A DNA stretch of 63,575 nt, filler included, from Collodictyon triciliatum (taxonomy: Eukaryota): the NCBI GenBank assembly GCA_043381765.1. It is 11 parts of 11 records of this genome, joined end to end, with 100 filler letters (N's around TTAATTAATTAA, not from the genome) between each part and the next. Parts side by side here need not be neighbours in the genome. Positions count along the whole stretch, not along the records: positions 54,685 to 60,932 come from JBHJMP010004607.1; 10 more parts are not named here. The stretch is one strand, 5' to 3'. A program made the translations under genes and the position numbers. Shown here piece by piece: positions 1-63,575 of the stretch. Below the pieces are notes generated by a model. It did no database searches and was not told the origin of the DNA. It worked only from the letters and a program-made list of their open reading frames with translations. Numbering within the stretch: the first letter of the stretch is position 1; the number at the start of each line of letters is the position of its first letter.

Positions 1-76
<76 letters not shown>

Positions 77-181
77 AAAAAAAAAACAAAAAAACAAAAA
101 AAACAAAAAAAACAAAAAAAATTAAACCAAATTAAACTCCAGGCAGGACACGGACCGAAGAGGACAGCGCGCCGGGCAGCG

Positions 182-2725
<2,544 letters not shown>

Positions 2726-3845
2726 GGTCGATTGTAAATATACGTCACAGCCATCTGCCAAGATTTCTCGACTTAATTTTTCAGAGTATCAACAAAAAAA
2801 TTAAATCTTTCCTTAAAAATAACTGAATAAAGGAAACTTATTATAATAAACCAAACCGACTACTTGGGTGCTGGAAATGAAAAAATCCACCACGGCATTT
2901 GATGAAAGTTTTGAAGCTCTATCTAACTTGTTTTCTTCTGGGCTTTTGCCGCTTCCCTTCAGAAACCATTAACACACTGTCCGAAGTATTCACCTCAGCA
3001 CATATTTTATTTAATTCTTCCTTCCAATCACATCAACACACATAAATACATGCTTATGCTTATCTATATATGATAGGACAGATATGCAACCGCACACATT
3101 CACCCACTTTTTTTTTTTGGATTATGCAGAAGAAGCGTTCTTGTAAGAGAAGCCCCGGATTAGATATCTTTTCCCGGTCGCCCTACACTTGCCCACTTAC
3201 CACTTTTTTTTTCTCTTCTGACGCTTTTCCTATCTCTTAGGTTGTTGGCATACAATTCTCATTTCCTCCAAGCAAGAACAAAAAAAGAAAAAAAAAAGAA
3301 AAAAAAGAAAAAAAAGAAAAAAAAAGCGAATTTGTTAAAATGAGTTCAATATTGCAAAGTGCGCCGTTCTGTGGGTGCAATGTTTTAACTCTCAGACCCA
3401 CATCTTCGACACAACGTTCTCTCATTTCTAGTTTCATTTCATGTTCAATCTCTTATGGAGACTGCAAACTGTGTGTTGCAATATTTTAGGTATTTGCGAT
3501 AAATAAAACCAATAGATAATATTACTTGAACATGAAGGCAAAATATGTCGATGTACCCATAGTTATGTGCCTCATATTTTCATTCGCCAGACTCGCACAT
3601 CGACAATAGTATGGACTCGAGGCAACCAAATATATACAGCTATTTTGATTTATTGCTAATGAATTGCACGCCATTCAGAGGGGATGTGAGTGGACCGTGG
3701 TTCGTCAATATCTCCAGACAAAATCACCTTGGTCTTGCGACATTTGTAGAATTATGGCTTGTATCAACCACGTATATCAGTTGGTTTAATTCCAGTCCCT
3801 ATCTGTCCCTGGGAACGGCTGTGACGCCGATGATGTTCTTCATAT

Positions 3846-5655
3846 TTATACTTTTGTAATAATCGGCTCATTTTCAAAAATAGTACTCCATTGGTCTTCA
3901 TCTTCATTTGTAGTTCCAGTGAGCCTTTTGAGCTTTTCGAGCCAATGCGTGTACAAATCTGTGCTCAAGAATATAACGCAATAGAAAATCCCTACAATTC
4001 CAGTCGTGACAATCTGTAACCTCCAAAGGTCATATATGTCTTCATGTCTGTTATTTTCGTGAAGTTTGACCCGATTGGAAAATGAGATGCAAAAGACGAC
4101 GCAGAAGCAAACGATAAATATTATTTGCCGAAGAACTCGGATGTAGAACCCACTTTGAGTGGCTGTATCTTGCGCACTAAATTGCCTTGTGATAATCTGT
4201 GGTGGTTTTTTTTTTTTAAAAAAAAAATAATAATAAATATCTGTATTGCAGGCGACAAAAATTACAAAAATAAAATCTGATGTGATCCCTTTTTGGTGAA
4301 GTAGTTTGCCAAACACCAATCTCTTGTCTTGTGTAAGGCTGATATGCATCCTCTTTTTTCCCATTGTATAGTACGTGAGATCGTGATTACTATTTACCTT
4401 TCGGACTTTAGATATGGTAGAAACCCACATGAACACTCCAATTACGAGATAAGTTGACATCTGTATGTAAAACACGTATAACTGTAGGTTGAAGTTCTCT
4501 CCTTTTATCCAACACCTGAAAAGAGGAAAGAATAAATCAAAATGGGCTCATGAATATTTACACTTTGCTTGGGAGACATTTGAGAATATGTCTAAAGTAA
4601 ATCAAATCTTGAGCGTTTTTCGAATCAAAGCGGCCATGAGAATTACCAGAAACCACTGTTTCCAATTTGATTAAAAGCCAATAATAAAGAGGATATAAGC
4701 AGAGAGCTGCCCCAACCAGCGATGTGATAATATTTTGTGCTCTCCTATTTTCATAAAATTTAGACAAAAATTATTCACTCACAAGATGGACAAGGAAAGG
4801 ACCATGAAAAGGAAAAAAATTTAAGGAGCATAACCGATTTTCAATCCTAATATTTTTTATAACAAAGTAGTGAAGAAGAAAAACTAAAGGCAAATTAATG
4901 CAATTTTGGACTTACTTTCCTCATCTGTAGATTGCCACGTACAATCGAAAACCACATGTGAAATGTCATGAAAAACCACCACATCAAAGTCGAATTTAAG
5001 AAAAATTCGACAAAAAAGCCTAATAATTCACGTAGCAATTAAAAAAACTGCACTTTCGTATTTAATCGCTTTAAAATTAGTTGAATTTGGTATACATCAC
5101 GTTGATAAATGCAAAAGTTGTAAAAAAGACACATAATTGAAGAAGACTCCTGTCAACTTAAGCATGTTTTTTTTTGGAAAAAAGCAACATACCTTGTACT
5201 AAGCACCACGGCTCATCATCAAGAAACTTGTCCTTACTGGTCATATCTACCATCAACAATGAGAGGTTAAAACCACCAGATGCAATACCAAAGTAGAATG
5301 AGAAGGTCTCGCTTGCTTTCCTTCTGATCCGGGGATATTGTGGTGAGTTTTGTTTTGTTTTGTTTTGTTTTGTTTCAGGGCATATGGATCAAGACTCTGT
5401 CGCAGTGTGAATGGAGGGAAATATAATAAAAGATAAAGATGACGTTGACAACGCAGTATACAATAAAAAAATGTATAAGGATTACCTTGTTTCTTTGTGA
5501 AGATAGTAGCTCAACAGGGTCAGCCCACTCAAGACCACAGACGTGATATTGACAGCCAGCATCAAGTCATAGAGCCGACTCACTTGCCTGCTCGTCAAGC
5601 CAGCAAGGAGCGGGTTTATGGCGTAGTATTCGCTCAACTTCTCTGCATCATCCAT
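3846..5655 (-). CDS. 7TM GPCR, cAMP-receptor-like / Frizzled-Smoothened-like without CRD (multi-exon; 3' end uncertain)
   Basis: The spliced product contains SVVLSGLTLLSY, WCLVQGFFVEFFLNSTLMWWFFMTFHMW, KYYHIAGWG and FWCWIKG, followed by further TM helices. Confidence 0.75.
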
Positions 5656-6258
5656 TGGAAGTCACCCTATCACAATAGTTTGTAGTATTTGATAGTGACC
5701 AACAATTCATTCTCAAGCAACGAAATACAAACAACAGCGCATTCACGACTTGTATACGCAGACGAAATACGCAGTCTTTTTCGCGAGCGGTTGCTTTTTG
5801 AACGCAGTTGCGCTTTTTTTTTCTTTTTCTCGGTTTTTTTCTGTTTTTTCCAATATCCTTTTGCTAATTCTTTTCTTTCTCCGTGTTTGGGGGAATGTTG
5901 AGCATGACCGGCCGATGCCTGCTTTGACAGGAACGGAGTTTGGGTGATCGGTTCTTTTGGGCGCTCTCTTGAGTTTTGCGTGTTGCTCTCCTGTCTTTGT
6001 GCCTTTTCGACGGTTTGGGTATGACTTGGCAACTTTCTTTGATCGGAATGCAGCCGCCTTTTTTCCCCCAACTTCGATCGCACAGCATCCATCTCCAAAT
6101 CAGAAGAACAGTCTATTTTTTTCTTTTTTCTTTTTCTTTCTCTCTTCTCTCTCCTCTCTTCTCTCTTCTCTCTTCTCTCTTCTCTCTTCTCTCTTCTCTC
6201 TTCTCTCTTCTCTCTTCTCTCTTCTCTCTTCTCTCTTCTCTCTTCTCTCTTCTCTCTT

Positions 6259-6358
6259 NNNNNNNNNNNNNNNNNNNNNNNNNNNNNNNNNNNNNNNNNN
6301 NNTTAATTAATTAANNNNNNNNNNNNNNNNNNNNNNNNNNNNNNNNNNNNNNNNNNNN
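6259..6358. other. Artificial contig linker (N-run + TTAATTAATTAA + N-run); also at 12615-12714, 18970-19069, 25328-25427, 31699-31798, 38050-38149, 44364-44463, 50714-50813, 54585-54684, 60933-61032
   Basis: The same 100-bp spacer with stops in all six frames recurs ten times. The segments between spacers are mostly about 6.25 kb, as expected for size-sorted contigs. Confidence 0.97.
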
Positions 6359-6407
<49 letters not shown>

Positions 6408-6680
6408 AAAAAAAAACCAAAAAAAAACCAAAAAAAAACCAAAAAAAAACCAAAAAAAAACCAAAAAAAACCAAAAAAAAACCAAAAAAAAACCAAAAAA
6501 AACCAAAAAAACCAAAAAAAACCAAAAAAACCAAAAAAAAAACAAAATAACAAAAAACAGATATTCAAAACAGGTTCAACTCATGTAAAAATCTTGATGA
6601 TTTTCATTTTCATTTTCTTTATGATTATTGTATAGTTGAACCACCATTCCTTTGAAATGTTTATAGTATACATTTTTTAG

Positions 6681-8171
6681 TACTACTTCAGAGCTGTTAT
6701 ATATTGGAGCTGCTGCTGCTCTGCTAGGGCTTTACACTCTTATTAGGTCAAAAAATAAAAGCACAAGGATAGTTGGATATGTTACGCTTTCGGGTAATGC
6801 AGTTAATTAGTGAATGTATCTCAATTATTGTTTTTACAAAAGGATGTCTCAGTACATCTAACAGAGTCGACATGAAAGAGAAAAAGCAACAAAAAGCAAT
6901 AAGAAGCAACAAAAAGCAATAAGAAACAACAAGAAACAACAAGAAACAACAAGAAACAACAAGAAACAACAAGAAACAACATCCAGATAATAGCTCCGTA
7001 TCATAAACTGATGTTTAATTTCAAGTACAAATCTACTTGGATGTATATATACACGTTTTAACAGTCGCACATTAAAAAAAAAACGAATAGCACACACATT
7101 CTACATTCTTGTCTTTTGTTATCTGGCCAATCTGGAGCTGAACGACCCACTTCATCTTGGAGTCCAGCTCCGCTTCTTTCCTCAAGTTCGAATTTATCAT
7201 CGAGAAGCGGTTTCCCCCCTGCATTACTATTCTCTAATATAAATGGTCTATTTCATCAAGCCTTCTTAGTGAATCTATACGAACTTAATCACCAAAACAT
7301 TTAATATAAGGCTGTTGTAATTGTAACTTTTTGGGCGATACTTGGCTTTGCAAAATTATTTGCAACCAAACAAAATATACAATGGATAGCATTACTATTG
7401 GTAGGAGCTCAACTGTACAAACATTATGAAAAGTTTGACATGAGCCAAAATCACCACTTCTCCCAATTTGGAAGAGCCGTCTTGTCTGTCTTACCAACGG
7501 TAACGATTAATCATTACATCAAACTGTTGCATATTTTTTTTGTCGAAAAATTAAAATTATGGACTACCCGTTCTAATATTTTTATTATCACTTTTCCTCT
7601 CCCTGCTTCATATTAGTTATGCAAAACTTATTAAGTTCATAAAGTCTGTCACCCATTCACCGTAAATTGTTGTGGATATGCTCTAAAAAAATGTTTATAT
7701 AAATTACACACCTGCTAGAATGCAATGGTTTTATGTCGCGGAGACCTCGCAATCAATACCTTCCGGTACGTCCAAGATGTTGATGGATTCAGAAAGGATT
7801 TGACAATATTGGATCAGGTTTCTCAAAATTTACCCAGTCATTCTTTTTTTATTTTTTTATTTTTTTTTATTCTTCCTTTCAATTTGTGCAAGGTGATGGT
7901 ATTTCGACTTTGGTTCCCTAGCCATCATTTGCATTTACCTGACCATTCTATTCATTTCTATCATATAATCCTGTTTTGTTATTTCAATTGAGGCAAATAG
8001 GTTTGATGAAGATTTGGGTGAATAAAATACAATTATTCGCGCAACATTCACAACAAATCAGTTTAATTATTTTTCCTTTGCAATCCTCGAAAACTCTTAT
8101 ATGTTTTTTTTTTTTTTTTTTTTTTTTCCTTTCAGTTTGTGCAAGGTGGTGTTTAATTTTTTGCGGTTGTG

Positions 8172-8210
<39 letters not shown>

Positions 8211-9950
8211 TCTTCCTTTCAGTTTGTGCAAGATGGTGTTTAACTTTTGGCCGTTGTGCTATTTTTTCTTTTATATTTTCCATGACATTTCCCCAATCGA
8301 CCTTATTTTTTTTCTTCGTTGAGAAATATTACAATACTATCTAATCACAAATAGGAGATAATGACATGGGATTGGTTTTTGGAGATGCATAGAGAAACGT
8401 ATAGTCACGTAGTTTTCCCTGGAACTCATTATCACGTGAGCCAGCCAGGAAGCTACAACCTTTCCAATTTCCTTGCGCACAACATGGCCCGATTTCCAGG
8501 AGGCATATATGTACACGGCGGATTGAAACCTGGGTATGAGATTTATATCGCTCTAATAATGAATGGGATAAAATAGATATCATTTGGGAGCTGTATTGAA
8601 TAAAGGGAGAAAAATTGGGAACTGTATTGTAGTATTTTTTTCTTGTAAATTTACTTCAAATGAAAATTACTTATATTTCGCGTTACGCAAAAATAAATAA
8701 TAAATAAAATTAAATACATAAAATAATAGAATAAATAAATAAAATAAAATAAAATAGTACTAATTAAGTTTTCCTTGTTATGATGCCCAAAGTGATAACA
8801 GTTACCAATTGGAGTATGAATCCATCCCTTATGGATTGTCCGAAAAAATAGTCTACGCAGGTTTATTTTGAAATGATTATCCCTCTTAAGATTTTTTCTT
8901 CGTGTAGACGACCTAAACTGCATGCGTTAATGTCTCCTTTCTATTTTACATCAGGAAAGGTGATTGATATCGAAGAGTATGTCGTTGAGAACGAAGCGCA
9001 CATGCCCACCGAAGAAACAATGCCCATCCCAGATCCTGTTAAATATGGCGAAGAAACATGGGAGGTAAATTAAAAAGAGAAAAAGAAGTGAATATGACCT
9101 ATGAAAAAGTTTGGTGATATGATTTAATTTAATTTAATTTAATTAGATATTTATCATTATTTTTTTTTAATACCATCCAATAAACATGATTAACTTCACT
9201 ATTCTCGTCTCGTGGTCGAAGAACATGGTCGCTGTGAAATATTATGAATCAAAACACAACCAAGCACTATTCCTACTGAATAATGGTATCCAAACCCACC
9301 AGAAGATTTCATTTGTCAACGCAGGCAAGACATAATTACTTTCTTTTACTTTAAATTGTTGCTTAAAAATCAACAGCGACACAATTCCTATCAGTAACAA
9401 ATTGTGTTCTCTGGTCAATAATTATTATGAAATGCAGCTTATTTGATATACGTTAAATATGCAATATTGAATTCGTGACTCGTTCAAATATATTTTCTTT
9501 ATTTCTTCTCTAAATACATGAAAAAAATGCAATCCTTAAATTATTATTTCTCTTTTATATAGCAAACAAATTAGCTGAATTGCTAAAAGAACAGCCCAAA
9601 CCTGGAAACTGGGTTTATCGAAACGCGGGGATAGCTTATTCTCGCCTATTGACATACAACGATAACACGCATGAAGTGAGTCTCCATCTACTTGAAGAGA
9701 CTTCCTTAGCGGAGAGCAAATATGACGGGATATTATCAAATTAGGGACCTATCAACATTATGACATATTTATGTTTTCTTAATTTAATACACTACAATAT
9801 TCCTTTGTTGGTAGGAAGTAAGAGAATACCTGGAAGGAGTTGTTTCTACATGGTCAAAGTACCTCAAAGTAACTTCTACAATTTATTAGTTCGATAACAT
9901 AACAATACCATACAATAAAAGAGAGAAATGACTGGTCTGGCAGTTAATGC

Positions 9951-10035
<85 letters not shown>

Positions 10036-10325
10036 TAGCAATAATAATAATAAATAGTGAATAATAATCATCTATTGCAAATGATATGCCATCATGCTGT
10101 GATGAGTATGTTTTCTTTTTTTATTTTATTATTTATTTATTGGAATTAGTCTTTCTCCTGATATCGTCTAGACTCAATTTGCATCTTTTACTAAGCTCTC
10201 TATATTGTTCCCTGTACCTTTTTGTGTAGATCGCACCGAAATCGGAAACTGGGCTGCAGGAAATACGGAGTGCATTGGAAAGCTATCGGCCCGCGCTGGC
10301 GAGATACACGAAGCAACATATATGA
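6681..10325 (+). CDS. TMEM260: TMEM260/DUF2723 protein O-mannosyltransferase homolog (5'-truncated, multi-exon)
   Basis: Exons encode YLANLELNDPLHLGVQLRFFPQ, CRGDLAINTFRYVQDVDGFRKDLTILDQ|EIMTWDWF and VVFPG, matching TMEM260. TGA stop at 10323-10325. Confidence 0.8.
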
Positions 10326-10642
10326 ACTGATTTTTCTACTGGGTTTCGAATCGAATATAAAAAAAAAAAAGAGAAAATAAAAAAGCGTCAAAATAATAAT
10401 ATATACATATACAGATACAGATACAGACAGATACAGACAGACACAGACAGATACAGACAGATACAGACAGATACAGACAGATACAGACAGATACAGACAG
10501 ATACAGACAGATACAGACAGATACAGATACAGATAATAAAACGGAATTATTCTCTCTCTCTCTCTCTCTTATTTATATATATATTTTTTATTACGTCGCG
10601 CATTACGCAACTGGGGCGAGGCGATGGGAAGGGGGCGTCTGG

Positions 10643-11743
10643 TCAGATCACAGCGATGGAGAGGACTGCGCTGGAGTGGCCGGTCATGCTGAGCAGCGGC
10701 GAGCCCTTGGTGTCGTGGAGGCGGATGGAGCGGTCGTCGGAGCCGGACGCGATGGCGATGGAGTTGTTGTGGTGGTACCAGGCGAGGACATTGACATCGT
10801 CCTGGTGCGAGGTGATGGTCTTGAGGACGTTGGCGGAGCGGCGGTCCCAGATGCGGATGGTGTCGTCGTCGGAGGCGGAGACAACGAGGTTTGTGAGGTC
10901 TGTGGTTTCCAGGGTGGGCGGGACCGGGGACGAGTCGAAAGCGCGCACGAGGGCGTCGGAGCCCGCGAGAAGGTAGTTGACGTTGCTGGTGTGTGCGCGC
11001 CAAAGGCCGGCCGACGAGGCTGTGCGCCGGTCCCAGAGGCGGATGTGGTGGTCACACGCCCCGGAGTAGACGATGTTGGTGTCTATCTGCGTGGGCGTGG
11101 CGCAGCGCACCTGGCTCGTGTGCCCCTGCAAAACCTGCGTGCACGCAAACGTCTCCACGTCCCACACGCGCACGGTGTTGTCGTTCGACCCGGACACAAA
11201 CAGCGACTCGGTGATGGGCATCGTGAAGCACGTAAACTCCGTGTGGCCGGACAGAGAGCGCAGCTCCCGCAGCGGGCTGATGTCGTAGACGTCGATGGCC
11301 CGCTTCTGGTACGTGGCCTTCAGCAGGAGCCCCACCCCGCCCCACGCCTCGTTGGGGCTCTGCAGCCCGATTCGCCGGTTGGGCAGCGGCATGTAGGACA
11401 GGCAGTGCAGATAGCAGCCGGACGCAGCCACGTTCTGGATGCTCTGGAACTTGGAGCCGGCATCCTCTTTGTTGCCCGCCCCCGTGTTCTTGCCGGTGCT
11501 TTCTGGCGGCGCGGAGTACAGGCGCAGGGTCGAGTCGTCCGAGGCCGATGCAAAGACGTACTGGTGCTGGCCTTTGCCCTGGCTGGACTCGATTCTGCCC
11601 CATGCGCGGTAAGGAATCGAGCAGATTCCGTAGACTGTGGACGTGTGCAGCGATAGGGTCTGCACGCACCGTTGGGAGTCTGGGAGCGTCGGGTTCCAGA
11701 TCTTGACGTTGTTGTCCCGGCCACCAGAGACCAGCCAGTTTTT
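10643..11743 (-). CDS. WD40-repeat protein, long GC-rich terminal exon (upstream exons uncertain or truncated)
   Basis: Repeated GH...SxSxDxxIxxWD motifs, for example LSGHT...VSGSNDNTVRVWD and SASDDDTIRIWD. Acceptor AG lies before KNWLVSGGRDNNVKIW. Confidence 0.9.
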   Translation of the reverse strand, partial: KNWLVSGGRDNNVKIWNPTLPDSQRCVQTLSLHTSTVYGICSIPYRAWGRIESSQGKGQHQYVFASASDDSTLRLYSAPPESTGKNTGAGNKEDAGSKFQSIQNVAASGCYLHCLSYMPLPNRRIGLQSPNEAWGGVGLLLKATYQKRAIDVYDISPLRELRSLSGHTEFTCFTMPITESLFVSGSNDNTVRVWDVETFACTQVLQGHTSQVRCATPTQIDTNIVYSGACDHHIRLWDRRTASSAGLWRAHTSNVNYLLAGSDALVRAFDSSPVPPTLETTDLTNLVVSASDDDTIRIWDRRSANVLKTITSHQDDVNVLAWYHHNNSIAIASGSDDRSIRLHDTKGSPLLSMTGHSSAVLSIAVI

Positions 11744-12467
11744 CTTTTGGGGTTAAGAGTGTGCCTTATGTTAGCTTTTCTGAAGGGAGAGAAAAAGGGT
11801 GCGACCCTGGCTGGTTTAAGCATCATATACGATTAATGAAGCAGCAATAAAAAAAATATAAAAAAAAAGGAAAAAATAATCGAACGAAATAGATTCTACG
11901 ATAATACTCAGGCTCTATTCTATCTATTTGTTTCTTTGTTCTCTTGATTGATTGGTTGTATGTATGTTTGGGGGGGGGGGGGGGGTTTCTGAGTGCAGTC
12001 GCAGGTGGATAGAAAATCAAGACATCATACCGATAATTTTTTTTTGTATGTATTGGATAGAAATTAAGTACATGGGAAGGAATAACAACGTAAACTTACT
12101 CTGCGGACTGAGCAGTAATTGGCTCGAATATTCGACTATAAGCAGAAGATATTGTATGCTCTTAGAATAAAATAAATCATTCTGTGAAATGGTGCTATCG
12201 TGGTAGTGGGTAGTGATATGCTGAATGAGTACAGTATATATATTTTTTAGAAAAAAATTGTAATGGGTTACACGATGGAATTGAAACATACTGCTTTTGT
12301 TTTCTCCTCATCAATAAATATCTCCATCTACGTATATATATATGTGTGTGAATGCAAAAACACAGATAAGATAACAAAGAAATGAGACAAGAGTCATCCA
12401 TTTTAGTCGATATGAAGTCGAAAAAAACTGACAGAAAATTTTAAAATACGTTAAACATACTAGGTCA

Positions 12468-12524
<57 letters not shown>

Positions 12525-12714
12525 CAGTTTCCTACCTCTTTCTGGAGCGCCTGACGGTCCGATTGGGCTGGTAGGAATTCCCTGTATTTTTTTTTTTTTT
12601 TTTTTTTTTTCTCTNNNNNNNNNNNNNNNNNNNNNNNNNNNNNNNNNNNNNNNNNNNNTTAATTAATTAANNNNNNNNNNNNNNNNNNNNNNNNNNNNNN
12701 NNNNNNNNNNNNNN

Positions 12715-12786
<72 letters not shown>

Positions 12787-12873
12787 AAAAAAAACCAAAA
12801 AAAACCAAAAAAACCAAAAAAAAACCAAAAAACAACAAAAATACATAGACACTACTTCAAGTATATCCCAACG

Positions 12874-14019
12874 ATGGAGGCACAAACAGGCGAGACCGAA
12901 CCACTCGTCACAAGCCCACGCTTCAAAGAAGCAGCCTTCACTGCAGAACACTCTGTCGAGAACATCGCTCTTGCAGCGTCCACAGAGTCTGACTTCACCG
13001 AAATCGACGCCGATCTCGACGTTGTTCCGGAGGCCACCGACTCAAACGAAGCTGCAGCTTTCAACAAGGACTACGACCAACCCACAACCCAAACCTTGGA
13101 AGGTTCTGACACTGATCAAGGAATCATCGAAGAGGACGTTTACATCGATAGGGGTGATGGTGATGATACTAATGAGGAAGACAACGACCAATACCATGAT
13201 CGAGATAAAGATAGAGGTGATGATGAAGAGGGATGTGTGGGCCCAGATGAAATGGAAGAGGAAGACGAGGACGAGGAAGAGGAAGAAGATGACGATACCG
13301 GATTCAACTCACGATTTCGAAACCTTCCGCGGCGTTCTTCAGTTGAGCATTTGATGGAAAAGACTCGGCGGCTGCCCGAGATGGGGTCGAGTTCGGGCAC
13401 GATCGAGGAGGATGCCGGAGACAATGCAGGGCTGATTGGTAAAGGAGCGGACATAATCCACGACGAGAGCGACAATCGCCTCGGAGATGACGGTGGTTCG
13501 TCTGACGCGCCAGACTATGCTGTCGGCCCGCTTTCACACAAGACTGATTTGGGACGGATGTCGCTTGGTTCCCTCCAATCTTATCAAACGGAGGAAAGAG
13601 CACCATCGTCAAGGACTGAGGTTGCTGACTCTGTTATCGAGGGGCCCGATGGCGTTTTATCACCCATCGCCAAAGACTCAGAGATGGGCGCTGGTGCTGA
13701 GGGCCAGGGCGCAGAGTCATCTGCTGAGCATGTGTTCAATACTCTGGGGAATAATGAGGAGGCACAGCAGGTCCGCATGGCATCTGGGAAGGATCAGGAT
13801 CGCTTGGTTGTCGGGGACTCTGTTATGACCTCCACTCTCCCGTTAGTCTCCCATAGTCATCACCATCACAACCAAAACCACCACTATGAAGGCATCGACC
13901 CAGATAGCAGTGTTGAGGAGGCTTCAGTCCCGATACGTTCTTTGAATGAGCCGCGTGTGCAAATTTCTGTATCATGCAGGTAACCTGACATCCTCCATGT
14001 TTCCATTCATATTTTTTTA

Positions 14020-14107
<88 letters not shown>

Positions 14108-17100
14108 CATTCTAGAGAGACACCTCATTGATATATTGAAATTCCATTGAGTCTTTTTTTAAGAAACTCTCATATGATTAGGAAAAGTTCATGTAACTCG
14201 TAGCATTTTTTTTTATTGATATATATCTTTTAGGCATGTAAATAGAGAAATCAATAATATATATTTTGCTTTTGTAGGTTGCTCAAATCCACACCACCAA
14301 AAAAAACTAGTGTAATTTGTGCAATATATGCATTGCGATCTAATCAAGAATGGGCTTTCGAAGGTGTAACCGAAATTTCAAGGTATGTGATTTATGTGAG
14401 ATTATATCTAATTTAAATATCCTCCATTCTGCACAAAATGGAAAGGAACAATAAAAAATCAAATTAAATATTTTTGATTGGGAATGGAGTTTGTGTCAGG
14501 TAAATTTATGCGTCTACAAATTAACAAAGATGAAATATACACCACAGAGGCAATACAAGCCCATCGTTCATCCGTTCATTTGTCCTTCAATATGAGCCTC
14601 ATAAAGTATTCCGTATTGTTGTCTATGATTCTGAGCAGCCAAAATTGAACATACAGACCGATTCTCGATATGGGACCATTGTAAACTACCTTCTATAACC
14701 CAATTTTCCGGTTATATTAGTTAAAATCATCATAACATATACATTACTATTTATAATTAACTTCATGGACTTTAAGGAATTTAGCTTGGAAAGTTTGGTT
14801 AATGCTCCAGAAAAACAATTAACAAAGAAAATAAGGTTAGCAATTTGCTGCTTATATTGTGATAGCCTTCAACCTATAACTCAAAAATCAATTTATAGCG
14901 GGGTTTTGTTTAAGGAAATATTCATAATTAAAACTATATCGATTTACACAGTTCTCAAGAAGATGGGGCCAAACGTGAGGGATTTGTGACGATAGTCGGT
15001 AACATTATCAACTGTCTGATTAGGTGCACCATTTGCTTTAAACAAAAGCCTGCTATTGGTTCTCCTCTAAAATCCTCACTGTGATATGGACCTGACTTCA
15101 TCCATGCTAGGTTTCAAATGAGAGGCGAGTTCTTGAAGAATATTGAGAACAGCCAGGAGCCAGGTATTTTCATACTTTACTTCGTCTTTTGGTTATATTA
15201 ATTCTACGAAATAATTGTCTTGGGTAGATGCCACAACTTCAGATATGTGGCACATTTGATTGCAGTTATTTGTCTTTTTTTTCTTCTATATATTAAAATA
15301 CCAATAACACTTCACCATCCTGCACAAAATTGAAAGGAAGAATAAAAAAAATATAATACCAATAACACGTACTTTATCATACAGACACACTTTTTGTGTT
15401 GTCTCGTGTTGAGCATAGAGAGACGGGAAAATTGTCCAGACCTGTCTATTTCAGCGAATGTGTCGAAAAGAGTATATCACCTGTTTTTAAGTACGTCGAG
15501 GTGCCTTTTTCGTGTGTGTTTTCCTCAGAGAATGCTAGCGATCATCTCGAAATAGGCATATTTGAAGTTAATATGGGAATATCCAACCTAATCGGAACAG
15601 TGTCGGTGAGTGCAGTCAATAAGTTACACTTCTCTTATGTACACTGTTATATAGCTATTTGCAATCTGTGCCAACATCCTTATTTTTTTCATTAACTAAA
15701 ATTGCCAAACAGTTTACCGTATTTGATTTGGTGGTGCAACGTAAAACAAGATTTAAGTTGAGAAATGATATTGTGTCAGAGAATGAAAATAATTCTGAAG
15801 GATTCATCGAGATTCTAAAGTTTGAGATTAGAGACACTAGCACTGATTTATTCCAGCCTAAAGAAAGCGTTTCTCTCTCAAAACAACCAAGAAGGATTCA
15901 CTTAAAGCAAACACAAGAGCATATTAGACCTATTCAGTTAGTATCAAATTTTGACTTTACGAACCTTCAAGCCCGAATGGATTCACTGAAGCATTTGGCC
16001 GACCAGATGCAACGAGAAGCAGTAGAGGAAATAACCTTAGAGGCTGACCATGTTTTGAGTCAAATCACAAAGGATCTTTTGCCCAATGGTGAGTTATTAC
16101 AAGCACACCATATTTAATAGATATATATGTTTCTAATAGTATGGCAAGTCCTTCATGTTTTAGGATGGATATAATAACTATTACAAAATTTTTTGAATCG
16201 AATAAAGGAAAAAAAACTATTACAAAAATTTTCATAGAAACCGACATCTTCCAGGCAATTGCCTCAGAAAACTATGCAAATATACATGAACACAAATCAT
16301 AATTTATGTACAATCTGACCGCATCGTATGTTCATTATTGTAATAGAAAATGCCAGAACATACTTTCGAGAGAATGGAGGATTAGCCACTTTGGTAAAGA
16401 TGATGAAATCACGGGATAAGATAATATCCAAGCCCGTCTTGGGGCTTATGAAATTCCTGACATCAAACGGTGCATTTTTTTTTATTCTTAATATTTAGAC
16501 TATATCCCCTATCCCCTCCAACTGGTTGTTCTTTTTCCCTGATGCGTGTGTTTCTATCATATTTTCTCTCTGAAATCATACTAATGCAACTAGCCGAATG
16601 TTAATATCTCTAGGAGATACCCGCAAAGAACTTGTTAAAGCTGGCATTCTTCCTGTTCTTTCCATACATCTTTACTCCGCCTATGACGAAGACCTCAAAA
16701 GATTGGCCATTTGGAACATCGCGCACTTATGCAGGAATGAGCGTAATCTTAAAACATAACATCCCTGTTTGATATAGGCTCTCTAACAGCGATTCAAAAC
16801 AAAGTCTACTATCGCTTACTAAAATTCGATTGGTCTTTTTCTGTCATCTGATCTCTTGTTATCTTAAAAACAAAAAAATACAAAGAAAATATCTAAATCA
16901 AAGTGTGATATGCTACTATGCAAGTCGATAATAATACGCTAAGCGATGATTTCTTTATCAGCTAAAAATAAGGTGGCCATCAAAGATTTGGGTATCCTTC
17001 CCTTGTTAATTGGTCTTTTAAAATCATCTGATACTGATATGGTTTCACTGTGCTGTTGGACTCTCTCCACGATAGTTTTTAAGGATTGTACGTCATTTTA

Positions 17101-18549
17101 ACTATGTGGCTTTCGATTTATTAATTAATTTAGATAATTTTTTCCGTGTGTATTTTTTATTGGAGCAACATAACATTTTTTTTTATCTAAAATTACTAAA
17201 TCACAATCACGCATTATTCAGTGGAAAATAAAGACGCCTTTCGTGTTCTTGGAGGCCTAAATCAGCTAGTGTCGGTAATTGCGTCCAGAAATCCAAAAAC
17301 ACAAATAGAATCAATCCAAGCTTTAATCAATGTGTGCGAGGGACATGGTTCAGTTTTCATTCAATTAGTTAGTTATGTTTTTTTCTTTGCTTTCATTTTA
17401 TTGCGATATGCTGAAGTTTTTATCAGTTTTATCAATCATGCTATTGGTACTACAACTAGATGAAAACAAAAAGTACGCGTGTGAAATTGGAGCCATCCCC
17501 CCACTCGTTGACCTTCTCACAAACTATGATGAAAAATTTCAAGAGATCGGTGCATATGCCATCTGCGTTGTTATTCAAAACATCCGTTGCGTTTTTCTTT
17601 ATTCCAAAAAAAAACAAAAAAAAAACAATAGTGCTATTTCTATAACAGACAATACATTAATTTTGCATCGATATCAGCAGGCACTTAATTTATTTTCTGA
17701 AAATAGCATCCAACGACTCAGAAATAGCATAATGCACAATACGTCGCACTAATTAACGCTTTTGAACTCAATTTGTAGAATTGGGTCGTGATCACATGCG
17801 AGAGTTTCACGGGTTGAAGCATCTAATTCACATCATGGGGAGCTCATCTGTTTCTGTCAAGTTTGTAGCGCTCTCCGCATTGAGAAATGCCGTATTTCAG
17901 GATGGTAATTCGTTCACCTTTTCATTACTTTCCCTCCATCAACCACATGGCTCTTTATGGGAGCGCTATACATCCTTCCTATATATCCGTGTGACTCTGT
18001 TACAGAATTAAACATCTTTCGCAAGATTATACATACCACATTATTGACACGAACACATACACATTACATTTTCGTCACACCATCACAGAAATAAACAAGG
18101 GAGAGGCAGTGAAACTTCAAGCTATCCAGATTTTGTTACAGCTAGTGGACGAAGACAAGAGACTAAGGCCCGAATGTATCGCTTTATTGAGAAACGTGTG
18201 CATGAATGGTACATAAACCTTAACTTGATTTTAATGTCCCCACAAGATACGAAGTTCTATATCAAAATATGCGCCATCGATGACTTCAAAAATATGTCGA
18301 AAATTATTCGAAATATTACAATCGGGATGTTTCCTTTTCACTTTACATTGATTCTTTCAATTTCTTGCTCAAATGAAAATGAAATAAAATGTAATAAAAT
18401 ATTTCTTATTTGTTGCTGACGACGCTAATCGAGCAGAACCATTCCGGGAACTATTGCGAAAGGAATCAAACCCAAAGTTTCTCATGGAAGTCTTTCCACC
18501 ACCACCTAATGCAAGCCAGCCCGCAAAAAGACCTCCGTATGATTCATAA
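12874..18549 (+). CDS. Acidic N-terminus + tandem copine-type C2 domains + armadillo repeats (multi-exon)
   Basis: C2A: VQISVSCR...WAFEGVTEISRGNTSPSFIRSFVLQY...FRIVVYD. C2B: VYFSECVEKSISPVF...LEIGIFE. Seven ARM exons carry GGL/GAIPPLV motifs. TAA stop at 18547-18549. Confidence 0.8.
15297..15368 (+). mobile_element. Family B micro-insertion with 14-bp TSD (intronic)
   Basis: AATACCAATAACAC flanks TTCACCATCCTGCACAAAATTGAAAGGAAGAATAAAAAAA on both sides. Confidence 0.8.
16176..16232 (+). mobile_element. Family A micro-insertion with ~17-bp TSD (intronic)
   Basis: AACTATTACAAAA(A)TTTT lies on both sides of TGAATCGAATAAAGGA(n). Confidence 0.75.
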
Positions 18550-18890
18550 TTTGTACACGCACAGACACACACCTTTCTCTTTAAAAAACAATCAAAAGCT
18601 GCAAATAATATTGTGAATTTAAAGACTATAGCAATGACCTTTATATCTCATCAATACACAGGCGATGAGACTAGACCAGTTGTATTTCCCAAATGCCAGA
18701 AATATCAGACGCTCATCACAATAAGCCACCAATTGTTTGCTTTTTTTTTTTTTTACTGGAAATAAATTCCCTTAATACACAGTCGACTCTCAATTGTAAT
18801 ATATAAGTGATATTATTTTGCTCTGTTTCCTTGGAATATTTATTTATTACATATGCATTTTTTTTTATTTAAAAAATTGATGTAACCTCT

Positions 18891-18969
<79 letters not shown>

Positions 18970-19295
18970 NNNNNNNNNNNNNNNNNNNNNNNNNNNNNNN
19001 NNNNNNNNNNNNNTTAATTAATTAANNNNNNNNNNNNNNNNNNNNNNNNNNNNNNNNNNNNNNNNNNNNCTCTTTATCTCTTTATCTCTTTATCTCTTTA
19101 TCTCTTTATCTCTTTATCTCTTTATCTCTTTATCTCTTTATCTCTTTATCTCTTTATCTCTTTATCTGTTGAATACTTGAATGTTTGAACATTTATATCA
19201 TATATCGATCACGCTTCGATTTACTTTCTTTTTTTCCGTTTCTTTTCTTAATTCTACCATCCTCGCTTGTCCATTATATCCTTTTTTTTGCGTAG

Positions 19296-21479
19296 CGTGG
19301 CGCATACTTTCGAGGAATGGAAGTCACTTGGATGCAATTGAAGCGGGATGTTCTGCGTGCGAGGAACTTCAATGCGATTTTACCGTGGGTTTTGGTGGAA
19401 GGTATTTTTTTTTATAAAAAGAGTCGAAGGAGTTTCATTTCTTATTATTGACGAGCATTGATTTCTGCTCAACAAACAACCATATTAAGTCCAAATGAGC
19501 GAGGTGAAACGACATTAGATGCCATGATAATGGACAGGTTGCATTTTTGTTCTCGAAACTCATCCAAAGAACCCATCTTTAATCATTCCATCATTTTCAT
19601 TTGAAATGTGCGGTTATATGATCAATAGGGAATATATTATCTTCTTTTTGCTTTCATAATATTTTTTTATTTTGTGGCCAATTCATAAATCCACATTATA
19701 TGTTTGTATACTGAAGCATTTTTTCTCTCTCTTTTTGATTTGCTGGGAAAAAAAGTGAGGTTCATGATGTCGGTGCAGTTGCGGTGATGAAGAGAGTGAA
19801 ATCTGCCATATCGGTTGCTCGGAAAGTACTGGAAAACACAGCCCACACATTGTTGGTCGGAGAGGATGCCACGCAATTTGCTCTAAACATGGGCTTTAAA
19901 GAAGAGAGTCTGTCAACAGACGAGTCCAGGTCCGATATTTTCTTTATATATTTACTGTCTTTTCTTTTATTATGTACGACTGTTTTTTTTTCCGGATTTT
20001 TTACATGAATAGTTATAGACACATTTGCCATTTCAATTCATTGTATAAGAAAAAAAAAAGAGGAACCAAGTATAAACAATTAGTAAATAAACACAAGAAA
20101 GCGTCATCAAGATTGGCTCGCAAACTCGTGCCAACCAAACTTTTGGCGGAATGTTCGACCCGATCCAACCCAAAGCTGTGGCCCTTACTCTCCAATATCG
20201 TCCGAATCACCTGTCAAGTCCAGCGACCTGAGTCATTACATCGACAGGGTAAAATAAGAGAAATTGATAAGGAGAAGAAATAAGAGATACCACATATAAT
20301 GGGCGAAAAAAAAATCAAAGTGAAATAATTAAGAGAATTATGATTTTGAATCGAATAAAGGAAAAAGAAATAATAATGGTAATAGTAATGGTATCTAACG
20401 ATCACTTATCGATTGCGTATGGAAAATAGTACAACCATGACACCATTGGAATGGTTGCTATTGATACTCATGGGCGATTGGCTGCAGGCACTTCGACAAA
20501 CGGGCTCTCATTCAGAATCCCTGGCCGTGTTGGTGATTCGCCCATCACAGGTGCAGGTGCATATGCCGAGAAAGGAATTGGCGGAGCAGCAGGAACCGGT
20601 GACGGTGATGTTCTCGCACGCTTTCTACCAAGGTTTCTTTATCTGATTTAACTGTCTCCTCCATACAACCATGAACAGCTGAGAATATGCCAATCAAAGA
20701 AAAAAAAAGACATAATCTTTACAGAAAACGAAGTGGATATATGCGAAATGAATTTATGATGGGTATTCAGATAAATGAGACACAAAGAAAAGATGAATGT
20801 TAAAATAAAAAATTAAAATACTATACGATATGCTTTCTTGTATGTGCCTGTGTTTGATTTTTTTTAAAAAAAGAAAAGAAAAAAATGAGTAAATAATTAA
20901 GTCACAATTTTAATATAGTTTTCAGGTTGTACGCAACATGGCCGCAGGAATGAGCCCGAAAGAGGTATTTGTGCTTTGCTATCATACTTTTTTTTTTTTT
21001 GGTTCGTTGTCTGTCATGTATTAAAATCAAACAAGAAACCCTCTCATAATTAATTCGAGCTTGCTTTCGATACGCCTGACTTGAATCATTACAAAGGCGG
21101 CAGAGGATGCGCTTCGAAGAATCCTTCGCTTCTACCCAAACTTTTCTGGGGGTTTGGTCGCCCTCAACGCGAAAGGAGAACACGGTACATCCTCGAAGCT
21201 TGCACCCACCAAGAAAAAAAAAAGCATCTCTTTATAATTAATATTATGCGGAATCTCTCGTGCAAGTCGCGGTGATTTAACAGTCGAATGAAATGTGTCA
21301 TTATTCGGCTTTGTTCATCATGGCATTTTTTTTTTTATTCTAGCGACTTCTTTATAATCAACGTATCTTAAAATATCCGAATAGGAGGCGCCGGCCATGG
21401 TTTCAGCTTCAGCTATTCTGTGCAGAACGCAGCAAGTGGTGATGCTATTGTGATTCCAGTGACACCCATTTCGCTTTGA
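19296..21479 (+). CDS. AGA: N(4)-(beta-N-acetylglucosaminyl)-L-asparaginase (glycosylasparaginase), 5'-truncated
   Basis: [34 protein letters not shown], autoprocessing site HDTIGM, GTSTNG and [12 protein letters not shown]. All introns are GT-AG. Confidence 0.95.
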
Positions 21480-21577
21480 GGTGATACTTGACATATTTCC
21501 CTTCTCCTCCTCTATTCATGTATTTTCTTTCTATTTTTTCTATTTGCAACGTTCGCTTTGAATTATCGACTCAAGAT

Positions 21578-23636
21578 TTATTTTGTCTTCTTTTGCTCCT
21601 TGCTTTCCTCTATATCTCTCGCAGCGGGCTCTGCAATGACAGTCGATTTGAGAGTGGGTCGAATCTCGTCTTTGAAGATATCCCATTCCACCTGGGTCGC
21701 AAATTGGGTCATAAAAGTACAGATATTTACAATAATATTAATAATGATTATCAACATTCAACGCGTCTGAGTGTGAAGAGTGAACAAGCGGTTCGAATTT
21801 ATACAAGGCATCAAAAAAATTATTATATTTATCATTTTAGAACGTATTTACTTGAGTGATTCCATTTCGGATGCAATCAAAGATGTCCTGAGCAAAGAGC
21901 TTATATCCCTACAATATATTGCGCGAAAATCAAACAAACTGAATCCTAGGCGCATGTTTATGCAGGAAATAGATATCTACGATTTAGTGTGGTGAAATGT
22001 GCCAATGTTCGTGAGAGAAGGTGTCGCGATTGTAATTATGTGTATGGTTGCAGACCAAAAGGCTTACATGGTCACACATATGAATGCCATCAGAGTATCG
22101 GGAGTATTTGCTCGCATAGCGATAATTGGAAAGGTCTGGCCCAGCTTTAATCCATGAGCTATTCCTGGAGCAAAAAAAAAGAATAAAAGAATAGAAATAA
22201 TTGACAATAAGCATACTGGGATGAAAAAAAAATATTGACTTTGCCAACTGTATTGAAGAGTCTCGCTATATCTTGCAAAATTATGATAACTCCAGAGCAA
22301 GAAAATAAACATTCACGCTTTCGAATTATTATGATTACATTTAATAAGAGCACTTATCGAATATGTTTTATCTTATTGTATGAACCATTTTTTGTCGGGT
22401 TTTTTTTGTTTATAAAAAAAAATACTTTTTTATGTAGTCAGATATTAAGACATGGCGCTCTTTGCTGATTGCAGCCAATTCTTTGTCATCCATATCGGCA
22501 TAGACATTACATAGATAAATGTGTTTTATATTCATCGATGCGAGTTTACGGCAAATTGTATCGATATTATCCACTGTTGTTTGGGCATCCTGGATAGATG
22601 TATCTCTGAAAAGAGAAAGATGAAAAACTGGCGTGAAAACGCAAACCCAAACAAAACATTACATTATAATTTTTCATGAAGGCCCATCAGAAAAAAAAAC
22701 TGCTTATTAATAAAGAGTCATGATATTTGCCTGAAGTCAAAAGTCCCTAGAGCGATCACTACAATATCTGATGTATGCAAATGTCGATTTGCTGAAAACA
22801 CAGAGTTCCAGAGAGATGTTTTGTGGAACAAATTCATTTCTTGAGGCTATTCGGTGGTAATATATGCTTGTATTACTCTGCGACAAACAGAGAAAACATA
22901 TCATTCTACACACATAAAGTCGCACCCCAGCGAATGGAACAAAAGTATTCAAGGCCTTTCATACATGATGTATTGCAAAGAGGGGGAGAGAAAAAAAAAA
23001 GAGCCAGAGAGAAGGAATGCATGAATCGAAGATGCCAACCTTCTCTGTATTATGAGGAAGCCAGTCAGCAGAGGTTGCCTTCAAATGCCCGCGCTGGACG
23101 AGCCACCAACTTTGCCGAATGGTCGGAGTCCCCCGCAAGTAACGCCGAATCCTTCCCGAAACCCCGGCAACAGTCCCGAAAGTCACGTAGTCGCCGTAGC
23201 CGGCAGCAAAGCCGTCTCCTGTGGTGAAGAAAGGCAGCCAAAGCATCCGTGTTGTGGCATGAATATAAACGCAGGATATGGCCAAGCTTACAAGTCGCTC
23301 AGGCAGCGTCCAGGAAGAAGGGAAGAAACATCAATATGAAAAGAAGAAAAAGAAGTAGCGCGGATAGGAAAGGAAAGAGAAACAAAAAGCCAAGATGAAT
23401 TGTTTTGCATAAAGCGTGGGTAAAATGTGTTTTCTATTGAATATATATATATAGATAAATAAATAAATAAGGGCAATTAGAATCAAACCCAGAAGAAGGA
23501 TGCGATGCGAGCGATTCGTTTTGAAGGCTCCAGTTCCAGACTCAAAGACAGTCTGATTCAGCCGCAGCCAGAGCCACTTGCAGTAGAGCCAGAAGATGTT
23601 CCACACAAGAAAGATCCAGTGGAGCAGACCAGACAT
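21578..23636 (-). CDS. SGNH/GDSL-fold protein with N-terminal hydrophobic segment; catalytic Ser absent
   Basis: Spliced blocks RILLLGDGFAAGYGD (I), RGHLKATS (II), DIVVIALGTFD (III) and DGIHMCDHGYKLFA (V). One intron is GC-AG. Confidence 0.75.
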
Positions 23637-23762
23637 CTCGCGAGCGCAAACAAAAGATTCCTGTGTCTTCGTGTGGCCTGCGAGGTGGATGAAGGAAATG
23701 AATAAAAAGAACACAATATTATGTAATTCTTATTTTATTTGTGTCCTCACCAGATTAAGAAA

Positions 23763-23834
23763 TCCGTTATGGTGTAGTCGGTAGCACGTATGGCTCTCAC
23801 CCATACAACCCGGGTTCGATTCCCGGTAACGGAA
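23763..23834 (+). tRNA. tRNA-Glu (anticodon CTC)
   Basis: Acceptor stem TCCGTTA/TAACGGA, anticodon arm TATGG-CTCTCAC-CCATA, T-arm CCGGGTTCGATTCCCGG, and a downstream TTTT Pol III terminator. Confidence 0.95.
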
Positions 23835-24288
23835 TATTTTGCCCCAATTTTTATTTTGTCGATTTGCGCAGTGTGTGTGTTTTTGGTTCAAAATATTCAA
23901 AAATTCAAAAAATTGAGTGTCTTTTTGTTCTGTTTTTTTTTTTCTTCTTAGCCCAAAGACGTGTTAATCACATTGTCGTTTTCGCCTGAGACAAAACGAA
24001 AGTCGAGACGCTCTTCCATGGACATATGAATCTGACTCCACCATTCATTGCGTTCATCTTGCTGCCACTGATATCCCCACCACACTTGCTGCGGACAATC
24101 TTTTGCAATGGTGCATTATGCTTTGGTGCGGAGATGTGAAGGCCTTTATGGCTGTTCTCGAGCACGTTTCGTCGGCGTATGTTTCGGTCGGTGGGAAACT
24201 AAGCTATGCTTCTATTGCTTTAGGGTAAGAAGAGAACGAAAAAGCAAAGAAAAGAAGGAACAGAGCAGAAAGACAGTATACTTTGCTG

Positions 24289-25327
24289 ATGGGGACCACA
24301 GCAACCTTTGACTGGAGTTTGGTGAGGAATCTGGAGGGCGAAATACACAACATGCGCAAGACTTTCGATGCGTGGATCTGCGACCAGTATAGATTCCTGG
24401 ACGCAAAGAACGATGTCCAGCAAAGTGATCCAAGGAAAAGAGAAGGTGGGTTCTTTATAAATCAAAAGCTACCTTGTGGATAGTGTGCTTTCTCTGCCTG
24501 ATTGAACTCGCAAAGCCGCCCCACGCGGCCATCCCGTAATCGTTTTTTATATTTCTTCTTTAGCTTCCATGGCTCTTCTGAAGGAAAAGGAGGCCGACCT
24601 TCGATATAGAATTGAGCGGGCCTCTCTTCGTAAGTAGTGCCTCCCGAATTCAAAAAGGAGTGGTGCTTAATTGTTGTGGATTTGTTTGCCTTTCTTTTTA
24701 TCTGTCGTCTTTTCGCTTGCAAAGTGGATTTATATCGCGAATTTATATTGCTTAATTATGGTAGATTTATATCGTGGATTTATATCGCGGATTATATTGT
24801 GGATTATATTGTGGATTATATTGTGGATTATATTGTGGATTATATTGTGGATTATATTGTGGATTATATTTTTTTGGATATATTTTGGATTTATTTTTTG
24901 GATATATTTTGGATTTATATTTTGGATTTATATTTTGGATTTATATTTTGGATTTATATTTTGGATTATATTGTGGATTATATTGTGGATTATATTGTGG
25001 ATTTATATTTTGGATTTATATTTTGGATTATATTGTGGATTTATATTTTGGATTTATATTTTGGATTTATATTTTGGATTTATATTTTGGATTTATATTT
25101 TGGATTTATATTTTGGATTTATATTTTGGATTTATATTTTGGATGTCACTTTTAATATGTTTATTTCTACTTCTATGCAGGTAATCAGCAAAGTAAGCAT
25201 GAGGTGGAGGTGTTGAGGCACGAATTGGCCCAACTGGAACAAAGAATAGCTTACCTAAATACTCAAAATACTCGTGCTGAAGAAGCTTTGGCAAAGGAAA
25301 CAGCTCTCTTGGCTGCTTCTCAGGAAG
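24289..25327 (+). CDS. Coiled-coil protein, 3'-truncated (N-terminus loosely reminiscent of kinetochore Spc25)
   Basis: Three phase-compatible exons: MGTTATFDW...DPRKRE | ASMALLKEKEADLRYRIERASL | RNQQSKHEVEVLRHELAQLEQRIAYL. The Spc25 resemblance is speculative. Confidence 0.6.
24775..25143. repeat. Intronic minisatellite of mixed 12/13-bp units (GGATTATATTGT / GGATTTATATTTT)
   Basis: Tandem units are directly visible in the sequence. Confidence 0.9.
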
Positions 25328-25427
25328 NNNNNNNNNNNNNNNNNNNNNNNNNNNNNNNNNNNNNNNNNNNNTTAATTAATTAANNNNNNNNNNNNNNNNN
25401 NNNNNNNNNNNNNNNNNNNNNNNNNNN

Positions 25428-25902
25428 CCTATATTCGCCAATACAGTATATTAGTACTTTGATTGTAATTAAACCCTCTTTATTTAATCAATAAATAGAT
25501 ATCCATCCTGCCAGACAACATATCGAACTTGAATAATCTCACAAATCTCAGCATCAGCAACAACAAGGTACAAGTACTTGATTTAACAAGAATATATAAA
25601 CATAAATCTCAGCCTATCATAAATGAGAGTGTTCTGACGATTACCTACACTCCAAAGTTCAACGCATTGCCCGCAGCCATCTGCACATTGACACTCATCG
25701 CATCACTCGATATATCCACCAACCAGGTAACTAAATCCTTTTTTTTTAACAAGACATTCCTATATTCGCCAATACAGTATATTAGTACTTTGATTGTAAT
25801 TAAACCCTCTTTATTTAATCAATAAATAGATATCCATCCTGCCAGACAACATATCGAACTTGACGAATCTCACAAATCTCAGCATCAGCAACAACAAGGT
25901 AC
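25428..25902 (+). repeat. Near-identical duplication of an intron 3' end + LRR exon (25428-25571 and 25759-25902)
   Basis: The two 144-bp copies lie 331 bp apart and differ only at one codon (AAT versus ACG). Confidence 0.95.
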
Positions 25903-28900
25903 ACACATTCATATAGATATTGAATATATTTAAACACATAATTCAAACAGCCTAGTATACATTATACTTCATAAATTAACTGACAAATACACGGGGATTT
26001 TAGTTCGACACATTCCCCACAATCATCTGTACAATAACACATATCGCGACCCTCAATATTTCTGGAAATCAGGTTACAAAATTACACAACACATATTTTC
26101 AAAACAAAAAAAACTGATGAATGAACAATAGTTCAAACTATATTAATCAAATACCCTCTTAAACTCACCCATCGTACAAATCCAGATTTCATACATCCCA
26201 GATGTCATAGCAAACCTTGCAAATATTCAAAAACTGGACATATCCAACAACAAGGTCATATCTCTTCCGTTTTCCGTTTATTTGTTTATTTTTTTCCCAT
26301 TTTTTGGTTCAGTTTTATGGCCGTATTTCGCAAAAAAAAAAAAAAAAATAACAATATCATTATCAGATCGAAAAGCTACCCCAAATCATCGCCAAGCTTA
26401 AAGGCCTTCGAGGTGGACTGAATATCCAGGGAAATCAAATTAAAAATATCCCAGAAAACGTCATTAGAAATGGGTATGAGACTATCTTCGATTTCCTATC
26501 CAACTCCATGAATGGTGTTGTAAAATGGACCCAAGGAAGACTTCTGCTACTTGGTGAAGGAAACGTAGGGAAGACAACACTCATCAAATCAATCACACAA
26601 AATCACTGGTTTTTCAAGAATATGACAGACCAGCAAAGGATTGCAACTGATGGTATTGCCCACGTTGATATCGATGAGTCGATGATGGGTGGACTATTCA
26701 AGACAAAGATTTCCGTACAAATCTGGGATTTTGGTGGACAAGAGGAGTTCCAAGTAACACATCCATTCTTTTTGTCATCGGGCGCCCTCGTTTTAATCCT
26801 GTACAGACTCGACCAAGGCAAGGAGAAGAACAATCTCAGCCGCTGGGTCAAAATGCTCGATGACTTTGCACCTGGCTCAAAAATCATAATTGCTGGGACT
26901 CGTCAAGATTGCGAAAATCAAACTTATATTCAAGAGATGCAAAAAGAAATAGAACGTATCAAAAAAGAAAATGAGCGGAAACTGGATGAAAAAGCTCGCC
27001 ACATCTTCATCAGTACAGAGTTGAAAGTAAGCAACAAGAGAGGAACAAAAATATCATATTTGAAGGAAGAAGTATATAAAGGAATGATGACACTTGATAA
27101 CATGAACAAGGAAGTTCCAAAATCATACATTGGGCTGAAAGACTATCTGATTTCAAAAGGTCAAATATCGAAGTACGAACGAATCCAAAACACTTACGAT
27201 TTTGCCAAGAAGCAGCTGGGTATGGATAGAAATGAATGCGAAAGTGCTCTCAAATTCCTCCACGACCTTGGCTCGGTCGTTTGGTATTCATCACTTGAAC
27301 ATATCAAAGACATTATATTTTTAGACCCGCTCTTTCTCATTAATATATTCCGTTGTGTCTTCAGCTTCAAAGGTATCGGGAAGGACACAAATGGTATCAT
27401 TTTGTTGGGCAAGCTAAAAGACCAAATAAAACACGAATTGAAAATAGAACTAGATGAACATGTGTTCAATACAATTCTTCGAATCTTTGACCATTTCGGC
27501 CTTGGGATTCAATTCAACAAAGAATGCATCGCCTTTCCCTCACTGATGGAAGATTGCCAAAATCTCAAAGCATTATGGAATGAAAAACCAGAGTCAAACT
27601 GCATCGCTGAGACCTCTGTAGAGATAATTACCAATGGTGGAGTCCAGCTCTCTGACAAAAGCAACGTCGTCATACGGGCGCTTCGTTTGACAAAAGGGGC
27701 ACAAGCTGGAGTTCAGTATGACGACCAGTTTTTCAGAGATGTCGCATTCATACATCTGAATGCTTCGTACAAAACAGGAACGGATGAAATTCAACTGCTT
27801 CCTGGAGACGGTTTGATTATTTTGTATCAAATCCACCAGAAGAGCATTTCAGTCAAGATTAGAAAATACGAAAATGTGGTTCACGATGATGGCGATAGAA
27901 TCGTCAGGATTTTCGACATTCTTTGCACCTTCATCAAACAAATATCATCGATTCGACCAAATTTTGTGGAAGCATATCAATTTGAATGCCCTGAATGCCA
28001 ACGTCGTGGATTAGACGGTTATATTCAAACATCAGCAAAGATAAATGACTCAGAATTGAAAAAATGTACGAAGAGCCATCAATTGGAAGCGAGTACAGTG
28101 AAGCAAGGGCGCGTCTATCTGGAACAAGGTTTATTATAATCAATACATTCAAATATATTTTAATTTTCAACTTAATGATAATTTGATTATATGTTATCGA
28201 AAGCTTATAAATAATTTTTTTTAAAAAAAAGGAATCTCAAGGAGATTTGCCTCTGTGGTGAGAGCGAAAAAGACGAAGAAGTTGCAATCTGCTGAAGCAG
28301 TTCTTGAGCCGGATTCAATCGACCGGGAATTAAAAGACGAATGGATTCATGAAAAAATAGAACTGTCAGGTTATCTCGCAAAGGGGGCATATGGGCGAGT
28401 TTACACAACAACATTCAAAGGAAAAAGTGCTGTGGTGAAAATCCAAACTATGCAGAAGAACAAAGAGCAGACCTTCAGCGAGGTGATTCAATCGCTCATT
28501 TTTGAAAGCAAGTATCTGCATGAATGCAAGGAATGCGAAAACATTGTCAAATTGTTTGGTGTGTATCGTAAAGATGACGACTTTTTCATGATTATGGAGA
28601 ATGCAGGAATTTCGTTGAAAGCGATGTTGGAGAAGAAAAATATCAAGCCAACATTGCCTCAAGTCATTTCTTACACAATGCAACTTTGCAAGGGTCTCAT
28701 TTTCATGCATTCTAAAAATCTATATCACGAAGATTTGAAGGCCGATAACGTTATGATTGTGGGTGAAACAGTAAAAATTGTGGATTTTGGGATAGTGAGC
28801 CATCGCGACATAGAAAAGGTTGGTTCAAACTTACCGACGAGATTTGGTGAGAACAAGCAAGGCGGAACGGCTAATTGGCAAGCACCGGAAATCCATGAAG

Positions 28901-30678
28901 TCTCCTGTGAACCGTTTTATAATGATAATCCAAAAATGTATGGTGATGATGAAGTAAACATTGGCCATCGTGGAGAACCAAGTAATGTGTATGCTTTAGG
29001 AATGCTCGTTTGGTACATGTTCTCTGGTATCGAGCCGTTCCAGAATGAAACACAAACACAAAGTTTCATTATCAGGGGATTACGACTTGAAATACCGAAA
29101 GAAGCCACTCGGGAACTTAACCATCTCATCAAAACAAGTTGGAGGCAAAACTACAAGCTCCGACCTTCTCTGAATCAAGTTTCTGCATACCTGGATGAAT
29201 TGAAATCAGGCGAACAAAGGCTTTCTCAAAAGATGATGAGCGATTTGCTTCCAATTAAATACACTCCTTTGGCTGATATGTACCAGGGTGAATTTGTGGA
29301 GTGGCTTCGAGAGTATGGCTTTTTAAAACTAAGCGATATAATTTCAAATCAAAGCTGGGGAAGATTCCAAGAAATTCAAGACAAACTGGATGAAAGGATG
29401 ATGGTTGATATGTATCACATATCGCCGGATGAAATTTCTGCATTTGTTGAACTGTCGAAAGAGGAAGGCACTGGTAGCGATTCCCAAGCTCCAAAGAAAA
29501 AAGTTGAAGAATTATTTTACAGCCAATTGGTGACTCATCTCCAGAAAAAGAAAGACGAATTGTCAGAAAGACTGCTTGGGAAAGTGAAAGCTCTGAGGCT
29601 TGATGGAAAAACAATATCCAAGCTTGACCAGCCTGATGTCCACGCGATCCATTCGCTTTCTGAGCAAGAACTCTCGTTTGTGTCCCAATTCATAAACGAC
29701 CACCTACATCCAAATGAGATTGAGTCTCCTAAACATCCATTAAGCTCCGGTACCCTTCAAGATTTGGAAGAAATTCAATATATGAATGTGCGGTACATCC
29801 CTTACAATCATGGTATCCAACACGCAACCTCGCTGTGGATGGGCGATATGAAGCTCTCCCAGATTCCTAATTCGCTCAAGCATGTAGTCGGGTTAAAGAA
29901 ACTCTACCTCCATTCAAACCTAGTAATATTTACTTAATATCGATGAATAAATAAAATAAAAAAGCCACCAATACATTTAATTATTAACCATATTGTAACC
30001 CACCTCCTTTTTACAGCTTGTATATTTCCCGATGTCATGCTTCGCCCTTACGAACCTAGAGTATCTGGACTTATCAAAAAATAAGGTTTTCTGCTTGTGT
30101 TTTTTTTTTCTCCTTTACCAATTTTTAAATATACATATATACTAGTATATAATTTCATACCTGCATTTGAATCAACTTCATTCATAACTCCATTCTGCTC
30201 ATTTACTTTGATATACAGATATCATCAGTACCTGCTCAAATATCACACCTGACGGTTTTAACTCGCCTTGATGTCTCTCAAAATCAGTTGTCATCACTAC
30301 CTTCAGAAATATCATGCTTGAATGGTCTTATTCGCCTCGATGTCTTTCATAATCAGTTGATGTCACTGCCACAAGGATTATCGAGCTTAGCGTGCCTTGT
30401 ACAGTTGGATATCCGTGATAATTCGGTTTGTTAAATGTATAAATGTCGAAAAGTCAGGCCACTATTTTGAACTCATAATTATATTTCCATTCCTACATAT
30501 TGATGAGCTTCCTGCCGGAATTACTGCTCTGACTGCTCTCAGTCGCTTGTGCATCCGCAACAAAGAAGGAAAATCGAGCATCAAGAAGGCGCCTCCCGGC
30601 ATCACACTTCTGCCTTGTTGGAACGAGCAGAGCAATCCAGATTATGAAATAATTCGTAAACTGGTGCTTTATGACCAC
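25499..30678 (+). CDS. Roco protein: LRR-Roc-COR-kinase-(SAM-like helical region)-LRR; 5'-truncated, 3' end uncertain
   Basis: 69-nt LRR exons at 25499-25567, 25658-25726, 25830-25898, 26004-26072 and 26186-26254. Roc motifs GEGNVGKT, ATDGI and WDFGGQEEF. COR region with CPEC...C..H. A phase-1 intron (28129-28231) joins the kinase (KGAYG, HEDLKADN, DFG, APE). C-terminal LRR exons at 30017-30085, 30219-30425 and 30499-30678. Confidence 0.9.
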
Positions 30679-31798
30679 GTAAGAAATCTATGTTTGTTAT
30701 TCATTCACATGCTGCTCATATATAAGATAAATGCATTCGTATGTTAGTGTTTCTTTTTCTTTCTTCTTTTTTGGTTTGTTTTGTTTAAAAATAAAAGAAA
30801 TCTCAATTACTTATTTTATCAAACGACCAGCAGTAACCAAGAACTGGATTTTTTTCTGTATGAAGCCGGTTAAAGTGGTAAGGTGCAAGCTGGTATTAAA
30901 GTGTACAATATATCAAAATAGCTTTGTTTTTTTCGCTACTTCTTGAGTGTTGATGGTTGGAATATAGGTCATCAAAAAATCGGCAGGCAAATGCAGCATC
31001 TTTTTTGCTCCAACACCCGGCGATTTATTTTTACTACCTGCCAGCCAGCCAGCCAAGCGTTTCACAACCTGCTCACCTTTTTCTCCATCTTGACTCCCTT
31101 TTCACCCCATTTCACCCTTTCTTTCTCGGGTTTTTTCAGCACAGCTTTTCCCGATATCACAACCAGCAATCCACAAGCACCACACCCACACCAATGAGTC
31201 AGAATAAAGATGATAAAAAAAAAGCATGAGTAAGGTCAGCTCCAATATAAAATAATCATGTGGATACCAGACAGGAAAATGAGAGATAAAGAGAGGAGAA
31301 AGTAAGTCACGTGAAGACCTGGTGATTCCCTTGATTGTAATCCGCGATGCTCAATTAGTGATGCCTCAGTTATACGAGACATATACAAATTGCAACATTC
31401 GTCTGTCCATGGTCCTTTAAGGTTTTTCGATTGAGTGGGCTGTGTATCTGTGCGCAAGGTGATGCAAGATTCTGTATTAAAATTTTAAAAAAAGAAATAG
31501 GAAGAAATGGAAGTTTATCTTGCGATCACTTTTATTTTTTGCTTCTCATTAAATTTATCATGAGGTGAACAACATCTATTGAATTGTTTGTCTAAAGCGC
31601 AGTGATACATACATACATACATACATACATACATACATACATACATACATACATACATACATACATACATACATACATACATACATACATACATACATNN
31701 NNNNNNNNNNNNNNNNNNNNNNNNNNNNNNNNNNNNNNNNNNTTAATTAATTAANNNNNNNNNNNNNNNNNNNNNNNNNNNNNNNNNNNNNNNNNNNN

Positions 31799-31889
<91 letters not shown>

Positions 31890-31964
31890 TTGCTTTTTGT
31901 TATTTTTGTTGTTATTGTTGTTGTTCATCTTGAATAAATTACTAAATTGACTTAAAAAAAAAAG

Positions 31965-33150
31965 GTTGTGTGGCCTGGATTTCCAGACAGACTACCTGCA
32001 AACACTCGGGAGCGAGCTTTATGTTTGCTCAGAAACCGTCCAGACGTTTGTTTCATGCCTCACAGACACACTTGACTCTTTTTTCTTCTTTTTCTCTTGC
32101 GGCATTGAACACCCGATCTTATGCTGGTCATGCATGAAATTAAACTCTTCACTAGTCTAGAATTTTGTTAGATAACCTATTCTGATTTTTCACTCTGTTG
32201 TAAAACTTTTTTCTCAACACAACACATTTCGTGCGAGTACTGAACCAAGCACAATTTTGAGTTCAATTAATGTTGCATTTATCGGTAGGTCACGAGGAAA
32301 AGAAGGAGCCACTTTCAAGTTCTGGAGCTGCGGGGGGCATATGAGATACCGACCCTTACTTGGTCCTCTCTTCAAGGAAGCTCAGGTTCTCTCTCTTCCT
32401 TTTTTTTTTTTTTATATCCTCTTCACCACTTATTCACACAGGTTCATTTCTTAGTCCCCTTCTTTACAAATTTGTTCCAATCGTATTGGTGACATGTTGT
32501 TTTTGTTTGCGAAGTAATACCTTTTTTAACTCCACAAGTAATTTTGAAACATATTTTGTTATTTAAAACAATTAAATCTTGTGGGATTTATCTTAAGGGT
32601 GCCATAATTGTCTATGATGCCTCAAGCGAGGATTCATTTACTGATATTGCATACTGGAGAAATGAGATTCTAAGGTTTGGTGTTTTCGCATAATTTGGAC
32701 GATTTCCATGCCAAAAAAAAAAAAAAAAAACAGCCAAAATCATCGTTAATAGTAGTAATAAAATTGTATGAAAAGTATTTTAGATATATCGATTTGAGAA
32801 GCAAAAAAGGTAAACCCGTCTCCATCGATCAAAATAGGTTAAATGGAGGCATTCCTTACATGATTATAGGAAATAAGTATGATTTACCTACTCAGGCCGT
32901 CAGTGACCAAGATGGTCAAGTGCAGGTACAAATGAAAAATTCTCCAGCTCTTCTCCCTCCATAATGAAGTCTTTATTGTCATTTTGACCAACTCAGTTTT
33001 CACTTGCTGCCCTCGTTTCCACTCGATATTGTTTCTCAGGCTCAAAAATGGGCTGTTCCGTTTACGCACACCTCTGCCAAAAGCCTAACAGACATCTCTC
33101 CACTCCTGCAGCGTGTTTATGACACAGTTCTTCTTTGTGTTAAAGATTAA
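31965..33150 (+). CDS. Divergent Rab-like small GTPase (5'-truncated)
   Basis: FQTDYLQTLGSE (G2), FWSCGGHMRY (degenerate G3), GAIIVYD, IGNKYDL (G4) and TSAK (G5). TAA stop at 33148-33150. Confidence 0.8.
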
Positions 33151-34324
33151 TGTTATTTTTGTTGTTGATTTATTTGTTTCGCAAATGAAACGACACGTAC
33201 TATACAAATTCATACCTTCATCAAACTTGTGGGCAATACTCTCAGAAAACATTATGTGGAAAAGGCGTGAGGAATGAGAGATACAGACGAAATGGATTAC
33301 ATTTTGTTGGAATTGCCTGTTGAAACCACACTTCGGGATGAGATAATCGCGTATCTATTTTTGTTTGCCATATAAGAGTCCATATTTTCCCAGAAAATCG
33401 AAGTCTCAAACGATGATAAAAGAAAATCGAAGCGGTGTATTTGCAAAATTTACTAAGCACAGAAGTTTGCATCAGAGCGACTTTGTGGCTCTTTTTCTTT
33501 TTCTTTTTCTTTTTCTTTTTCTTTTTCTTTTTCTTTTTCTTTTTCTTTTTCTTTTTCTTTTTCTTTTTCTTTTTCTTTTTCTTTTTCTTTTTTTCTTTTT
33601 TTCTTTTTTTCTTTTTCTTTCTTTTTCTTTTTCTTTTCTTTTTCTTTTTCTTTTTTATCTTTATTAAAGTTGAAATAGGTGCGTCCAAGATATAGCAATC
33701 TCGGTTTTGCAAGCTTTCATCCCAAAATGTATCCAAATCATTTGAATCCAAATCCAGGTCAGTCTCGGGCACAATAATTCCAGATATAGTCAAATTCACT
33801 GAATATTTATAGCCTGCTTGTGGTTGGACAAAAAAAACCAGAGCAGCCACGAATCCAAGCAGCAGCGGTCGAATGTGTGGGAAAAGTCGCCCAGGCAGGC
33901 AGTAAAGAATGCGAGGCGGAAGGGAAAAGCAAATGGAAGGGTGCAAGGAACTATGCAGCAAACTTGAGACCGTGTTTGGAGCAGATGATCACTGGCATAT
34001 GTATACACGAAGAAAAAAAGAAAGACGAGAGATGAGAAAGAACATTGCACTGTCCATCTATCTTCGATCTGCCTTGTTTCCTTTGCAGACAAGACTTGCT
34101 GTTGAATCGATCAGATCTTTTCATATTCCAAAGGAAAGGAAGAAGGAAAAGAAGAAGAAGAAAAAAAAGCGAGTCTCTGGATACGATAAGGCGTTCACCT
34201 TTTTGTGTGACGGGGAATGTGGCGTTAGTGAACTAGTGTGTGGAAGCAGTCTAGTGAATTGTATTTGTGGTGGTTTCGAAACGCACAGAGATAACTGCTC
34301 AAGTCCTATTCCTCAGTATACGCG

Positions 34325-37300
34325 ATGGACTTCCGCTTCAAAACCCTCGAGCCTTTGGGCGAGTTAACCGACCTTGTCAACAAGGAGTTTAAAGAGTGCT
34401 TTTCGGCCTCTTTCCCAGAGGTTGCCTTCCCCTCTGTCACAAAGGTGAGGCCTCTACTTTGCTTCACTCATTTTATTTCATAGACAGCTGATATTTTATT
34501 TTGGATAGTTTGATTGCTTGCTGTTGTCTGATATACTCTGGCATCTTATTATCTCGCCTCTCGACAATGCAGTGCCGGGAAATGGACAAAGGTGACTTTT
34601 CCATGATGCTGAATGCTGCCGCTGGCAAACTTAAGAAGGATCCGTCCGAGTTTTCAAAGACTCTTGCTCAAGACTTCAACGTCTTCCTGGTAACGAATTC
34701 TTTCATTTTCCAAGATATTGAGATTATAGCATGACTCTCTATTTTTTCTTCTGTCATGTTCGAAACTCTTCGAAAGTAAAGAAATGTTGGAAATGAAAAC
34801 TGGTTTACACAGAACGCAAAGGATCAAAGCAGTCGCATCGTCCAAAGAGTAGAGTCGGCAAAAGGATATCTCAACTTCTTTTTGAACCGTGCTCTTGTCT
34901 TCCGCATGGGGATTCAAGTAAAACTCTCACCAAAAGATTGTCTATGTGAATCAAGCTAAAGACTGCATTCTAGTTGGAAAGATGATCCACGACTGTATCT
35001 GACCGTCCGTTTCCCTCACATTTTCCTTGCCATCGCAGATGGTGCTCGATCTTGGACAGAAGTATGGGCACACAAAAGGGATGGCAGGAAAGAAAGTCAT
35101 TGTCGAGCACACATCCAGCAACCCAAATGCCCCACTCCACATCGGAAATCTCCGAAGCACACTTATTGGAGGCCATCTCTCCAAGCTCCTAGAAGTGAGA
35201 CTCGAAAACACGATTATCAGACTTTTTCAGTCGTCCAATTGACCGTTGCTGACTTCCTAATTTCTTTCTCCCATTAGGCTGTTGGATACGATGTGAAGGA
35301 ATTCTTTTTTGTGAATGACCTTGGCGCCCAGATTGGACTCACTGCCCTTGGATACAATAAGGTTCGATCTGAATTGTGAACGCAAATCACATCCGTGCAT
35401 CTCTATCTCTTTATCCCTTTCTCTTTTTTTCTCTTTTTTTCTCTTTTATTTCCTCAGGAAATAATTAATATACTAAACGGATGAAACTTCCGTCTCTGAA
35501 GGTCTATGAAAAGCTTACTCCTACGATGAAGATCGATCACTGGATCGGCTTCATGTATGCCATCATGAATACTTTCTCAGAGCTGCAAAAACTGAAGCAA
35601 AACATCGGTACTTTATTCGCAGGCTCTTAACCCAGCTTAAATAAAGGAATCTTTCGTCTTGGCATTATTGTCTAAGCAATCCACGACATTTCAAGGTCAC
35701 ATCGCCAAACTTGTCGCAGAGGGCAAGAATCCTTTGGAAGATCCATGCGCCGAAGGTGTGGACAAGGAAGGGGTTAGTCTTTATATGTTTTTATGCATAG
35801 TCCTGTATAGTAGGTCAGACGTCTAATAGGCACTCTGAAATGTAATATTTTTTTCTCTTGCTCTCATGCATTCTCTCCGATAAATCATAGCTGGCCGAGT
35901 ATGTGGACATTTTCCAAGATTTGCGCTCTCGTCAGCCCAAACTGTTTGACACGCTGCTCGATCTTTGCCTTTCCACCCCGAACATCCAACAGGAAGCTGC
36001 CGAGCTCAATCTCCGGTACGAAAAAAACGACCCAGGAGCAGTCAAGGTATTCCTTTTCTTTTTTTTTTTTTTGAAATATATTTGTATGAAAGATATGATG
36101 ACGAAATGCGATACTTCATACTTCCTTTCATAGAGTCAACTAACAACACTTGAAATTGTTGTTCAGATCTTCAGAAAAATGGTTACGGACTGTCTTGCAG
36201 GCGTGCAGGAGACTATGGATACTTACAATATTAAGCACCATCGCTTCGACTTCGAGTCTGAGCTTGGTTGGGAGGTATCAGTTTGCATATTCTCTATCGC
36301 CCTTGATTACTTTTTTTTTTTTTTCACTCCAACACTACGGCTATCTTCTTTTAGGGAAGTAATGATCGTGTACTCTCTTTCTTCCGTGACCAATCCCCCT
36401 ATTACGTGCCGCCAACACAATGCAACCAGGAAGGAAAACCTCAGGTCTAAAAAGGAACATGTGTAATTTCTACTATATACCAGAGAACAATGGATAAGCA
36501 TTTATCTTCGGTTTCCCTGTTTCATATGCCTTTGGCGACTAAACTTTGAATTAATGTTTTCTTTCCCTTTTAAAAATAAGGGTGGTCACTTGAATCTCTC
36601 AAAATTCTTGGAAGACTACAAATACCCCACTGGAAAGAAAGGATATCAGCAAAACTACCCACCTCTGTATGTCCTGCGGCCTGATGGTAGTACGCTCTAC
36701 ATTTTCCGTGATGTCGTATATTCTTTGAAGAAAGTTCGAGAGGCTGATTTGGTATGAATTGGATTATATGTATTTTGTTATAGCCTTATATTACTATGTT
36801 AAAATTTTAAAATATTTTTTATTTTGCCTTTCTCTTTCACCCTCAAGGTCTTGAATGTCATCTGTTCAGAGCAAAATCTCTCACAAGAAAAAGTGCAGTT
36901 AGCCCTTCAGCTCATCGACATGGAGAAAGGCAAAAGTTTGGTATGATTAGCGTCTTTTTCTCACACTCCGCTAAATCGAATACTCTGATATCACTACCAA
37001 TAAACCATTTGATTTTTTTTATCGCAGCAACATGTCAGCTATGAATTGGTGAAGCTATCTAGTGGACGCATGAGTGGACGACGTGGGCGATATGTCACTG
37101 CTGACGATCTCTATGAGTACGTTGGCCTCAAAAGAAAGAGAAATGGATGATGATAATAATAATATTAATCCCCTGCCTGTTTTCATTTTCTGTTTTCAAC
37201 GAAACAACATACGATGCACCAGTTTCAAAGCTTAATGCTTTCCTCTTAATAATCATTAGGGACTTGAAGGAAGTTCTGACAGAGCAAATGAAAAAAAGAA

Positions 37301-37844
37301 ACGAGACTTTGCCCGAAGAAGAGAGACAAAATGCGGAGCATCTGGAGCGCGTTACACACGAAGTATATCGGGAGTTGCTATCCCTACCTTTCATAATCCA
37401 CATATATCCCTTGTGATGCATCTTTCCAACTCTTGAACTGCTTATTGATTTTTAATCATGTCAGGTTGCCACAGCAGCGATGAAGTACGCCATTCTATCA
37501 TCAGGGCCACGCACGATGGTTCATGCTCAATTTGAATAGCAGACAGTCAATTATTACCCGCAGTGATTAAATACGATCTTATGTCGCAAAGACGACTTCC
37601 TCATTTTAACGCCTTCCTTCCTATTCGTAAGATAATTCTTGTATGAAGCCTTCAATTGTAACAATAGATATCGTTCGACGTGAATAAAGTCACCGACTTT
37701 GAGGATAGCAGTGCACCGTTCCTGCTTTACAACTCGAGCCGTCTCAACACTCTGCAGGCCAAATTTGCCACGAAGGCTCAAAGTGGCGAGCTGCGCGCTC
37801 TTCCGTCGTTCTCGGACATCAACACGTCTCTCCTCAACAACCAG
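34325..37844 (+). CDS. argS: Arginyl-tRNA synthetase, archaeal-like (many exons, 3'-truncated)
   Basis: VEHTSSNPNAPLHIGNLR (HIGH-like), VNDLGAQI, FDFESEL, LRPDGSTLYIFRD, RMSGRRG (KMSKS-like) and FEDSSAPFLLY. All traced introns are GT-AG and in phase. Confidence 0.93.
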
Positions 37845-37922
37845 GTATCTTTGAAATTTTAGGCAACTTCACTCTTCCTGTAAAGAGGATGTGCTGGTCG
37901 TTATGCATTTTTTTTTTCGTTC

Positions 37923-38027
<105 letters not shown>

Positions 38028-38149
38028 TTATTGTTGTTTTTATTGTTGTNNNNNNNNNNNNNNNNNNNNNNNNNNNNNNNNNNNNNNNNNNNNTTAATTA
38101 ATTAANNNNNNNNNNNNNNNNNNNNNNNNNNNNNNNNNNNNNNNNNNNN

Positions 38150-38225
38150 GATCCTCGTCTTTGAGGTGGTGGTGGTGGTGGTGGTGCAGCGCCGCTCTTA
38201 CGCTTCGATCTCTGTGCACGGCCAT
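38150..38225 (-). CDS. Possible first exon of a gene cut by the contig edge (MAVHRDRSVRAALH7LKDED)
   Basis: GC-rich open frame from an ATG to the contig end, with no recognisable domain. Confidence 0.35.
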
Positions 38226-38277
38226 GGGACGCCGGCAGCAAAGAAAAGGAGACGGGCATGCCCAACCCTTCAAAGGG

Positions 38278-38955
38278 AGAAAAAAAGAGAGAAAAAAAGA
38301 AAAAAGAGAGAAAAAAAGAAAAAAAGAAAAAGAGAGAAAAAGAGAGAAAAGAGAGAAAAAGAGAGAAAAGAGAGAAAAAGAGAGAAAAAAGAGAAAAAAA
38401 GAGAAGAAAAGAGAGAAAGAAAAAGAGAGAAAAAGAAAGAAAAAAAAAGAGAGAAGAAACAGAGAGAAAATGAAAAAAGAGAAAAAAGAGAGAAAGAGAG
38501 AGAGAGAAAGAGAGAGAGAGAAAAGAGAGAGAAAAGAGAAGAAAAGAGAGAAAAGAAAAAGAAGAGAAAAAGAGAGAAAAAAAGGAGAAAACAAAAAGAG
38601 AGAAAGAAAGAAAAAAAGAGAAAAAAAGAGAAGAAAAGAGAGAAAAAGAGAGAAAGAAAAAGAGAGAAAAAAAGAAGAAAAAGAGAAGAAAAAGAGAAAA
38701 GAGAGAATGAGAAAAAAGAGAGAAAAAAGAGAAAAAGAGAAGAGAAGAGAGAAAAAAAGAGAAAAGAAAAAAAGAGAAAAAGAAAGAAAAAAAGAGAAGA
38801 AAAGAGAGAAAGAAAAAGAGAAAAAAGAAAAGAAAGAAAGAAAGAGAAAATGAGAAAAAAAGAGACGAGAAAAAGAGAAAAGAAGAAAGAGAGAAAGAGA
38901 GAAAGAGAGAAAAGAGACAAAAAGAGAAAAAAGAAAAGGTGAAAAAGAGAGAAAA
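38278..38955. repeat. Long purine-only (A/G) low-complexity tract
   Basis: About 680 bp of almost exclusively A and G. Confidence 0.9.
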
Positions 38956-38989
38956 TTAAAAGTATTTTCCACCATTCAAGTAAGGATCG

Positions 38990-40529
38990 ATGGGGAACTT
39001 ACAGTCGAAAGTAAAGTCAGTTCAAGAAAAGGGCATGAAAATCGAGGCCAGTATCGACGATGTACCTGCCTATTACATATATATTCTTTCAGGCCACCGA
39101 GTGCGCATTATCACATCCATCAATACCTTAATGTTCATTACGAGGGGCTTTTTTTTTTCAACTTGTAGTTGGGCGACCACTTTGAGAATCTGGACAATAT
39201 GATTACCGAAAAGTTTGTCAAGTTTAACTCACAATTGGATTCGTTGCAAGGAATTGTAATGGAACAGGTTTCGTAATCTCTTTGACAAAACTAAATGACC
39301 AAATGAATGAAGCAATCTCAGCCATTTACCAGTTAGCAATAGAGCCAAACGTACCCATATTATAGATTGCAGCACATCGCAGAGGCCACAACAAGAAGCT
39401 ATCTCTCCAAGAATCCACAATATCTCTGTGGAAGTCTGTCAACGCCGCTCATCGAGAGACTCCCAACACACCTTCACGGAGGTTTCAACCCAATCCCTTT
39501 CGTGCGCTGCAGCACATTAAGAATTGGAGCGCTATGAACGAATGTGTGCAATCGGTCTCTTACTTGCTCCAAACACCACCCGACATCCATCTGCGAGTCA
39601 GCCCGACACTCCTCTTGGAGAGTAGAACCACTGGACAAGCAGAGCTTCTGTCCAGCACCCCGTGGGTCTATGTTGGGCATTGGTCCATCACACGCCCTGT
39701 CCACGAAATCAAGGCACCGACAAAAGTCATTGGCTCTGAAGGATCTGGGCAGAACCAGTTCCGCTATCCATTCAACATCACTCTGCATCCGATTAACGGG
39801 CGCATATATGTCGCTGACTCAGAAAACAACCGAGTAGTCATCCTCACTTCATCTTTTTCGCCGTTTCTCATAATAACACAGCCAAGTCCAGGTTCAAGGC
39901 CTTTCCAAGACCCACGGGGCGTGGGCATCAGTCCTGATGGAAGTTTGATTGTGATTGTTGAGTGCGTTGGGAAGCAAATCCACTTGCTGGACATGAACCA
40001 TAACTTAATACGCTCCATCAACCAGTTGCCCGCAAATATTGTGAAAGCCACCACATCCTTGTATTACCCATACTACGCTGTCTTTGACCAACACTCCAAC
40101 TTCTACGTCAGCGACCGCGCAAACAACAGAGTCCTCAAGTTTGATCGGAACGGAAACCTACTGCGCCAAATCGGAGAACCCTCATCGCCCCGCCCGGCCG
40201 CATCAGTCCTCGGCATTCTTGTCAACGACGACGGGCTTTTACTCACTTATCCGCAGTCAGGAAATGTCCTTCGGGTGTATTCATTGGATGGCGAATTCAA
40301 GTATGAGAAAATGCTGGCCGAAACAAGAGACTTCAACAGCCTGGCGCGTGGGCCGGACGGCGGGTTTCTCATCTGCGACTGCTCAGCGAGTAGGATCGTA
40401 TTTTACGACCGCAACTGTTGCGAGATTCACCAGGTTCGCGTTCGTGGAGTAAGAGGGGCTGTCTACGCTCCCGATGGCAGGCTGTTTGCTCTGTCAGGCT
40501 ACCAAAGTCACTCCATACAAATATTCTAG
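38990..40529 (+). CDS. NHL-repeat beta-propeller protein with predicted N-myristoylation (MGNLQS) and a short coiled coil
   Basis: Three in-phase exons. NHL motifs GSGQNQFRYPFNI...IYVADSENNRV, FQDPRGVGI and FYVSDRANNRVLKFD. Confidence 0.85.
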
Positions 40530-40870
40530 TATCTTTGGAAAACATGCCACTCTTTCGTTTCCAATTAAAACCTTCTTCCTTACTTCCTCCACTGCTCTCA
40601 GTCCTCCCAAGAAGAAAAAAGTATGCTTTGACACTGTCAATCTATTGTCTTTTAATGAGATTTGATAAATATAGTGATACAACAGCGCTGTCATTCACTC
40701 CCGAAGTAGTTATTGCAAGCGATAAGCAACTCAAATTTGATGAGTTCATTCCTGTCTCTTCACCTTTCCTCATCAAAATGTCTGAAAAAATATTCTTTAT
40801 TTCTTTTGAAAAGTTGTCCAATCTTTTAAAATATACGTATATATCGATCTTATTTTGAAGTGGATATTTG

Positions 40871-42472
40871 TTAATCCTCCATGGGGTGATATGATGGGCC
40901 ATTGTGAGAGTCAGGACGTATTGGAGTTTTCTCGTTGGAACCGGTTTTCGAACCTCGACTAACCATTTTGCTCCACCTTCAAAAGTGTTTTCGTCGGATT
41001 ATTTTGCATTTCGACGTTGTTTATTTTATTTGAAGTGGAATCAAATATTCCTTAACAATAATAAATTACAATATAATTTAAAGAACAAAAAACGAACGAT
41101 TTATTAGTGTAAACAATGTACTTGCGCGCGATTCCTTGAGAAACAGTACTGCGAAGTGTATAAAATGACTTAGGGAGGGAGCCCAACGCAAGCAACAGTG
41201 TGGCACATGGGATTATCTGCAGGAAATAGTGAATACCTTGCGAAAAGGGGTATCTGTAGATGAAAAAGTGACTCCACTATTATTACCGACGATTTATTTT
41301 TTTATTTTTTTTAAAAAAAGACGCACTTCTGTGAAAAGGATGATAGTGCAGATTATGTTCACATCAGTTTCGTCATAATATATAGAGTTCAAAGTCCATG
41401 CGCTCTTTAACACCAAACCAATCACGGTGATTCCAGTCACGGCTGTTATCTAGAAAAAAAAGGAAAAGGGTGAATAGAAATCATACAGTAACCATTTATG
41501 AATATAGCGCAGTGCATATCAAAATGAAATGATATGAATTGTTTAAGCTTTTTTCCACTGATAAACTGGAGACTTTGAATCTGAGAACCACATACCTTTC
41601 GCACATTATCTTTTTGCTTTTTTGATATTTCAACCATAGAAATAGAATTTATCAACCGGACGACTTTGATTCCATAGTAAAGGTAGCCGACAGCAACCAA
41701 TCCAGATAAGGCGACCAGTGTTGAGTAATAGACCACCAAAACAACCTGACACATTAAAATATATCACTCATAAATGTCGGCAATTTTGAAAAAGGTATTC
41801 ATTAACTAAATAAAGATAATCACCTGCGCGTTCTCTGCCGATGTCGTATTATTTGCTATCATCAATCCAACAAAAATGAACAGAACCAGTCCGTTAAATA
41901 CATAGAACGATGGACGCATGTGGGTAATCGACGCTCTGACCATGAGGCTGTTTTCACCTGAAATTTCAATCCTAAACCAACCAGAAATAAAGAAATAAAA
42001 AAATCGCTCTTCGTTTCATAATCGGCTTATTGTATTATGATCCGATATGATGTTGCTGAAGTGCACATTAATGTCCAGGTTTACCAGAAAAATAGGAGAA
42101 TTGAAAACATCCCAAAGTACACCGCCACAGGAAAGTCATATAAAAATATCTGTAAGTTGCTGCCATTTGTGATTGTGTCATTCAGTTGAAGAGCAAAAAA
42201 GGCCACCCGAACTATTGATAACAATGAACTTTTGGTTATAAATTGATTGAAAGCGTAAGAATTATGGTAACTTGTTACAGGAAGAGAAGACAAATATTAT
42301 TCCGAAAATCAGAGCAGGTATCGACAAGGAACGCTTGAGCTTGGTCTCTAATATGTTCCCGAGAAGCATCGCGCCACTAGACACGAGGAGCACACATTCA
42401 CACGCCAACAGAGCTACTATGAATGGCTCTGTGTCATCGCCCTAGGAATTATAATTTCATTATTTCCATGGT

Positions 42473-42524
<52 letters not shown>

Positions 42525-44141
42525 TTATTTGTGCGATTTAAATAAAAGAACGGATTAAAAAAAATTCATTATGATAAACAATAAAAAAAAAAATATCTGT
42601 TGGACACTTCTCTATAAGTTGTGGGGAATTATACAATATAGTAGTTCATCCAGTTTGAATCGTATAAAGCTGGATAAATTATTTCCCCGCCTTTTGACAT
42701 GGAAGCAGGTATGTCTGTGCTAATACAATAAGCACCATCTGTTTTGGTTTGGTTTAGGTTTTGGTTTGTGGTGTTTACTTCACGGAAAAAAGAAGAGAAA
42801 AAGAGACAGTTTTCAACTCTGGTGTTTATGGTAAATTACAGTACCTTGGACAGAAACGACGGCGTTGAGCAAAGGAATCCATTCACCGTTAGCGTGATTA
42901 CTGCAAAATGAAGGGAAGACATTATTCCACTTTTTGATAAATTATCTGTTGCATTCTTTAATGTTTATCCCTTGGTTCGGTATAAACCTCACCGGAACAC
43001 AAAATGAGGCTGAGTAAACGAGTGTTCGATTGGTATATCCTTTCTTGGTGAAGCGCAAACAGTAATATTTGTAAGTCCATTGCCGCCTCTTTTGTACCAA
43101 TATGAGTTAATTAAGAGGAATCTGGTTCATTTTTCATAAAATGATATTTTTTTTTATCAACTCATAGATAGGTTTATACCGAAACTCGATTCCATCACCA
43201 ATCAATTGCCCGACAAAGTAGTCCTCATATTTGATTACAGCATATTCATTTTGTATTTTCTTGATTTTGAATAATGACGATATGTTAGACAGTGGTTATG
43301 CTGCTTCATTATTACCAACATATAACTATGATTCAATTAAGAAACAATCTACAATGTACCTGTCCACTCCCAGTTAGCTGGTCGGATGATAATGAATCAG
43401 ATGGGTTACGGCGGTATTGTGAGGCAGAATGGAGTATTATTTCCACATTTATGCAAACAAGGTCTTTTGGAACACCCCTAGAAGATATGATTATCTCAAA
43501 TGGTCCAGTCTAAAAGATAAACATTTGTTTTAATCGCTTAGTTAAAAAAAAAAAGGACGAGTAAAATAATATATGCATGGTAATTGTCTGTGCAGAAAGT
43601 ATACAAATAGATATGGACACTAAATGTATTATTTATTATATTTTTTTTTTTGAAAAGAGAGAGGGGAAAAAAAAGGCAGATGCATAAATTTAAGAAATTC
43701 ATTTATTCTACAAAGTGAAAGACCTTTAACCAATCAGATATTCCATGACAGAAACGTTGGATTCCAACAGACACATCTCTCACAGAGTTGCTATAGCAAG
43801 TAGACGGACCTCCAGTGTCTGTGCAATCACACGAATAGTAACCCAGTGATGATGCGATTGGGTTAAACCTTTTAAAGCGATTTTTGGTGAATAAGTCAGT
43901 TAATGTTTAAAAAAAAAATCGAGAAAACAAGAAAATAACAGAGAATGACGAAACGCATGCAATATACCTGCACAAGCTTTCAGTCCGAAAAGCGTTTGCA
44001 AAAAAGGAAACAATGGCGGACTCAACCACTTCATAAACTTTTCGTTGGTTGATTGTAGGAACATATCGGTTGACTGAGGTGAAAGCCTTTTCTTTCCAGC
44101 TATGATAAGTCTCGTTAAAATCGGCCACATCACAGTTGCGC
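40871..44141 (-). CDS. THH1/TOM1/TOM3 (GPR137-like) multi-pass membrane protein with large Cys-containing N-terminal region, 5'-truncated
   Basis: SIVRVAFF...FLYDFPVAVYFGMFSILLFFW and ALSGLVAVGYLYYGIKV match the TOM1/GPR137 pattern. The upstream exons were only partly traced. Confidence 0.65.
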
Positions 44142-44463
44142 CTTCAACCAGAATGATACAAAACTTTATAAAATCTTTCATAATAAATTTTTAAAAAAAA
44201 AGTTGGTAGAAAATCAACTATCATTTGTCCTTTGATAATTGTTTCAGTTTACTGGAAACGTCATGACACATTTCGTTTGTATGTACAAAAAAAAAAAAAA
44301 AAAAAAGAAAAAAAAATTTTTTTTTATTATAATTTTTTTTTTTTTTTTTTTAACACACACAGANNNNNNNNNNNNNNNNNNNNNNNNNNNNNNNNNNNNN
44401 NNNNNNNTTAATTAATTAANNNNNNNNNNNNNNNNNNNNNNNNNNNNNNNNNNNNNNNNNNNN

Positions 44464-45706
44464 ATGATTACCTCAGCAGAATGAAACCAAAAATCTGTTT
44501 AACACAGGAATTATGCCTCACAAATGTTCTTATTGCGATGTAAGGCTTTTTTAAGACGAATCAGTATCGATATTTTGTTCGAATGGGAAGATTCATCCAC
44601 CATTTATTGAACCACCGCCTGAATCCATCAGCTTTATTTGACGGAGATTTTGATTCACCTCAGCAATTTCTAAAATATATAAGCTAGAAAGAACTGATAT
44701 CAAATGAATCCAGTTAGGGCATCGAAGGAAATAATTGAAACATTTTTAACACTTCCTTCAAAATTCATGACAAAGAATATCATTTCTTGGGGTCTCTCCT
44801 TTTGTCGACGAATAAAAGTCCAAAATTTCTTGAAATACACATTTTTTTGGGATGAACATGGACAAGGTATGTTGAAGTACAAGATTCCGAAGCTTGGATT
44901 GGAAAATAATTCTTCACATCAAAGATTTACTGCACAAAATAATAAATTGGCACATGTCTTTAAAATGGCCCAAGAAATGTCGAATATCAATGAGCAAGTA
45001 ATATTAGCATTGAAGCTGACAGAAATGCAGAAGTTGAACACAAAAAGTTTCAATACCCGACTACTAATCAAGTGGCTGCTTCAATGATAGGATAACCCAA
45101 TAGCACAAGAGATATCATTATCAAGACGAATGATGACAGACTTAAAAGAGATATATGCACACATATATATTACGATGCTCTTCAATATCCCATCATATTT
45201 TGAAATGGTCATAATGGCTATCATCTCAATAATTACAAATTCGATTCCAAGAGAAAAACTGGAAGTTTTGGGCAATTTTTTTTTTAAATAAAAAAGGAAC
45301 TTGAAACAAAATTTATGGCTAAATGATTGTGATTAGACAAGCTGAAAATAAAATACCCTTGCTGGTAACAAGGACTTTATTTAACCAGTTCTTGGTGGAC
45401 ATGTATGCATAAGTTGAAGCAGATTTTTTTGTTTAAAAATAATCAAAAGAGCTTAGAGCATAGAATGATGCTCATCTATTAGATTCTGTCTCTTCTGATA
45501 GAAAAATAAAGAATGTTGTTAGAATGGTTATTTTATCTTCTGGGTATGTTGGCGAGCCTATATTCATGTATTTAAAGTTTCATCTCTTTAATATGGAACG
45601 AATTAAAGGGGCTCTCCCATGCGCACAATTTGGTTTGGGTTGAAAATCACATAAAATCAGACAAAATCGATGACATTATATCAGCATAACTCCCGAATGA
45701 GGACGA
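44464..45706 (+). mobile_element. Degenerate Helitron RepHel fragment (stops and frameshifts)
   Basis: Across frames: GIMPHKCSYC...FCSNGKIHPP, PTTNQVAA, RDIIIK...YDALQYPIIF*NGHNGYH, LFNQFLVDMYA*VE, RMVILSSGYVGEP, and the HUH-type motif KGLSHAHNLVW...IDDIISA*LP. Confidence 0.85.
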
Positions 45707-46676
45707 NNNNNNNNNNNNNNNNNNNNNNNNNNNNNNNNNNNNNNNNNNNNNNNNNNNNNNNNNNNNNNNNNNNNNNNNNNNNNNNNNNNNNNNNNNNNNN
45801 NNNNNNNNNNNNNNNNNNNNNNNNNNNNNNNNNNNNNNNNNNNNNNNNNNNNNNNNNNNNNNNNNNNNNNNNNNNNNNNNNNNNNNNNNNNNNNNNNNNN
45901 NNNNNNNNNNNNNNNNNNNNNNNNNNNNNNNNNNNNNNNNNNNNNNNNNNNNNNNNNNNNNNNNNNNNNNNNNNNNNNNNNNNNNNNNNNNNNNNNNNNN
46001 NNNNNNNNNNNNNNNNNNNNNNNNNNNNNNNNNNNNNNNNNNNNNNNNNNNNNNNNNNNNNNNNNNNNNNNNNNNNNNNNNNNNNNNNNNNNNNNNNNNN
46101 NNNNNNNNNNNNNNNNNNNNNNNNNNNNNNNNNNNNNNNNNNNNNNNNNNNNNNNNNNNNNNNNNNNNNNNNNNNNNNNNNNNNNNNNNNNNNNNNNNNN
46201 NNNNNNNNNNNNNNNNNNNNNNNNNNNNNNNNNNNNNNNNNNNNNNNNNNNNNNNNNNNNNNNNNNNNNNNNNNNNNNNNNNNNNNNNNNNNNNNNNNNN
46301 NNNNNNNNNNNNNNNNNNNNNNNNNNNNNNNNNNNNNNNNNNNNNNNNNNNNNNNNNNNNNNNNNNNNNNNNNNNNNNNNNNNNNNNNNNNNNNNNNNNN
46401 NNNNNNNNNNNNNNNNNNNNNNNNNNNNNNNNNNNNNNNNNNNNNNNNNNNNNNNNNNNNNNNNNNNNNNNNNNNNNNNNNNNNNNNNNNNNNNNNNNNN
46501 NNNNNNNNNNNNNNNNNNNNNNNNNNNNNNNNNNNNNNNNNNNNNNNNNNNNNNNNNNNNNNNNNNNNNNNNNNNNNNNNNNNNNNNNNNNNNNNNNNNN
46601 NNNNNNNNNNNNNNNNNNNNNNNNNNNNNNNNNNNNNNNNNNNNNNNNNNNNNNNNNNNNNNNNNNNNNNNNNNNN

Positions 46677-48050
46677 GTTGAGAATCATAAAGCAAGCTTA
46701 TAACATAATAAAAGGACATCCCCTTACAATTAGAGAGCGTCTTGATTTTATATTTTTGATTATTCGTAGTGATTAAGTTGCGGCAGATGTCTTTCAGCTC
46801 CTTCAGCCTTTGGGGATTCAGAAAAGTACCTTTCATGTTGTAGATAAAGGCCGACAGCATCACTCGATTCCACAACCTTACTTTCCCCACGTCCGAGAGA
46901 TGAAAGTTGCTCCACCCTGATATTTTCGACTTGATGTCTTCAACCAGGCTTGTCCATTTGCTATCCAATTGTGGACCGAAGATGATACCAAGATGCTTGA
47001 GTGGATGTGAGAGTGGCTTCCACACAATGTTTCCTGGAAACACAAGTCCGTCCTGAGAACCGAAAAGAATTCCATCTGTTTTTTCGTAGTTGATTTTCCC
47101 GCTGACAGCTCGTGTGTATTCCTGCATGCATTTGTTGGCGAGTGTGGCGCCTTCGTGAGACCGCAAGATGAACTCTGTGTCGTCTGCATATTGAAGTAGC
47201 AGTTGGTTGTGTACCTTGTTTTCGTTTCGGAAGTGGTTTGCAAGGCAAAGTCAGCGACAAAGTTGAAGAGCAGTGGTGCAAGTGGGCAGCCTTGATACAC
47301 CCCGCTCTGTCTTTGAATTGCATCCGTAGGTCCGTGTGCCGTGAGTGCCTTTCTGTTGCATTGTCGTGCAGTTTCTTGATAAGACCGGTCAATCCGGTAC
47401 AGAAGCCTCTTTTGTGTAGGATGGTTTCCAGTGCTTCGTGGTTCACATAGTCGTATGCTTTCTCCAGGTCGTAGAAAATCATAGCACGGTGTACCCCGCT
47501 TACTTGATATTCCATGTACTCCTTATTGTCAATCCAGATGTTTGTGTCGATGTTCCTTCCGTTCATGAAACTAATCTGCTCTTTGGATATGAGTTTGTAA
47601 GCGATGGGTGATATGCGATTTCTGAGTAGCGTCGTAAATATCTTATAGTCGTTATTCAACAGTGATATTGGCCGCCAGTCTGCAAGGTTGCTCGAGTCTC
47701 CTTTCTTTGGTATCAGCCGCACCGTGGCCTCTGTAAATCCTTGCAGTAGGTCGCCACCAGACATGATTCCATTCAGAAAAGCCACCAAGGGTGCCTTGAC
47801 CTCATTAAAGAAAGCAGAGTATATTCCGTTTGGCAACCTATCTGAACCTGGCGCCTTTCCGTTGTGTAGCGACTTGACCGCTTTCCACAATTCGCCTGCA
47901 TCTATTGGTGCTATCATGCTGGCTGCTTACGAGTATGAAGTCTTAGAGCAGTTTGTGGTGATAAGCTCGAGAGTAGCAGCATCATAGTCTTATCTTGACC
48001 ACATATTTGAGAAGAAGTCGTGGGTGTTCTTTTTGTTGTTACGAGGTTAT
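46677..48050 (-). mobile_element. Non-LTR retrotransposon (L1/Tx1-like) reverse transcriptase, frameshifted; 3' part lies in the gap
   Basis: KAPGSD, LIPKKGD...WRPISLLNNDYKI, DLEKAYD, QGCPLAPLLF and YADD (47179-47190) fall in three different frames. Confidence 0.92.
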
Positions 48051-48596
48051 AAATGCTGTATATCTGCAGAGTGTGTGCAGGAAGGATACATGGTCTTTTC
48101 TATTTTTCTTTCCTAGTCCAAAGCACCATTCCTCCATCTGTTCAAGGTCTCGCAAGTATCTCGCTTACATTTTTCATGTTATTTGTGAATATCTTGATTT
48201 TCTATTTAGACTTCAGAGTGATTCATATCGAGCATCTTGGGATATTAATGCTGCTGGCCTGTTATTTATATTTATATATATATATTTGTTGTTGTTGCTA
48301 ACCGAATAAGATTTCTGTGTCATCTCTATTCTTTGATATTATGTGAGTGCATGCCGATGTTAATAAATATCTTAAATCTGGTAGACGCGGATGACTCTAA
48401 CTGTCGCCTGTGTTCGAAAACACAGCTAAACGTCTCCCTAGCAAAAAATGCTTTCCACCTTCCTCATATGAATAAAATAAATAAATAAATAAGTCTGTAA
48501 GCAAGATAATGATGATAGCCTTTCCTCTTTTATTCTATAACTCGACTAGTTCTAGATAAAGTCCTATCCTTTTGCTCTTCTCTCTCCCTACTTTCT

Positions 48597-50549
48597 CTAA
48601 TCTGAGCTTCCATCGAACCGTGCCAGCTGCGTTATCTACCATCCCCGTTTCAAATAATACAGAAAAAAAAAAGAAAGAGGGAAAAAGTACAGCCGTATTT
48701 TACAAAAAAGAAAAATCGTTGCTTTGGTTCTTGATAAAATGAAAAGTAATCAGATATCGATTCTAATCCTTGACTCTTGGGTATCGTGTAATCTGCCTCA
48801 CCTTATTGTTGGCAACATCCAGCATTTCAAGATTGCACAGTCGATCGATGGCGTCGGGGATGGCTGTTATCTGGTTGATGATGCGTCATTCTTTACATCT
48901 TGTTTGATATGACCGATAAGATTACAGTCCTAACAGATTCATGCTCACCGACGGTGTCTCAAGATTCGTGCTTTACCTTGTTGTTGGATAAGTCGAGTTG
49001 CTTTAACAAAGTCAGGCGAAGCACGCACGCAGGAACATCGGTAAGCTATTTTATCAAGATGAGTCCATTTTCTGAGATAAAGTCTCGCCATCAAAGAAAA
49101 TTACGCGGTTTCTCGCAAGACATAAGTAGCTCAAGGTCTGTAGGAGTGTGATGCTCTCAGGTAACGTCCAGAGGCTCATTCTATACAGGCTCAAGCTTTT
49201 GATGAGGATTTGCTGTGCGGTTGGAGTCCATCCTGGCTCTGCTACCGATTCAATCTACACACAAATCCGTCCTTTATTCTTTATTTCCATCTTACATTCA
49301 GCTTTTGTAATGTGACCAAAAGATGAGATTTGTAGAAAATATAGTCGCGCCATCTATATATTGAATGACTTACCGATTCGTAGAGCTGAAGTGCACGAAT
49401 GAGTTTGTACTCACTATGTCCGGTGTTGCTCCAGCACGGTATATTTGTGATGCCAAGCGGAGCCCTCTGAATCGACTGTTGTCCTCTGCCTTTTATCCAA
49501 AGCTCTTTGAGATTGGTGAGCTCTGCAATTTGCTGTGGAAGCTCTTCTATCTACAGGCAATTTTTTTTTATGGAGAGTCTCTTCTGATATCTACTATGAT
49601 TATATTTTAAACTAACCGGAGTAGCATCTACATTTAAACTCAAGAGCCCAGTCAGGCAGGAGATTTGTGGAGGCAATAATGGCAACTGATTATAACTGAG
49701 CTTAAGACATGTAATACCAGTCCAATGCAGTATTTCTGGGGGTAGTGATGATAGTTGGTTGCCACGAACATCAATATCTTTGAGATTGGTCAAGCACGAT
49801 ATTTCTTGTGGAAGCGATGACAATTGATTATTACACACATCAACACATGTGATAGCTGACAAACATGATATTTCTTGTGGAAGTGATGAAAATTGATTAT
49901 AGCTAATATCGAGAAGTGTGAGACCAGTCAAACATGATATTTCTGGTGGAAGCGATGATGATTGATTGTAACTCGCATCAAGGCATGTGAGACCAGTCAA
50001 GCACGATATTTCTGGGGGCAATAACGACATCTTATTGTTGTGTACAGCTAGATACATGAGACCAGTCAAACAAGAAATTTCTAATGGCAGCGAAGAGAGT
50101 TTATTGTCACTAATATCAATGTATGAAAGGCCAACCAAGCATGAGATTCCTGAAGGTAGCATTGAAAGCCTATTGTTGTGGACACACAGATATGTAAGAC
50201 CAGTCAAACATGATATTTCTGGTGGAAGCGATGACAATTGATTAGAAGTGACAGCAAGGTGTATAAGGCCGGTCAAACACGATATTTCTTGTGGGAGCGA
50301 AGACAACTGATTGTAGTTTGCATCGAGATGTGAGAGACCAGTCACACGCGATATTTCTGGAGGGAGCGAAGACAGTGAATTCAGGTAAAGTTCCAGCCGA
50401 ACCAAACGGTCCAACTCAAAGACAGCGAGAGGAACCGATATCATACTCCTTTCTCGAAGATTCAGCAAGGTGCGGGCTTTAAGAGTTTCGACATCCTCAT
50501 CCCCTGTGATTTTCAGCAGCTTCTCTAAAAGCGCGTTGTGGTCGGACAT
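48597..50549 (-). CDS. LRR protein related to the Roco LRR modules (last exon tentative)
   Basis: Exon 1 (49617-50549) holds about 12 repeats of 23 aa, xLxLxxNQLSSLPPEISCLTGL. It is followed by a cap exon (49374-49550), exon 49105-49254, and 69-nt exons at 48977-49045 and 48802-48870, all phase 0. Confidence 0.85.
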
Positions 50550-50847
50550 CCAAGGAAAGGGGCAGTGGAGTCGGTTTGGGCGGATTCCGAGGCTGTGAGG
50601 GCGAGTGTACTGAGTTGTGTCTTTTGTGTCTTTTGTGTCTTTTGTGTCTTTTGTGTCTTTTGTGTCTTTTGTGTCTTTTGTGTCTTTTGTGTCTTTTGTG
50701 TCTTTTGTGTCTTNNNNNNNNNNNNNNNNNNNNNNNNNNNNNNNNNNNNNNNNNNNNTTAATTAATTAANNNNNNNNNNNNNNNNNNNNNNNNNNNNNNN
50801 NNNNNNNNNNNNNAAAAGGAACAAAAAAAAAAAAAAAAAAAAAAAAA

Positions 50848-50886
<39 letters not shown>

Positions 50887-51324
50887 AATATACGTATTTC
50901 GCTTGATGTACCAGTCATATCTTTTGTTGCCATTATTTCTTTGTGGTCTCTTTGTCAGTTGTGTTGTAATTTCCAGAAGTGGAAGTAATGTTGCGAATAG
51001 AACCCAAATGGGGCGGCAAGGAAGGCGAGAATGGTAAACATGGCTGTCGGAGCGAACAGGAATAATGCAGAGAAGCGGAGGAAATGGAAAGGGAGAATAA
51101 AATACGATCGGCGTGTGCCGAAGCAGTTGCGCAGTGAGAAGGTCGACCGTTGTCATTTGAGAATCTTTCGTAACAAGGGCTTTCTTTTCCTTTTATTTTT
51201 ATTTGATCTTGATATATGGAGGCGAAGAGGCCTTGTCTTGTGGGTCGAGCGATATTTTGGAAGGGAAGGATTTGTATGGCACTTTTCTTTCTTTTCTTTC
51301 TTTTCTTTCTTTTCTTTCTTTTCT

Positions 51325-51392
<68 letters not shown>

Positions 51393-51769
51393 TTTGTTTT
51401 TGCATGGTATCAGTACATTTATCAATGTTGGCTTTTGATACCATGGTTGTATCGCGATGTTAGTTTTAAATAAAATAACTACTAAGAAGAAAAAAAATAT
51501 GCATATATCACTCTCAAGTGGCAATCGTATCTTCGTTGAAACATGACATCCGTTCAGATCGTCAACCGAGACCTGCCTGCAATGTTAATCTTTAAATATT
51601 GTGCTTAAAAAACTCATTAATTCGTTTTAATTAATGTTTACACAAGGCTGAAAAAAAAAAAAGAAAACAAATATGTGCAGAAGGAAGTATACTCTTTAAC
51701 CCCATATAATTCTTCCCACTAGTTATACTTATTGATTATCTTTTTAATTCTTTTATATGCGTGCAACAG

Positions 51770-54527
51770 TGCAGTCGAAGATGTTGATCATGTGGATACG
51801 CACTCCAAACTCCAATCCCACATAATTGCAAGCTACCTTCCGAGACATGTAGTAAGTGAGCTACGCAACGGACAAGCTATCTCCCGGAAGGAGGAGCAGG
51901 TTCACACAGGTTTTCTTTATTTACAAACTAATTAATTGTAGAGATTCCAAAGAAGACCATAGGCTCATGGCTTTAGCATATTTTCTCACTCCCTAATCAC
52001 TCCAGTTTTTATCCTTTTGTTACTTATATATAAAAAAAGTATATTGTAATTCTTTGAAATTTTTTGTTAAAATATCCATTTCGTTTATTTCCTCTAGTAT
52101 GTTTATTAGCGTGTCTTTTTATCTAGTGTCTTATGATATTTGCATTTTTATACAGTTGTGGTTTTCATGGACATCAGTGGGTTTACTCGCCTTAGCGAGA
52201 CCCTTCAAAAACAAGGGCCTTCTGGAATAGAGACTCTCACAAAGTTTGTATTCTGTATTGGATTTTCTATGGGTTGTATGTTCATTTTTTCCAGTAAGAT
52301 TGTCATCAGAAATATCTTTATAGTCACTTAAACTACTACTTTGGCTCTTTAATCGAGACCATTGATGACTTTGGAGGAGATGGTTTGTTTTCAAGTTGTG
52401 AATTTTTTATCATGATAAATTAAAAAGATTCATTATACTGTTATTGAAAATAATTAGTATTGATTTCTCTTTAACGAAACGTTCTCATGAAAAATTATAA
52501 AAACCTAGATAACTTATTTACAATTTTATAGTCATCAAGATTGCTGGTGATGCCCTTATGGTCATGTGGAAAATTGTTAAAGATTCATGTGAAAACCATC
52601 CGTTTGGTACGGCAAACCAAATGTCAAATAGGTTCGAACATGTGGACGTGCCAACAGCCTTGGTAAAAGCTATTCAGTGCTGCATGAAATGCATAGACAT
52701 CAACCAATCGTACACGTTTGATGCGTTGGCTATGCCTTCCTCCGATCGCACTGGACGTAGGTCGTCCGAAACCCGTGCGAGTTTAATTTCATCTCATCAG
52801 AAAAAACTTACGGAAGCAAAACTACAGTTGCATTGTGCCATTGTGGCTGGAAATTTTGCAGGTGTGCATTGCGGAGGTTTGCTTCTTGATTGTTCTGGAT
52901 TTTTGTCTCATGTCAATATTTCTCTGTAATAATTTTCCATTTTGCAGTCCGCCCTTTTAATTATTTGAATATATCTAGGTTTTCATGATCAATGGGAATT
53001 TCTATTATGTGCTGAAGAACTTTTCAAAGAGATGAAAATCACGCTTGGAGAATCGAAGCCAGGAGAGATAGTTCTAGGTCAAAGTCTTTTACAATACTTT
53101 TCTATAATGACAGACAAAAGTAAATTCACGAACGACTATGAGGTATGGCAGTCATTTTAGAAATTTATTATTCTTATACAATCTATCACCTATATTTTCT
53201 GTTATTTTATGGATTAAAAGACATATTTACAGTATTTATTTATTTTTTTGAAAAATCAAAATCCCTTTAATATCATATCACAGGCATCAGAGATATCGGA
53301 CTGTCATATGCGAATAATACCAAAAATAAATGTGCATAAAGCGAAGCTGATAGGTGTTATAAGTTTTATCAAACCACTCGTATTCTTTCTCGTGTATAGC
53401 AGGATTCATTTTCGAATTGTGAAGTTTATAAAATAATTACCAAATGAATTTTTCACATATATTTATTGTATTTAAAGTAGAAATGAATGCCCCATCGAAC
53501 CCAAGACTGTTGGAAAATGTTGTATCTCCGCCCGAATCATCCCAAAAACGCAAAGATTCTCAACAACAGTCCATGAAAGCCCAACAATTTAAGGTTTTTA
53601 TTCATTCGGCAGACCTACTATTCCCATATTTATCTTTTGATTTATCGGTTGAAAACATGTATGTTTTTTTTTAAAAAAAAAAAAAAAACTCTATAGTTTT
53701 GGGTTGACACAATTGACTTTTCTCCAACCGCAACAAAATTGATGGTCGGGTATACTCAGACAGTTGTCAAGCAAAGGGTAACTCAAGGTCATAAGAGTTG
53801 CATGGCCGAAGTTCGAAAATGCTCCATTTTATTTGTAAGATTATAGTGCTTACCCAAATATTTGGTCTCTTCGTTCTGAAATTCGTATTGCATGAGTTTG
53901 CTGAATTTTCTTCATGTATGCATAGATTGGATTCAATAACCTGGTATTTGAAGGCGGATTTCTTGGGACTCTTCAGGATATTATATTCATAATACAGTCC
54001 GTTGTATTACCAACAGAGGGCTTTATTCGCCAATTTTTGATGGTTTGTCTTTTCCTTTTTCATACATCATACCTGAAATGTTATAATTTAAATAAGAAAA
54101 TGTGGATTTTTTTGTATTATTTTGAACTGAATCTAAAGAGATTTGTTCCTCTAGGATGATAAAGGTTGTGTACTCATCGCTGCGTATGGCTTGCCTGGAA
54201 TGTTTCATGAAGGTCTTGTGATAAACGATTCGACATATCACATCTTTACTGACTTTCTCAACTTTGACTGTCTCTGTTCATGTCACCAACAATGATTGAA
54301 TTATATTCATTTAGATGATTCACTAAGATGCGTCCAGGCTGCTATTAACATTCATAAGAGACTGCTTTCGTCGAGTATGTCGGACTCTATCGCATCAAAC
54401 GATAACACTTGAAATAGCTTACCGTCTTGTTCCATAGATATCAGTACGTCGATGGGATGCACTACTGGTAAAGTGTATTGCGGTGAAGTCGGAAGCAAAA
54501 TTAGACGTGAATACGCCATGGTTGGGG
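51770..54527 (+). CDS. Soluble adenylyl cyclase (ADCY10-like), both catalytic domains; start unclear, 3'-truncated
   Basis: ASYLP, FMDISGFTRLSE, GGDVIKIAGDA, LHCAI, RQFLM|DDKG...YGLPG and GCTTGKVYCGEVG...RREYAMVG. Confidence 0.92.
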
Positions 54528-54533
54528 GTTCGT

Positions 54534-54572
<39 letters not shown>

Positions 54573-54684
54573 CCAATAATTATTNNNNNNNNNNNNNNNN
54601 NNNNNNNNNNNNNNNNNNNNNNNNNNNNTTAATTAATTAANNNNNNNNNNNNNNNNNNNNNNNNNNNNNNNNNNNNNNNNNNNN

Positions 54685-55180
54685 GTTATGAGTCCCAGTC
54701 CTCCCTCCGTAGGTGGCTTAGAGAGCGTCTTGATTTTATATTTTTGATTATTCGTAGTGATGAAGTTGCGGCAGATGTCTTCCAGCTCCTTCAGCCTCTG
54801 GAGACTCAGCAAAGTGCCTTTCGTGTTGTAGATAAGGGTCGACAGCATCACTTGGTTCCACAACCTTACTTTCCCCACGTCCGAGAGATGAAAGTTGCTC
54901 CACACTGATATATTCGACTTGACGTCCTCAGCCAGGCTTGTCCATTTGTTATCTGATTGTGGACCGAAGATGATGCCAGGATAGTTGAGTGGATGTGACG
55001 GTGGCGTCCACACAATATTCCCTGGAAACATAAGTCCATCATGAAACCCAAAAAGAATTCCATCTGTCTTGTCGCAGTTGATTTTTCCCACCAAGAGCAT
55101 GTGTGTATTCTTGCATGCATTTTTGGCGAGTGTGGCGCCTTCGGGAGACCGCAAGATGAATGCTGTGTCGTCCGAATATG
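54685..55180 (-). mobile_element. Second, 5'-truncated copy of the same LINE (RT C-terminal part)
   Basis: Aligns by eye with 46730-47190. It begins at YSDD and includes SNFHLSDVGKVRLWN and KPPTEGGLGL. Confidence 0.9.
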
Positions 55181-55372
55181 TTTATTTCCAATGCGAAAAC
55201 AGCAGGAAATATCAAACTCATCACGAATAAGCATGCAAGATATGTCTAAATTATTGATGAGATAGGGATAAACGAAGTTCAAAGCTTGAGGATTTATTAG
55301 TTACGAAGATACTTTGACAGATGTATGAATTACCACACACAATTATTTTTCTTGCACCAACGAACTCTTAAT

Positions 55373-55428
55373 AGTGCACCTTATTTCTGAATCGAATAAA
55401 GGAAAAAAAAGAGTACACCTTATTTCTG
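55373..55428 (+). mobile_element. Family A micro-insertion AATCGAATAAAGGA(n) with 17-bp TSD
   Basis: Flanks AGTGCACCTTATTTCTG and AGTACACCTTATTTCTG differ by one mismatch. Confidence 0.8.
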
Positions 55429-55877
55429 CAGCCACCTTACAGTAGTTGCTGGTGGATTTCTGTCCCGTAGAGTGTGGAAGTGAGAACAAAATGTTACTGT
55501 TGGTGGCAGCAGTGCAGTTGCTCGGGCGCATTACGCATGATAAGGATGAATGTGTGGTAAAGCCTATTGACCTGCCTCACTCTGCGTTGTCCACAAATAT
55601 TGTCTCACACTAAAACGATTCCAGAGACCGGAGAGCAACTCCCTCCTCCGATCCATTTATTCCAAAAGTAAGGAAAAATGGAATATGATAATAAAAAATA
55701 ATACGTAAAACTAATGAGGTCGAAACTATTTTCATTTATTAATTGATAAAACCATGATGATACGGTAGATTGGATATAAAAATGCTTTGCCAACTATATT
55801 CGTACTGCGAGGAGCATCTTGGATGAAGCCCACACAACTAGCTCATGGAAAATAAATCATGATGTTGCAGAACAGGT

Positions 55878-56813
55878 TTATGAAAGGGCAAGATTGATCG
55901 CACGAGAGTTTCCGCATAGGGAAGCCAGGTTGCAGGATTGATCGATGACATGGATTGCCACCGGATTGCCGTGGATTTGTTGGCACAATGAGAAAGCTGC
56001 TCGGCAAACAGACGCGTTTCTGTTTGGAATATACAGAATATTATTAGATACAACCTCACAACTTAATGCCTCAGCGTGCGTATCTCTTTTATGATTCCTT
56101 GTGTAACTACTGCCAAGTCCAAAGTACAATTATAACGAGGAATGCCGGGAAATTAAATAATATTCATAGAGAATTGAATGGCTCAGGTAAAAAAAAACAT
56201 TAAGGAAAAATGATAAAAAAAAAGAAGAAAAATAACAAGATTCAAAAGAAATAAAATGCAAAAGAAATCAAAGAGCCCGAAGGAGAAAAACAAGGGAAGG
56301 ATAAAAAGGCATATATTCAACTTCAAATCGTATACATACTCTTTAGATATGCTGATAATGGCTGAAAAATCGAACGGTTTAAACTGTATAATTTGGACAG
56401 GATGACGTTTTGCCCCGAAGTCTCCAACCATCGACTGATATGCCGCCAGCAAAGCCTGCTTGAAAAATCGTTCGTCCAACTTTGCTGAGGCTGAAGTAAG
56501 GTACGACGAAGTAGAAAGACTGCAAGTTGATAAGATGGTCATTAATGATGGTGATGTAAGGATAATATGATGTGTACGTACTTCATGAAAAGAATGAAAA
56601 GAGGGTTTGTAAAAAATTGACATAATATATTATGTAGAAAAGCAAAAGAAAAAAGCCCATAAAAAAGCCCATAAAAAAGCCCATAAAAAAGCCCATAAAA
56701 AAGCCCATAAAAAATGTTGAAAGCTACGTTTACCACGAGGAGACGTCAAACAAAAAGGGGTTTTACATTTTCACGCGCATATAGCACGTCTCTGGAGATA
56801 TCGTTGTTTTCAT
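55878..56813 (-). CDS. RPP14: RNase P/MRP subunit Rpp14/Pop5 family
   Basis: Three exons: CYMRVKI...LDERFFKQALLAAYQSMVGDFG...SAIISI...AAFSL...VAIHVIDQSCNLASLCGNSR, matching the Rpp14 pattern. Confidence 0.8.
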
Positions 56814-57389
56814 TCCTGTGGCTTGGAGGTTCGATAGGGCGTCAGCTCTTCTAGTAGCATATGATTATATACCCAGTAGTTGAACAAAAGGAGGTGGCTA
56901 GATCGTGGCAGCAAGTAGCTCATTTCCCAACCATACACTTTTTCCCTTTATTCGATTCAAAGTTGTTGCCAGCCATATATATTACGCTTCCGTACAAAAG
57001 TTTCAAAGGCTTGTCTTCTCTTCTCAAAAGGCTAGGCCTTCCGCAGCTGTGGCGGGTGCTTTCAAAAAAGAAAAAAAGAAAAAAAGAAAAAAAGAAAAAA
57101 AGAAAAAAAGAAAAAAAGAAAAAAAGAAAAAAAGAAAAAAAGAAAAAAAGAAAAAGAAAAAGAAAAAAGAAAAAGAAAAGAAAAAAGAAAAGAAAAAAGA
57201 AAAAAGAAAAAGAAAAAAGAAAAAAAAAGGAAGAAAAGAAAGGAACGGAGAAGTATTTTCTGAAACTGATCAAGGTAGTTTACTTTGGATGTGTGTTGCG
57301 ATGCGCCATACAAACGAGGCAGAAAACAACGATGTTAGGAGAGTATGCCTGCAAGATTGTGAAAGCAAACTCAGGGGATCTTCAAAGGC

Positions 57390-59918
57390 TTATTTCGCCC
57401 TGGGTTGGTACTTGAAAGTGTGGGCGAGTTTGAGATAACCTGCTGCCTTCTCCTCGTTCTTGGGAATGCTTGGGAGTCCGGAGTAGGCATATGCAAGCAA
57501 AAAGCACGCTGCAGCATGCCCCAACTCTGCCGTGGCTCCCAGGGTCGAAAGAGCTTCCTCCACCTCTGCCGCAGAGTCAGATGACTCCAGTTTTCGAAGA
57601 GAATGCTCATACCTTGCCTCCAAATGCCCCATTTCAGAGGCCGCCAGAAGGTTTCTACAGTTTTGCAAGAAACCCAGCTCATCCGGCTGATTCTGGGGGA
57701 GACTCGCTTGATTCGTATGCGCTGTGTAGAAGTGGGCGTGTGGGTTCGGTGATAGTTCACTAGCTTGCTTGTAAAGCTCGATCTTTTTTTGTGCTTCCCG
57801 CATAGGTAGTATCCGGCCTTCAAGGAACGTAAAGACTGACATCAATTGCTGCTCACTCGCACCAGACAGTTGCGATGGGCGTTCTTGGGCCAGCATGCGG
57901 GCCTTAATACGGTCTAATGTGCTCTTCATAGAGTCGCGATGGACATCTGTCCAACCCGTTTCGTGGTTGTGAAGTTCCACGCAAAGCTGAAATGCTTCGT
58001 TTTTCGGGCAGTGGCGGGGTGACTGAAGTAAAAGACAGTGTAGCATCAACCCACACAAACTGCTGCATGTTTTTTTGTATAAACTATACAGCTTTTCGAT
58101 GTTTGATTTGAGAGAAGGGCGACTCAAGAATGAAGCTAGAATGGAAGAAACTTGTTCGAGTTCTTCGGATTGTTCTATTCCTACCAAGGAACTTAACATC
58201 GCTTGTTGTATCTGTGGCGGCCTGAAGCTCACCGAAGTAGTTGGTGAATGCCAATTTTGTTGTTGTTTTTGTTGTTGTTGTTGCTGCTGCAACCAAGATG
58301 ATGATATGATAGGTTGAGGTTCATAATGCTCCTGCGCTGGTACAGGGTTACAAGCTATTGATATGGGCTTAATTGGTAATTGGGGCACAGGCCCGACGTT
58401 CTCACCATGTAGCGCAGTAGTGGGTGTTATTTGGGAAAATGTTGGCCCTTCGTTTAATGAAGACTGTGTACTAGAGGTTGACACGGTGGGTAATAGATGG
58501 GAGTATCCTTGATGAGGTGGATTTGATATTCTACTTGTATGCACAGATGTGGGCTGAGAGTCCTGAGAATCCGTCTCGTCTACTTGACATATAGGACGAC
58601 TTTTAGCATCAAGTGATACTGGGTATTGTAGGCTTTGTTTACTCAATCCAAGAGGAGCCCTCTGATTGATAGAAGCCTTAGCCATACATTCGTTCAAGTG
58701 GCACTGAGTAATAATCAGCATGCTGGTATCAAAAAAATAATCACGAGTATCGCAACCTCTGCATATTTCTCTTGGGTCAAGTGCGATTAAGTCTTGAAGT
58801 CCAAGGTTCTTTTCCAGTCGTCGTCGTCTCGAAAAATTCGAAACATCACAAGGACTGCCACCCTCGAGAACAAAATTTAAGAAATATTCGAGAGACGCTT
58901 GACTCTCATGATGCTCCATTCTTTGATCTGATATGGAAACTGAACCGAGTATCCGAGATAAAAAATCCATCGATCTTGAACTTTCCAGCAAGTCAACAAA
59001 GTTGGACAGCATCCCCAAGTCGATGCGTCCCAACCCGTCGGACAGTTTCGAGAGGGCGTCATCCAGTGCATCTAGTCCGTCACACTTGTACGATCCAATA
59101 ATCTCTACTATATCCTTCAGAAAGAATTTTGGGGATAAATTAAGCAATTTCAAAGACTGGGCTGCGTGTCTATCTCGTGCGATTGAAGATCTGGATGCGG
59201 TAGATTCTTTTACCAAACAAAACAGTAACGTTTCACAAATCAACCGCACAAGAGCCTTCTCAAGTTCAATCCTTCTATTGGCTGCATTATCCTCATTCAC
59301 GGCTAGACCTTGAAGCTCATGCATGAGCGACTGCGAATACATTTGCTTGCACAGTTCAAGAAAGCCTTCGGGAGTCGGAATTTGGGCAGCCAGCACAGGA
59401 TGAACCAGATAGAGGCGAGCAGCAGGGGCTGCAAGATCTATGAGCGGAGGAAGACTCATGTACGCCACAAAGGCCGAACAGCTGCCTGGAAACAGGCGCA
59501 AGGCCGAAGCGGCCGCGCGAGACCACTGGCGCGCAAGACAGATGGAAGTGAGCAGGGCCGAGTCTGACACGGAGTCGAACGGAAGCTGCATAGAGAGGGC
59601 ACTAGAGACAACGAGGCTGACCTGCAGGGTCAAACCTGGGGGCTGTGAGTGCGGATGGCGGGCGTACTCGACAAAGTATGGTATCACAAAGTCGCACGGT
59701 GGATACACTGCAGACAATGGCACGGAGATATTATCAGGGATGTGGCTTGTGGAGCCGTAGATTATGCGCGTCTGGTGCGGTGGGAGGGCGCAGGGGCCGG
59801 CCGGGGTTTGGGTTAGCCACGCGGAGGAGATATGTTCGCCCAATTCTGGGAGGCAGAGCAGCTGCCAGGGTATGTGTGGCGCAACAGACAGCCACGTCTC
59901 TGGATTGGCCACGAGCGG
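57390..59918 (-). CDS. Large hypothetical protein with Cys motif, polyQ linker and C-terminal Sel1-like repeats (5' end in gap)
   Basis: Uninterrupted frame of about 840 codons containing CRGC, AASEMGHLEARY and TAELGHAAACFLLAYAY...KNEEKAAGYLKLA. Confidence 0.7.
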   Translation of the reverse strand, partial: PLVANPETWLSVAPHIPWQLLCLPELGEHISSAWLTQTPAGPCALPPHQTRIIYGSTSHIPDNISVPLSAVYPPCDFVIPYFVEYARHPHSQPPGLTLQVSLVVSSALSMQLPFDSVSDSALLTSICLARQWSRAAASALRLFPGSCSAFVAYMSLPPLIDLAAPAARLYLVHPVLAAQIPTPEGFLELCKQMYSQSLMHELQGLAVNEDNAANRRIELEKALVRLICETLLFCLVKESTASRSSIARDRHAAQSLKLLNLSPKFFLKDIVEIIGSYKCDGLDALDDALSKLSDGLGRIDLGMLSNFVDLLESSRSMDFLSRILGSVSISDQRMEHHESQASLEYFLNFVLEGGSPCDVSNFSRRRRLEKNLGLQDLIALDPREICRGCDTRDYFFDTSMLIITQCHLNECMAKASINQRAPLGLSKQSLQYPVSLDAKSRPICQVDETDSQDSQPTSVHTSRISNPPHQGYSHLLPTVSTSSTQSSLNEGPTFSQITPTTALHGENVGPVPQLPIKPISIACNPVPAQEHYEPQPIISSSWLQQQQQQQKQQQNWHSPTTSVSFRPPQIQQAMLSSLVGIEQSEELEQVSSILASFLSRPSLKSNIEKLYSLYKKTCSSLCGLMLHCLLLQSPRHCPKNEAFQLCVELHNHETGWTDVHRDSMKSTLDRIKARMLAQERPSQLSGASEQQLMSVFTFLEGRILPMREAQKKIELYKQASELSPNPHAHFYTAHTNQASLPQNQPDELGFLQNCRNLLAASEMGHLEARYEHSLRKLESSDSAAEVEEALSTLGATAELGHAAACFLLAYAYSGLPSIPKNEEKAAGYLKLAHTFKYQPRAK

Positions 59919-60658
59919 NNNNNNNNNNNNNNNNNNNNNNNNNNNNNNNNNNNNNNNNNNNNNNNNNNNNNNNNNNNNNNNNNNNNNNNNNNNNNNNNNN
60001 NNNNNNNNNNNNNNNNNNNNNNNNNNNNNNNNNNNNNNNNNNNNNNNNNNNNNNNNNNNNNNNNNNNNNNNNNNNNNNNNNNNNNNNNNNNNNNNNNNNN
60101 NNNNNNNNNNNNNNNNNNNNNNNNNNNNNNNNNNNNNNNNNNNNNNNNNNNNNNNNNNNNNNNNNNNNNNNNNNNNNNNNNNNNNNNNNNNNNNNNNNNN
60201 NNNNNNNNNNNNNNNNNNNNNNNNNNNNNNNNNNNNNNNNNNNNNNNNNNNNNNNNNNNNNNNNNNNNNNNNNNNNNNNNNNNNNNNNNNNNNNNNNNNN
60301 NNNNNNNNNNNNNNNNNNNNNNNNNNNNNNNNNNNNNNNNNNNNNNNNNNNNNNNNNNNNNNNNNNNNNNNNNNNNNNNNNNNNNNNNNNNNNNNNNNNN
60401 NNNNNNNNNNNNNNNNNNNNNNNNNNNNNNCAATAATCACGAAGAGCTCCCACTTTCCTTTTCATTAAACATTCTTACTTTCCCACCCAAGCACGAAGTC
60501 GCCAGTTGGGGGTGAAGTGGGTGGAATGCAACATCAGTGGCTGTTTCCGTGTACCTCGCTATTTTATGTAAGACTGTTACTTTGTGAAGGTCGTGCAATT
60601 ATGCAGGCTATATGAATACGCATCAGATTTTAGCCAGCACCAGCCATTAATTCATATC

Positions 60659-60713
60659 AACCACACATTGTTGCTGTTGAAAGGAAGAATAAAAAAAACC
60701 ACACATTGTTGCT
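60659..60713 (+). mobile_element. Family B micro-insertion GTTGAAAGGAAGAATAAAAAA with perfect 17-bp TSD
   Basis: AACCACACATTGTTGCT occurs at 60659-60675 and again at 60697-60713. Confidence 0.8.
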
Positions 60714-61305
60714 CTGTAAATTATATTTTTGATAGAAGAGACTCTAGTATAGCATAATTCATTGTTGTTGGTGATGTATTCATAAACTAATTATTCAGAA
60801 TAATAAAAGTTGATTTGGCTCGCAATCTGTATTTTTAAATTCAACAAACTTTGTCTTCTAATCCACAATCCAAAAATCGTAAACAAAGGGCTGCATGATA
60901 TACAAAGTTCATGAATGCGGTTCATATGCCCCNNNNNNNNNNNNNNNNNNNNNNNNNNNNNNNNNNNNNNNNNNNNTTAATTAATTAANNNNNNNNNNNN
61001 NNNNNNNNNNNNNNNNNNNNNNNNNNNNNNNNAAAAAAAACAAACAAAAAACAAACAAAAAACAAACAAAAAAAACAAACAAAAAAAAAACAAACAAAAA
61101 AAACAAACAAAAAAAACAAACAAAAAAACAAACAAAAAAACAAACAAAAACCAAAAACAAACAAACAAACCAAATGAATACGATGAAGTAATGAATGTTA
61201 AATATCCTCGTTTATGTCATTCTCATTTTTTTCTTGCAAAACAGTACAGCCATCCACAATTTCTTCTGTAATAACAAAAGCATGAATACTTTACTTTATT
61301 TCCAG

Positions 61306-61377
61306 TACCAGGGCCAGGGAAACCCCACTCCAGGAAACTTTTATGGTGTCCAACCCACTGCGCCGTCTTACATGTAG
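61306..61377 (+). CDS. Probable terminal exon of a truncated gene (YQGQGNPTPGNFYGVQPTAPSYM*)
   Basis: Pyrimidine tract and CAG acceptor followed by a short open frame ending in TAG. Confidence 0.4.
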   Translation, partial: YQGQGNPTPGNFYGVQPTAPSYM

Positions 61378-62212
61378 TTTGTCGCCGTGTCTCAGCCTTG
61401 CAAAGCAAGCGACCAACCCTCGAATCTCCATCTCGATAAATAACCAACTAAGAAGTACTGAAAGGACTGTGTAATACAAAAAGATGACACACATAAAAAA
61501 AATAATTCCTTCCCCTGCCAAAGCGCTGGGATGCATTTCAAGCGGTGCGTGTTCTCTTCACACCCCCCATTTTTTTCGCCCGCACGAAATCTACCGCCAC
61601 AAACACCGGACAAGAGACGCTTCACCCTCAACACATATGTGGAAAAAACCATACAAAGCCGGCCGTCTGTGGTCTTTTTCCATTTTTGTACATGTTTCTT
61701 GCGCCAGAATGCCATTGCTTTTGACACCATTATTTGCCCATAGCACAAGCTCAACCAACACGTCAGTGCGTCGCTCATCCCTTTTCTTTTTTCCCTTTTC
61801 TTTTTTCTCCTTTCTCTTTTTCCCTTTTCTTTTTTCCCTTTTCTTTTTTCTCTATTCTCTTTCGAGTATAAAGAGACATGCCCTCTTAAATGACAAGGCG
61901 CTTCAAAATGTCCTATGGTAAACAATCCTCCGTGTCTTTAAAGACAGGCAAATAGCTGGGGTTGAGCAGAACAAAAACGAAACCCTTTATACGAATGAGG
62001 ACAGGGCACACCCTCAAGCAACCCGACACCCAAAGCTTGACACACGCCAATGCAGTAATCTAATATACACATATTTTTGACACAGAGATACATGAGTGGC
62101 AATGAGCGAGAGGAAAGAAAAAGAACAAGAGTCGAAGCCGACTCGTGCATGAACCCTAGGAGGAACGAAATAGCTGATTATTTTTATTCTGTTCCTACCA
62201 CTTCAATCATTT

Positions 62213-62268
62213 CGCATGACTCTGGATTTTTTCCTCCTTTATTCTATTCAACCGTGTGACTCTGGATT
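62213..62268 (-). mobile_element. Family A micro-insertion, reverse orientation, with 16-bp TSD
   Basis: CGCATGACTCTGGATT and CGTGTGACTCTGGATT flank a sequence whose reverse complement is GTTGAATAGAATAAAGGAGGAAAA. Confidence 0.7.
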
Positions 62269-62461
62269 AATATTGCTGGAGAGCTGAGCGAGGGGTGGCA
62301 ACTATCAAAACAATTTGGCTTTTTCTTCTTCTTTCCTCCCTCCTTTTTCTCCTCCTTTTGAATTATGACTCGAAATGATCCCAATGAATGATCAGAGACT
62401 GACCCTTTGCCTGGGCTAAAAGATACATAACCTGCCTCGCCCAATAGTAGCCAACTCCACT

Positions 62462-63421
62462 ATGATGCAAGGAAGCACTCGCCACACCCGACGCTCGTTG
62501 GAGTGGCACACGACGAAAGTCTTTATTCTACTTGCTGTTGTCTCGCTGGTTTTGATGTTTGCGCCTCGAACCGGGAAACAGACACACGTCGCAACTACCT
62601 CGCCCTCGTTCACTGTAAAGGACAAGCTGGAAAGTAAGATCGCACTGGAGGCCAACAAAACCCAATCTGCCTTGCAGCCCGCTGTTCCAGGTCTGAGCTA
62701 TTTCACCTGAACGCTCCTTCCAACGCCCACTACTTTTATTGTCATTAATTATTATTATTTTTTAAAAAAAACAAGCTACTCATTTATTAACTTCGACGTA
62801 CATTCTGTTGTAAAGGATATCCCATGAACGATGAGGATGACGACGAGTGCGAGGACCCTGCTGGAGCGGTTTGTGGGCCCTTTACAATTATCTTAATAGT
62901 CCACAACTGAGTCGCTTTAGATAGAAAGGGCTTTTAAAACTTTCAGTGCTTTTGCTTTTACTGTAAATTTATTTGACAGTGATGAAGAGCTAGGAAAAAA
63001 AGAGCCTTATTTTATGATACCACTTGCCTTATTTTCTTAAACTTGCCTTTGTTGATCAGGATGACCCATGCGAGTATGTTCGAGAATTTTGTGGAGACAT
63101 AGGTTCACCTATAGACTACTTGGAGCTGTATTATTGCGACATGAAGGGTGATGTCCCTGACCCCATCGTGATGATAGTGGCGGTACTATTTTCCATTTAC
63201 TTAAACAAGAATATACAAATTAACTCAAGACGTGTTCCCCCAAATAAACTAGGAGCACTTAATGTGCTATCTTAGCGATAATATAATGAATCTGTATTAT
63301 TCATATGCAGTTATTCTGGCTTGCTATTCTGTTCTATTTGCTGGGTACGACTGGGGATGCCTACTTCTGCCCCTCTCTAATCCGAGTATCAAAGTTTCTG
63401 AACCTTCCACATGATGTGATG
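62462..63421 (+). CDS. Cation/calcium exchanger (CCX/NCLX family), 3'-truncated
   Basis: CEYVREFC...IDYLELYYC and WLAILFYLLGTTGDAYFCPSL...LNLPHDV match the CCX N-terminus. Confidence 0.88.
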
Positions 63422-63523
63422 GTGAGTTTCCTTGTCCATGCAAACCAACTTTTCATCCAGAATATGAGAACAAGCGCACTCTGATAAATACCAGAGTTCA
63501 AACACGATAAAATTAAGGTGAAA

Positions 63524-63559
<36 letters not shown>

Positions 63560-63575
63560 TAAAAAACAAGAAAAA

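Follow-up and report, generated by a model that had tools for sequence, protein, structure and literature searches.

A 6.3-kb contig of Collodictyon triciliatum carries the 3' part, and the larger part, of a gene of the ROCO type (LRR-Roc-COR-kinase-LRR), in which the N-terminal leucine-rich repeats (LRRs) are encoded one per exon by a series of 69-nt exons. On balance, it seems fairly probable that this is the 3' portion of a ROCO kinase gene whose repeat array grew by module duplication and later underwent a short exchange between two modules, A1 and A2, and that its product functions as a GTP-regulated signalling kinase. The window, i.e., the whole stretch of 63,575 nt that was analysed, consists of 11 small pieces joined by linkers (N44-TTAATTAATTAA-N44) and comes from the AT-rich, unannotated genome of a protist. 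The 5' remainder of the gene was sought on the other pieces, and LRR units were found on only 2 of the 11; among the other ORFs of the window (n = 79), the sole Pfam match was a fragment of Asparaginase_2. The features of the gene are the following:

25499..25567, plus strand, LRR exon A1, 69 nt, phase 0-0; ISILPDNISNLNNLTNLSISNNK
25658..25726, plus strand, LRR exon B1, 69 nt, phase 0-0; FNALPAAICTLTLIASLDISTNQ
25830..25898, plus strand, LRR exon A2, 69 nt, phase 0-0; AAT of A1 replaced by ACG (Asn to Thr) at repeat position 12
26004..26072, plus strand, LRR exon B2, 69 nt, phase 0-0; FDTFPTIICTITHIATLNISGNQ; 70% nucleotide identity to B1
26186..26254, plus strand, LRR exon A3, 69 nt, phase 0-0; ISYIPDVIANLANIQKLDISNNK; 61-62% identity to A1 and A2
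26367..28128, plus strand, exon with the sixth LRR, Roc GTPase and COR-A, 1762 nt, ending in phase 1
28232..29922, plus strand, exon with the protein kinase, a linker of ~250 aa and the first C-terminal LRR, 1691 nt
30017..30085, plus strand, C-terminal single-LRR exon, 69 nt, phase 0-0
30219..30425, plus strand, intronless exon with three 23-aa LRRs, 207 nt (LRR_8 6.6e-11; period 69)
30499..30678, plus strand, last LRR and conserved tail (…APPGITLLPCW…LVLYDH), followed by GT

The five consecutive exons within 25499-26254 are all exactly 69 nt long (5/5), with AG before and GT after, lie in phase 0 at both borders, and translate without stops into 23 aa each, with one LRR in register. The first-pass annotation had described five 69-nt, phase-0, one-LRR exons, and this description was verified in borders, length and frame for all of them. 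The introns that follow measure 90, 103, 105, 113 and 112 nt, in order, and intron density in this N-terminal LRR region is ~10 times greater than in the 1762- and 1691-nt exons. When the exons were scored with an LRR protein HMM trained solely on 14 units from the multi-LRR exons that match Pfam LRR_8, values of 21.6, 18.1, 11.9, 10.9 and 5.8 bits were obtained, B2 being the weakest, and the best of 260 shuffled controls (4.0 bits) stayed below all five. The modules share the exon frame (I/F)xxLPxxIxxLxxLxxLxIxxNx and belong to two alternating types, A (...ISNNK) and B (...ISxNQ), in the order A1-B1-A2-B2-A3. Being identical in length and symmetric in phase, these exons are predicted to permit the in-frame skipping, duplication or swapping of any module.

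Splicing of the gene is documented by contigs from relatives, four sequencing runs having been compared as contigs. The run X1 is cDNA-like (15 contigs) and derives from a relative 90-95% identical; its contigs contain the splice joints 25726|25830 (GT..AG), 28128|28232 and 30425|30499, together with an A-type-to-B1 splice that appears as the joint 25898>25658 and is equivalent to 25567|25658. The junction 29922|30017 is backed by 23 replaced letters in X1, and a loose end of 9 letters at 30085 agrees with the first letters of the exon that follows. The borders of B2 and A3 come from the sequence alone, the depth of X1 contigs being 0 over 25968-26327. A DNA contig of the run X5 (~93% alike) spans A3 and 52 nt of the upstream intron. 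Sharp module borders in X5 were considered as a sign of shuffling and rejected, since the 21 clipped nt upstream of 26134 are ~67% window-like, which is ordinary intron divergence.

The identification as a Roco gene, already proposed in the first-pass annotation, is upheld by three Pfam domains. Roc (PF08477) scores 74.3 bits versus a cutoff of 27 (1.2e-20) at residues 58-181 of the 26367-28136 ORF, with the P-loop GEGNVGKT at 26553-26576 and DFGGQ at 26727-26741; COR-A (PF16095) follows directly C-terminal to Roc at residues 251-385, with 47.8 bits versus a cutoff of 35.3 (1.8e-12); and Pkinase, of the Ser/Thr type, at 120.2 bits (1.3e-34), lies C-terminal to COR within the same gene, the COR and kinase exons being joined through a 103-nt GT..AG intron of phase 1. 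COR-B (PF25497) gave no Pfam match at E≤0.01. The kinase contains VxK and DFG, as well as HEDLKADN at 28726-28749, which is not of the Arg-Asp type, and APE at 28882-28890. Translation shows the P-loop, switch II and the motifs of the kinase to be intact, and the ROCO gene is real and probably functional. At its 3' end, the acceptor dinucleotide at 30497-30498 reads AT, with an in-frame AG 9 nt downstream; given this AT acceptor, splicing may take another course in the 3' part, or that part may be damaged. The protein would be an intracellular (cytosolic) GTP-regulated kinase, and its LRR arrays would serve as protein-binding surfaces.

In LRRK proteins and in the Roco kinases of Dictyostelium, the core order is LRR-Roc-COR-kinase, and animal LRRK1/2 carry ankyrin/armadillo repeats at the N-terminus and WD40 at the C-terminus. 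The gene described here shares this core order and has both the Roc motifs (P-loop, DxxG) and the kinase motifs (VxK, DFG, APE). However, WD40, ankyrin and armadillo domains had no Pfam match in the scanned ORFs, the N-terminus being off the contig, and the C-terminus carries a second LRR array instead. Identity of Roc-COR to animal LRRK1-type proteins is 20-26%, and the kinase has HED where LRRK and Dictyostelium Roco kinases have HRD or YRD. Dardick and Ronald are said to have linked such non-RD kinases to pattern-recognition receptors in 2006.

The protein search returned 7432 relatives at E≤0.001, nine of them at E≤1e-30, with a best identity of 39%. The top six were looked up and all proved to be from Diphylleia rotans (EukProt EP00002; P0078-P0081, P0151, P0152), whose Roc-COR matches were the best found (E 3e-64 to 3e-40, 30-39% identity). 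These relatives, known from transcripts alone, resemble the gene of Collodictyon in that, according to Pfam, Roc and COR-A come after an N-terminal LRR array, but carry AAA-type ATPase domains (PF13401, PF13191) after COR in place of the kinase. In JGI metagenomes, the Roc-COR protein yielded 60 pattern matches and zero relatives, and a 40-nt stretch of the repeated intron yielded 0 matches. The kinase-exon protein had no match at E≤1e-10 among longer proteins. Among the literature matches listed, ROCO was not found linked to Diphylleia, Collodictyon, CRuMs, Mantamonas or Rigifila, and the matches listed for collodictyonids contained no mention of "leucine-rich repeat".

Within the N-terminal array, one tract recurs almost unchanged:

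25428..25572, plus strand, repeat copy 1: exon A1 with the terminal 71 nt of the intron before it and the initial 5 nt of the intron after it
25759..25903, plus strand, repeat copy 2: exon A2 with the terminal 71 nt of intron 2 and the initial 5 nt of intron 3

The two copies of 145 nt start 331 nt apart and are identical at 143/145 positions, including 100% over the 71 nt of intron, and their identity ends 5 nt into the downstream intron. Both mismatches are adjacent, at 25533-25534, and fall in one codon (AAT versus ACG, Asn versus Thr). The claim that an intron-plus-exon unit recurs 331 nt further on with a one-codon difference is therefore correct, with a unit of 145 nt. By contrast, the "recent cassette duplication" also claimed is not a doubling of the 331-nt A-B cassette, since B1 and B2 are 70% identical, compared with 97% for A1 and A2, and near-identity is limited to the 145-nt tract. 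The two A-to-B introns retain a weak collinear similarity, the score of which was reached by 16/500 shuffles (one of eight pairs tested, uncorrected for the eight tests), and no other pair of the eight fell below 47/500; as a sign of an old duplication of the cassette, this similarity is weak. The substituted residue lies two positions ahead of the LxxLxLxxN core and would be off the predicted binding strand; with a single Asn/Thr difference in one recent pair, dN/dS is not computable.

Since B1 and B2 are 70% identical and A1 and A2 97%, a short gene conversion, or the copying of one module within an old A-B array, would account for the repeat. According to this scheme, the N-terminal LRR solenoid would have grown by tandem duplication of an exon-plus-intron module, a process that would have left every 23-residue repeat with an intron at one constant phase-0 position, and the A and B modules would represent an older two-repeat super-unit. 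Later, a short non-reciprocal exchange could have made A1, A2 and the 71 nt of upstream intron identical, either because one A module converted the other or because a new copy of one module was inserted, and a dinucleotide would then have changed, or one patch would have been left unconverted. Across evolutionary time, such modular exons would allow the in-frame gain, loss and exchange of repeats.

A second locus with exons of the same type sits on a different contig of the window:

49617..50444, minus strand, single uninterrupted exon encoding 12 LRRs of 23 aa each (LRR_8 1.8e-27; period 69)
48802..49550, minus strand, four downstream exons, which are the next three lines
49374-49550, minus strand, tail exon
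49105-49254, minus strand, 150-nt exon
48977-49045 and 48802-48870, minus strand, two single-LRR exons, 69 nt, phase 0

Its location on another piece of the window means that more than one gene with 69-nt, phase-0 LRR exons exists. This locus was rejected as the missing 5' part of the ROCO gene, as it does not continue into the A/B exons. Its tail exon is homologous to the ROCO exon at 30499..30678, and a LINE-type reverse transcriptase adjoins its LRR exons. By pairwise identity, repeat units group by type across both loci: G2_e69b is 62% identical to A3, the same closeness as that of A3 to A1 and A2, and R_C3 is 71% identical to the units of the second locus and 74% to its own neighbour. In the ROCO gene, LRRs stand singly in all five N-terminal exons (5/5) and in one C-terminal exon, and the 207-nt exon holds three. 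Multi-LRR exons without introns differ in repeat number as well, so variation of this kind does not depend on introns. A nhmmer profile built from 23 LRR units recovered exactly those 23, all on the coding strand, the next hits having E-values of 1.3-7.5; relic, intronic or antisense LRR exons were thus not found at E<1 in the two loci of ~6 kb each.

The first-pass annotation had gone further and read the gene as part of a diversifying repertoire. Stated in full, the gene would belong to a large family of diversifying LRR-GTPase-kinase receptors whose 69-nt exons are shuffled both inside single genes and among genes, and perhaps combinatorially spliced, giving rise to new specificities in the recognition of pathogens or prey, as proposed for brown-algal ROCOs. 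We consider this unlikely. The in-frame interchangeability of the exons, the very recent module-level event recorded in the 145-nt tract, the occurrence of 69-nt LRR exons on 2 of the 11 pieces of a 63-kb window and the non-RD kinase (HED, not HRD) are all in its favour, as is the reverse transcriptase beside the second locus, which recalls the setting described for Tetrahymena (PMC6564038). The grouping of units by type across the two loci also agrees with it, but plain gene duplication equally predicts such grouping. Further support could be seen in X1, where the relative's cDNA has one extra 69-nt unit at the 207-nt exon (a joint that "goes back 69") and other contigs show altered exon neighbours, with an A2-like exon that leads into another LRR exon and a B1-like exon whose 5' half differs; nevertheless, these transcripts may represent paralogues or another species. 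Against shuffling speak the nhmmer result on relic, intronic and antisense exons, the changes of repeat number within intronless exons, and the predicted position of the sole A1/A2 difference outside the LxxLxLxxN strand. Moreover, whole-LRR-unit insertions or deletions were seen in 0/9 isoform comparisons from five Diphylleia clusters (≤39% identity to the gene described here), where differences in length came from truncation at the N-terminus, variation at the C-terminus and a 43/49-aa insert of non-LRR sequence. Taken as a whole, the interpretation in the first-pass annotation finds partial support: the Roco gene, the symmetric modules and the brown-algal precedent hold, and the second locus agrees with it, whereas neither a doubling of the 331-nt cassette nor relic exons were observed.

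It is quite improbable that the 145-nt repeat is an assembly artefact, in which two alleles of a single A exon, or its collapsed paralogues, were mis-threaded at a short-read contig tip and the order A1-B1-A2 would be absent from this locus in the genome. In favour of an artefact, copy 1 lies exactly at the contig start, the two copies differ by a single dinucleotide, as alleles might, the assembly is highly fragmented with breaks at repeats, and 25428-25607 is bare of cover in the contigs of all four runs. Against it, copy 1 runs into 186 nt of unique sequence that include exon B1 before copy 2 is reached, so that some A-type exon must adjoin intron 1 in the genome. In the cDNA of the relative, B1 is spliced both to a preceding A-type exon (25898>25658) and to a following one (25726|25830). 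Moreover, the sequence of an A-type exon in a DNA contig of X5 continues into a stretch resembling intron 1 (loose end at 25902), which supports the A1-intron 1 junction. A contig stop at the repeat edge is also expected if the sequences upstream of the two copies differ. The earlier observation on this break was accurate in that position 25428, the first base after a linker, coincides exactly with the left edge of the repeat. The break has no bearing on additional copies upstream, because such breaks are normal in a fragmented assembly, 10 of the 20 internal piece ends of the window lying in simple or tandem repeats.

The precedent invoked for this gene, the one-LRR-per-exon ROCO genes of brown algae, is real (PMC3341825; PMC11378527). 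In Ectocarpus and Saccharina, LRR-ROCO genes have one LRR per exon, of 72 nt and phase 2, with the frame GxxPxxL...NxLx in type I exons; the hallmark of shuffling used in Ectocarpus is the occurrence of LRR exons, relic or intact, within introns or on the opposite, non-coding strand, and LRR-only loci with the same exon type occur elsewhere in the genome (PMC3341825, PMC11378527). Further traits of the algal system are a large family with LRR domains recombined among recently duplicated members, alternative splicing into different combinations of LRRs, and positive selection at concave-face LRR positions. The gene of Collodictyon shares with them N-terminal LRRs encoded one per exon at constant length and symmetric phase, signs of recent recombination at the level of modules, and exons of the same type at an LRR-only locus. 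It differs in that its exons are of 69 nt and phase 0, that the border of the exon is placed ~2 codons earlier, after "Nx" and before the following "L", that it has a kinase and a further LRR array at the C-terminus where the algal genes are LRR-ROC-COR, that the algal relic exons had no counterpart in the nhmmer search of the two loci, and that its nearest relatives are Diphylleia transcripts and not stramenopiles. The differences in exon length and phase and the earlier intron position favour an origin independent of the algal design.

Arrays of LRR exons are also known from Tetrahymena, where genes contain arrays of exactly 90-bp exons with phase-2 introns that are attributed to clonal expansion, unequal crossing-over and ectopic recombination (PMC6564038). 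Both protists have LRR arrays made of fixed-length exons with same-phase introns, and a LINE-like retroelement adjoins LRR repeats in both, with one case here, at the second locus (PMC6564038). In contrast to the 69-nt, phase-0 exons of Collodictyon, those of Tetrahymena are of 90 bp and phase 2, number tens of thousands as opposed to the eight single-LRR exons found here, and belong mostly to LRR-only genes, not to ROCO genes (PMC6564038). The design of swappable one-LRR exons is already known from brown algae and Tetrahymena.

At present, the finding represents a well-formed tandem exon duplication with short-tract homogenisation in an LRR array, unsurprising in itself and of value for annotation. 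More tentatively, and with considerable doubt, symmetric LRR mini-exons of fixed length could have been invented independently here for a third time, after the 72-nt design of brown algae and the 90-nt design of Tetrahymena, the gene being part of a module-exchanging family of recognition receptors comprising ROCO genes with non-RD kinases and LRR-only genes; in this deep-branching freshwater predator, exchange would proceed by gene conversion or module duplication, and the receptors would act inside the cell on prey or pathogen targets. If the family is large and recombining, eukaryotes would have repeatedly reached a design of one LRR per symmetric exon on a ROCO core, each case with its own exon length and phase, and there would be stronger grounds for the view that the design is selected for the evolvability of recognition surfaces instead of being a brown-algal oddity. 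Candidate recognition receptors would also come into view for the first time in a lineage that branches close to the base of Amorphea and for which, to our knowledge, there is almost no genome biology.

As the first-pass annotation had proposed, the part of the ROCO gene present in the window opens with five consecutive one-LRR exons of 69 nt and phase 0, all five (5/5) flanked by AG upstream and GT downstream. The gene lies on the piece 25428-31698, its coding part in the window amounts to ~1418 codons, and its 5′ end is off the piece. Its exons are as follows:

25499-25567, plus strand: LRR exon A1, 69 nt, phase 0-0
25658-25726, plus strand: LRR exon B1, 69 nt, phase 0-0
25830-25898, plus strand: LRR exon A2, 69 nt, phase 0-0
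26004-26072, plus strand: LRR exon B2, 69 nt, phase 0-0
26186-26254, plus strand: LRR exon A3, 69 nt, phase 0-0
26367-28128, plus strand: sixth LRR, Roc (74.3 bits) and COR-A (47.8 bits), 1762 nt
28232-29922, plus strand: protein kinase (120 bits), linker and start of second LRR array, 1691 nt
30017-30085, plus strand: single-LRR exon of second array, 69 nt
30219-30425, plus strand: three-LRR exon of second array, 207 nt
30499-30678, plus strand: last exon of second array, conserved tail

The 23 residues of each of the exons A1-A3 and B1-B2 follow the pattern (I/F)xxLPxxIxxLxxLxxLxIsxN(K/Q), and the introns of this array measure 90-113 nt. With an LRR protein HMM, trained solely on 14 units from multi-LRR exons called LRR_8 by Pfam, the five exons reach 5.8-21.6 bits, against 4.0 bits for the best of 260 shuffled controls. 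Intron 1 (25568-25657; 90 nt) has no in-frame stop and is part of a read-through ORF (25499-25825), and its retention would add 30 residues with the frame kept. A phase-1 intron of 103 nt separates the COR-A and kinase exons. The translation contains the P-loop and DxxGQ of the GTPase and the Lys, DFG and APE of the kinase; the catalytic loop is HEDLKADN (28726-28749), with DFG and APE intact, and this HED loop makes it a non-RD kinase. The linker of ~250 aa after the kinase has no match in Pfam.

Fifteen contigs from sequencing run X1 are 90-95% like the ROCO gene and, since their joints remove exactly the predicted introns, they are taken as putative cDNA of a close relative or paralogue, the RNA label itself being a guess. 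These joints connect 25726 to 25830 (GT..AG), 28128 to 28232, 30425 to 30499 and, with 23 replaced letters, 29922 to 30017, and another leads from the end of an A-type exon to 25658; one loose end resembles a cDNA-synthesis adaptor. The borders of B2 and A3 are predicted and lie outside the X1-supported joints. The intron 30426-30498, removed in the putative cDNA, has AT instead of AG at its 3′ end (site 30497-30507), and use of an in-frame AG 9 nt downstream of 30498 would lose three residues (IDE); the AT at 30497-30498 could be a true acceptor change or a base error. Moreover, 259 nt from run X3 show 0 differences to 25880-26138, run X2 (labelled freshwater metagenome) yields 246 nt (29471-29716) and 151 nt (30571-30721) with 1 difference each, and X5 (freshwater metagenome) also has pieces 90-95% alike. 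Thus, from the matching pieces in these four runs, the organism or close kin seem to live in fresh water.

A near-identical intron+exon unit of 145 nt does recur 331 nt apart (25428-25572, holding A1, and 25759-25903, holding A2), the copies differing solely at 25533-25534 (AAT/ACG, Asn/Thr) and their likeness breaking off 5 nt inside the downstream intron. Within the repeat, the Asn/Thr difference falls at position 12, two residues ahead of the LxxLxLxxN core and, assuming the usual LRR model, off the concave strand. Along the array, exons of type A (A1, A2, A3) are interleaved with those of type B (B1, B2), with nucleotide identities of 97% for A1/A2, 70% for B1/B2 and 61-62% for A1 or A2 against A3. 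Of the recent cassette duplication that had been suggested, the recent 145-nt tract therefore stands, but not a 331-nt A-B cassette, since B1 and B2 should then match as closely as A1 and A2. The two A-to-B introns retain weak collinear similarity (score 24 vs 16.9±2.8; 16/500 shuffles reach it), and the other seven intron pairs show none (47 to 495 of 500 shuffles). In the simplest history compatible with these comparisons, an A-B super-unit would have been duplicated long ago, and A1 and A2, with their upstream introns, would recently have been homogenised by a short exchange (≥145 nt), either a gene conversion or the insertion of a single copied module. That the repeat is instead an assembly artefact is improbable, given that copy 1 continues through 186 nt of unique sequence including B1, that the putative X1 cDNA shows B1 joined to A-type exons at its 5′ as well as its 3′ border, and that a DNA contig from X5, to judge from its loose end, leads out of an A-type exon into sequence like that of intron 1.

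Contrary to what had been thought, the contig break at 25428 is no sign of further copies: simple repeats occupy 10 of the 20 internal piece ends, the right end of this piece is in (ATAC)n, and a contig that opens exactly on the left border of a dispersed repeat is the expected output of a graph assembler if the sequences upstream of the two copies differ. The window (1-63575) consists of 11 pieces of ~6.2 kb each, which are not neighbours in the genome, with 10 linkers (N44-TTAATTAATTAA-N44) and two longer N gaps (45707-46676, 59919-60430). Long micro- and minisatellites adjoin both LRR loci: a 13-nt unit x30 (24764-25144), (ATAC)23 (31605-31698) and a 9-nt unit x11 (50615-50713). Other features are:

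19739-20005, plus strand: Asparaginase_2 exon (1.3e-14)
23763-23834, plus strand: tRNA (67 bits)
33245-33988, minus strand: RPC4-like ORF (5.3e-07)
39366-40526, plus strand: NHL-repeat ORF (2.6e-11)

The long open frames 57393-59918 (minus strand, 842 aa) and 12715-13980 (plus strand, 422 aa) have no Pfam match. An intronless WD40 ORF (10646-11752, minus strand; 369 aa; 1.7e-37) lies in a stretch of 51% G+C, against 31-40% for the window, and ORFs are open on both of its strands; this stretch may be an island of distinct composition, or else DNA of foreign or contaminant origin.

Of the 11 pieces, 2 carry LRR units; the second locus lies on the minus strand of the piece 44464-50713:

49617-50444, minus strand: 12 LRRs in a single exon
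49374-49550, minus strand: tail exon homologous to the ROCO tail
between tail exon and single-LRR exons, minus strand: 150-nt exon
48977-49045, minus strand: 69-nt phase-0 single-LRR exon
48802-48870, minus strand: 69-nt phase-0 single-LRR exon

Because this locus also has two 69-nt phase-0 exons, the 69-nt module is a trait of the family. The ORF of this locus starts in frame with the 9-nt array (50615-50713), which reads as DTK repeats. The proposal of an exon-shuffling receptor system is upheld as regards 69-nt modules at two loci, but not by relic, intronic or antisense LRR modules, none of which was found in an nhmmer profile search, nor by whole-LRR-unit indels among assembled Diphylleia rotans isoforms (0/9 comparisons). 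LRR units cluster by type across both loci, which ordinary gene duplication would explain as well as shuffling. Moreover, the same genome has intronless arrays (the 12-LRR exon), and the putative X1 cDNA carries one additional 69-nt unit within the three-LRR exon; thus, repeat number changes without exon shuffling.

A protein search of 1.84 billion representatives gave 7432 matches at E≤0.001 and 9 at E≤1e-30, and the nearest relatives of the ROCO gene reach 39% identity at most. The best 6 relatives identified are all (6/6) Diphylleia rotans transcripts, in which LRR-Roc-COR is followed by AAA-type ATPase domains, whereas the ROCO gene here has a kinase instead. On the evidence of this one family, the source may be a collodictyonid-like protist related to CRuMs. 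A literature search found no paper tying ROCO or LRR genes to collodictyonids.

The precedent invoked for one-LRR-per-exon ROCOs does exist in brown algae, with 72-nt, phase-2 exons, relic exons in introns and antisense, paralogue-recombined LRR domains, alternative splicing and positive selection (PMC3341825, PMC11378527). Tetrahymena has tens of thousands of 90-bp, phase-2 LRR exons dispersed via ectopic recombination, often with an adjoining LINE-like element (PMC6564038). A parallel to the latter, in a single case, is an RVT_1 reverse transcriptase ORF (46964-47926, minus strand; 7.2e-15) ~0.9 kb 3′ of the final 69-nt exon of the second locus. The ROCO gene here shares with both systems the principle of modular LRR exons but differs from them in exon length, phase, intron position and domain architecture and, therefore, its modular LRR-exon design most likely arose independently.

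Follow-up and report, generated by a model that had tools for sequence, protein, structure and literature searches.

A spliced nuclear arginyl-tRNA synthetase gene of Collodictyon triciliatum with apparent affinity to Heimdall- and Baldr-like Asgard archaea

The window, i.e. the whole 63,575-nt stretch of DNA that was analysed (filler included), carries on its plus strand an expressed, intron-rich nuclear eukaryotic gene (34325-37844) of Collodictyon triciliatum that encodes an arginyl-tRNA synthetase (ArgRS). Judged by sequence comparison, the nearest prokaryotic relatives of the enzyme are those of Heimdall- and Baldr-like Asgard archaea, with mild support from AU tests. The best explanation as a whole, which we hold to be fairly probable, is that of a working ArgRS gene belonging to an Asgard-affine, patchily distributed clade that descends from the host. 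ArgRS is a class I synthetase that forms Arg-tRNA-Arg from arginine, ATP and tRNA (EC 6.1.1.19).

The window is made up of pieces of ~6.25 kb joined by N44-TTAATTAATTAA-N44 spacers, and the piece with the gene originates from record JBHJMP010004602.1 (Table 1). The splice-aware model divides the gene into 16 exons, separated by 15 introns that are 80-149 nt long and have GT-AG borders in 15/15, and its product of 602 residues contains no stop and no gap. P0001, a 699-residue transcript protein from a relative, served as the tblastn query and as a proxy for the full-length enzyme; 519 of the 602 residues (86%) were identical to its residues 1-602. The peptides quoted in the preliminary description (EHTSSNP, HIGN, KIDHWIGFMYAIMN, FDFESELGWE, PPLYVLRPDGSTLY, VLNVICSEQ, RMSGRRG and MKYAILS) were all found on the plus strand where it had placed them. 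The contig piece terminates in a (TTG)n repeat, which is why the coding sequence breaks off after 37844 and the final ~97 residues, which belong to the anticodon-binding domain, lie outside the window; no remaining exons past intron 16 were present when the piece was read to its end.

Table 1. Features of the ArgRS locus, in positions of the window.
Feature	Positions	Strand	Content and evidence
Contig piece with ArgRS gene	31799..38049	.	Spacers on both sides; (ATT)n repeat at start; N runs and sequence
AG splice acceptor after pyrimidine run	34315..34316	+	Leader joining site; loose ends before 34315 in X1, X2, X4
Exon 1	34325..34444	+	ATG at 34325; residues 1-40; Arg_tRNA_synt_N begins; RNA joint 34444/34573
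Exon 2	34573..34689	+	Splice-aware model, RNA contigs
Exon 3	34813..34917	+	Splice-aware model, RNA contigs
Exon 4	35039..35194	+	EHTSSNP 35105-35125; HIGN (for HIGH) 35138-35149
Exon 5	35278..35361	+	FFVNDLGAQIG; tblastn, model, RNA contigs
Exon 6	35502..35607	+	KIDHWIGFMYAIMN; helical insert from ~35532; tblastn, model, RNA contigs, predicted structure
Exon 7	35696..35772	+	Helical insert; model, RNA contigs, predicted structure
Exon 8	35891..36046	+	Helical insert; model; X1 record 2, X4 record 11
Exon 9	36167..36274	+	Helical insert up to ~36223, then FDFESELGWE; model, RNA contigs
Exon 10	36355..36444	+	QCN..GKPQ stretch, exclusive to eukaryotic clade; alignment, model
Exon 11	36581..36751	+	PPLYVLRPDGSTLYIFRD, PPLYVLRPDGSTLY; Tyr413 36698-36700, Asp417 36710-36712
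Exon 12	36848..36940	+	VLNVICSEQ; model, RNA contigs
Exon 13	37028..37116	+	RMSGRRG 37067-37087, ArgRS form of KMSKS loop
Exon 14	37260..37362	+	Splice-aware model, RNA contigs
Exon 15	37465..37518	+	MKYAILS; model, RNA contigs
Exon 16	37668..37844	+	Final coding part in window, through residue 602; tblastn, model, RNA contigs
Intron 16 start	37845..38049	+	GT 37845-37846; (TTG)n ~37921-38049 at contig end

All 15 splices were observed in RNA-type contigs from four runs, two of which are freshwater metatranscriptomes on record and the other two of which were guessed to be RNA. Fourteen introns appeared as GT..AG joints, and the fifteenth (36047-36166) as adjoining record coordinates. These contigs and the window differed at four bases in all. 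In X1 and X2, a loose end of 255 nt after 37845, i.e. exons past 37844, reads DEWELFMTYV, which corresponds to P0001 from residue 603 onward, and the RNA contigs extend into the DALR anticodon-binding region beyond residue 602. A spliced leader was joined 8 nt upstream of the ATG, and of 69 metagenome contigs, 65 carried the same leader at their 5′ end. The 15 confirmed introns and the leader rule out prokaryotic contamination, in line with the preliminary description, which had drawn the same conclusion from its count of about 15 spliceosomal introns. A pseudogene was also ruled out, by the open frame, the spliced RNA and the identity to the relative's transcript. We propose that the locus acts as a working nuclear ArgRS gene in a freshwater microbial eukaryote. 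Its pre-mRNA sheds no fewer than 16 short GT-AG introns and gains the leader ahead of the ATG. Pfam scans of 187 of the 216 longer open frames listed (47 in a first round, 140 in a second) yielded no marker gene by which the lineage of the organism could be placed.

The predicted product would comprise the three usual parts: a domain at the N-terminus that binds tRNA, a catalytic Rossmann core with an insert, and an anticodon-binding helix bundle. Exon 4, with EHTSSNP...HIGN, matched Pfam PF00750 by itself (E 1.6e-08, 34.4 bits, cut-off 23.3), and the match is therefore not due to chance. P0001 matched PF03485 (residues 17-103), PF00750 (96.1 bits) and PF05746 (590-699); the N-terminal Arg_tRNA_synt_N and the C-terminal DALR domains are seen in this 86%-identical proxy, the window ending at residue 602. 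Glu137, Asn142, Tyr413 and Asp417 align with Glu148, Asn153, Tyr347 and Asp351 of the yeast enzyme, which we take to be its arginine-binding residues, and all four positions are present in window exons 4 and 11. Across 53 sequences, Glu137, Tyr413 and Asp417 are invariant and Asn142 is at least 90% conserved. In the MSGRR loop, which aligns with yeast MSTRKG, Met476 and Ser477 are at least 90% conserved and Arg479 is invariant. From these features we infer a working ArgRS.

The AlphaFold model of P0001 (pLDDT 95.5, pTM 0.92) contains the helical insert of ~120 residues in the core. Its 17 best matches in the PDB were all ArgRS chains, the first being that of Pyrococcus horikoshii in complex with tRNA-Arg (2zue; E 6.9e-34, TM 0.72/0.79), which is also the closest solved structure by sequence. 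The Pyrococcus enzyme has the corresponding EHTSVNP motif, but it keeps HMGH, shares 22% identity with the query and aligns poorly in the region of the helical insert, query residues 240-400 being almost unaligned. Yeast ArgRS (1bs2/1f7u) and human RARS1 (4q2t) have the same fold (TM 0.66-0.72), with the Glu, Asn, Tyr and Asp residues aligned, whereas the yeast enzyme differs by EFSSPN and HAGH and by its loop ahead of MSTR, which is shorter.

In place of the class I signature HIGH, the window reads HIGN. The preliminary description had regarded this as an alteration of HIGH; the substitution itself was confirmed, but it is not private to this gene, being characteristic of the clade as a whole and also of the Asgard sequences related to it. 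With 14 rows that gave no regex match dropped, eukaryotic sequences had HxGN in 54/54 cases, those of Heimdall A in 11/11, those of Heimdall B in 23/24 and the Baldr-like ones in 6/6; elsewhere it occurred in 0/7 sequences of another Asgard group, 2/76 of the TACK type and 0/22 of the short type (together 2/105). HIGN is thus a family variant and not decay. That the loss of the second histidine turned the protein into a paralogue with another role, no longer a synthetase, is scarcely credible to us: the HIGN sequence invites this reading, but Asn is present in all eukaryotic and in 40 of the 41 Heimdall/Baldr-like rows, the fourth position of the motif varies widely in other archaeal ArgRS (H, Q, S, T, A, G), and conservation extends to the MSGRR loop and to the residues that bind arginine. 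With its conserved HxGN site, the family amounts to an experiment of nature on the HIGH motif of class I enzymes.

The N-terminus of the protein is acidic (MDFRFKTLEPLGELTDL), has no presequence and aligns with the conserved N-domain from its first residues, and the enzyme is therefore probably cytosolic. Green algae require ArgRS in three compartments, and the protein might accordingly be imported into a plastid or mitochondrion, a separate canonical ArgRS serving the cytosol; with such an N-terminus, we consider this improbable. Moreover, Monocercomonoides is not known to have a mitochondrion, and the organelles of the other metamonad members are not known to contain genomes, so the enzyme would have to work in the cytosol there.

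The gene does not stand alone: the eukaryotic clade of which it is a member comprises at least 54 sequences. The named members, with 37-52% identity to P0001, are Chloropicon, Mesostigma, two Anaeramoeba species, Barthelona, the oxymonads Monocercomonoides and Blattamonas, and Eukaryota sp. TZLM3-RCL; no named animal, fungus or land plant was found among the 120 matches listed. On this sampling of sequences, the clade is wide yet patchy in eukaryotes, spanning green algae, several metamonad lineages and many protists. The three metamonad lineages did not form one group in the gene tree, in which support within the clade was modest. One sequence grouping with the oxymonads presumably comes from another member of Preaxostyla, as judged by its accession prefix.

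In the main tree (IQ-TREE, LG+C20 PMSF, 75 rows × 638 columns; canonical ArgRS of animal, plant or fungal type were compared by PDB scores), the eukaryotic sequences grouped with support of 100/100, and together with 15 Heimdall-/Baldr-like Asgard rows they formed a clade of 100/100 from which the TACK and short-type enzymes were excluded; TACK archaea were sister to this joint clade (92/74). The same grouping was obtained with 38, 41 and 58 rows (the latter in a quick tree) and without the long-branch Heimdall group A, and the joint clade received SH-aLRT values of 99-100 in further trees. The eukaryotic stem was long (0.93-1.1 changes per site) and, in some trees, met a second long branch; an effect of long-branch attraction is therefore possible. 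AU tests were run in IQ-TREE on 38 rows, with constrained trees taken from fast searches under LG+F+G4. They mildly rejected a eukaryote + TACK clade (p 0.027 with LG+F+G4, 0.045 with LG+C20), gave p 0.016 and 0.071 for eukaryotes outside the entire TACK+Asgard type, and did not reject Asgard monophyly without eukaryotes (p 0.185 and 0.16). Eukaryotes with Baldr-like sequences fared equally to or better than eukaryotes with Heimdall A.

Database searches pointed to archaea as well. When 1.84 billion representatives were scanned exhaustively with HMMER, the top prokaryotic match was a protein of a 'Candidatus Asgardarchaeia archaeon' (P0184, 317 bits, 36% identity). In a GTDB scan with a 12-sequence alignment as the query, the best 80 of 597 confirmed relatives were all archaeal; the single-protein query P0001 found no relatives in prokaryotic genomes. 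P0001 scored 415.8 bits with the NCBIfam model NF002446 (curated cut-off 399), which has its top scores on TACK and Asgard enzymes. Among solved structures, Pyrococcus ArgRS led with 165 bits; the yeast enzyme reached 128, the human one 83 and that of E. coli 70 bits, versus 200-317 bits for Asgard enzymes in this comparison by scores. The archaeal type of the enzyme, claimed in the preliminary description, is thereby upheld. In the ESM Atlas, the homologue P0043 matched ArgRS clusters of fungi and of Thermoproteota equally well by score, an uninformative outcome.

The Heimdall-/Baldr-like Asgard enzymes, exemplified by those of Ca. Baldrarchaeota (L001), Heimdallarchaeota S012_26 (L052), Ca. 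Heimdallarchaeum endolithica (L025) and the above 'Ca. Asgardarchaeia archaeon', have the same three-domain layout, the EHTSxNP, HxGN(L/F/I)R and MSGRR motifs, and a helical insert after DxWIGxxYA. They differ in their 27-36% identity to P0001, in having no introns, and in lacking two eukaryote-only stretches, namely QCN..GKPEGG before the PxLYVLRPDG strand and ~11 residues, P..P.LPE(F/W), in the anticodon-binding domain.

The preliminary description had likened the enzyme to crenarchaeal, Sulfolobales-type ArgRS on the basis of EHTSxNP, the helical insert and (K/R)MSGRRG. These features are indeed common to the TACK enzymes (Thermoproteota, Bathyarchaeia), which have the same insert-bearing architecture and the highest NF002446 scores, but Asgard sequences share them equally. 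In plain similarity, the Pyrodictiaceae/Desulfurococcales loci were about level with the Baldrarchaeota locus (4e-94 vs 5e-94; 306 vs 305 bits). Nevertheless, TACK sequences stayed outside the eukaryote + Heimdall/Baldr group in every tree, with the eukaryotic clade never nesting within Thermoproteota; a eukaryote + TACK clade was mildly rejected by the AU tests, and 74 of 76 TACK rows have H, Q, S, T, A or G as the fourth residue of HIGH. A specific origin from a TACK, Sulfolobales-like enzyme is thus very unlikely, and the affinity proposed earlier gives way to the Asgard one, with TACK as the next group out.

As the closest relatives of the eukaryotic clade are Asgard enzymes, the gene may go back to the archaeal ancestor from which eukaryotes arose. 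We give slightly better than even chances to a history in which the ArgRS of an Asgard-related host was passed down vertically to the last common ancestor of eukaryotes (LECA), and a bacterial-type ArgRS replaced the host enzyme in most other lineages. Whether this gene and its green algal, metamonad and other protist relatives are the surviving descendants of the Asgard host's ArgRS is, in our estimate, evenly balanced. Vertical descent requires many independent losses, which counts against it. A possible, if rather doubtful, alternative is a transfer after LECA of a Heimdall-/Baldr-like ArgRS to one eukaryote, followed by endosymbiotic or horizontal spread between eukaryotes. Such spread would explain the patchy distribution, with animals, fungi and land plants missing from the named matches listed; it would also suit the scattered metamonads of the gene tree, and the AU tests leave the attachment point among Asgard groups unfixed. 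On the other hand, the clade is fully supported as monophyletic, with a stem of ~1 change per site that is at least as long as the clade is deep, its named members span at least green algae and metamonads, and the presumed Preaxostyla member beside the oxymonads would fit descent within that group. Furthermore, a pattern scan of viral contigs gave 59 pattern matches and 0 confirmed relatives and hence, within the limits of such a scan, no sign of a giant-virus carrier.

Woese and colleagues (in 2000) and Wolf and colleagues (in 1999) reportedly described eukaryotic ArgRS as being of bacterial affinity. If descent from the Asgard-related host holds true, a third, Asgard-affiliated class of ArgRS would exist in several eukaryotic supergroups, the host ArgRS would have survived eukaryogenesis, and one more gene would tie eukaryotes to Heimdall-related archaea. 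LECA would have carried the Asgard-host ArgRS beside a bacterial-type one, and the 'cytoplasmic' enzyme found in animals and plants, generally seen as the ancestral nuclear type, would have come as a replacement. In that case, HxGN would be a catalytic-site state handed from Heimdall/Baldr-like archaea to eukaryotes, and the clade would offer a test bed for how, when enzymes were swapped, the rules of tRNA-Arg identity (position 20) co-evolved with the synthetase.

In the Introduction and Results of Igloi 2021 (PMC8318970), eukaryotic ArgRS were divided into just two classes, 'cytoplasmic' (GDYQ) and 'mitochondrial' (MSTR, 5-residue deletion), the Monocercomonoides enzyme was filed as 'Mito', and an archaeal class was not considered; Igloi 2022 likewise used a motif scheme of 'cytoplasmic' and 'mitochondrial' classes. 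For annotation, this is a warning that sorting by motifs has assigned a wrong origin to the oxymonad enzyme at the least.

The arginyl-tRNA synthetase (ArgRS) gene was modelled with P0001, a transcript-derived protein of 699 residues found with the EHTSSNP...HIGNLR exon as query and 92% identical over that exon. P0001 was placed on the window by tblastn and the junctions were refined. The resulting model contains exactly 15 introns (about 15 in the preliminary description), 80-149 nt long and all GT-AG. Its stop-free product has 602 residues, of which 519 are identical, in an ungapped alignment, to P0001 residues 1-602, and all peptides quoted in the preliminary description occur in plus-strand stop-to-stop frames of 34325-37844.

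Features of the window (ArgRS exons from tblastn with P0001 and refined junctions; each spacer is N44-TTAATTAATTAA-N44)
Feature	Position	Strand
ArgRS exon 1	34325-34444	+
ArgRS exon 2	34573-34689	+
ArgRS exon 3	34813-34917	+
ArgRS exon 4	35039-35194	+
ArgRS exon 5	35278-35361	+
ArgRS exon 6	35502-35607	+
ArgRS exon 7	35696-35772	+
ArgRS exon 8	35891-36046	+
ArgRS exon 9	36167-36274	+
ArgRS exon 10	36355-36444	+
ArgRS exon 11	36581-36751	+
ArgRS exon 12	36848-36940	+
ArgRS exon 13	37028-37116	+
ArgRS exon 14	37260-37362	+
ArgRS exon 15	37465-37518	+
ArgRS exon 16	37668-37844	+
Spacer	6259-6358	
Spacer	12615-12714	
Spacer	18970-19069	
Spacer	25328-25427	
Spacer	31699-31798	
Spacer	38050-38149	
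Spacer	44364-44463	
Spacer	50714-50813	
Spacer	54585-54684	
Spacer	60933-61032	
WD40 beta-propeller open frame	10646-11752	-
Asparaginase_2 family gene, two exons	19739-20648	+
tRNA-Glu(CTC) gene	23763-23834	+
ROCO-type gene	26352-30431	+
ROCO: Roc GTPase + COR-A	26352-28136	+
ROCO: protein kinase	28225-29934	+
ROCO: leucine-rich repeats	30171-30431	+
Reverse transcriptase (RVT_1) open frame	46964-47926	-

The window does not represent a single chromosomal stretch: the spacers join contigs of ~2.5-6.3 kb, and pieces that adjoin here may lie apart in the genome. The ArgRS piece (31799-38049) carries microsatellites at both ends. Exon 16 is followed by GT (37845-37846) and then by a (TTG)n repeat to the end of the piece, so the final ~97 residues of P0001, most of the DALR anticodon-binding domain, fall outside the window. 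Contigs of X1 and X2, two of the four sequencing runs X1-X4, extend 255 letters behind 37845, starting with DEWELFMTYV, that is, P0001 from residue 603; the whole gene is therefore present in the organism.

Splicing was examined in the contigs of the four runs, two of which are freshwater metatranscriptomes on record and two guessed to be RNA ("RNA?"). Fourteen of the 15 introns were seen as GT..AG joints whose sizes agree with the model. The other, 36047-36166, was missing from the joint table because of a repeat nearby; its splicing is seen as adjoining record coordinates across the intron in X1 record 2 and X4 record 11. At 35348-35469 (intron 5), the summed contig depth reached ~1171 (X1) and ~776 (X2) versus ~5-20 elsewhere in the gene, which indicates a short repeated or low-complexity element common in these runs.

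5′ of 34315, the X1, X2 and X4 contigs bear 17-25 extra letters, which had no match in the window at up to two mismatches; the window contained no leader gene. The genomic sequence here is pyrimidine run-AG|TATACGCG-ATG. The leader 20-mer was sought in metagenome contigs and occurred at 69 sites, with 65 distinct downstream 25-mers among them. In 65 of the 69 (within loci L215-L283), it lay at the extreme 5′ contig end, with at most 14 more shared letters ahead, and was followed by AG and unrelated, mostly GC-rich sequence. The remaining four sites (loci L217, L241, L257 and L261, contigs from a single assembly) show the 20-mer in another conserved context, ..ATTT-20mer-TTCCATGATG.., which is not that of a leader. 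The pattern at 34315-34324 and in the contigs is a spliced-leader signature, with a leader of ~36 nt, AACCGATCAAGTAGCTAACACTACCTAATCAAAGAG, for which a literature search returned nothing relevant. Trans-splicing of the ArgRS mRNA therefore occurs 8 nt ahead of the ATG, which fixes the start codon and further proves a eukaryotic nuclear gene. Since the same leader occurs on the ArgRS mRNA and on those 65 contigs, the lineage of this organism uses spliced-leader trans-splicing.

Exon 4 by itself matches PF00750, and P0001 matches PF03485, PF00750 and PF05746, as well as the NCBIfam equivalog NF002446 (415.8 bits, cut-off 399). The AlphaFold model (mean pLDDT 95.5, pTM 0.92, from a 53-sequence alignment) had ArgRS structures as all of its best 17 PDB matches, P. 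horikoshii 2zue first, followed by yeast 1bs2/1f7u. The helical insert noted earlier is borne out by six predicted helices in this model (residues 205-326). In the HMMER alignment with yeast ArgRS, Glu137, Asn142, Tyr413 and Asp417 align with Glu148, Asn153, Tyr347 and Asp351, the arginine-binding residues of the yeast structure; yeast His159...His162 stands opposite His148...Asn151, the ends of HIGN, and yeast MSTRKG opposite RMSGRRG. The product is very probably a functional ArgRS, as predicted here, of Asgard affinity.

The closest prokaryotic enzymes are archaeal, as the preliminary description had held: all of the best 80 of 597 confirmed relatives in the GTDB species genomes, with loci of Baldrarchaeota (5e-94) and Pyrodictiaceae (4e-94) at the top. 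In the Asgard phylum, 192 of 201 genomes gave a match, a minority single and full-length (200-303 bits), the majority weaker and split, to a ~640-aa enzyme. When 1.84 billion representatives were scanned exhaustively with HMMER, 394 hits reached E ≤1e-30, the top prokaryotic one being P0184 (317 bits, 36% identity, source 'Candidatus Asgardarchaeia archaeon'). One Thermoplasmatota MAG (G005, loci L081 and L086) carries two genes for ArgRS, one of the short type (594 aa) and one of a Bathyarchaeia-like type with the insert (654 aa), either by transfer between archaea or through a mixed bin.

Among the matches listed for full-length P0001 (120 of 204), eukaryotic proteins, some unnamed, showed 37-57% identity. 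Those with names, at 37-52%, come from Chloropicon primus, Mesostigma, Anaeramoeba ignava, A. flamelloides, Barthelona, Monocercomonoides exilis, Blattamonas nauphoetae, 'Eukaryota sp. TZLM3-RCL', one MMETSP strain and several EukProt transcriptomes. Below this set, the matches listed are archaeal (Desulfurococcales, Heimdallarchaeaceae), at ~31% or less. HxGNLR and two stretches that archaea lack occur in all 15 aligned clade members. The gene is hence not peculiar to this genome, and its uniqueness had been overstated, as other eukaryotes carry it (the set at ≥37% identity; a 54-row clade in the tree below).

In Igloi 2021 (PMC8318970), eukaryotic ArgRS are sorted by motifs into 'cytoplasmic' and 'mitochondrial', and that of Monocercomonoides is filed as 'Mito'; in Igloi 2022 (PMC8975779), all algal ArgRS examined are of cytosolic type, and AARS Online (PMC11580382) enters ArgRS as one family. 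Our literature search, thin for subscription journals and supplements and so no proof of absence, found no description of an archaeal- or Asgard-type eukaryotic ArgRS.

A FastTree of 197 sequences recovered the eukaryotes as monophyletic (54 rows); the branching among this clade, three Asgard groups and the remaining sequences was unresolved. For the main tree (IQ-TREE, LG+C20+F+G4 with PMSF, 638 columns; UFBoot/SH-aLRT), 75 rows were retained (20 eukaryotic, 24 Asgard, 23 TACK-type, 8 short-type); to save computing time the remaining 122, including the long-branch P0153, P0172, P0173, P0170, P0145, L129, L053, L054 and L072, were omitted. The eukaryotes (100/100) grouped with 15 Asgard rows at 100/100: three Baldr-like, nine 'Heimdall B' (including Ca. 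Heimdallarchaeum) and three 'Heimdall A' (including Heimdallarchaeota S012_26). Support was 95/87 for this group minus the Baldr-like rows and 92/73 for eukaryotes with Heimdall A. The other nine Asgard rows fell with the short type (four), in a separate group (four) or among Bathyarchaeia-like enzymes (one); Asgard genomes hold at least four distinct ArgRS types in this tree. In a further check, P0184 and P0188 were placed in the Baldr-like group.

By a second scan, Heimdall A has ~13 members, one labelled Kariarchaeota, and Heimdall B takes in Heimdallarchaeota AB_125. A quick tree with 12 Heimdall A rows left Heimdall A, Heimdall B and the eukaryotes as three branches from one node (SH-aLRT 92), within a larger clade that also holds the Baldr-like group (SH-aLRT 100). 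When Heimdall A was removed, eukaryotes still joined Heimdall B, then the Baldr-like group.

AU tests used 38 rows and 642 columns, with constrained topologies from fast searches under the simpler LG+F+G4. The p-values (LG+F+G4, then LG+C20+F+G4) were 0.61 and 0.725 for eukaryotes with Baldr-like, which ranked first of all these trees under C20; 0.376 and 0.363 for Heimdall A + B without eukaryotes; 0.185 and 0.16 for the three Asgard groups as a clade that excludes eukaryotes; 0.06 and 0.035 for eukaryotes with Heimdall B; and 0.016 and 0.071 for eukaryotes outside the entire TACK+Asgard type. The crenarchaeal address proposed at first was wrong: the relatives are Asgard, the TACK type lies outside as sister to the eukaryote+Asgard group (92/74 in the 75-row tree), and a eukaryote-TACK sister relationship is mildly rejected (0.027 and 0.045). 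Asgard affinity of the eukaryotic clade, within or beside the Asgard groups, is favoured.

After 14 rows that lacked a regex match had been dropped, Asn occupied the fourth position of HIGH in all 54 eukaryotic, all 11 Heimdall A, 23 of 24 Heimdall B and all 6 Baldr-like sequences, and in 0 of 7 from the other Asgard group, 2 of 76 TACK-type and 0 of 22 short-type sequences. The HIGN formerly read as an alteration is thus inherited, and as an independent character it links the eukaryotic clade with these Asgard enzymes. The two histories first proposed were right in kind: given a functional ArgRS of Asgard affinity, as predicted, vertical descent from the host has slightly better than even chances, and a later transfer is rather unlikely.

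Elsewhere in the window, the large ROCO-type gene is nearly without introns. The WD40 frame (369 aa, intron-free, in a stretch of 51% G+C versus ~37% for the window) could be a retrogene or stem from a different source, and the RVT_1 frame, adjoining a 970-N gap, is probably a retroelement.

What the first reader, a model, noticed from the sequence alone, without database searches (positions are those of the whole stretch)
48597..50549. Stand-alone LRR gene shares and rearranges the modules found at the Roco C-terminus
Seen: its cap exon IEELPQQIAELTNLKELWIKGRGQQSIQRAPLGITNIPCW...YKLIRALQLYES aligns with the Roco exon IDELPAGITALTALSRLCIRNKEGKSSIKKAPPGITLLPCW...YEIIRKLVLYDH (30499-30678), with the same exon boundaries. 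Both genes carry NQLSSLPxEISCLxGL repeats and a 69-nt exon ending LDLSxNK. The order differs: the Roco runs head, 69-nt exon, intronless block, cap, while this gene runs intronless block, cap, head, 69-nt exons. The two genes are on unrelated contigs. Inference: a multi-gene family assembled from interchangeable phase-0 modules.
Basis: partly seen in the sequence, partly recalled or inferred. Interest (0 to 1): 0.75.

Follow-up and report, generated by a model that had tools for sequence, protein, structure and literature searches.

The report
LRR gene with family-specific cap exon
This is an intron-split leucine-rich-repeat gene from a protist family of head–repeats–cap modules that the neighbouring-contig Roco kinase also carries, in the same order rather than a rearranged one.

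Summary
The sequence observations hold. On the minus strand, 50549-48597 gives a six-exon, 478-aa LRR protein. All five introns are GT-AG and phase 0. Its 59-aa cap exon matches the Roco exon 30499-30678 (46% identity, E 3e-18). The non-LRR half alone gives E 4e-13, and 0 of 5000 shuffles reach the observed score.

The claim that the module order differs is not supported. Both genes read head, LRRs, cap, and the LRR gene then begins a second module.

The cap (…SIxRAPxGITxLPCW…LxLY) has no Pfam or PDB match. It recurs in Diphylleia rotans transcripts and in seven unnamed short contigs. In my tabulation, 21 of 33 caps are followed by more LRRs, so cap then head then LRRs is the usual order.

In that family the LRR module is fused to Roc-COR-DUF4062-AAA, kinase, RING or NYN RNase domains.

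Exon-level duplication is real: a 145-nt exon-plus-intron copy at 99% identity lies in the Roco.

The Roco cap exon lacks an AG acceptor.

The LRR gene stops mid-repeat, about 560 bp upstream of detectable homology to a 5'-truncated LINE. It may therefore be a truncated form.

One LRR per phase-0 exon in ROCO genes is already known from brown algae.

Interest is moderate.

The parts
49617..50549 (-). LRR gene exon 1 (311 codons). It holds the ATG, an N-terminal head (...ETLKARTLLNLRERSMISVP...) and about 12 units of 23 residues, 10 of them of the LSSLPxEISCLTGL type, with no introns.
   Evidence: Pfam LRR_8 E 1.9e-29. N-head HMM 31-36 bits, reaching model position 20.
49374..49550 (-). LRR gene exon 2, the cap exon (59 codons). 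It is one LRR followed by GQQSIQRAPLGITNIPCW...LQLYES. Acceptor tgtag, donor gtaagt, phase 0-0.
   Evidence: No Pfam family at E<=0.01.
49105..49254 (-). LRR gene exon 3 (50 codons). It is a linker plus a first LRR that lacks the Asn (LSLYRMSLWTLPESI...).
   Evidence: It is collinear with the post-cap segment of Diphylleia proteins. It scores only at generic LRR level with the N-head HMM and 6 bits with the internal-head HMM.
48977..49045 (-). LRR gene exon 4, 69 nt, one LRR (LTDVPACVLRLTLLKQLDLSNNK), phase 0-0.
48802..48870 (-). LRR gene exon 5, 69 nt, one LRR (ITAIPDAIDRLCNLEMLDVANNK), phase 0-0. Its nearest unit is the Roco N-terminal exon 26186-26254 (62% DNA identity, tBLASTn E 1.6e-5).
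48597..48635 (-). Putative last exon (ITQLARFDGSSD, then TAG). It starts like an LRR and then loses the pattern. AATAAA lies 65 nt after the stop. This is a model only, with no transcript evidence.
   Evidence: No LRR- or cap-like ORF further downstream.
46720..48034 (-). Decayed, 5'-truncated LINE (reverse transcriptase) downstream of the LRR gene, running into the 970-N assembly gap at 45707-46676.
   Evidence: Pfam RVT_1 E 7.2e-15. tBLASTn with ORF2 relatives starts at about residue 425 of 1302 and shows no endonuclease part. A second copy at 54718-55179 is 89% identical.
30499..30678 (+). Roco cap exon (60 codons), donor gtaaga. It is preceded by ...ctacAT instead of AG. An in-frame AG lies at 30506-30507.
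   Evidence: The unnamed-contig ORF P0124 is 73% identical across the exon and both flanks, and has Q where the window has H at the acceptor.
30219..30425 (+). Roco intronless block of three LRR units, one of them LSSLPSEISCLNGL.
   Evidence: blastn to exon 1 of the LRR gene gives up to 81.5% over 65 nt.
30017..30085 (+). Roco 69-nt LRR exon (LVYFPMSCFALTNLEYLDLSKNK), phase 0-0.
29791..29922 (+). Roco head (...GIQHATSLWMGDMKLSQIPNSLKHVVGLKKLYLHSNL) at the end of the kinase exon. It is homologous to the N-terminal heads of Diphylleia family members and to the start of the LRR gene.
   Evidence: N-head HMM 26-31 bits, reaching model position 15-17.
25499..29790 (+). Remainder of the Roco gene on this contig. 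It has five 69-nt LRR exons (25499, 25658, 25830, 26004, 26186), a Roc-COR exon (26367-28128) and a kinase exon (from 28232). The 5' end is cut by the contig start.
   Evidence: Pfam Roc E 1.3e-20, COR-A 1.8e-12, Pkinase 1.3e-34. The exon model has no stops.
25428..25903 (+). Tandem duplication: 145 nt (71 nt of intron, a 69-nt exon and 5 nt of the next intron) at 25428-25572 and 25759-25903, 99% identical. The first copy starts at the contig end.

Best explanation
Window 48597-50549 (minus strand) encodes a cytosolic LRR-only protein with no signal-peptide-like start.

It belongs to a lineage-restricted family of 23-residue, SHOC2/Ras-group-type LRR proteins built from a repeating module. The module has three parts. 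First comes a head: a first LRR without the Asn, preceded by ...ESLxxATxLxL. Then comes a run of LRRs. Last comes a cap: one LRR followed by G-x-x-S-I-x-R-A-P-x-G-I-T-x-L-P-C-W ... L-x-L-Y.

The LRR domain after the Roco kinase is one such module: a head, then 1+3 LRRs, then a cap. The LRR gene is one complete module, with head and about 12 LRRs in exon 1 and the cap in exon 2. It is followed by the start of a second module (exons 3-5) that breaks off 12 codons into a sixth exon. The order is the same in both genes, and nothing has been permuted.

Shown: the homology of the caps, of the heads and of the block units; the exon phases; the internal position of caps in relatives.

Inferred: the family changes repeat number by duplication or loss of symmetric 69-nt phase-0 exons together with their introns, and by in-exon 69-nt repeats. 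The protein probably acts as a binding horseshoe whose concave-face residues vary. It would serve either as an adaptor or competitor for the partners of the multidomain Roco, kinase and RING relatives, or as a truncated remnant of one of them.
For: The gene model has 5 of 5 GT-AG phase-0 introns.

Cap homology: E 3e-18. The non-LRR half alone gives E 4e-13, and 0 of 5000 shuffles reach the score.

A profile of the two caps, run against 1.84 billion representatives, gave 716 hits at E<=1e-3. Among the best 150, 27 carry a cap scoring >=44 bits with my iterated HMM. I looked up 26 of those 27: 19 are Diphylleia rotans transcripts and 7 are unnamed NCBI contigs of 523-734 nt.

Caps recur inside proteins. 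P0121 has 5, and P0282 has 4 spaced about 130-143 aa apart. In 21 proteins, 21 of 33 caps are followed by an LRR motif within 110 aa.

An alignment of 18 Diphylleia cap-plus-170-aa segments with spliced exons 2-6 is collinear.

The head-specific part of the N-head HMM is matched only at 50334-50498 and 29791-29919 among 2803 window ORFs.

The Roco N-terminal 69-nt exons are the nearest units to exon 5.

In the block units, framework positions 2, 5, 8 and 22 are invariant while differing synonymously in 17-67% of pairs. Positions 6, 15, 16, 20 and 21 differ non-synonymously in 74-88% of pairs.

An AlphaFold model of the relative P0127 (pLDDT 74.7) matches SHOC2 and Leptospira LRR proteins.

Exon duplication: 145 nt at 99% identity.
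Against: Exon 3 is not demonstrably homologous to the Diphylleia internal head. It scores 6 bits with that HMM, and only at generic LRR level with the N-head HMM. Its placement rests on collinearity.

The grammar was read from another organism. Its Rocos are only 32-36% identical to the window's. Trinity isoforms may also be mis-assembled.

Only two caps exist in this window.

The last exon and the stop are a model with no transcript support. The protein ends mid-repeat, whereas in my tabulation the Diphylleia LRR domains end in a cap or run into Roc. This fits truncation as well as a genuine short form.

My motif filter missed some caps that the HMM found, such as P0121 828-872 and P0174 223-268, so the count of 21 of 33 is rough.

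Foldseek TM-scores are low (0.35-0.39, rmsd 8-11 Å), so the model does not say whether the cap interrupts the solenoid.

The function is pure inference.
Confidence: 0.6

Rival explanations
1. The two genes are assembled from the same interchangeable phase-0 exons in different orders: Roco as head, 69-nt exon, block, cap; LRR gene as block, cap, head, 69-nt exons. On this view, exon shuffling permutes modules within the family.
For: The LRR exons are symmetric, phase 0-0 and of equal length (69 nt), which is the precondition for shuffling. Exon-level duplication is seen. At the domain level the LRR module lies after the kinase in the window's Roco but before the kinase in Diphylleia P0143 and P0174. 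LRR exon shuffling in ROCO genes is documented in brown algae (PMC3341825, passages read).
Against: With it, both genes read head, LRRs, cap. Cap followed by head and LRRs is the common order in transcript-derived relatives. The introns next to the two cap exons share no similarity beyond splice signals, and the exons are only about 55-60% identical in DNA, so there is no sign of recent exchange between the loci.
Confidence: 0.1
2. The locus is the 5' part of a longer multidomain gene whose 3' part was lost or displaced by the LINE insertion, a rearrangement or the assembly gap. The lost part would be Roco-like (head, LRRs, cap, head, single-LRR exons, then Roc-COR...) or RING/NHL-like as in P0157. 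The 478-aa product would then be a truncation, and possibly a pseudogene.
For: The model ends 12 codons into an exon that begins like an LRR (ITQL...) and then loses the pattern. Exons 4-5 resemble most the single-LRR exons that precede Roc in the window's Roco. In Diphylleia Rocos, caps are followed by head and LRRs and then Roc. A 5'-truncated LINE in the same orientation lies downstream, with ORF2 homology from 48034. The poorly conserved ORF2 linker could account for part of the 560 bp in between. A 970-N gap follows.
Against: No Roc, COR, kinase, RING or further LRR similarity occurs anywhere downstream on the contig, including 44464-45706 beyond the gap. The LINE 5' junction could not be placed. 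All five introns and all ORFs of the retained part are intact. AATAAA lies 65 nt after the stop. LRR-only transcripts exist in Diphylleia, for example P0134 (311 aa) and P0131 (275 aa).
Confidence: 0.25
3. Exon 1 is not the first exon. The gene continues upstream of the contig end, as in the Roco, where the same head lies after a kinase. The 'stand-alone' appearance would then be an artefact of a 6.25-kb contig.
For: Only 164 nt lie between the ATG and the contig end, and the frame stays open through them. In the Roco the homologous head is internal.
Against: The upstream open frame is a (TGTCTTT)n microsatellite. In my alignment, 13 Diphylleia family members place this head at the very N-terminus, about 20-35 residues after Met1, as here. 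In the tabulation of 20 Diphylleia proteins, 15 have a head hit of at least 52 bits starting at residues 1-6. The nearest upstream cag would be out of phase with the ATG frame; this comes from my own reading.
Confidence: 0.07

Closest known systems
Head-LRR-cap proteins of Diphylleia rotans (EukProt EP00002 transcript models such as P0121, P0148, P0143, P0174, P0144, P0157, P0166, P0127, P0134). The family is unnamed. I found no paper on it: a search for 'Diphylleia' plus 'Roco' gave 0 papers.
   Same: They share the cap motif (45-70 bits with the cap HMM), the N-terminal head, the 23-residue LRRs and the order head, LRRs, cap, then optionally head, LRRs, cap. Their Roc-COR domains are the closest to the window's Roco among proteins longer than 1029 aa, at 32-36% identity against 27% or less for all others. 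Their kinase plus following region is 32-34% identical.
   Different: They come from a different organism or are distant paralogues, and there is no near-identical counterpart of either window gene. Diphylleia modules mostly have about 3 LRRs between caps, whereas the LRR gene has about 12. The four closest Rocos (P0148, P0207, P0316, P0317) carry no kinase, and three of them carry AAA_16 with or without DUF4062. The window's Roco instead carries a kinase and a C-terminal LRR module. Exon structure in Diphylleia is unknown because only transcripts are available.
Brown-algal (Ectocarpus) LRR-ROCO genes with one LRR per exon and exon shuffling. PMC3341825: passages read. PMC11378527: search listing and abstract only.
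   Same: They are ROCO-family genes whose LRR domain is cut into equal-length exons whose length is a multiple of three, one repeat each. Repeat number varies by exon gain and loss. They are candidate recognition receptors.
   Different: There the exons are 72 nt and 24 aa ('type I LRR exon'); here they are 69 nt and 23 aa. Here long runs of LRRs (3 and about 12 units) lie in single exons. Here a family-specific cap and head frame the module, and I saw no such cap in the passages I read. The lineage is unrelated. Shuffling between genes is not shown here, only tandem duplication.
SHOC2 / RSU1 / Ras-group LRR proteins, and LRR-only proteins of Leptospira (LIC10831 and others).
   Same: They have the 23-residue LxxLxLxxNxLxxLPxxIxxLxx repeat. 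They are the best structural matches of the model of relative P0127 (E 2e-13 to 1e-11), and the best PDB sequence matches of the LRR half of the cap (RSU1 E 4.5e-7, SHOC2 E 7e-5).
   Different: Matches cover only profile positions 1-22, and nothing in the PDB matches the RAPxGITxLPCW...LxLY half. TM-scores are low at 0.35-0.39. These proteins have no head/cap periodicity.

Membership tests
Leucine-rich repeat proteins, 23-residue Ras-group/SHOC2-like class | Tandem LxxLxLxxNxLxxLPxxI repeats recognised by LRR profile HMMs | tested here: met
   Exon 1: LRR_8 E 1.9e-29, LRR_14 5.9e-25, LRR_4 1.4e-18. It holds 13 units of exactly 69 nt in register.
Leucine-rich repeat proteins, 23-residue Ras-group/SHOC2-like class | Curved solenoid (horseshoe) fold | tested here: inconclusive
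   The spliced protein could not be submitted for folding. The relative P0127 was folded (pLDDT 74.7, about 90 in the LRR parts). It matches SHOC2 and LIC LRR structures with probability 1.0 but TM only 0.35-0.39.
ROCO proteins | Roc GTPase followed by COR domain in the same polypeptide | tested here: not met
   For the LRR gene, Pfam finds only LRR families in exon 1 and none in exons 2-3, and there are no Roc/COR-like ORFs on its contig. For the other gene (26367-28128) the feature is met: Roc E 1.3e-20, COR-A E 1.8e-12.
Head-LRR-cap family (Diphylleia-type, unnamed) | Cap: an LRR followed by ...S-I-x-R-A-P-x-G-I-T-x-L-P-C-W ... L-x-L-Y | tested here: met
   The LRR gene cap scores 67 bits with the iterated cap HMM, whereas generic LRR pairs score 13-38 bits. 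The score distribution is bimodal.
Head-LRR-cap family (Diphylleia-type, unnamed) | N-terminal head (...ESLxxATxLxL + Asn-less first LRR) about 20-35 residues after Met1 | tested here: met
   N-head HMM: 35.8 bits against the four test sequences and 31 bits (i-E 3e-8) against 2803 window ORFs. The alignment starts at model position 20, inside the head-specific part.
Head-LRR-cap family (Diphylleia-type, unnamed) | The LRR domain ends in a cap or continues into an effector domain | tested here: not met
   The model ends 12 codons into a sixth exon, with no second cap and no effector domain. This is why truncation is kept as a rival.
Exon-shuffled LRR-ROCO genes of the brown-algal kind | Each LRR encoded by its own exon of constant length, a multiple of three | tested here: inconclusive
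   True for exons 4-5 of the LRR gene and for 6 exons of the Roco (69 nt, phase 0-0). But about 12 units in the LRR gene and 3 in the Roco lie in single exons.
Exon-shuffled LRR-ROCO genes of the brown-algal kind | Evidence that exons moved or were duplicated, i.e. near-identical exons with flanking intron | tested here: met
   This holds for tandem duplication only: 145 nt (intron plus exon) at 99% identity, 331 bp apart, in the Roco. The first copy abuts the contig end, so an assembly artefact is not excluded. No exchange between the two genes is seen.

The most novel reading that the evidence does not exclude
The head-LRR-cap module may be the variable sensor of a so far undescribed innate-immunity-like receptor repertoire in a deep-branching protist lineage (Diphylleia and the source of this window). 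In this reading the same sensor is wired to Roc-COR-DUF4062-AAA (STAND-like), kinase, RING/B-box/NHL and NYN-RNase outputs. Its repeat number and module number would be diversified by duplication or loss of symmetric 69-nt exons, and possibly by alternative splicing. As a lead only: single Diphylleia Trinity genes give isoforms with 1 to 4 caps, for example DN4080, which gives P0281, P0123 and P0282. LRR-only genes such as this one would then be decoys or adaptors in that network.
Probability: 0.15. Interest if true: 0.7.

Novelty: new variant of a known kind. Interest (0 to 1): 0.38.

Why it matters
One LRR per phase-0 exon, in genes linked to ROCO GTPases, has so far been described for brown algae. 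Finding the same arrangement with a different unit length in an unrelated protist would point to convergent use of exon-modular LRR domains as evolvable binding surfaces. The unit here is 69 nt rather than 72, and it comes with a lineage-specific head and cap.

The cap motif has no Pfam or PDB counterpart, so it is a handle for cataloguing this family. The set of domains fused to the module in Diphylleia resembles the domain mix of immune and cell-death signalling proteins elsewhere; that resemblance is from my own knowledge, not from a call here.

For this particular locus the practical outcome is more modest. The supposed rearrangement dissolves once the head in exon 1 is counted, and the gene may be a truncated family member.

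Tried and rejected
(1) A near-length homologue search with exon 1 returned 801 hits, all generic LRR proteins. The best was 45-51% identical, there was no self-hit and no close relative, so it was uninformative for the family.

(2) Pfam on the cap exons and exon 3 returned no family at E<=0.01.

(3) The ESM Atlas search with the cap exon returned only generic LRR clusters, and the recognition value was below the tool's stated level.

(4) The PDB sequence search with the two-cap profile matched only the LRR half.

(5) The Foldseek PDB search with the P0127 model returned generic LRR proteins at low TM. It does not show whether the cap breaks the solenoid.

(6) A first regular expression for the cap was too strict and was replaced by an iterated HMM. 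That HMM also gives 40-48 bits to a plant RPV1-like protein with 47-residue repeats (P0132) and 42 bits to a Stichococcus-cluster protein (P0170). I do not count these as members.

(7) I searched for further LRR, cap or head ORFs downstream of either gene and on the other nine contigs, and found none.

(8) I tried to place the LINE 5' junction. The second copy shares only 462 bp. ORF2 relatives align only from 48034 downstream. The junction is unresolved.

(9) The internal-head HMM against exon 3 scored 6 bits, so homology is not shown.

(10) The literature search was set too loosely (31,313 papers) and gave nothing useful. One search ('Diphylleia' plus 'Roco') found 0 papers. The statement that the family is not in print rests on that one search of the held library only.

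(11) I did not try to name the source organism of the window or of the unnamed contigs.

Intron positions in relatives therefore stayed unchecked.
Full report
**What the window is.** The 63,575 bases are eleven short contigs, nine of them about 6.25 kb, joined by N44-TTAATTAATTAA-N44 spacers. The finding lies on contig 44464-50713, which has an inner gap of 970 N at 45707-46676. The Roco gene lies on contig 25428-31698. Composition is about 26-51% G+C in 2-kb windows, mostly 30-43%. Introns are short, and microsatellites sit at contig ends. This is a fragmented eukaryotic assembly.

**The LRR gene.** On the minus strand an ATG at 50549 opens a 311-codon exon. Five further exons follow: 49550-49374, 49254-49105, 49045-48977, 48870-48802 and 48635-48597. 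All five introns are GT-AG and phase 0, and the product is 478 aa.

Exon 1 is in exact 69-nt register for 13 units, and ten of them are of the LSSLPxEISCLTGL type. Pfam sees LRR_8 (E 1.9e-29) and related models in exon 1, and nothing in exons 2 and 3.

The last exon is only a model. It starts ITQL..., as an LRR would, then loses the pattern and stops after 12 codons. AATAAA lies 65 nt after the stop.

**The observation.**
- The cap exon and the Roco exon 30499-30678 align at 27/59 identities, E 3e-18.
- The half that is not an LRR aligns on its own at 16/35, E 4e-13. None of 5000 shuffles reaches its score: 96 observed, against a mean of 17.9 and a maximum of 44.
- In the whole window only these two copies exist.
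- LPxEISCL occurs 7 times in exon 1, once in the Roco block, and nowhere else in six frames.
- The Roco unit at 30288-30356 is 62-71% identical in DNA to the exon-1 units, as similar as those are to each other. blastn finds up to 81.5% over 65 nt.
- Both cap exons end ...LY-x-x followed by GTAAG.

Two points need correction.
- First, the Roco cap exon is preceded by ...ctacAT, not AG. It is the only non-GT-AG junction among the 9 Roco introns I modelled. An in-frame AG lies 9 nt further on. An ORF on an unnamed 523-nt contig (P0124) is 73% identical across this exon and the translated intron flanks on both sides. It has Q where the window has H at the acceptor. That is consistent with CAG in the relative and CAT here.
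- Second, the introns next to the two cap exons do not align, so the exons are old paralogues.

**The Roco gene.** My model has ten exons and 1418 codons with no stop.
- Five 69-nt LRR exons come first.
- Roc-COR follows (Pfam Roc E 1.3e-20, COR-A E 1.8e-12).
- After a phase-1 intron comes a kinase exon (Pkinase E 1.3e-34).
- The kinase exon ends in the 'head'.
- Then come a 69-nt LRR exon, a three-unit block and the cap.
- Eight of the nine introns are phase 0.

The gene is cut at its 5' end by the contig start. The cap exon ends in a donor with no stop, so the C-terminus is not known. I found no LRR-like ORF in the remaining 1 kb.

A 145-nt stretch (71 nt of intron, a 69-nt exon and 5 nt of the next intron) occurs twice at 99% identity, 331 bp apart. 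This is direct evidence of exon-level duplication. The caveat is that the first copy abuts the contig end.

**What the cap is.** A profile of the two caps, searched against 1.84 billion representative proteins, gave 716 hits at E<=1e-3. Many of these arise from summed generic LRRs.

An HMM iterated on the fetched hits separates true caps (about 44-81 bits) from generic LRR pairs (13-38 bits). Two outliers I do not count: a plant RPV1-like protein and a Stichococcus-cluster protein.

Of 27 cap-bearing representatives among the best 150, I looked up 26. Nineteen are transcript models of Diphylleia rotans (EukProt EP00002). Seven are ORFs on unnamed NCBI contigs of 523-734 nt. A twentieth Diphylleia protein, P0157, has weaker caps.

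The cap half has no match in Pfam, in the PDB by sequence or in the ESM Atlas.

**Where caps sit.** In Diphylleia proteins the cap is usually internal and recurrent. P0121 has five, and P0282 has four spaced about 130-143 residues apart.

In a tabulation of 20 Diphylleia representatives plus the window gene, 21 of 33 caps are followed by an LRR motif within 110 residues and 12 are not. The 12 either end the LRR domain or lie in fragments. My motif filter dropped a few caps that the HMM had found, so these counts are rough.

Aligning 18 Diphylleia cap-plus-170-residue segments with the spliced exons 2-6 gives a collinear picture: cap, L-x-L-Y, a linker of similar length, a first LRR, then two or three LRRs, then often the next cap.

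**The heads.** An HMM of the first 75 residues of 13 Diphylleia family members was run over all 2803 window ORFs of 12 or more codons. It reaches its head-specific part (model positions 15-28) in only two places. One is the N-terminus of exon 1 (50334-50498, 31 bits). The other is the Roco head (29791-29919, 26 bits).

It scores 6 bits with an HMM of the Diphylleia internal heads.

So the Roco head corresponds to the start of exon 1. Both genes read head, LRRs, cap, and the LRR gene then starts a second module.

**Family context.** The LRR module is fused in Diphylleia to Roc-COR with DUF4062 and/or AAA_16 (P0121, P0148, P0207, P0190). It is also fused to a kinase (P0143, P0174), to a RING finger (P0144) and to a Zc3h12a-type NYN RNase (P0166). 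It also occurs in short LRR-only models (P0127, P0131, P0134).

Among proteins over 1029 aa, the closest Roc-COR relatives of the window's Roco are four Diphylleia models at 32-36% identity. The next best hits are 27% or less. None of those four has a kinase.

The window's kinase region is 32-34% identical to the Diphylleia LRR-kinases. Those carry the LRR module before the kinase, not after it. Order does therefore vary at the domain level across the family, though not between the two window genes.

**Structure and function.** An AlphaFold model of P0127 has mean pLDDT 74.7. It is about 90 in the LRRs and below 50 in the loop after PCW. It matches SHOC2 and Leptospira LRR proteins at probability 1.0 but TM 0.35-0.39. 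I draw no conclusion about whether the cap interrupts the solenoid.

Among 12 block units, framework positions 2, 5, 8 and 22 never change in protein while differing synonymously in 17-67% of pairs. Positions 6, 15, 16, 20 and 21 differ non-synonymously in 74-88% of pairs. This is the usual LRR pattern of a conserved frame and a variable face. It argues that the repeats evolved under constraint.

A binding or adaptor role is inference.

**Is it stand-alone?** Downstream on the same strand lies a decayed LINE. It has RVT_1 at E 7.2e-15. Homology to ORF2 relatives runs from 48034 to 46720, starts at about residue 425 of 1302, and shows no endonuclease part. The LINE then runs into the assembly gap.

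The 560 bp between the stop and 48034 have no recognisable content, and the LINE junction could not be placed. Beyond the gap nothing resembles LRR, Roc, kinase or RING.

The gene may be a genuine short member or a truncated 5' part of a multidomain gene. I give the latter about one chance in four.

Upstream, only 164 nt of microsatellite separate the ATG from the contig end. The head lies as close to Met1 as in the Diphylleia proteins, so a true start is likely.

**Comparison with what is known.** In Ectocarpus ROCO genes each LRR is encoded by a 72-nt exon, and exon shuffling underlies their variability (PMC3341825, passages read; PMC11378527, listing and abstract only).

The present case is the same kind of architecture with 69-nt exons. 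It is mixed with intronless runs, framed by a head and a cap that are specific to this lineage, and it occurs in an unrelated protist.

A search of the held library for 'Diphylleia' with 'Roco' found no paper.

**Verdict.** The interpretation of rearranged modules is not supported, while the family and its phase-0 modularity are. I rate it a new variant of a known kind, of moderate interest.

Noticed in passing
window 6259-6358, 12615-12714 and so on; whole window: The window is a concatenation of eleven separate contigs. Nine are about 6.25 kb, one is 3.8 kb and one is 2.5 kb. They are joined by N44-TTAATTAATTAA-N44 spacers. Two contigs have inner N gaps (45707-46676 and 59919-60430).
   Followed up: yes
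window 30426-30507: The Roco cap exon is preceded by ...ctacAT instead of AG. This is the only non-GT-AG junction among 9 modelled Roco introns. A related ORF on an unnamed contig (P0124) has Q where the window has H at that spot, and an in-frame AG lies 9 nt inside the exon. It could be a sequencing error, a polymorphism or a real splice defect.
   Followed up: partly
window 25428-25572 and 25759-25903: A 145-nt direct repeat at 99% identity, spaced 331 bp, covers intron end, a 69-nt LRR exon and the next intron start. The Roco N-terminal exons alternate between two types (ISxLPD... and FxxxPxxIC...), which suggests a two-exon duplication unit. The first copy begins at the contig end.
   Followed up: partly
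window 46720-48034 (minus) and 54718-55300 (minus): Two decayed copies of one LINE family lie on different contigs, 89% identical over 462 bp. The first has frameshifts and lacks the endonuclease part.
   Followed up: partly
window 39366-40529 (+): A 387-codon open frame with NHL repeats (Pfam NHL E 2.6e-11). It is weakly similar (24% over 169 aa, E 3e-7) to the NHL end of the Diphylleia LRR-RING protein P0157. It may be another arm of the same protein network.
   Followed up: partly
window 10646-11752 (-): A 369-codon WD40 open frame (Pfam WD40 E 1.7e-37) lies in a stretch of 51% G+C, inside a contig that is otherwise about 31% G+C and flanked by microsatellites.
   Followed up: no
window 57393-59918 (-): An 842-codon open frame with no Pfam family at E<=0.001 runs into an N gap.
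   Followed up: no
window 23763-23834 (+): One tRNA gene (Rfam RF00005, 67 bits). It is the only Rfam match at gathering threshold in the window.
   Followed up: no
Diphylleia rotans clusters of P0123, P0131, P0257 and P0207: Single Trinity 'genes' yield many isoforms of different length. DN4080 gives models of 236-665 aa with 1 to 4 caps, and DN3098 gives nine models of 131-423 aa. This may reflect alternative use of module exons, or mis-assembly of repeats.
   Followed up: no
window 49972-50241 (+), antisense to exon 1: Long open frames occur on the strand opposite the LRR repeats. They are most simply a by-product of the 69-nt periodicity and not genes.
   Followed up: no

What the first reader, a model, noticed from the sequence alone, without database searches (positions are those of the whole stretch)
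55373..55428. Family A: ~15-30 bp A-tailed micro-insertions (TTGAATCGAATAAAGG-An) with 15-17 bp target-site duplications
Seen: the motif recurs on five contigs and in both orientations. Clear TSDs occur at 8584-8629 (only AATAAAGGGAGAAAAA inserted), 16176-16232, 55373-55428 and 62213-62268. Copies with weak or no TSD occur near 20345-20370, 56925-56980 and 10346-10370. The 3' end is fixed (AATAAA then an A tail) and the 5' end varies. Established: a long TSD, A tail and 5' truncation are the signature of target-primed reverse transcription by non-LTR retrotransposons. Inference: extremely abortive retroposition that leaves inserts about as short as their TSD, at a density here implying very many copies genome-wide. 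Standard repeat finders would miss them.
Basis: partly seen in the sequence, partly recalled or inferred. Interest (0 to 1): 0.75.

Follow-up and report, generated by a model that had tools for sequence, protein, structure and literature searches.

The report
Tiny A-tailed retrotransposon-tail insertions
A 16-base sequence followed by a short run of A's has been pasted at least six times into this unidentified eukaryote's DNA, each time duplicating about 12-18 bases of the target, which is the footprint of LINE-type reverse transcription that copied only about 20 bases of RNA.

Summary
The motif is real and far above chance: 6 matches to TGAATCGAATAAAGGRAAAA against 0.05 expected, on 5 of the 11 contigs that make up the window. 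Four copies (8584, 16176, 55373, 62213) are flanked by 12-18 bp direct repeats that abut the insert. Only 9 to 42 of 20,000 controls outside tandem repeats score as high. Two copies have weak repeats and one doubtful copy has none.

The long, variable-length target duplication, the A tail in the right polarity, duplications that begin with A after a pyrimidine, and L1-like reverse-transcriptase fragments in the window all point to target-primed reverse transcription.

One part of the description fails: the 5' end of family A hardly varies. Five of six copies start within two bases of TTGAATCG. A second family found here (...TTGCACAAAyTGAAAGGAAGAATAAA-An) does show a graded 5'-truncation series of 21 to about 88 bp with perfect 14 and 17 bp duplications.

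So the mechanism is supported. Whether family A is aborted copying or run-off copying of a very short RNA stays open. No parent element or empty site lies in the 61 kb available. I rate it a new variant of a known kind, of moderate interest.

The parts
55373..55428 (+). Copy A4, the finding. TSD AGTGCACCTTATTTC(TG) at 55373-55387; insert TGAATCGAATAAAGGAAAAAAAAG at 55388-55411; TSD AGTACACCTTATTTC(TG) at 55412-55426.
   Evidence: Flank score 15.0, reached by 13 of 20,000 controls. The TG shared by the insert start and the target gives a 2-nt microhomology at the 5' junction.
16176..16232 (+). Copy A2. TSD AACTATTACAAAATTTT; insert TTGAATCGAATAAAGG plus A7-8; TSD (A)ACTATTACAAAAATTTT.
   Evidence: Flank score 15.5, reached by 9 of 20,000 controls.
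8584..8629 (+). Copy A1, the only clearly shorter one. TSD TTGGGAGCTGTATTG; insert AATAAAGGGAGAAAAA (16 nt); TSD TTGGGAACTGTATTG.
   Evidence: Flank score 12.5, reached by 30 of 20,000 controls.
62212..62268 (-). Copy A6, read on the minus strand. TSD AATCCAGAGTCA (12 nt exact, 14 of 17 if extended); insert TTGAATAGAATAAAGGAGGAAAA(A); TSD copy follows.
   Evidence: Flank score 12.0, reached by 42 of 20,000 controls. One substitution in the 16-nt core.
56919..56979 (-). Copy A5, read on the minus strand. Insert TTGAATCGAATAAAGGGAAAAAG at 56938-56960. The adjoining repeat is weak: TATATGGCTGGCAA against TGTATGGTTGGGAA.
   Evidence: Flank score 7.0, reached by 1,754 of 20,000 controls, so not significant on its own.
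20346..20367 (+). Copy A3. Insert TTGAATCGAATAAAGGAAAAAG. No adjoining TSD; the downstream flank is a (TAATGG/TAATAG)n microsatellite.
   Evidence: Flank score 8.0, reached by 565 of 20,000 controls, and the locus lies in a TRF-masked neighbourhood.
10346..10370 (+). Doubtful diverged copy A7. TCGAATCGAATATA plus A11; 4 mismatches to the 22-nt consensus; no TSD.
   Evidence: Flank score 3.0.
60659..60713 (+). Sister family B, copy B3. Perfect 17-bp TSD AACCACACATTGTTGCT around the 21-bp insert GTTGAAAGGAAGAATAAAAAA.
15297..15368 (+). Family B, copy B2. Perfect 14-bp TSD AATACCAATAACAC around a 44-bp insert that ends ...CTGCACAAAATTGAAAGGAAGAATAAAAAAAATAT.
14410..14471 (+). Family B, copy B1. 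About 38-bp insert with an imperfect TSD of about 11 bp.
7828..8263 (-). Family B, longer copies. B6: insert 7845-7932 (88 bp), TSD AGAATGGTCAGGTAAAT against AGAATGACTGGGTAAAT (13 of 17). B5: 8104-8172, A24 tail. B4: 8173-8263, tail of about 36 A. B4 and B5 sit head to tail.
46678..47926 (-). Frameshifted fragment of an L1-like LINE reverse transcriptase, a candidate source of the enzyme. Its 3' side runs into an N gap (45707-46676).
   Evidence: Pfam RVT_1, E 7e-15. Best PDB match is human LINE-1 ORF2p at 3.5e-16, against R2 at 1.5e-8. Relatives at 30-37% identity carry Exo_endo_phos, RVT_1 and zf-RVT.
54685..55179 (-). Second copy of the same LINE, 88.8% identical over 463 bp. It is 5'-truncated at about 55179 and cut off by the contig start. 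It lies about 200 bp from copy A4 and is not joined to it.

Best explanation
Each copy is a retroposed DNA copy of the last 16 or so nucleotides plus poly(A) of one RNA species. That RNA is the 3' end of a LINE or of a non-autonomous partner. The enzyme is an L1-like endonuclease/reverse-transcriptase acting by target-primed reverse transcription.

Proposed steps:
1. The bottom strand is nicked at a T|A-type site.
2. The exposed T-ended 3' OH anneals to the poly(A) and primes cDNA synthesis.
3. Synthesis ends after about 16 nt of unique sequence, at or next to the pentamer TTGAA.
4. The short cDNA end is joined to the upstream target end, partly by microhomology, after a second nick 12-18 bp away.
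5. Fill-in creates the target-site duplication. The net gain is 31-40 bp in the five loci measured.

Shown: insert, tail, polarity, duplications, enrichment, and an L1-like RT in the same DNA. Inferred: the RNA source, the nick-site reading, and early termination with a preferred stop at TTGAA.
For: 1. Recurrence far above chance: 6 matches against 0.05 expected.
2. Adjoining duplications of 12-18 bp in 4 of 6 copies, each matched by no more than 42 of 20,000 controls and confirmed by a second tool. Their length varies, as it does for LINE staggered nicks and unlike the fixed length a transposase leaves.
3. Polarity. In an unbiased scan of 43 non-tandem direct-repeat pairs, 5 were flagged as having an A tail against the downstream repeat; all 5 are family A or B. 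A sixth, 16176, went unflagged only because three tail A's were assigned to its repeat. The 3 'wrong-polarity' cases are 12-13 nt repeats around 62-76 nt spacers, which is chance level.
4. Specificity. 34 other A-runs of 10 nt or more show no flanking duplication apart from the B4/B5 pair. The same 20-mer at 10 prokaryotic loci has flank scores of only 4.5-8.
5. Sister family B shares the anatomy and shows graded 5' ends: inserts of 21, 38, 44, about 69, about 91 and 88 bp including tails.
6. In at least 5 of 8 well-delimited insertions (A2, A4, A6, B3, B6) the duplication starts with A(A/G) after T or C. This is read directly, and is as expected if T's at the nick pair with poly(A).
7. L1-like RT fragments lie in the window.
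8. The 5' junction of A4 has 2 nt of microhomology, and that of B3 resembles the target sequence. [quoted passage not shown]
9. TSDs of 12-18 bp are the L1 ORF2p norm (PMC11702581, passages read).
Against: The 5' end of family A is not graded. Five of six copies start within 2 nt of the same base. All six retain 21 nt or less of unique sequence, against one of six in family B (Fisher p = 0.015; lengths taken from my reading). Random early termination does not predict this. It needs a preferred stop or joining site at TTGAA, which I infer only from B3 starting at the same pentamer.

No longer element ending in the motif is in the window. The 3' ends of both RT copies are out of view, one in an N gap and one at a contig start. 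No AP-endonuclease domain was seen in the window itself. Two copies lack a significant duplication. The tails are short (5-9 nt) and interrupted by G. The sample is six copies.
Confidence: 0.5

Rival explanations
1. Same enzyme and mechanism (TPRT), but the template is a discrete, very short polyadenylated RNA of about 16-21 nt plus tail. It could be a site-specifically cleaved 3' fragment of LINE RNA. It is copied to its end (run-off) and mobilised repeatedly, so family A is full-length and not truncated.
For: The 5' end is fixed in 5 of 6 copies and the length distribution differs from family B (p = 0.015). The duplications are discrete at 12-18 bp; in human cells that pattern is most typical of full-length insertions, whereas truncated ones show a broader range (PMC11702581, passages). 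An extra G precedes TTGAA in B3 and possibly in A6, as at capped or run-off 5' junctions in the same paper.
Against: No such RNA is known or visible here. Rfam finds no ribozyme or other processing signal, only one tRNA in the whole window. A1 is shorter (8-11 nt of core), and A4 starts 1-3 nt later with microhomology, as truncated copies do. An extra G is seen in at most 2 of 6 cases. Sixteen nucleotides is far below any described retroposed unit (recalled, not searched exhaustively).
Confidence: 0.3
2. A DNA-level origin: excision footprints or solo termini of a cut-and-paste transposon, or filler DNA captured during double-strand-break repair.
For: The insert is short and sits between direct repeats, as transposon footprints do.
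Against: The duplication length varies from 12 to 18 bp. There are no terminal inverted repeats. The insert is polar, with an A tail always next to the downstream repeat. The same 16-mer lies on five separate contigs, so local templated repair is excluded.
Confidence: 0.04
3. A conserved functional signal, such as a polyadenylation or termination element containing AATAAA, or a chance or low-complexity recurrence. On this reading it is not an insertion.
For: The motif contains AATAAA and is A-rich. The genome is rich in A tracts.
Against: Expected 0.05 matches, observed 6. The adjoining duplications at four loci have no place in a signal model. Copies occur in both orientations with no consistent gene context, and no Pfam-bearing ORF ends nearby.
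Confidence: 0.03

Closest known systems
5'-truncated LINE-1 (L1-clade) insertions made by ORF2p target-primed reverse transcription
   Same: A tail next to the downstream repeat, 12-18 bp target-site duplications, a T|A-type nick site, microhomology at some 5' junctions, and an L1-like RT in the same DNA. TSD range and model from PMC11702581 and PMC2912911, passages read.
   Different: Induced human L1 insertions have a median length of 712 bp (PMC11702581). Here the unique part is 8-16 nt, possibly up to 21, so it is about as long as the duplication. The 5' end is nearly fixed and not graded. The tails are only 5-9 nt.
SINEs and other non-autonomous retroposons that share a LINE 3' tail (stringent-type LINE/SINE pairs such as eel UnaL2/UnaSINE1; recalled, not looked up)
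   Same: A specific short 3' sequence plus tail is what gets mobilised. Only two particular 3' ends (families A and B) are found as micro-insertions, while other A-runs show no duplications.
   Different: SINEs are 80-500 nt and carry an internal Pol III promoter. A 16-nt unit cannot hold one, and no tRNA-, 7SL- or 5S-like head is present.
Chimeric retropseudogenes carrying short LINE 3' pieces, such as Magnaporthe MINE chimeras (PMC2104539, title and abstract seen in the listing) and human U6-L1 chimeras (recalled)
   Same: Very short 3'-terminal LINE segments with tail and duplications are produced when reverse transcription leaves the LINE template early.
   Different: In those cases the RT jumps to a second RNA, giving a chimera. 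Here the short piece is joined directly to the target with no second RNA.

Membership tests
Products of non-LTR (LINE, L1-type) target-primed reverse transcription | Target-site duplication of variable length that abuts both ends of the insert | tested here: met
   Four of six copies have 12-18 bp repeats, matched by 9 to 42 of 20,000 controls and confirmed. Two copies are weak.
Products of non-LTR (LINE, L1-type) target-primed reverse transcription | 3' A-rich tail next to the downstream duplication, in the right polarity | tested here: met
   All six copies. Polarity scan of 43 repeat pairs: 5 flagged right-polarity cases, all family A or B, plus 16176, which went unflagged because three tail A's were assigned to its repeat. 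The 3 wrong-polarity cases are chance-level pairs.
Products of non-LTR (LINE, L1-type) target-primed reverse transcription | Fixed 3' end with graded 5' truncation among copies | tested here: not met
   Family A: five of six copies share one 5' end within 2 nt. The feature is met in sister family B, with inserts of 21 to about 91 bp.
Products of non-LTR (LINE, L1-type) target-primed reverse transcription | Endonuclease nick-site preference (L1: TT|AAAA on the insert strand) | tested here: inconclusive
   The duplication starts with A(A/G) after T or C in 5 clear cases of 8 (A2, A4, A6, B3, B6). A1, B1 and B2 are ambiguous. Read. Too few sites for a logo.
Products of non-LTR (LINE, L1-type) target-primed reverse transcription | An autonomous element encoding AP-endonuclease and RT in the same genome | tested here: inconclusive
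   Two L1-like RT fragments are present. The endonuclease domain is seen only in database relatives, not in the window.
Products of non-LTR (LINE, L1-type) target-primed reverse transcription | A longer parent element whose 3' end is the motif | not testable with these tools
   None in the 61 kb. The 3' ends of both RT copies are out of view. No collection of eukaryotic genomes was available.
Products of non-LTR (LINE, L1-type) target-primed reverse transcription | Empty-site alleles or paralogues holding one copy of the duplicated segment | not testable with these tools
   No paralogous flanks in the window. No reads or related genomes at hand.
SINE | Internal Pol III promoter or small-RNA-derived head; length about 80-500 nt | tested here: not met
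   The unit is 16 nt plus tail. Rfam finds only one tRNA gene in the window, at 23763-23834, unrelated to any copy.
Cut-and-paste DNA transposon footprint or MITE | Terminal inverted repeats and a duplication of fixed, family-specific length | tested here: not met
   The insert is polar with no inverted termini, and the duplications range over 12-18 bp.

The most novel reading that the evidence does not exclude
Family A is not a truncated LINE. It is the genomic fossil of a discrete RNA of about 16-21 nt plus poly(A), for example the 3' product of a site-specific cut in LINE RNA by a host defence nuclease or a self-cleaving motif just upstream of TTGAA. The LINE machinery still recognises this RNA and copies it to its end. 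It would be the shortest retroposed unit described, and these insertions would record RNA cleavage events at roughly one per 10 kb.
Probability: 0.25. Interest if true: 0.7.

Novelty: new variant of a known kind. Interest (0 to 1): 0.45.

Why it matters
If this sample is representative, with 6-7 family A and 6 family B copies in 61 kb, most completed LINE integration events in this genome leave only about 20-40 bp of new DNA. Repeat libraries and similarity-based maskers would probably not report them (inference, not tested).

Such events would be a hidden source of small insertions, each carrying an AATAAA signal that could truncate transcripts. They also give a natural record of how often target-primed reverse transcription starts but does not proceed, which is hard to measure in mammals because the products are nearly invisible.

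The nearly fixed 5' end points to a specific stop, joining site or RNA end that could be found by experiment.

Tried and rejected
Parent element. A self-BLAST of the window, inspection of both RT copies and short-query BLAST with the longest family B copies found no longer element ending in either motif. The two RT copies stop being alike at 46730/54718. There the contig-10 copy stays in an open reading frame, so that point is not the element's 3' end.

Empty sites. The flanks of 12 loci have no paralogues in the window.

Longer A-tailed insertions. A 13-mer search up to 6 kb upstream of every A-run was swamped by (GA)n and A-rich low complexity and gave no convincing long insertion.

Poly(A)-only events. 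34 A-runs of 10 nt or more show no duplication other than the B4/B5 pair.

Known RNAs and ribozymes. Rfam at gathering thresholds finds only one tRNA.

Organism. Three protein searches left the taxon open:
- kinase, best hit 48% identity to an unnamed EukProt transcriptome protein;
- RT;
- WD40, generic 33% hits.
I did not try to trace the unnamed record.

Prokaryotic collection. The 20-mer occurs once in each of 10 genomes, several times inside what looks like one conserved gene, with no duplications. These are chance hits and served as a negative control.

Literature. Four searches found no report of a class of about 20-bp LINE-tail insertions, and no paper holds the motif strings (0 papers). 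Subscription journals and bioRxiv supplements were not searchable.

Unmasked TSD controls were rejected because about 4% of random positions fall in tandem repeats.

A possible resemblance between the bases upstream of TTGAA in A5/A6 and the family B sequence GCACAAA was examined by eye. It was too weak to use.

Full report
WHAT THE WINDOW IS. The 63,575 bases are not one locus. They are 11 contig pieces (ten of them about 6.2 kb or shorter) joined by artificial N44-TTAATTAATTAA-N44 spacers, with two further N gaps. The DNA is eukaryotic, about 37% G+C, and gene-poor. Long open frames encode a Roc-COR GTPase followed by a protein kinase (26352-29937), LRR, NHL and WD40 proteins, and an RPC4-like protein. 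There is one tRNA-Glu gene. The nearest protein match is only 48% identical, to an unnamed EukProt transcriptome protein. I could not place the organism.

THE OBSERVATION. GAATCGAATAAAGG with up to two mismatches gives 7 matches against 0.92 expected. The longer TGAATCGAATAAAGGRAAAA with up to three mismatches gives 6 against 0.05 expected, and none of 100 shuffles reaches 6. The copies lie on five contigs, four on the plus strand and two on the minus strand, plus a diverged candidate at 10346.

I scored the best local alignment between the 30 bases on each side of each insert and compared it with 20,000 random pseudo-inserts placed outside tandem repeats. Controls scoring at least as high were:
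- 16176: 9
- 55373: 13
- 8584: 30
- 62213: 42
- 20346: 565
- 56925: 1,754
- 10346: 19,994

Without masking tandem repeats, about 4% of random positions score as high, so the masking matters. The repeat finder recovers the four clear pairs. This part of the description is confirmed: four clear duplications, two weak, one none.

WHAT IS NOT AS DESCRIBED. It hardly does. The copies at 16193, 20346, 56960 (minus) and 62251 (minus) begin TTGAAT. The copy at 55388 begins TGAAT, with TG shared with the target. Only the 8584 copy is shorter (AATAAAGG...). All six keep 21 nt or less of unique sequence.

AN UNBIASED LOOK FINDS A SECOND FAMILY. I scanned the whole window for any short spacer between direct repeats outside tandem repeats. 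Among 43 such pairs, every one with a repeat of 15 nt or more around a spacer under 50 nt belongs either to this family or to a second A-tailed family. The second family ends ...ACCATCACCTTGCACAAAyTGAAAGGAAGAATAAA-An. Its motif gives 6 matches against 0.02 expected.

Family B has the classic anatomy:
- a 21-bp insert with a perfect 17-bp duplication (60659-60713);
- a 44-bp insert with a perfect 14-bp duplication (15297-15368);
- an insert of about 38 bp (14410-14471);
- two head-to-tail copies with tails of about 36 and 24 A's (8104-8263, minus strand);
- an 88-bp insert with a 13-of-17 duplication (7828-7949, minus strand).

Its shortest copy starts at TTGAA, the same pentamer that opens family A, and the two tails are alike at 10 of 16 positions (my alignment of the sequences). 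Cases with the tail on the wrong side of the spacer number three. All three are 12-13 nt repeats around 62-76 nt spacers, which is chance level.

SPECIFICITY. The genome is full of long A and T tracts, up to 121 nt, often at contig ends. Of the 34 A-runs of 10 nt or more that I could test, none has a flanking duplication apart from the B4/B5 pair. The family A 20-mer occurs once in each of 10 prokaryotic genomes in the public collection, with flank scores of 4.5-8, that is, no duplication. So the duplications go with these two particular 3' ends in this genome. They do not go with A-runs or with the motif as such.

THE ENZYME. The window holds a frameshifted reverse-transcriptase fragment (46678-47926, minus strand; RVT_1) and a second copy 88.8% identical over 463 bp (54718-55179), 5'-truncated at about 55179. 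Its best solved relative is human LINE-1 ORF2p (E 3.5e-16, against 1.5e-8 for R2). Its database relatives, at 30-37% identity, carry AP-endonuclease, RT and zf-RVT domains. The 3' ends of both copies are out of view, one in an N gap and one at a contig start. I therefore cannot say whether this element ends in either motif.

MECHANISM. The anatomy fits L1-type target-primed reverse transcription. The features are:
- duplications of 12-18 bp, the range reported for ORF2p (PMC11702581, passages);
- an A tail next to the downstream copy;
- duplications that begin with A(A/G) after T or C in five clear cases of eight (read), as expected if T's at the nick pair with poly(A);

Divergence is compatible with neutral ageing. 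There is 1 change in 87 core positions, against 3 differences in 59 positions between the conservatively delimited duplication copies (my count).

THE OPEN POINT. Family A differs from family B in length distribution: 6 of 6 against 1 of 6 with 21 nt or less of unique sequence, Fisher p = 0.015. Purely random early termination does not predict a fixed 5' end. There are two readings. Reverse transcription may stop, or the cDNA may be joined, preferentially at TTGAA. That is my best reading, at 0.5. Or the template may be a discrete short RNA copied to its end, at 0.3. That rival draws some support from the discrete duplication lengths and from an extra G before TTGAA in one or two copies, features of full-length insertions in human cells. 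DNA-transposon footprints, repair filler, a functional signal and chance are each poorly supported. The duplication length varies, the insert is polar, it lies on five contigs, and the enrichment is more than 100-fold.

COMPARISON AND NOVELTY. In mechanism this is ordinary LINE retroposition. What departs from known cases is the scale and the shape. The unique insert is about as long as the duplication it creates, whereas induced human L1 insertions have a median of 712 bp. The 5' end is nearly fixed. In this small sample such micro-insertions (12) outnumber recognisable LINE bodies (2).

Four literature searches found no description of such a class, and no paper contains the motifs. Subscription journals and preprint supplements were not searchable, so this is not proof of absence. 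I rate it a new variant of a known kind, interest 0.45.

LIMITS. There are six copies in 61 kb of an unidentified genome. No parent, no empty sites, no reads, no RNA data and no eukaryotic genome collection were available. The copy-number extrapolation and the claim that repeat finders miss these insertions are untested inferences.

Noticed in passing
7828-8263 (-), 14410-14471 (+), 15297-15368 (+), 60659-60713 (+): A second A-tailed micro-insertion family ('B', ...TTGCACAAAyTGAAAGGAAGAATAAA-An). It has graded 5' ends (inserts of 21 to about 91 bp with tails) and perfect 14- and 17-bp target-site duplications. Its shortest copy starts at the same TTGAA pentamer as family A.
   Followed up: yes
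46678-47926 (-) and 54685-55179 (-): Two copies of an L1-like LINE reverse transcriptase, 88.8% identical over 463 bp. One is frameshifted and runs into an N gap. The other is 5'-truncated inside the RT and cut off by the contig start. They stop being alike at 46730/54718, where only the contig-10 copy keeps its open frame.
   Followed up: partly
8104-8263 (-): Two family B copies sit head to tail, each starting GCACAAC(G/C)GC, with tails of about 36 and 24 A's, and are 88.6% alike over 70 nt. Whether this is a tandem duplication or two hits at one site was not resolved.
   Followed up: partly
1-121, 6359-6405, 12715-12784, 18893-18969, 50823-50888, 54536-54570, 63527-63557; also 12470-12524 and 42474-42523: Very long A or T homopolymer tracts (up to 121 nt), many exactly at contig ends, so the assembly seems to break at them. 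None of the testable ones has a flanking duplication.
   Followed up: partly
38272-38955, 57064-57245, 33490-33662: Long purine-rich (GA/GAAAA)n-like arrays that resemble one another (about 81-89% identity) on three contigs. They create spurious long open frames.
   Followed up: no
TSD pairs at 8584/8615, 55373/55412, 62252/62212, 7933/7828; tails of the family A copies: Most differences between the two copies of a duplication are transitions (about 10 against 2-3 transversions by my count), sometimes clustered: four adjacent in B6, three of five in A6. The short A tails are interrupted by or end in G. This could be ordinary mutation bias, junction filler or error-prone fill-in. There are too few sites to test.
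   Followed up: no
26352-29937 (+): A ROCO-type gene. One open frame holds Roc GTPase and COR-A domains, followed after about 85 bp by a protein-kinase frame. The nearest database protein is only 48% identical.
   Followed up: partly
25428-25572 and 25759-25903: A 145-bp direct duplication at 98.6% identity, 331 bp apart.
   Followed up: no
L003, L005, L006, L008, L010 (prokaryotic loci): The family A 20-mer falls in what looks like one conserved coding region shared by several Bacteroidota genomes. This explains why 10 chance hits were found when about 1 was expected for a uniform 20-mer.
   Followed up: no

Follow-up and report, generated by a model that had tools for sequence, protein, structure and literature searches.

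We identified six copies of a short A-tailed sequence, here termed family B, in a stretch of DNA from Collodictyon triciliatum, and we confirmed that these copies, with bodies of 15-64 nt and a common 3' end, are real retrotransposition insertions. The preliminary description of this DNA had taken them to be retroposed sequences sharing one 3' end and differing in 5' extent, and this reading holds: they carry A tails and target-site duplications (TSDs) of 14-17 bp that are specific to each locus, and they are found in both orientations on three contigs. Family B is an ordinary mechanism at an unusually short extreme. Each copy is probably the extreme 3' end of a retroelement RNA (its last 15-64 nt plus poly(A)) that was inserted by target-primed reverse transcription. 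The most likely source of this RNA is the 3' untranslated end of a second poly(A)-type LINE lineage (L1-like, APE plus RT), distinct from family A, the other tail family discussed below.

The window, i.e. the whole stretch of DNA that was analysed (63,575 bases), is not one locus but consists of about 11 contigs of ~6.3 kb each, two of which are shorter. The contigs are joined by N44-TTAATTAATTAA-N44 spacers, located at 6259-6358, 12615-12714, 18970-19069, 25328-25427, 31699-31798, 38050-38149, 44364-44463, 50714-50813, 54585-54684, and 60933-61032. Further sequence is concealed by two longer N runs, at 45707-46676 and at 59919-60430. The G+C content of the window is 28-43%. Many contigs end in homopolymers or simple repeats, so that long A/T tracts adjacent to a spacer are to be regarded as assembly break points and not necessarily as complete features.

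The family B motif can be written as ...TGCACAAA(A)YTGAAAGGAAGAATAAA followed by poly(A), and its six copies (B1 to B6) are distributed over three contigs and both strands. On reading the sequence, all six were present at or very near the positions first proposed for them. In order to survey the window, we used the 19-base core TTGAAAGGAAGAATAAAAA as a query with up to 3 mismatches allowed and obtained 8 matches, whereas 100 shuffles gave 0.13 on average and never more than 2. Six of these 8 matches were B1 to B6; the other two, at 3009-3027 and 51085-51103 (3 mismatches each), lack both a tail and a TSD and were rejected as chance matches. A profile built from the six copies and run with nhmmer recovered those six alone in the window. 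A blind scan for direct repeats of at least 13 bp around an A-tailed insert gave 5 cases in the window as opposed to a mean of 0.05 and a maximum of 1 in 100 dinucleotide-preserving shuffles. Four of the cases are genuine stubs, namely B1, B2, and two of family A, and the fifth is a tandem repeat. Overall, two of the six family B copies have exact TSDs and another two have decayed ones.

The shortest stub is B1 (insert 60676-60696, plus strand), in which a 15-nt body, GTTGAAAGGAAGAAT, is followed by A6-8 and the whole is bracketed by an exact 17-bp TSD (AACCACACATTGTTGCT, 60659-60675 and 60697-60713). B2 (insert 15311-15354, plus strand) comprises a 33-nt body, A8, and a terminal TAT, and is flanked by an exact 14-bp TSD (AATACCAATAACAC, 15297-15310 and 15355-15368). 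B3 is an older copy on the same strand (insert 14421-14458), with a 32-nt body bearing 2 changes in the core, a tail of A6, and a decayed TSD (14407-14420 and 14459-14471) that retains 12 matches with 1 mismatch and 1 gap. B4, the longest copy (7844-7932, minus strand), possesses a 64-nt body and an interrupted A tail of 25 nt between the two halves of a decayed 16-bp TSD (7828-7843 and 7933-7948, 12/16 identical). The last two copies, also on the minus strand, form a tandem pair, with B5 (8104-8172; 45-nt body and A24) as the downstream unit and B6 (8173-8259; 51-nt body and A36) as the upstream unit. They are arranged head to tail, share the 5' start GCACAAC, and are ~90% alike; B5 lacks the AAGAAT just ahead of the tail and has A's in its place. 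No convincing TSD was found around the pair. A degenerate A-rich stretch (8260-8279) precedes B6 on the minus strand and aligns with the A36 that lies ahead of B5. The pair is best explained either by one unit having been duplicated together with its tail or by another insertion that landed in the A tail of the first copy.

All six copies terminate in ...TGAAAGGAAGAAT(A)n, with tails of 6-36 A, and when they are aligned on this end their bodies extend over 15, 32, 33, 45, 51, and 64 nt. Two sequence subtypes can be distinguished, one with an extra A (CACAAAAT) common to B2 and B3 and the other with CACAAA[T/C]TG in B4 to B6, which points to an evolving multi-copy lineage. Exact and decayed TSDs occur side by side, indicating that the activity of family B was spread over time. 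A coding reading of the tail was rejected on the alignment: the subtypes differ by a 1-nt indel and have no common peptide, as fits a non-coding 3' end. The insertion site could be read at four copies (TC/AACC, AA/AATA, TA/TCTA, and TA/GAAT). The L1 endonuclease prefers TT/AAAA-like targets; the four sites are A/T-rich, with no clear consensus and no clear match to this preference, and they are too few to judge.

Three of the copies, B4, B5, and B6, were described from the outset as residing in a single intron, and a spliced contig now defines that intron. The contig, from sequencing run X2, matches 7746-7818 exactly and then continues with the letters of 8356-8385, giving a junction from 7817/7818 to 8355 and a GT..AG intron of 537 nt at 7818-8354 on the plus strand, with the three copies antisense inside it. 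Bodies and tails of family B account for ~245 of these 537 nt, and, read along the gene strand, the low-coordinate copy of the B4 TSD (7828-7843) begins 10 nt past the intron's first base. The identity of the host gene, given earlier as TMEM260, could not be confirmed: Pfam provided 0 relevant matches for 6 exon-sized ORFs at E values up to 1, one ORF having two weak unrelated matches (E 0.035 and 0.19), and the Atlas search of one ORF gave no usable match. When the contigs of four sequencing runs were compared with 7700-8103, we retrieved the spliced contig from X2 together with two short pieces from X3 that matched poorly. No element pile-up, empty-site joint, or parent contig was found for 7700-8103 among the contigs of these four runs, in which the gap in cover is uninformative. 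A second possible intron surrounds B3, which has a GTATGT-type donor-like site (~14383) on one side and a ...TGTCAG acceptor-like site (~14497) on the other. If 14381-14500 holds a real intron of ~115 nt, the B3 insertion and its duplication make up roughly half of it.

The combination of A tails, TSDs, a common 3' end, and variable 5' ends points to target-primed reverse transcription by poly(A)-type LINE machinery with extreme 5' truncation. In one account of LINE-1, a poly(A) end, a TSD of <20 bp, and frequent 5' truncation are presented as the hallmarks of its insertions (PMC10760644). By this route, an endonuclease would nick the chromosomal target and the nick would prime cDNA synthesis from the poly(A) end of the RNA. 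Reverse transcription, or the survival of the template, would end after a few dozen nucleotides, staggered cleavage of the second strand would generate the 14-17-bp duplications, and joining of the truncated cDNA to the target would leave a 'dead-on-arrival' stub. The type of enzyme, a LINE as the source, and an early stop as the cause of the shortness are what we infer.

The resemblance to 5'-truncated LINE-1 insertions is close, as these likewise possess a poly(A) end, a TSD of <20 bp, a common 3' terminus, and variable 5' ends (PMC10760644). Both also occur at dispersed sites, on both strands, and within introns. The lengths are very different: family B copies measure 15-64 nt, whereas somatic human insertions are reported in the same account as mostly <2 kb together with a near-full-length class (PMC10760644). 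No parent element was found for family B, and its four readable insertion sites give no clear target preference. That account describes the causes of 5' truncation as unclear even for human LINE-1 (PMC10760644).

With regard to a possible parent element, tblastn with 70 ORF2-like proteins located two decayed LINE RT fragments in the window, both on the minus strand, at 46741-48046 and 54687-55181. An ORF at 46964-47926 (minus strand) matches RVT_1. The 70 longer protein relatives of the RT fragment show 26-41% identity to it and mostly combine Exo_endo_phos, RVT_1, and zf-RVT; a few bear the name LINE-1 ORF2 in their sources. None of these 70 relatives belongs to a near-identical element, and the C-termini that were read bear no resemblance to a translation of the family B tail. 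By these coding matches, the genome has APE-type LINEs. The 3' end is not visible for either fragment: the 3' part of the one at 46741-48046 lies inside the N run 45707-46676, and the one at 54687-55181 runs off its contig. The visible DNA past the former fragment and its N run contains no family B motif. About 1.6 kb downstream of this RT fragment, at 45277-45300 (minus strand), we observed ...GTTCCTTTTTTATTT followed by A10, a tail that differs from those of families A and B and that may be the LINE's own tail. In the ~61 kb of window sequence, we encountered neither a full-length element nor any long copy with the family B tail at its end, so that the LINE origin of family B is something that we infer. 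The proposal in the preliminary description, that these sequences represent the 3' terminus of a second non-LTR element or SINE, is borne out as regards the retroposed 3' termini and stays a proposal as regards a LINE or SINE source, for which no parent was found.

Database searches with the tail sequence were similarly carried out. A 24-base family B-specific pattern had 0 matches in metagenome contigs, where the 19-mer TGAAAGGAAGAATAAAAAA occurred at no fewer than 124 loci. Most of these loci belong to an unrelated internal repeat (...GTCAGGAACA-motif-GGGAAAAAGGAGAAC...) in two JGI record series (Ga03075xx and Ga03254xx) and were discarded; the remaining ones are scattered singles. None of the loci read displays the upstream sequence of family B or a tail with a TSD behind it. 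In genome contigs, the 19-mer was encountered at 76 loci from diverse bacterial and archaeal records, which we took as chance matches from their titles alone. In viral contigs, a 21-base version of the core, beginning with C or T, had 0 matches. The abundance of the unrelated dispersed repeat in which the 19-mer is embedded is a warning against searching databases by short tail motifs alone.

As a rule, LINE families of the ordinary kind leave behind numerous copies that measure hundreds to thousands of bases. The fact that all six family B copies are shorter than 70 nt counts against a LINE source and makes a short dedicated RNA possible. Family B could then be a SINE-like micro-retroposon, that is, an RNA of ~50-65 nt with its own fixed 5' end that uses a LINE enzyme in trans, a reading that we consider unlikely. 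It would account for a maximum length of 64 nt in 6/6 copies and for the lack of any longer family B copy in 61 kb, and a SINE of ~100 bp, Platy-1 of the marmoset, is on record (PMC4864456). It would also account for the 5' starts, which are at the same base in B5 and B6 and within 1 nt of each other in B2 and B3, as defined 5' ends rather than random truncation could produce. However, the remaining copies start elsewhere, and the 5' ends of independent copies are spread over 15, 32/33, 45-51, and 64 nt. B5 and B6 are adjacent and hence do not constitute independent proofs of a fixed 5' end, and for six copies over 64 nt we estimate a chance of about one half that two starts coincide to within 1 nt. 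B4 and B6 can be shown to be homologous over their last ~49 nt only; beyond these, their 5' parts are no more alike than shuffles (score 16, reached in 254/500 shuffles).

A search for structural features of a SINE was negative. ARAGORN detected 0 genes, and so no tRNA-like head, in 7600-8500. The Rfam search gave no family at threshold, the best E values being 0.31 and 0.93, far under the gathering scores. No conserved hairpin was detected at the family B tail in five of the six copies (-0.1 kcal/mol, 0 compensatory pairs), B1 having been left out because it is too short. Platy-1 and family B have in common that they are small A-tailed retroposed units dependent on LINE machinery (PMC4864456), but family B is shorter than Platy-1 and other very short SINEs, and its independent copies show no Pol III-type head and no clear fixed 5' end in common, a point for which a set of six is too small to be decisive. 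We retain the truncated 3' end of a LINE RNA as the preferred interpretation.

A different template for the same machinery would be a host transcript, the copies then being fragments of processed pseudogenes, for which LINE enzymes would have copied the end of the 3' UTR of a single abundant cellular mRNA. The mRNA-like end of family B, an AATAAA that passes directly into poly(A), is in line with such an origin, and 5' truncation and TSDs would look identical. LINE 3' ends also commonly carry AATAAA, however, and six copies in ~61 kb, on three contigs, in two subtypes, and of mixed ages correspond to the density and diversity of a transposon lineage rather than to retrocopies from a single gene. 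An mRNA source is for these reasons improbable, and slightly more so than the SINE-like RNA. That family B is not mobile at all, but a fixed intronic or regulatory motif or a local duplication, might be suggested by the three copies in one intron, two of them in tandem, yet this is very improbable and is contradicted by the TSDs, as each locus has its own TSD between unrelated flanks, the exact 17-bp and 14-bp duplications bracket their inserts precisely, and the copies lie in both orientations on three contigs.

Retroposed stubs in the window are not limited to family B. Family A, whose tail is GAATCGAATAAAGGAAAA, is represented by two plus-strand stubs with exact 13-bp TSDs, one with its insert at 16189-16214 (16176-16227 with the TSDs) and the other at 55390-55415 (55377-55428 with the TSDs). 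The same tail sequence is found at 20348-20365 and at 56941-56958 (minus strand). A variant of it, GAATAGAATAAAGGAGGA, at 62232-62249 (minus strand), is associated with an 11-bp duplication, ATCCAGAGTCA. Together, families A and B and this variant imply that at least three tail types leave stubs in the window. The terminal sequences of families A and B differ, and the two are rightly regarded as distinct, as had been stated initially. Family A stubs are, like those of family B, A-tailed inserts, of ~20-30 nt and with 13-bp TSDs; family B, by comparison, has a different terminal sequence, reaches 64 nt, and includes a head-to-tail pair.

The shortness common to family B, family A, and the A-like variant hints that an early stop is a trait of the host or of the LINE clade rather than of one element. 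As a tentative hypothesis, to which we give somewhat less than even weight, target-primed reverse transcription may stop within ~15-65 nt whatever the RNA, the early stop being a property of the host or of the enzyme of this LINE clade. If this is true, retrotransposition would yield mainly stubs, and these would steadily lengthen introns and supply A/T tracts. In a bolder version, the stubs would originate from short, dedicated tail RNAs whose 5' ends are fixed and which to our knowledge would be smaller than any described SINE.

Taken alone, family B copies are tidy but ordinary scars of retrotransposition. Their value, a modest one, is that they provide a second, independent tail family with extreme shortness, indicating that truncation at such an early point is not confined to a single element. 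With two short tail families, the question shifts to what in the host or in the LINE clade ends cDNA synthesis early, and a genome in which truncation is almost immediate could serve as a natural contrast to human LINE-1. Although stubs of this kind fall below the length that standard repeat annotation can handle, they can occupy a large share of some introns, as in the ~245/537 nt given above.

The A tails had further been proposed to seed some of the abundant poly(A/T) tracts. The window contains 26 A/T tracts of at least 12 bases, from which we excluded the one at 1-75, which has no upstream flank, together with 10 situated close to an N run or to the end of a contig. Among the 15 tracts evaluated, two (8104 and 8173) are family B tails and one (10359) lies directly next to a family-A-like tail. 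A bare tract bracketed by a TSD was seen in 0/15. Seeding by A tails thus applies to a minority of the tracts (2/15 for family B and 1/15 for a family-A-like tail) and is not borne out for the rest. A T50 tract at 42474-42523, which on the minus strand follows ...ATCGCACAAATAAC and around which no TSD was found, may be another retroposon tail or a microsatellite.

In another part of the window, at 26352-29937 (plus strand), two long consecutive ORFs with Roc/Ras, COR-A, and protein kinase domains correspond to a ROCO (LRRK-like) kinase gene.
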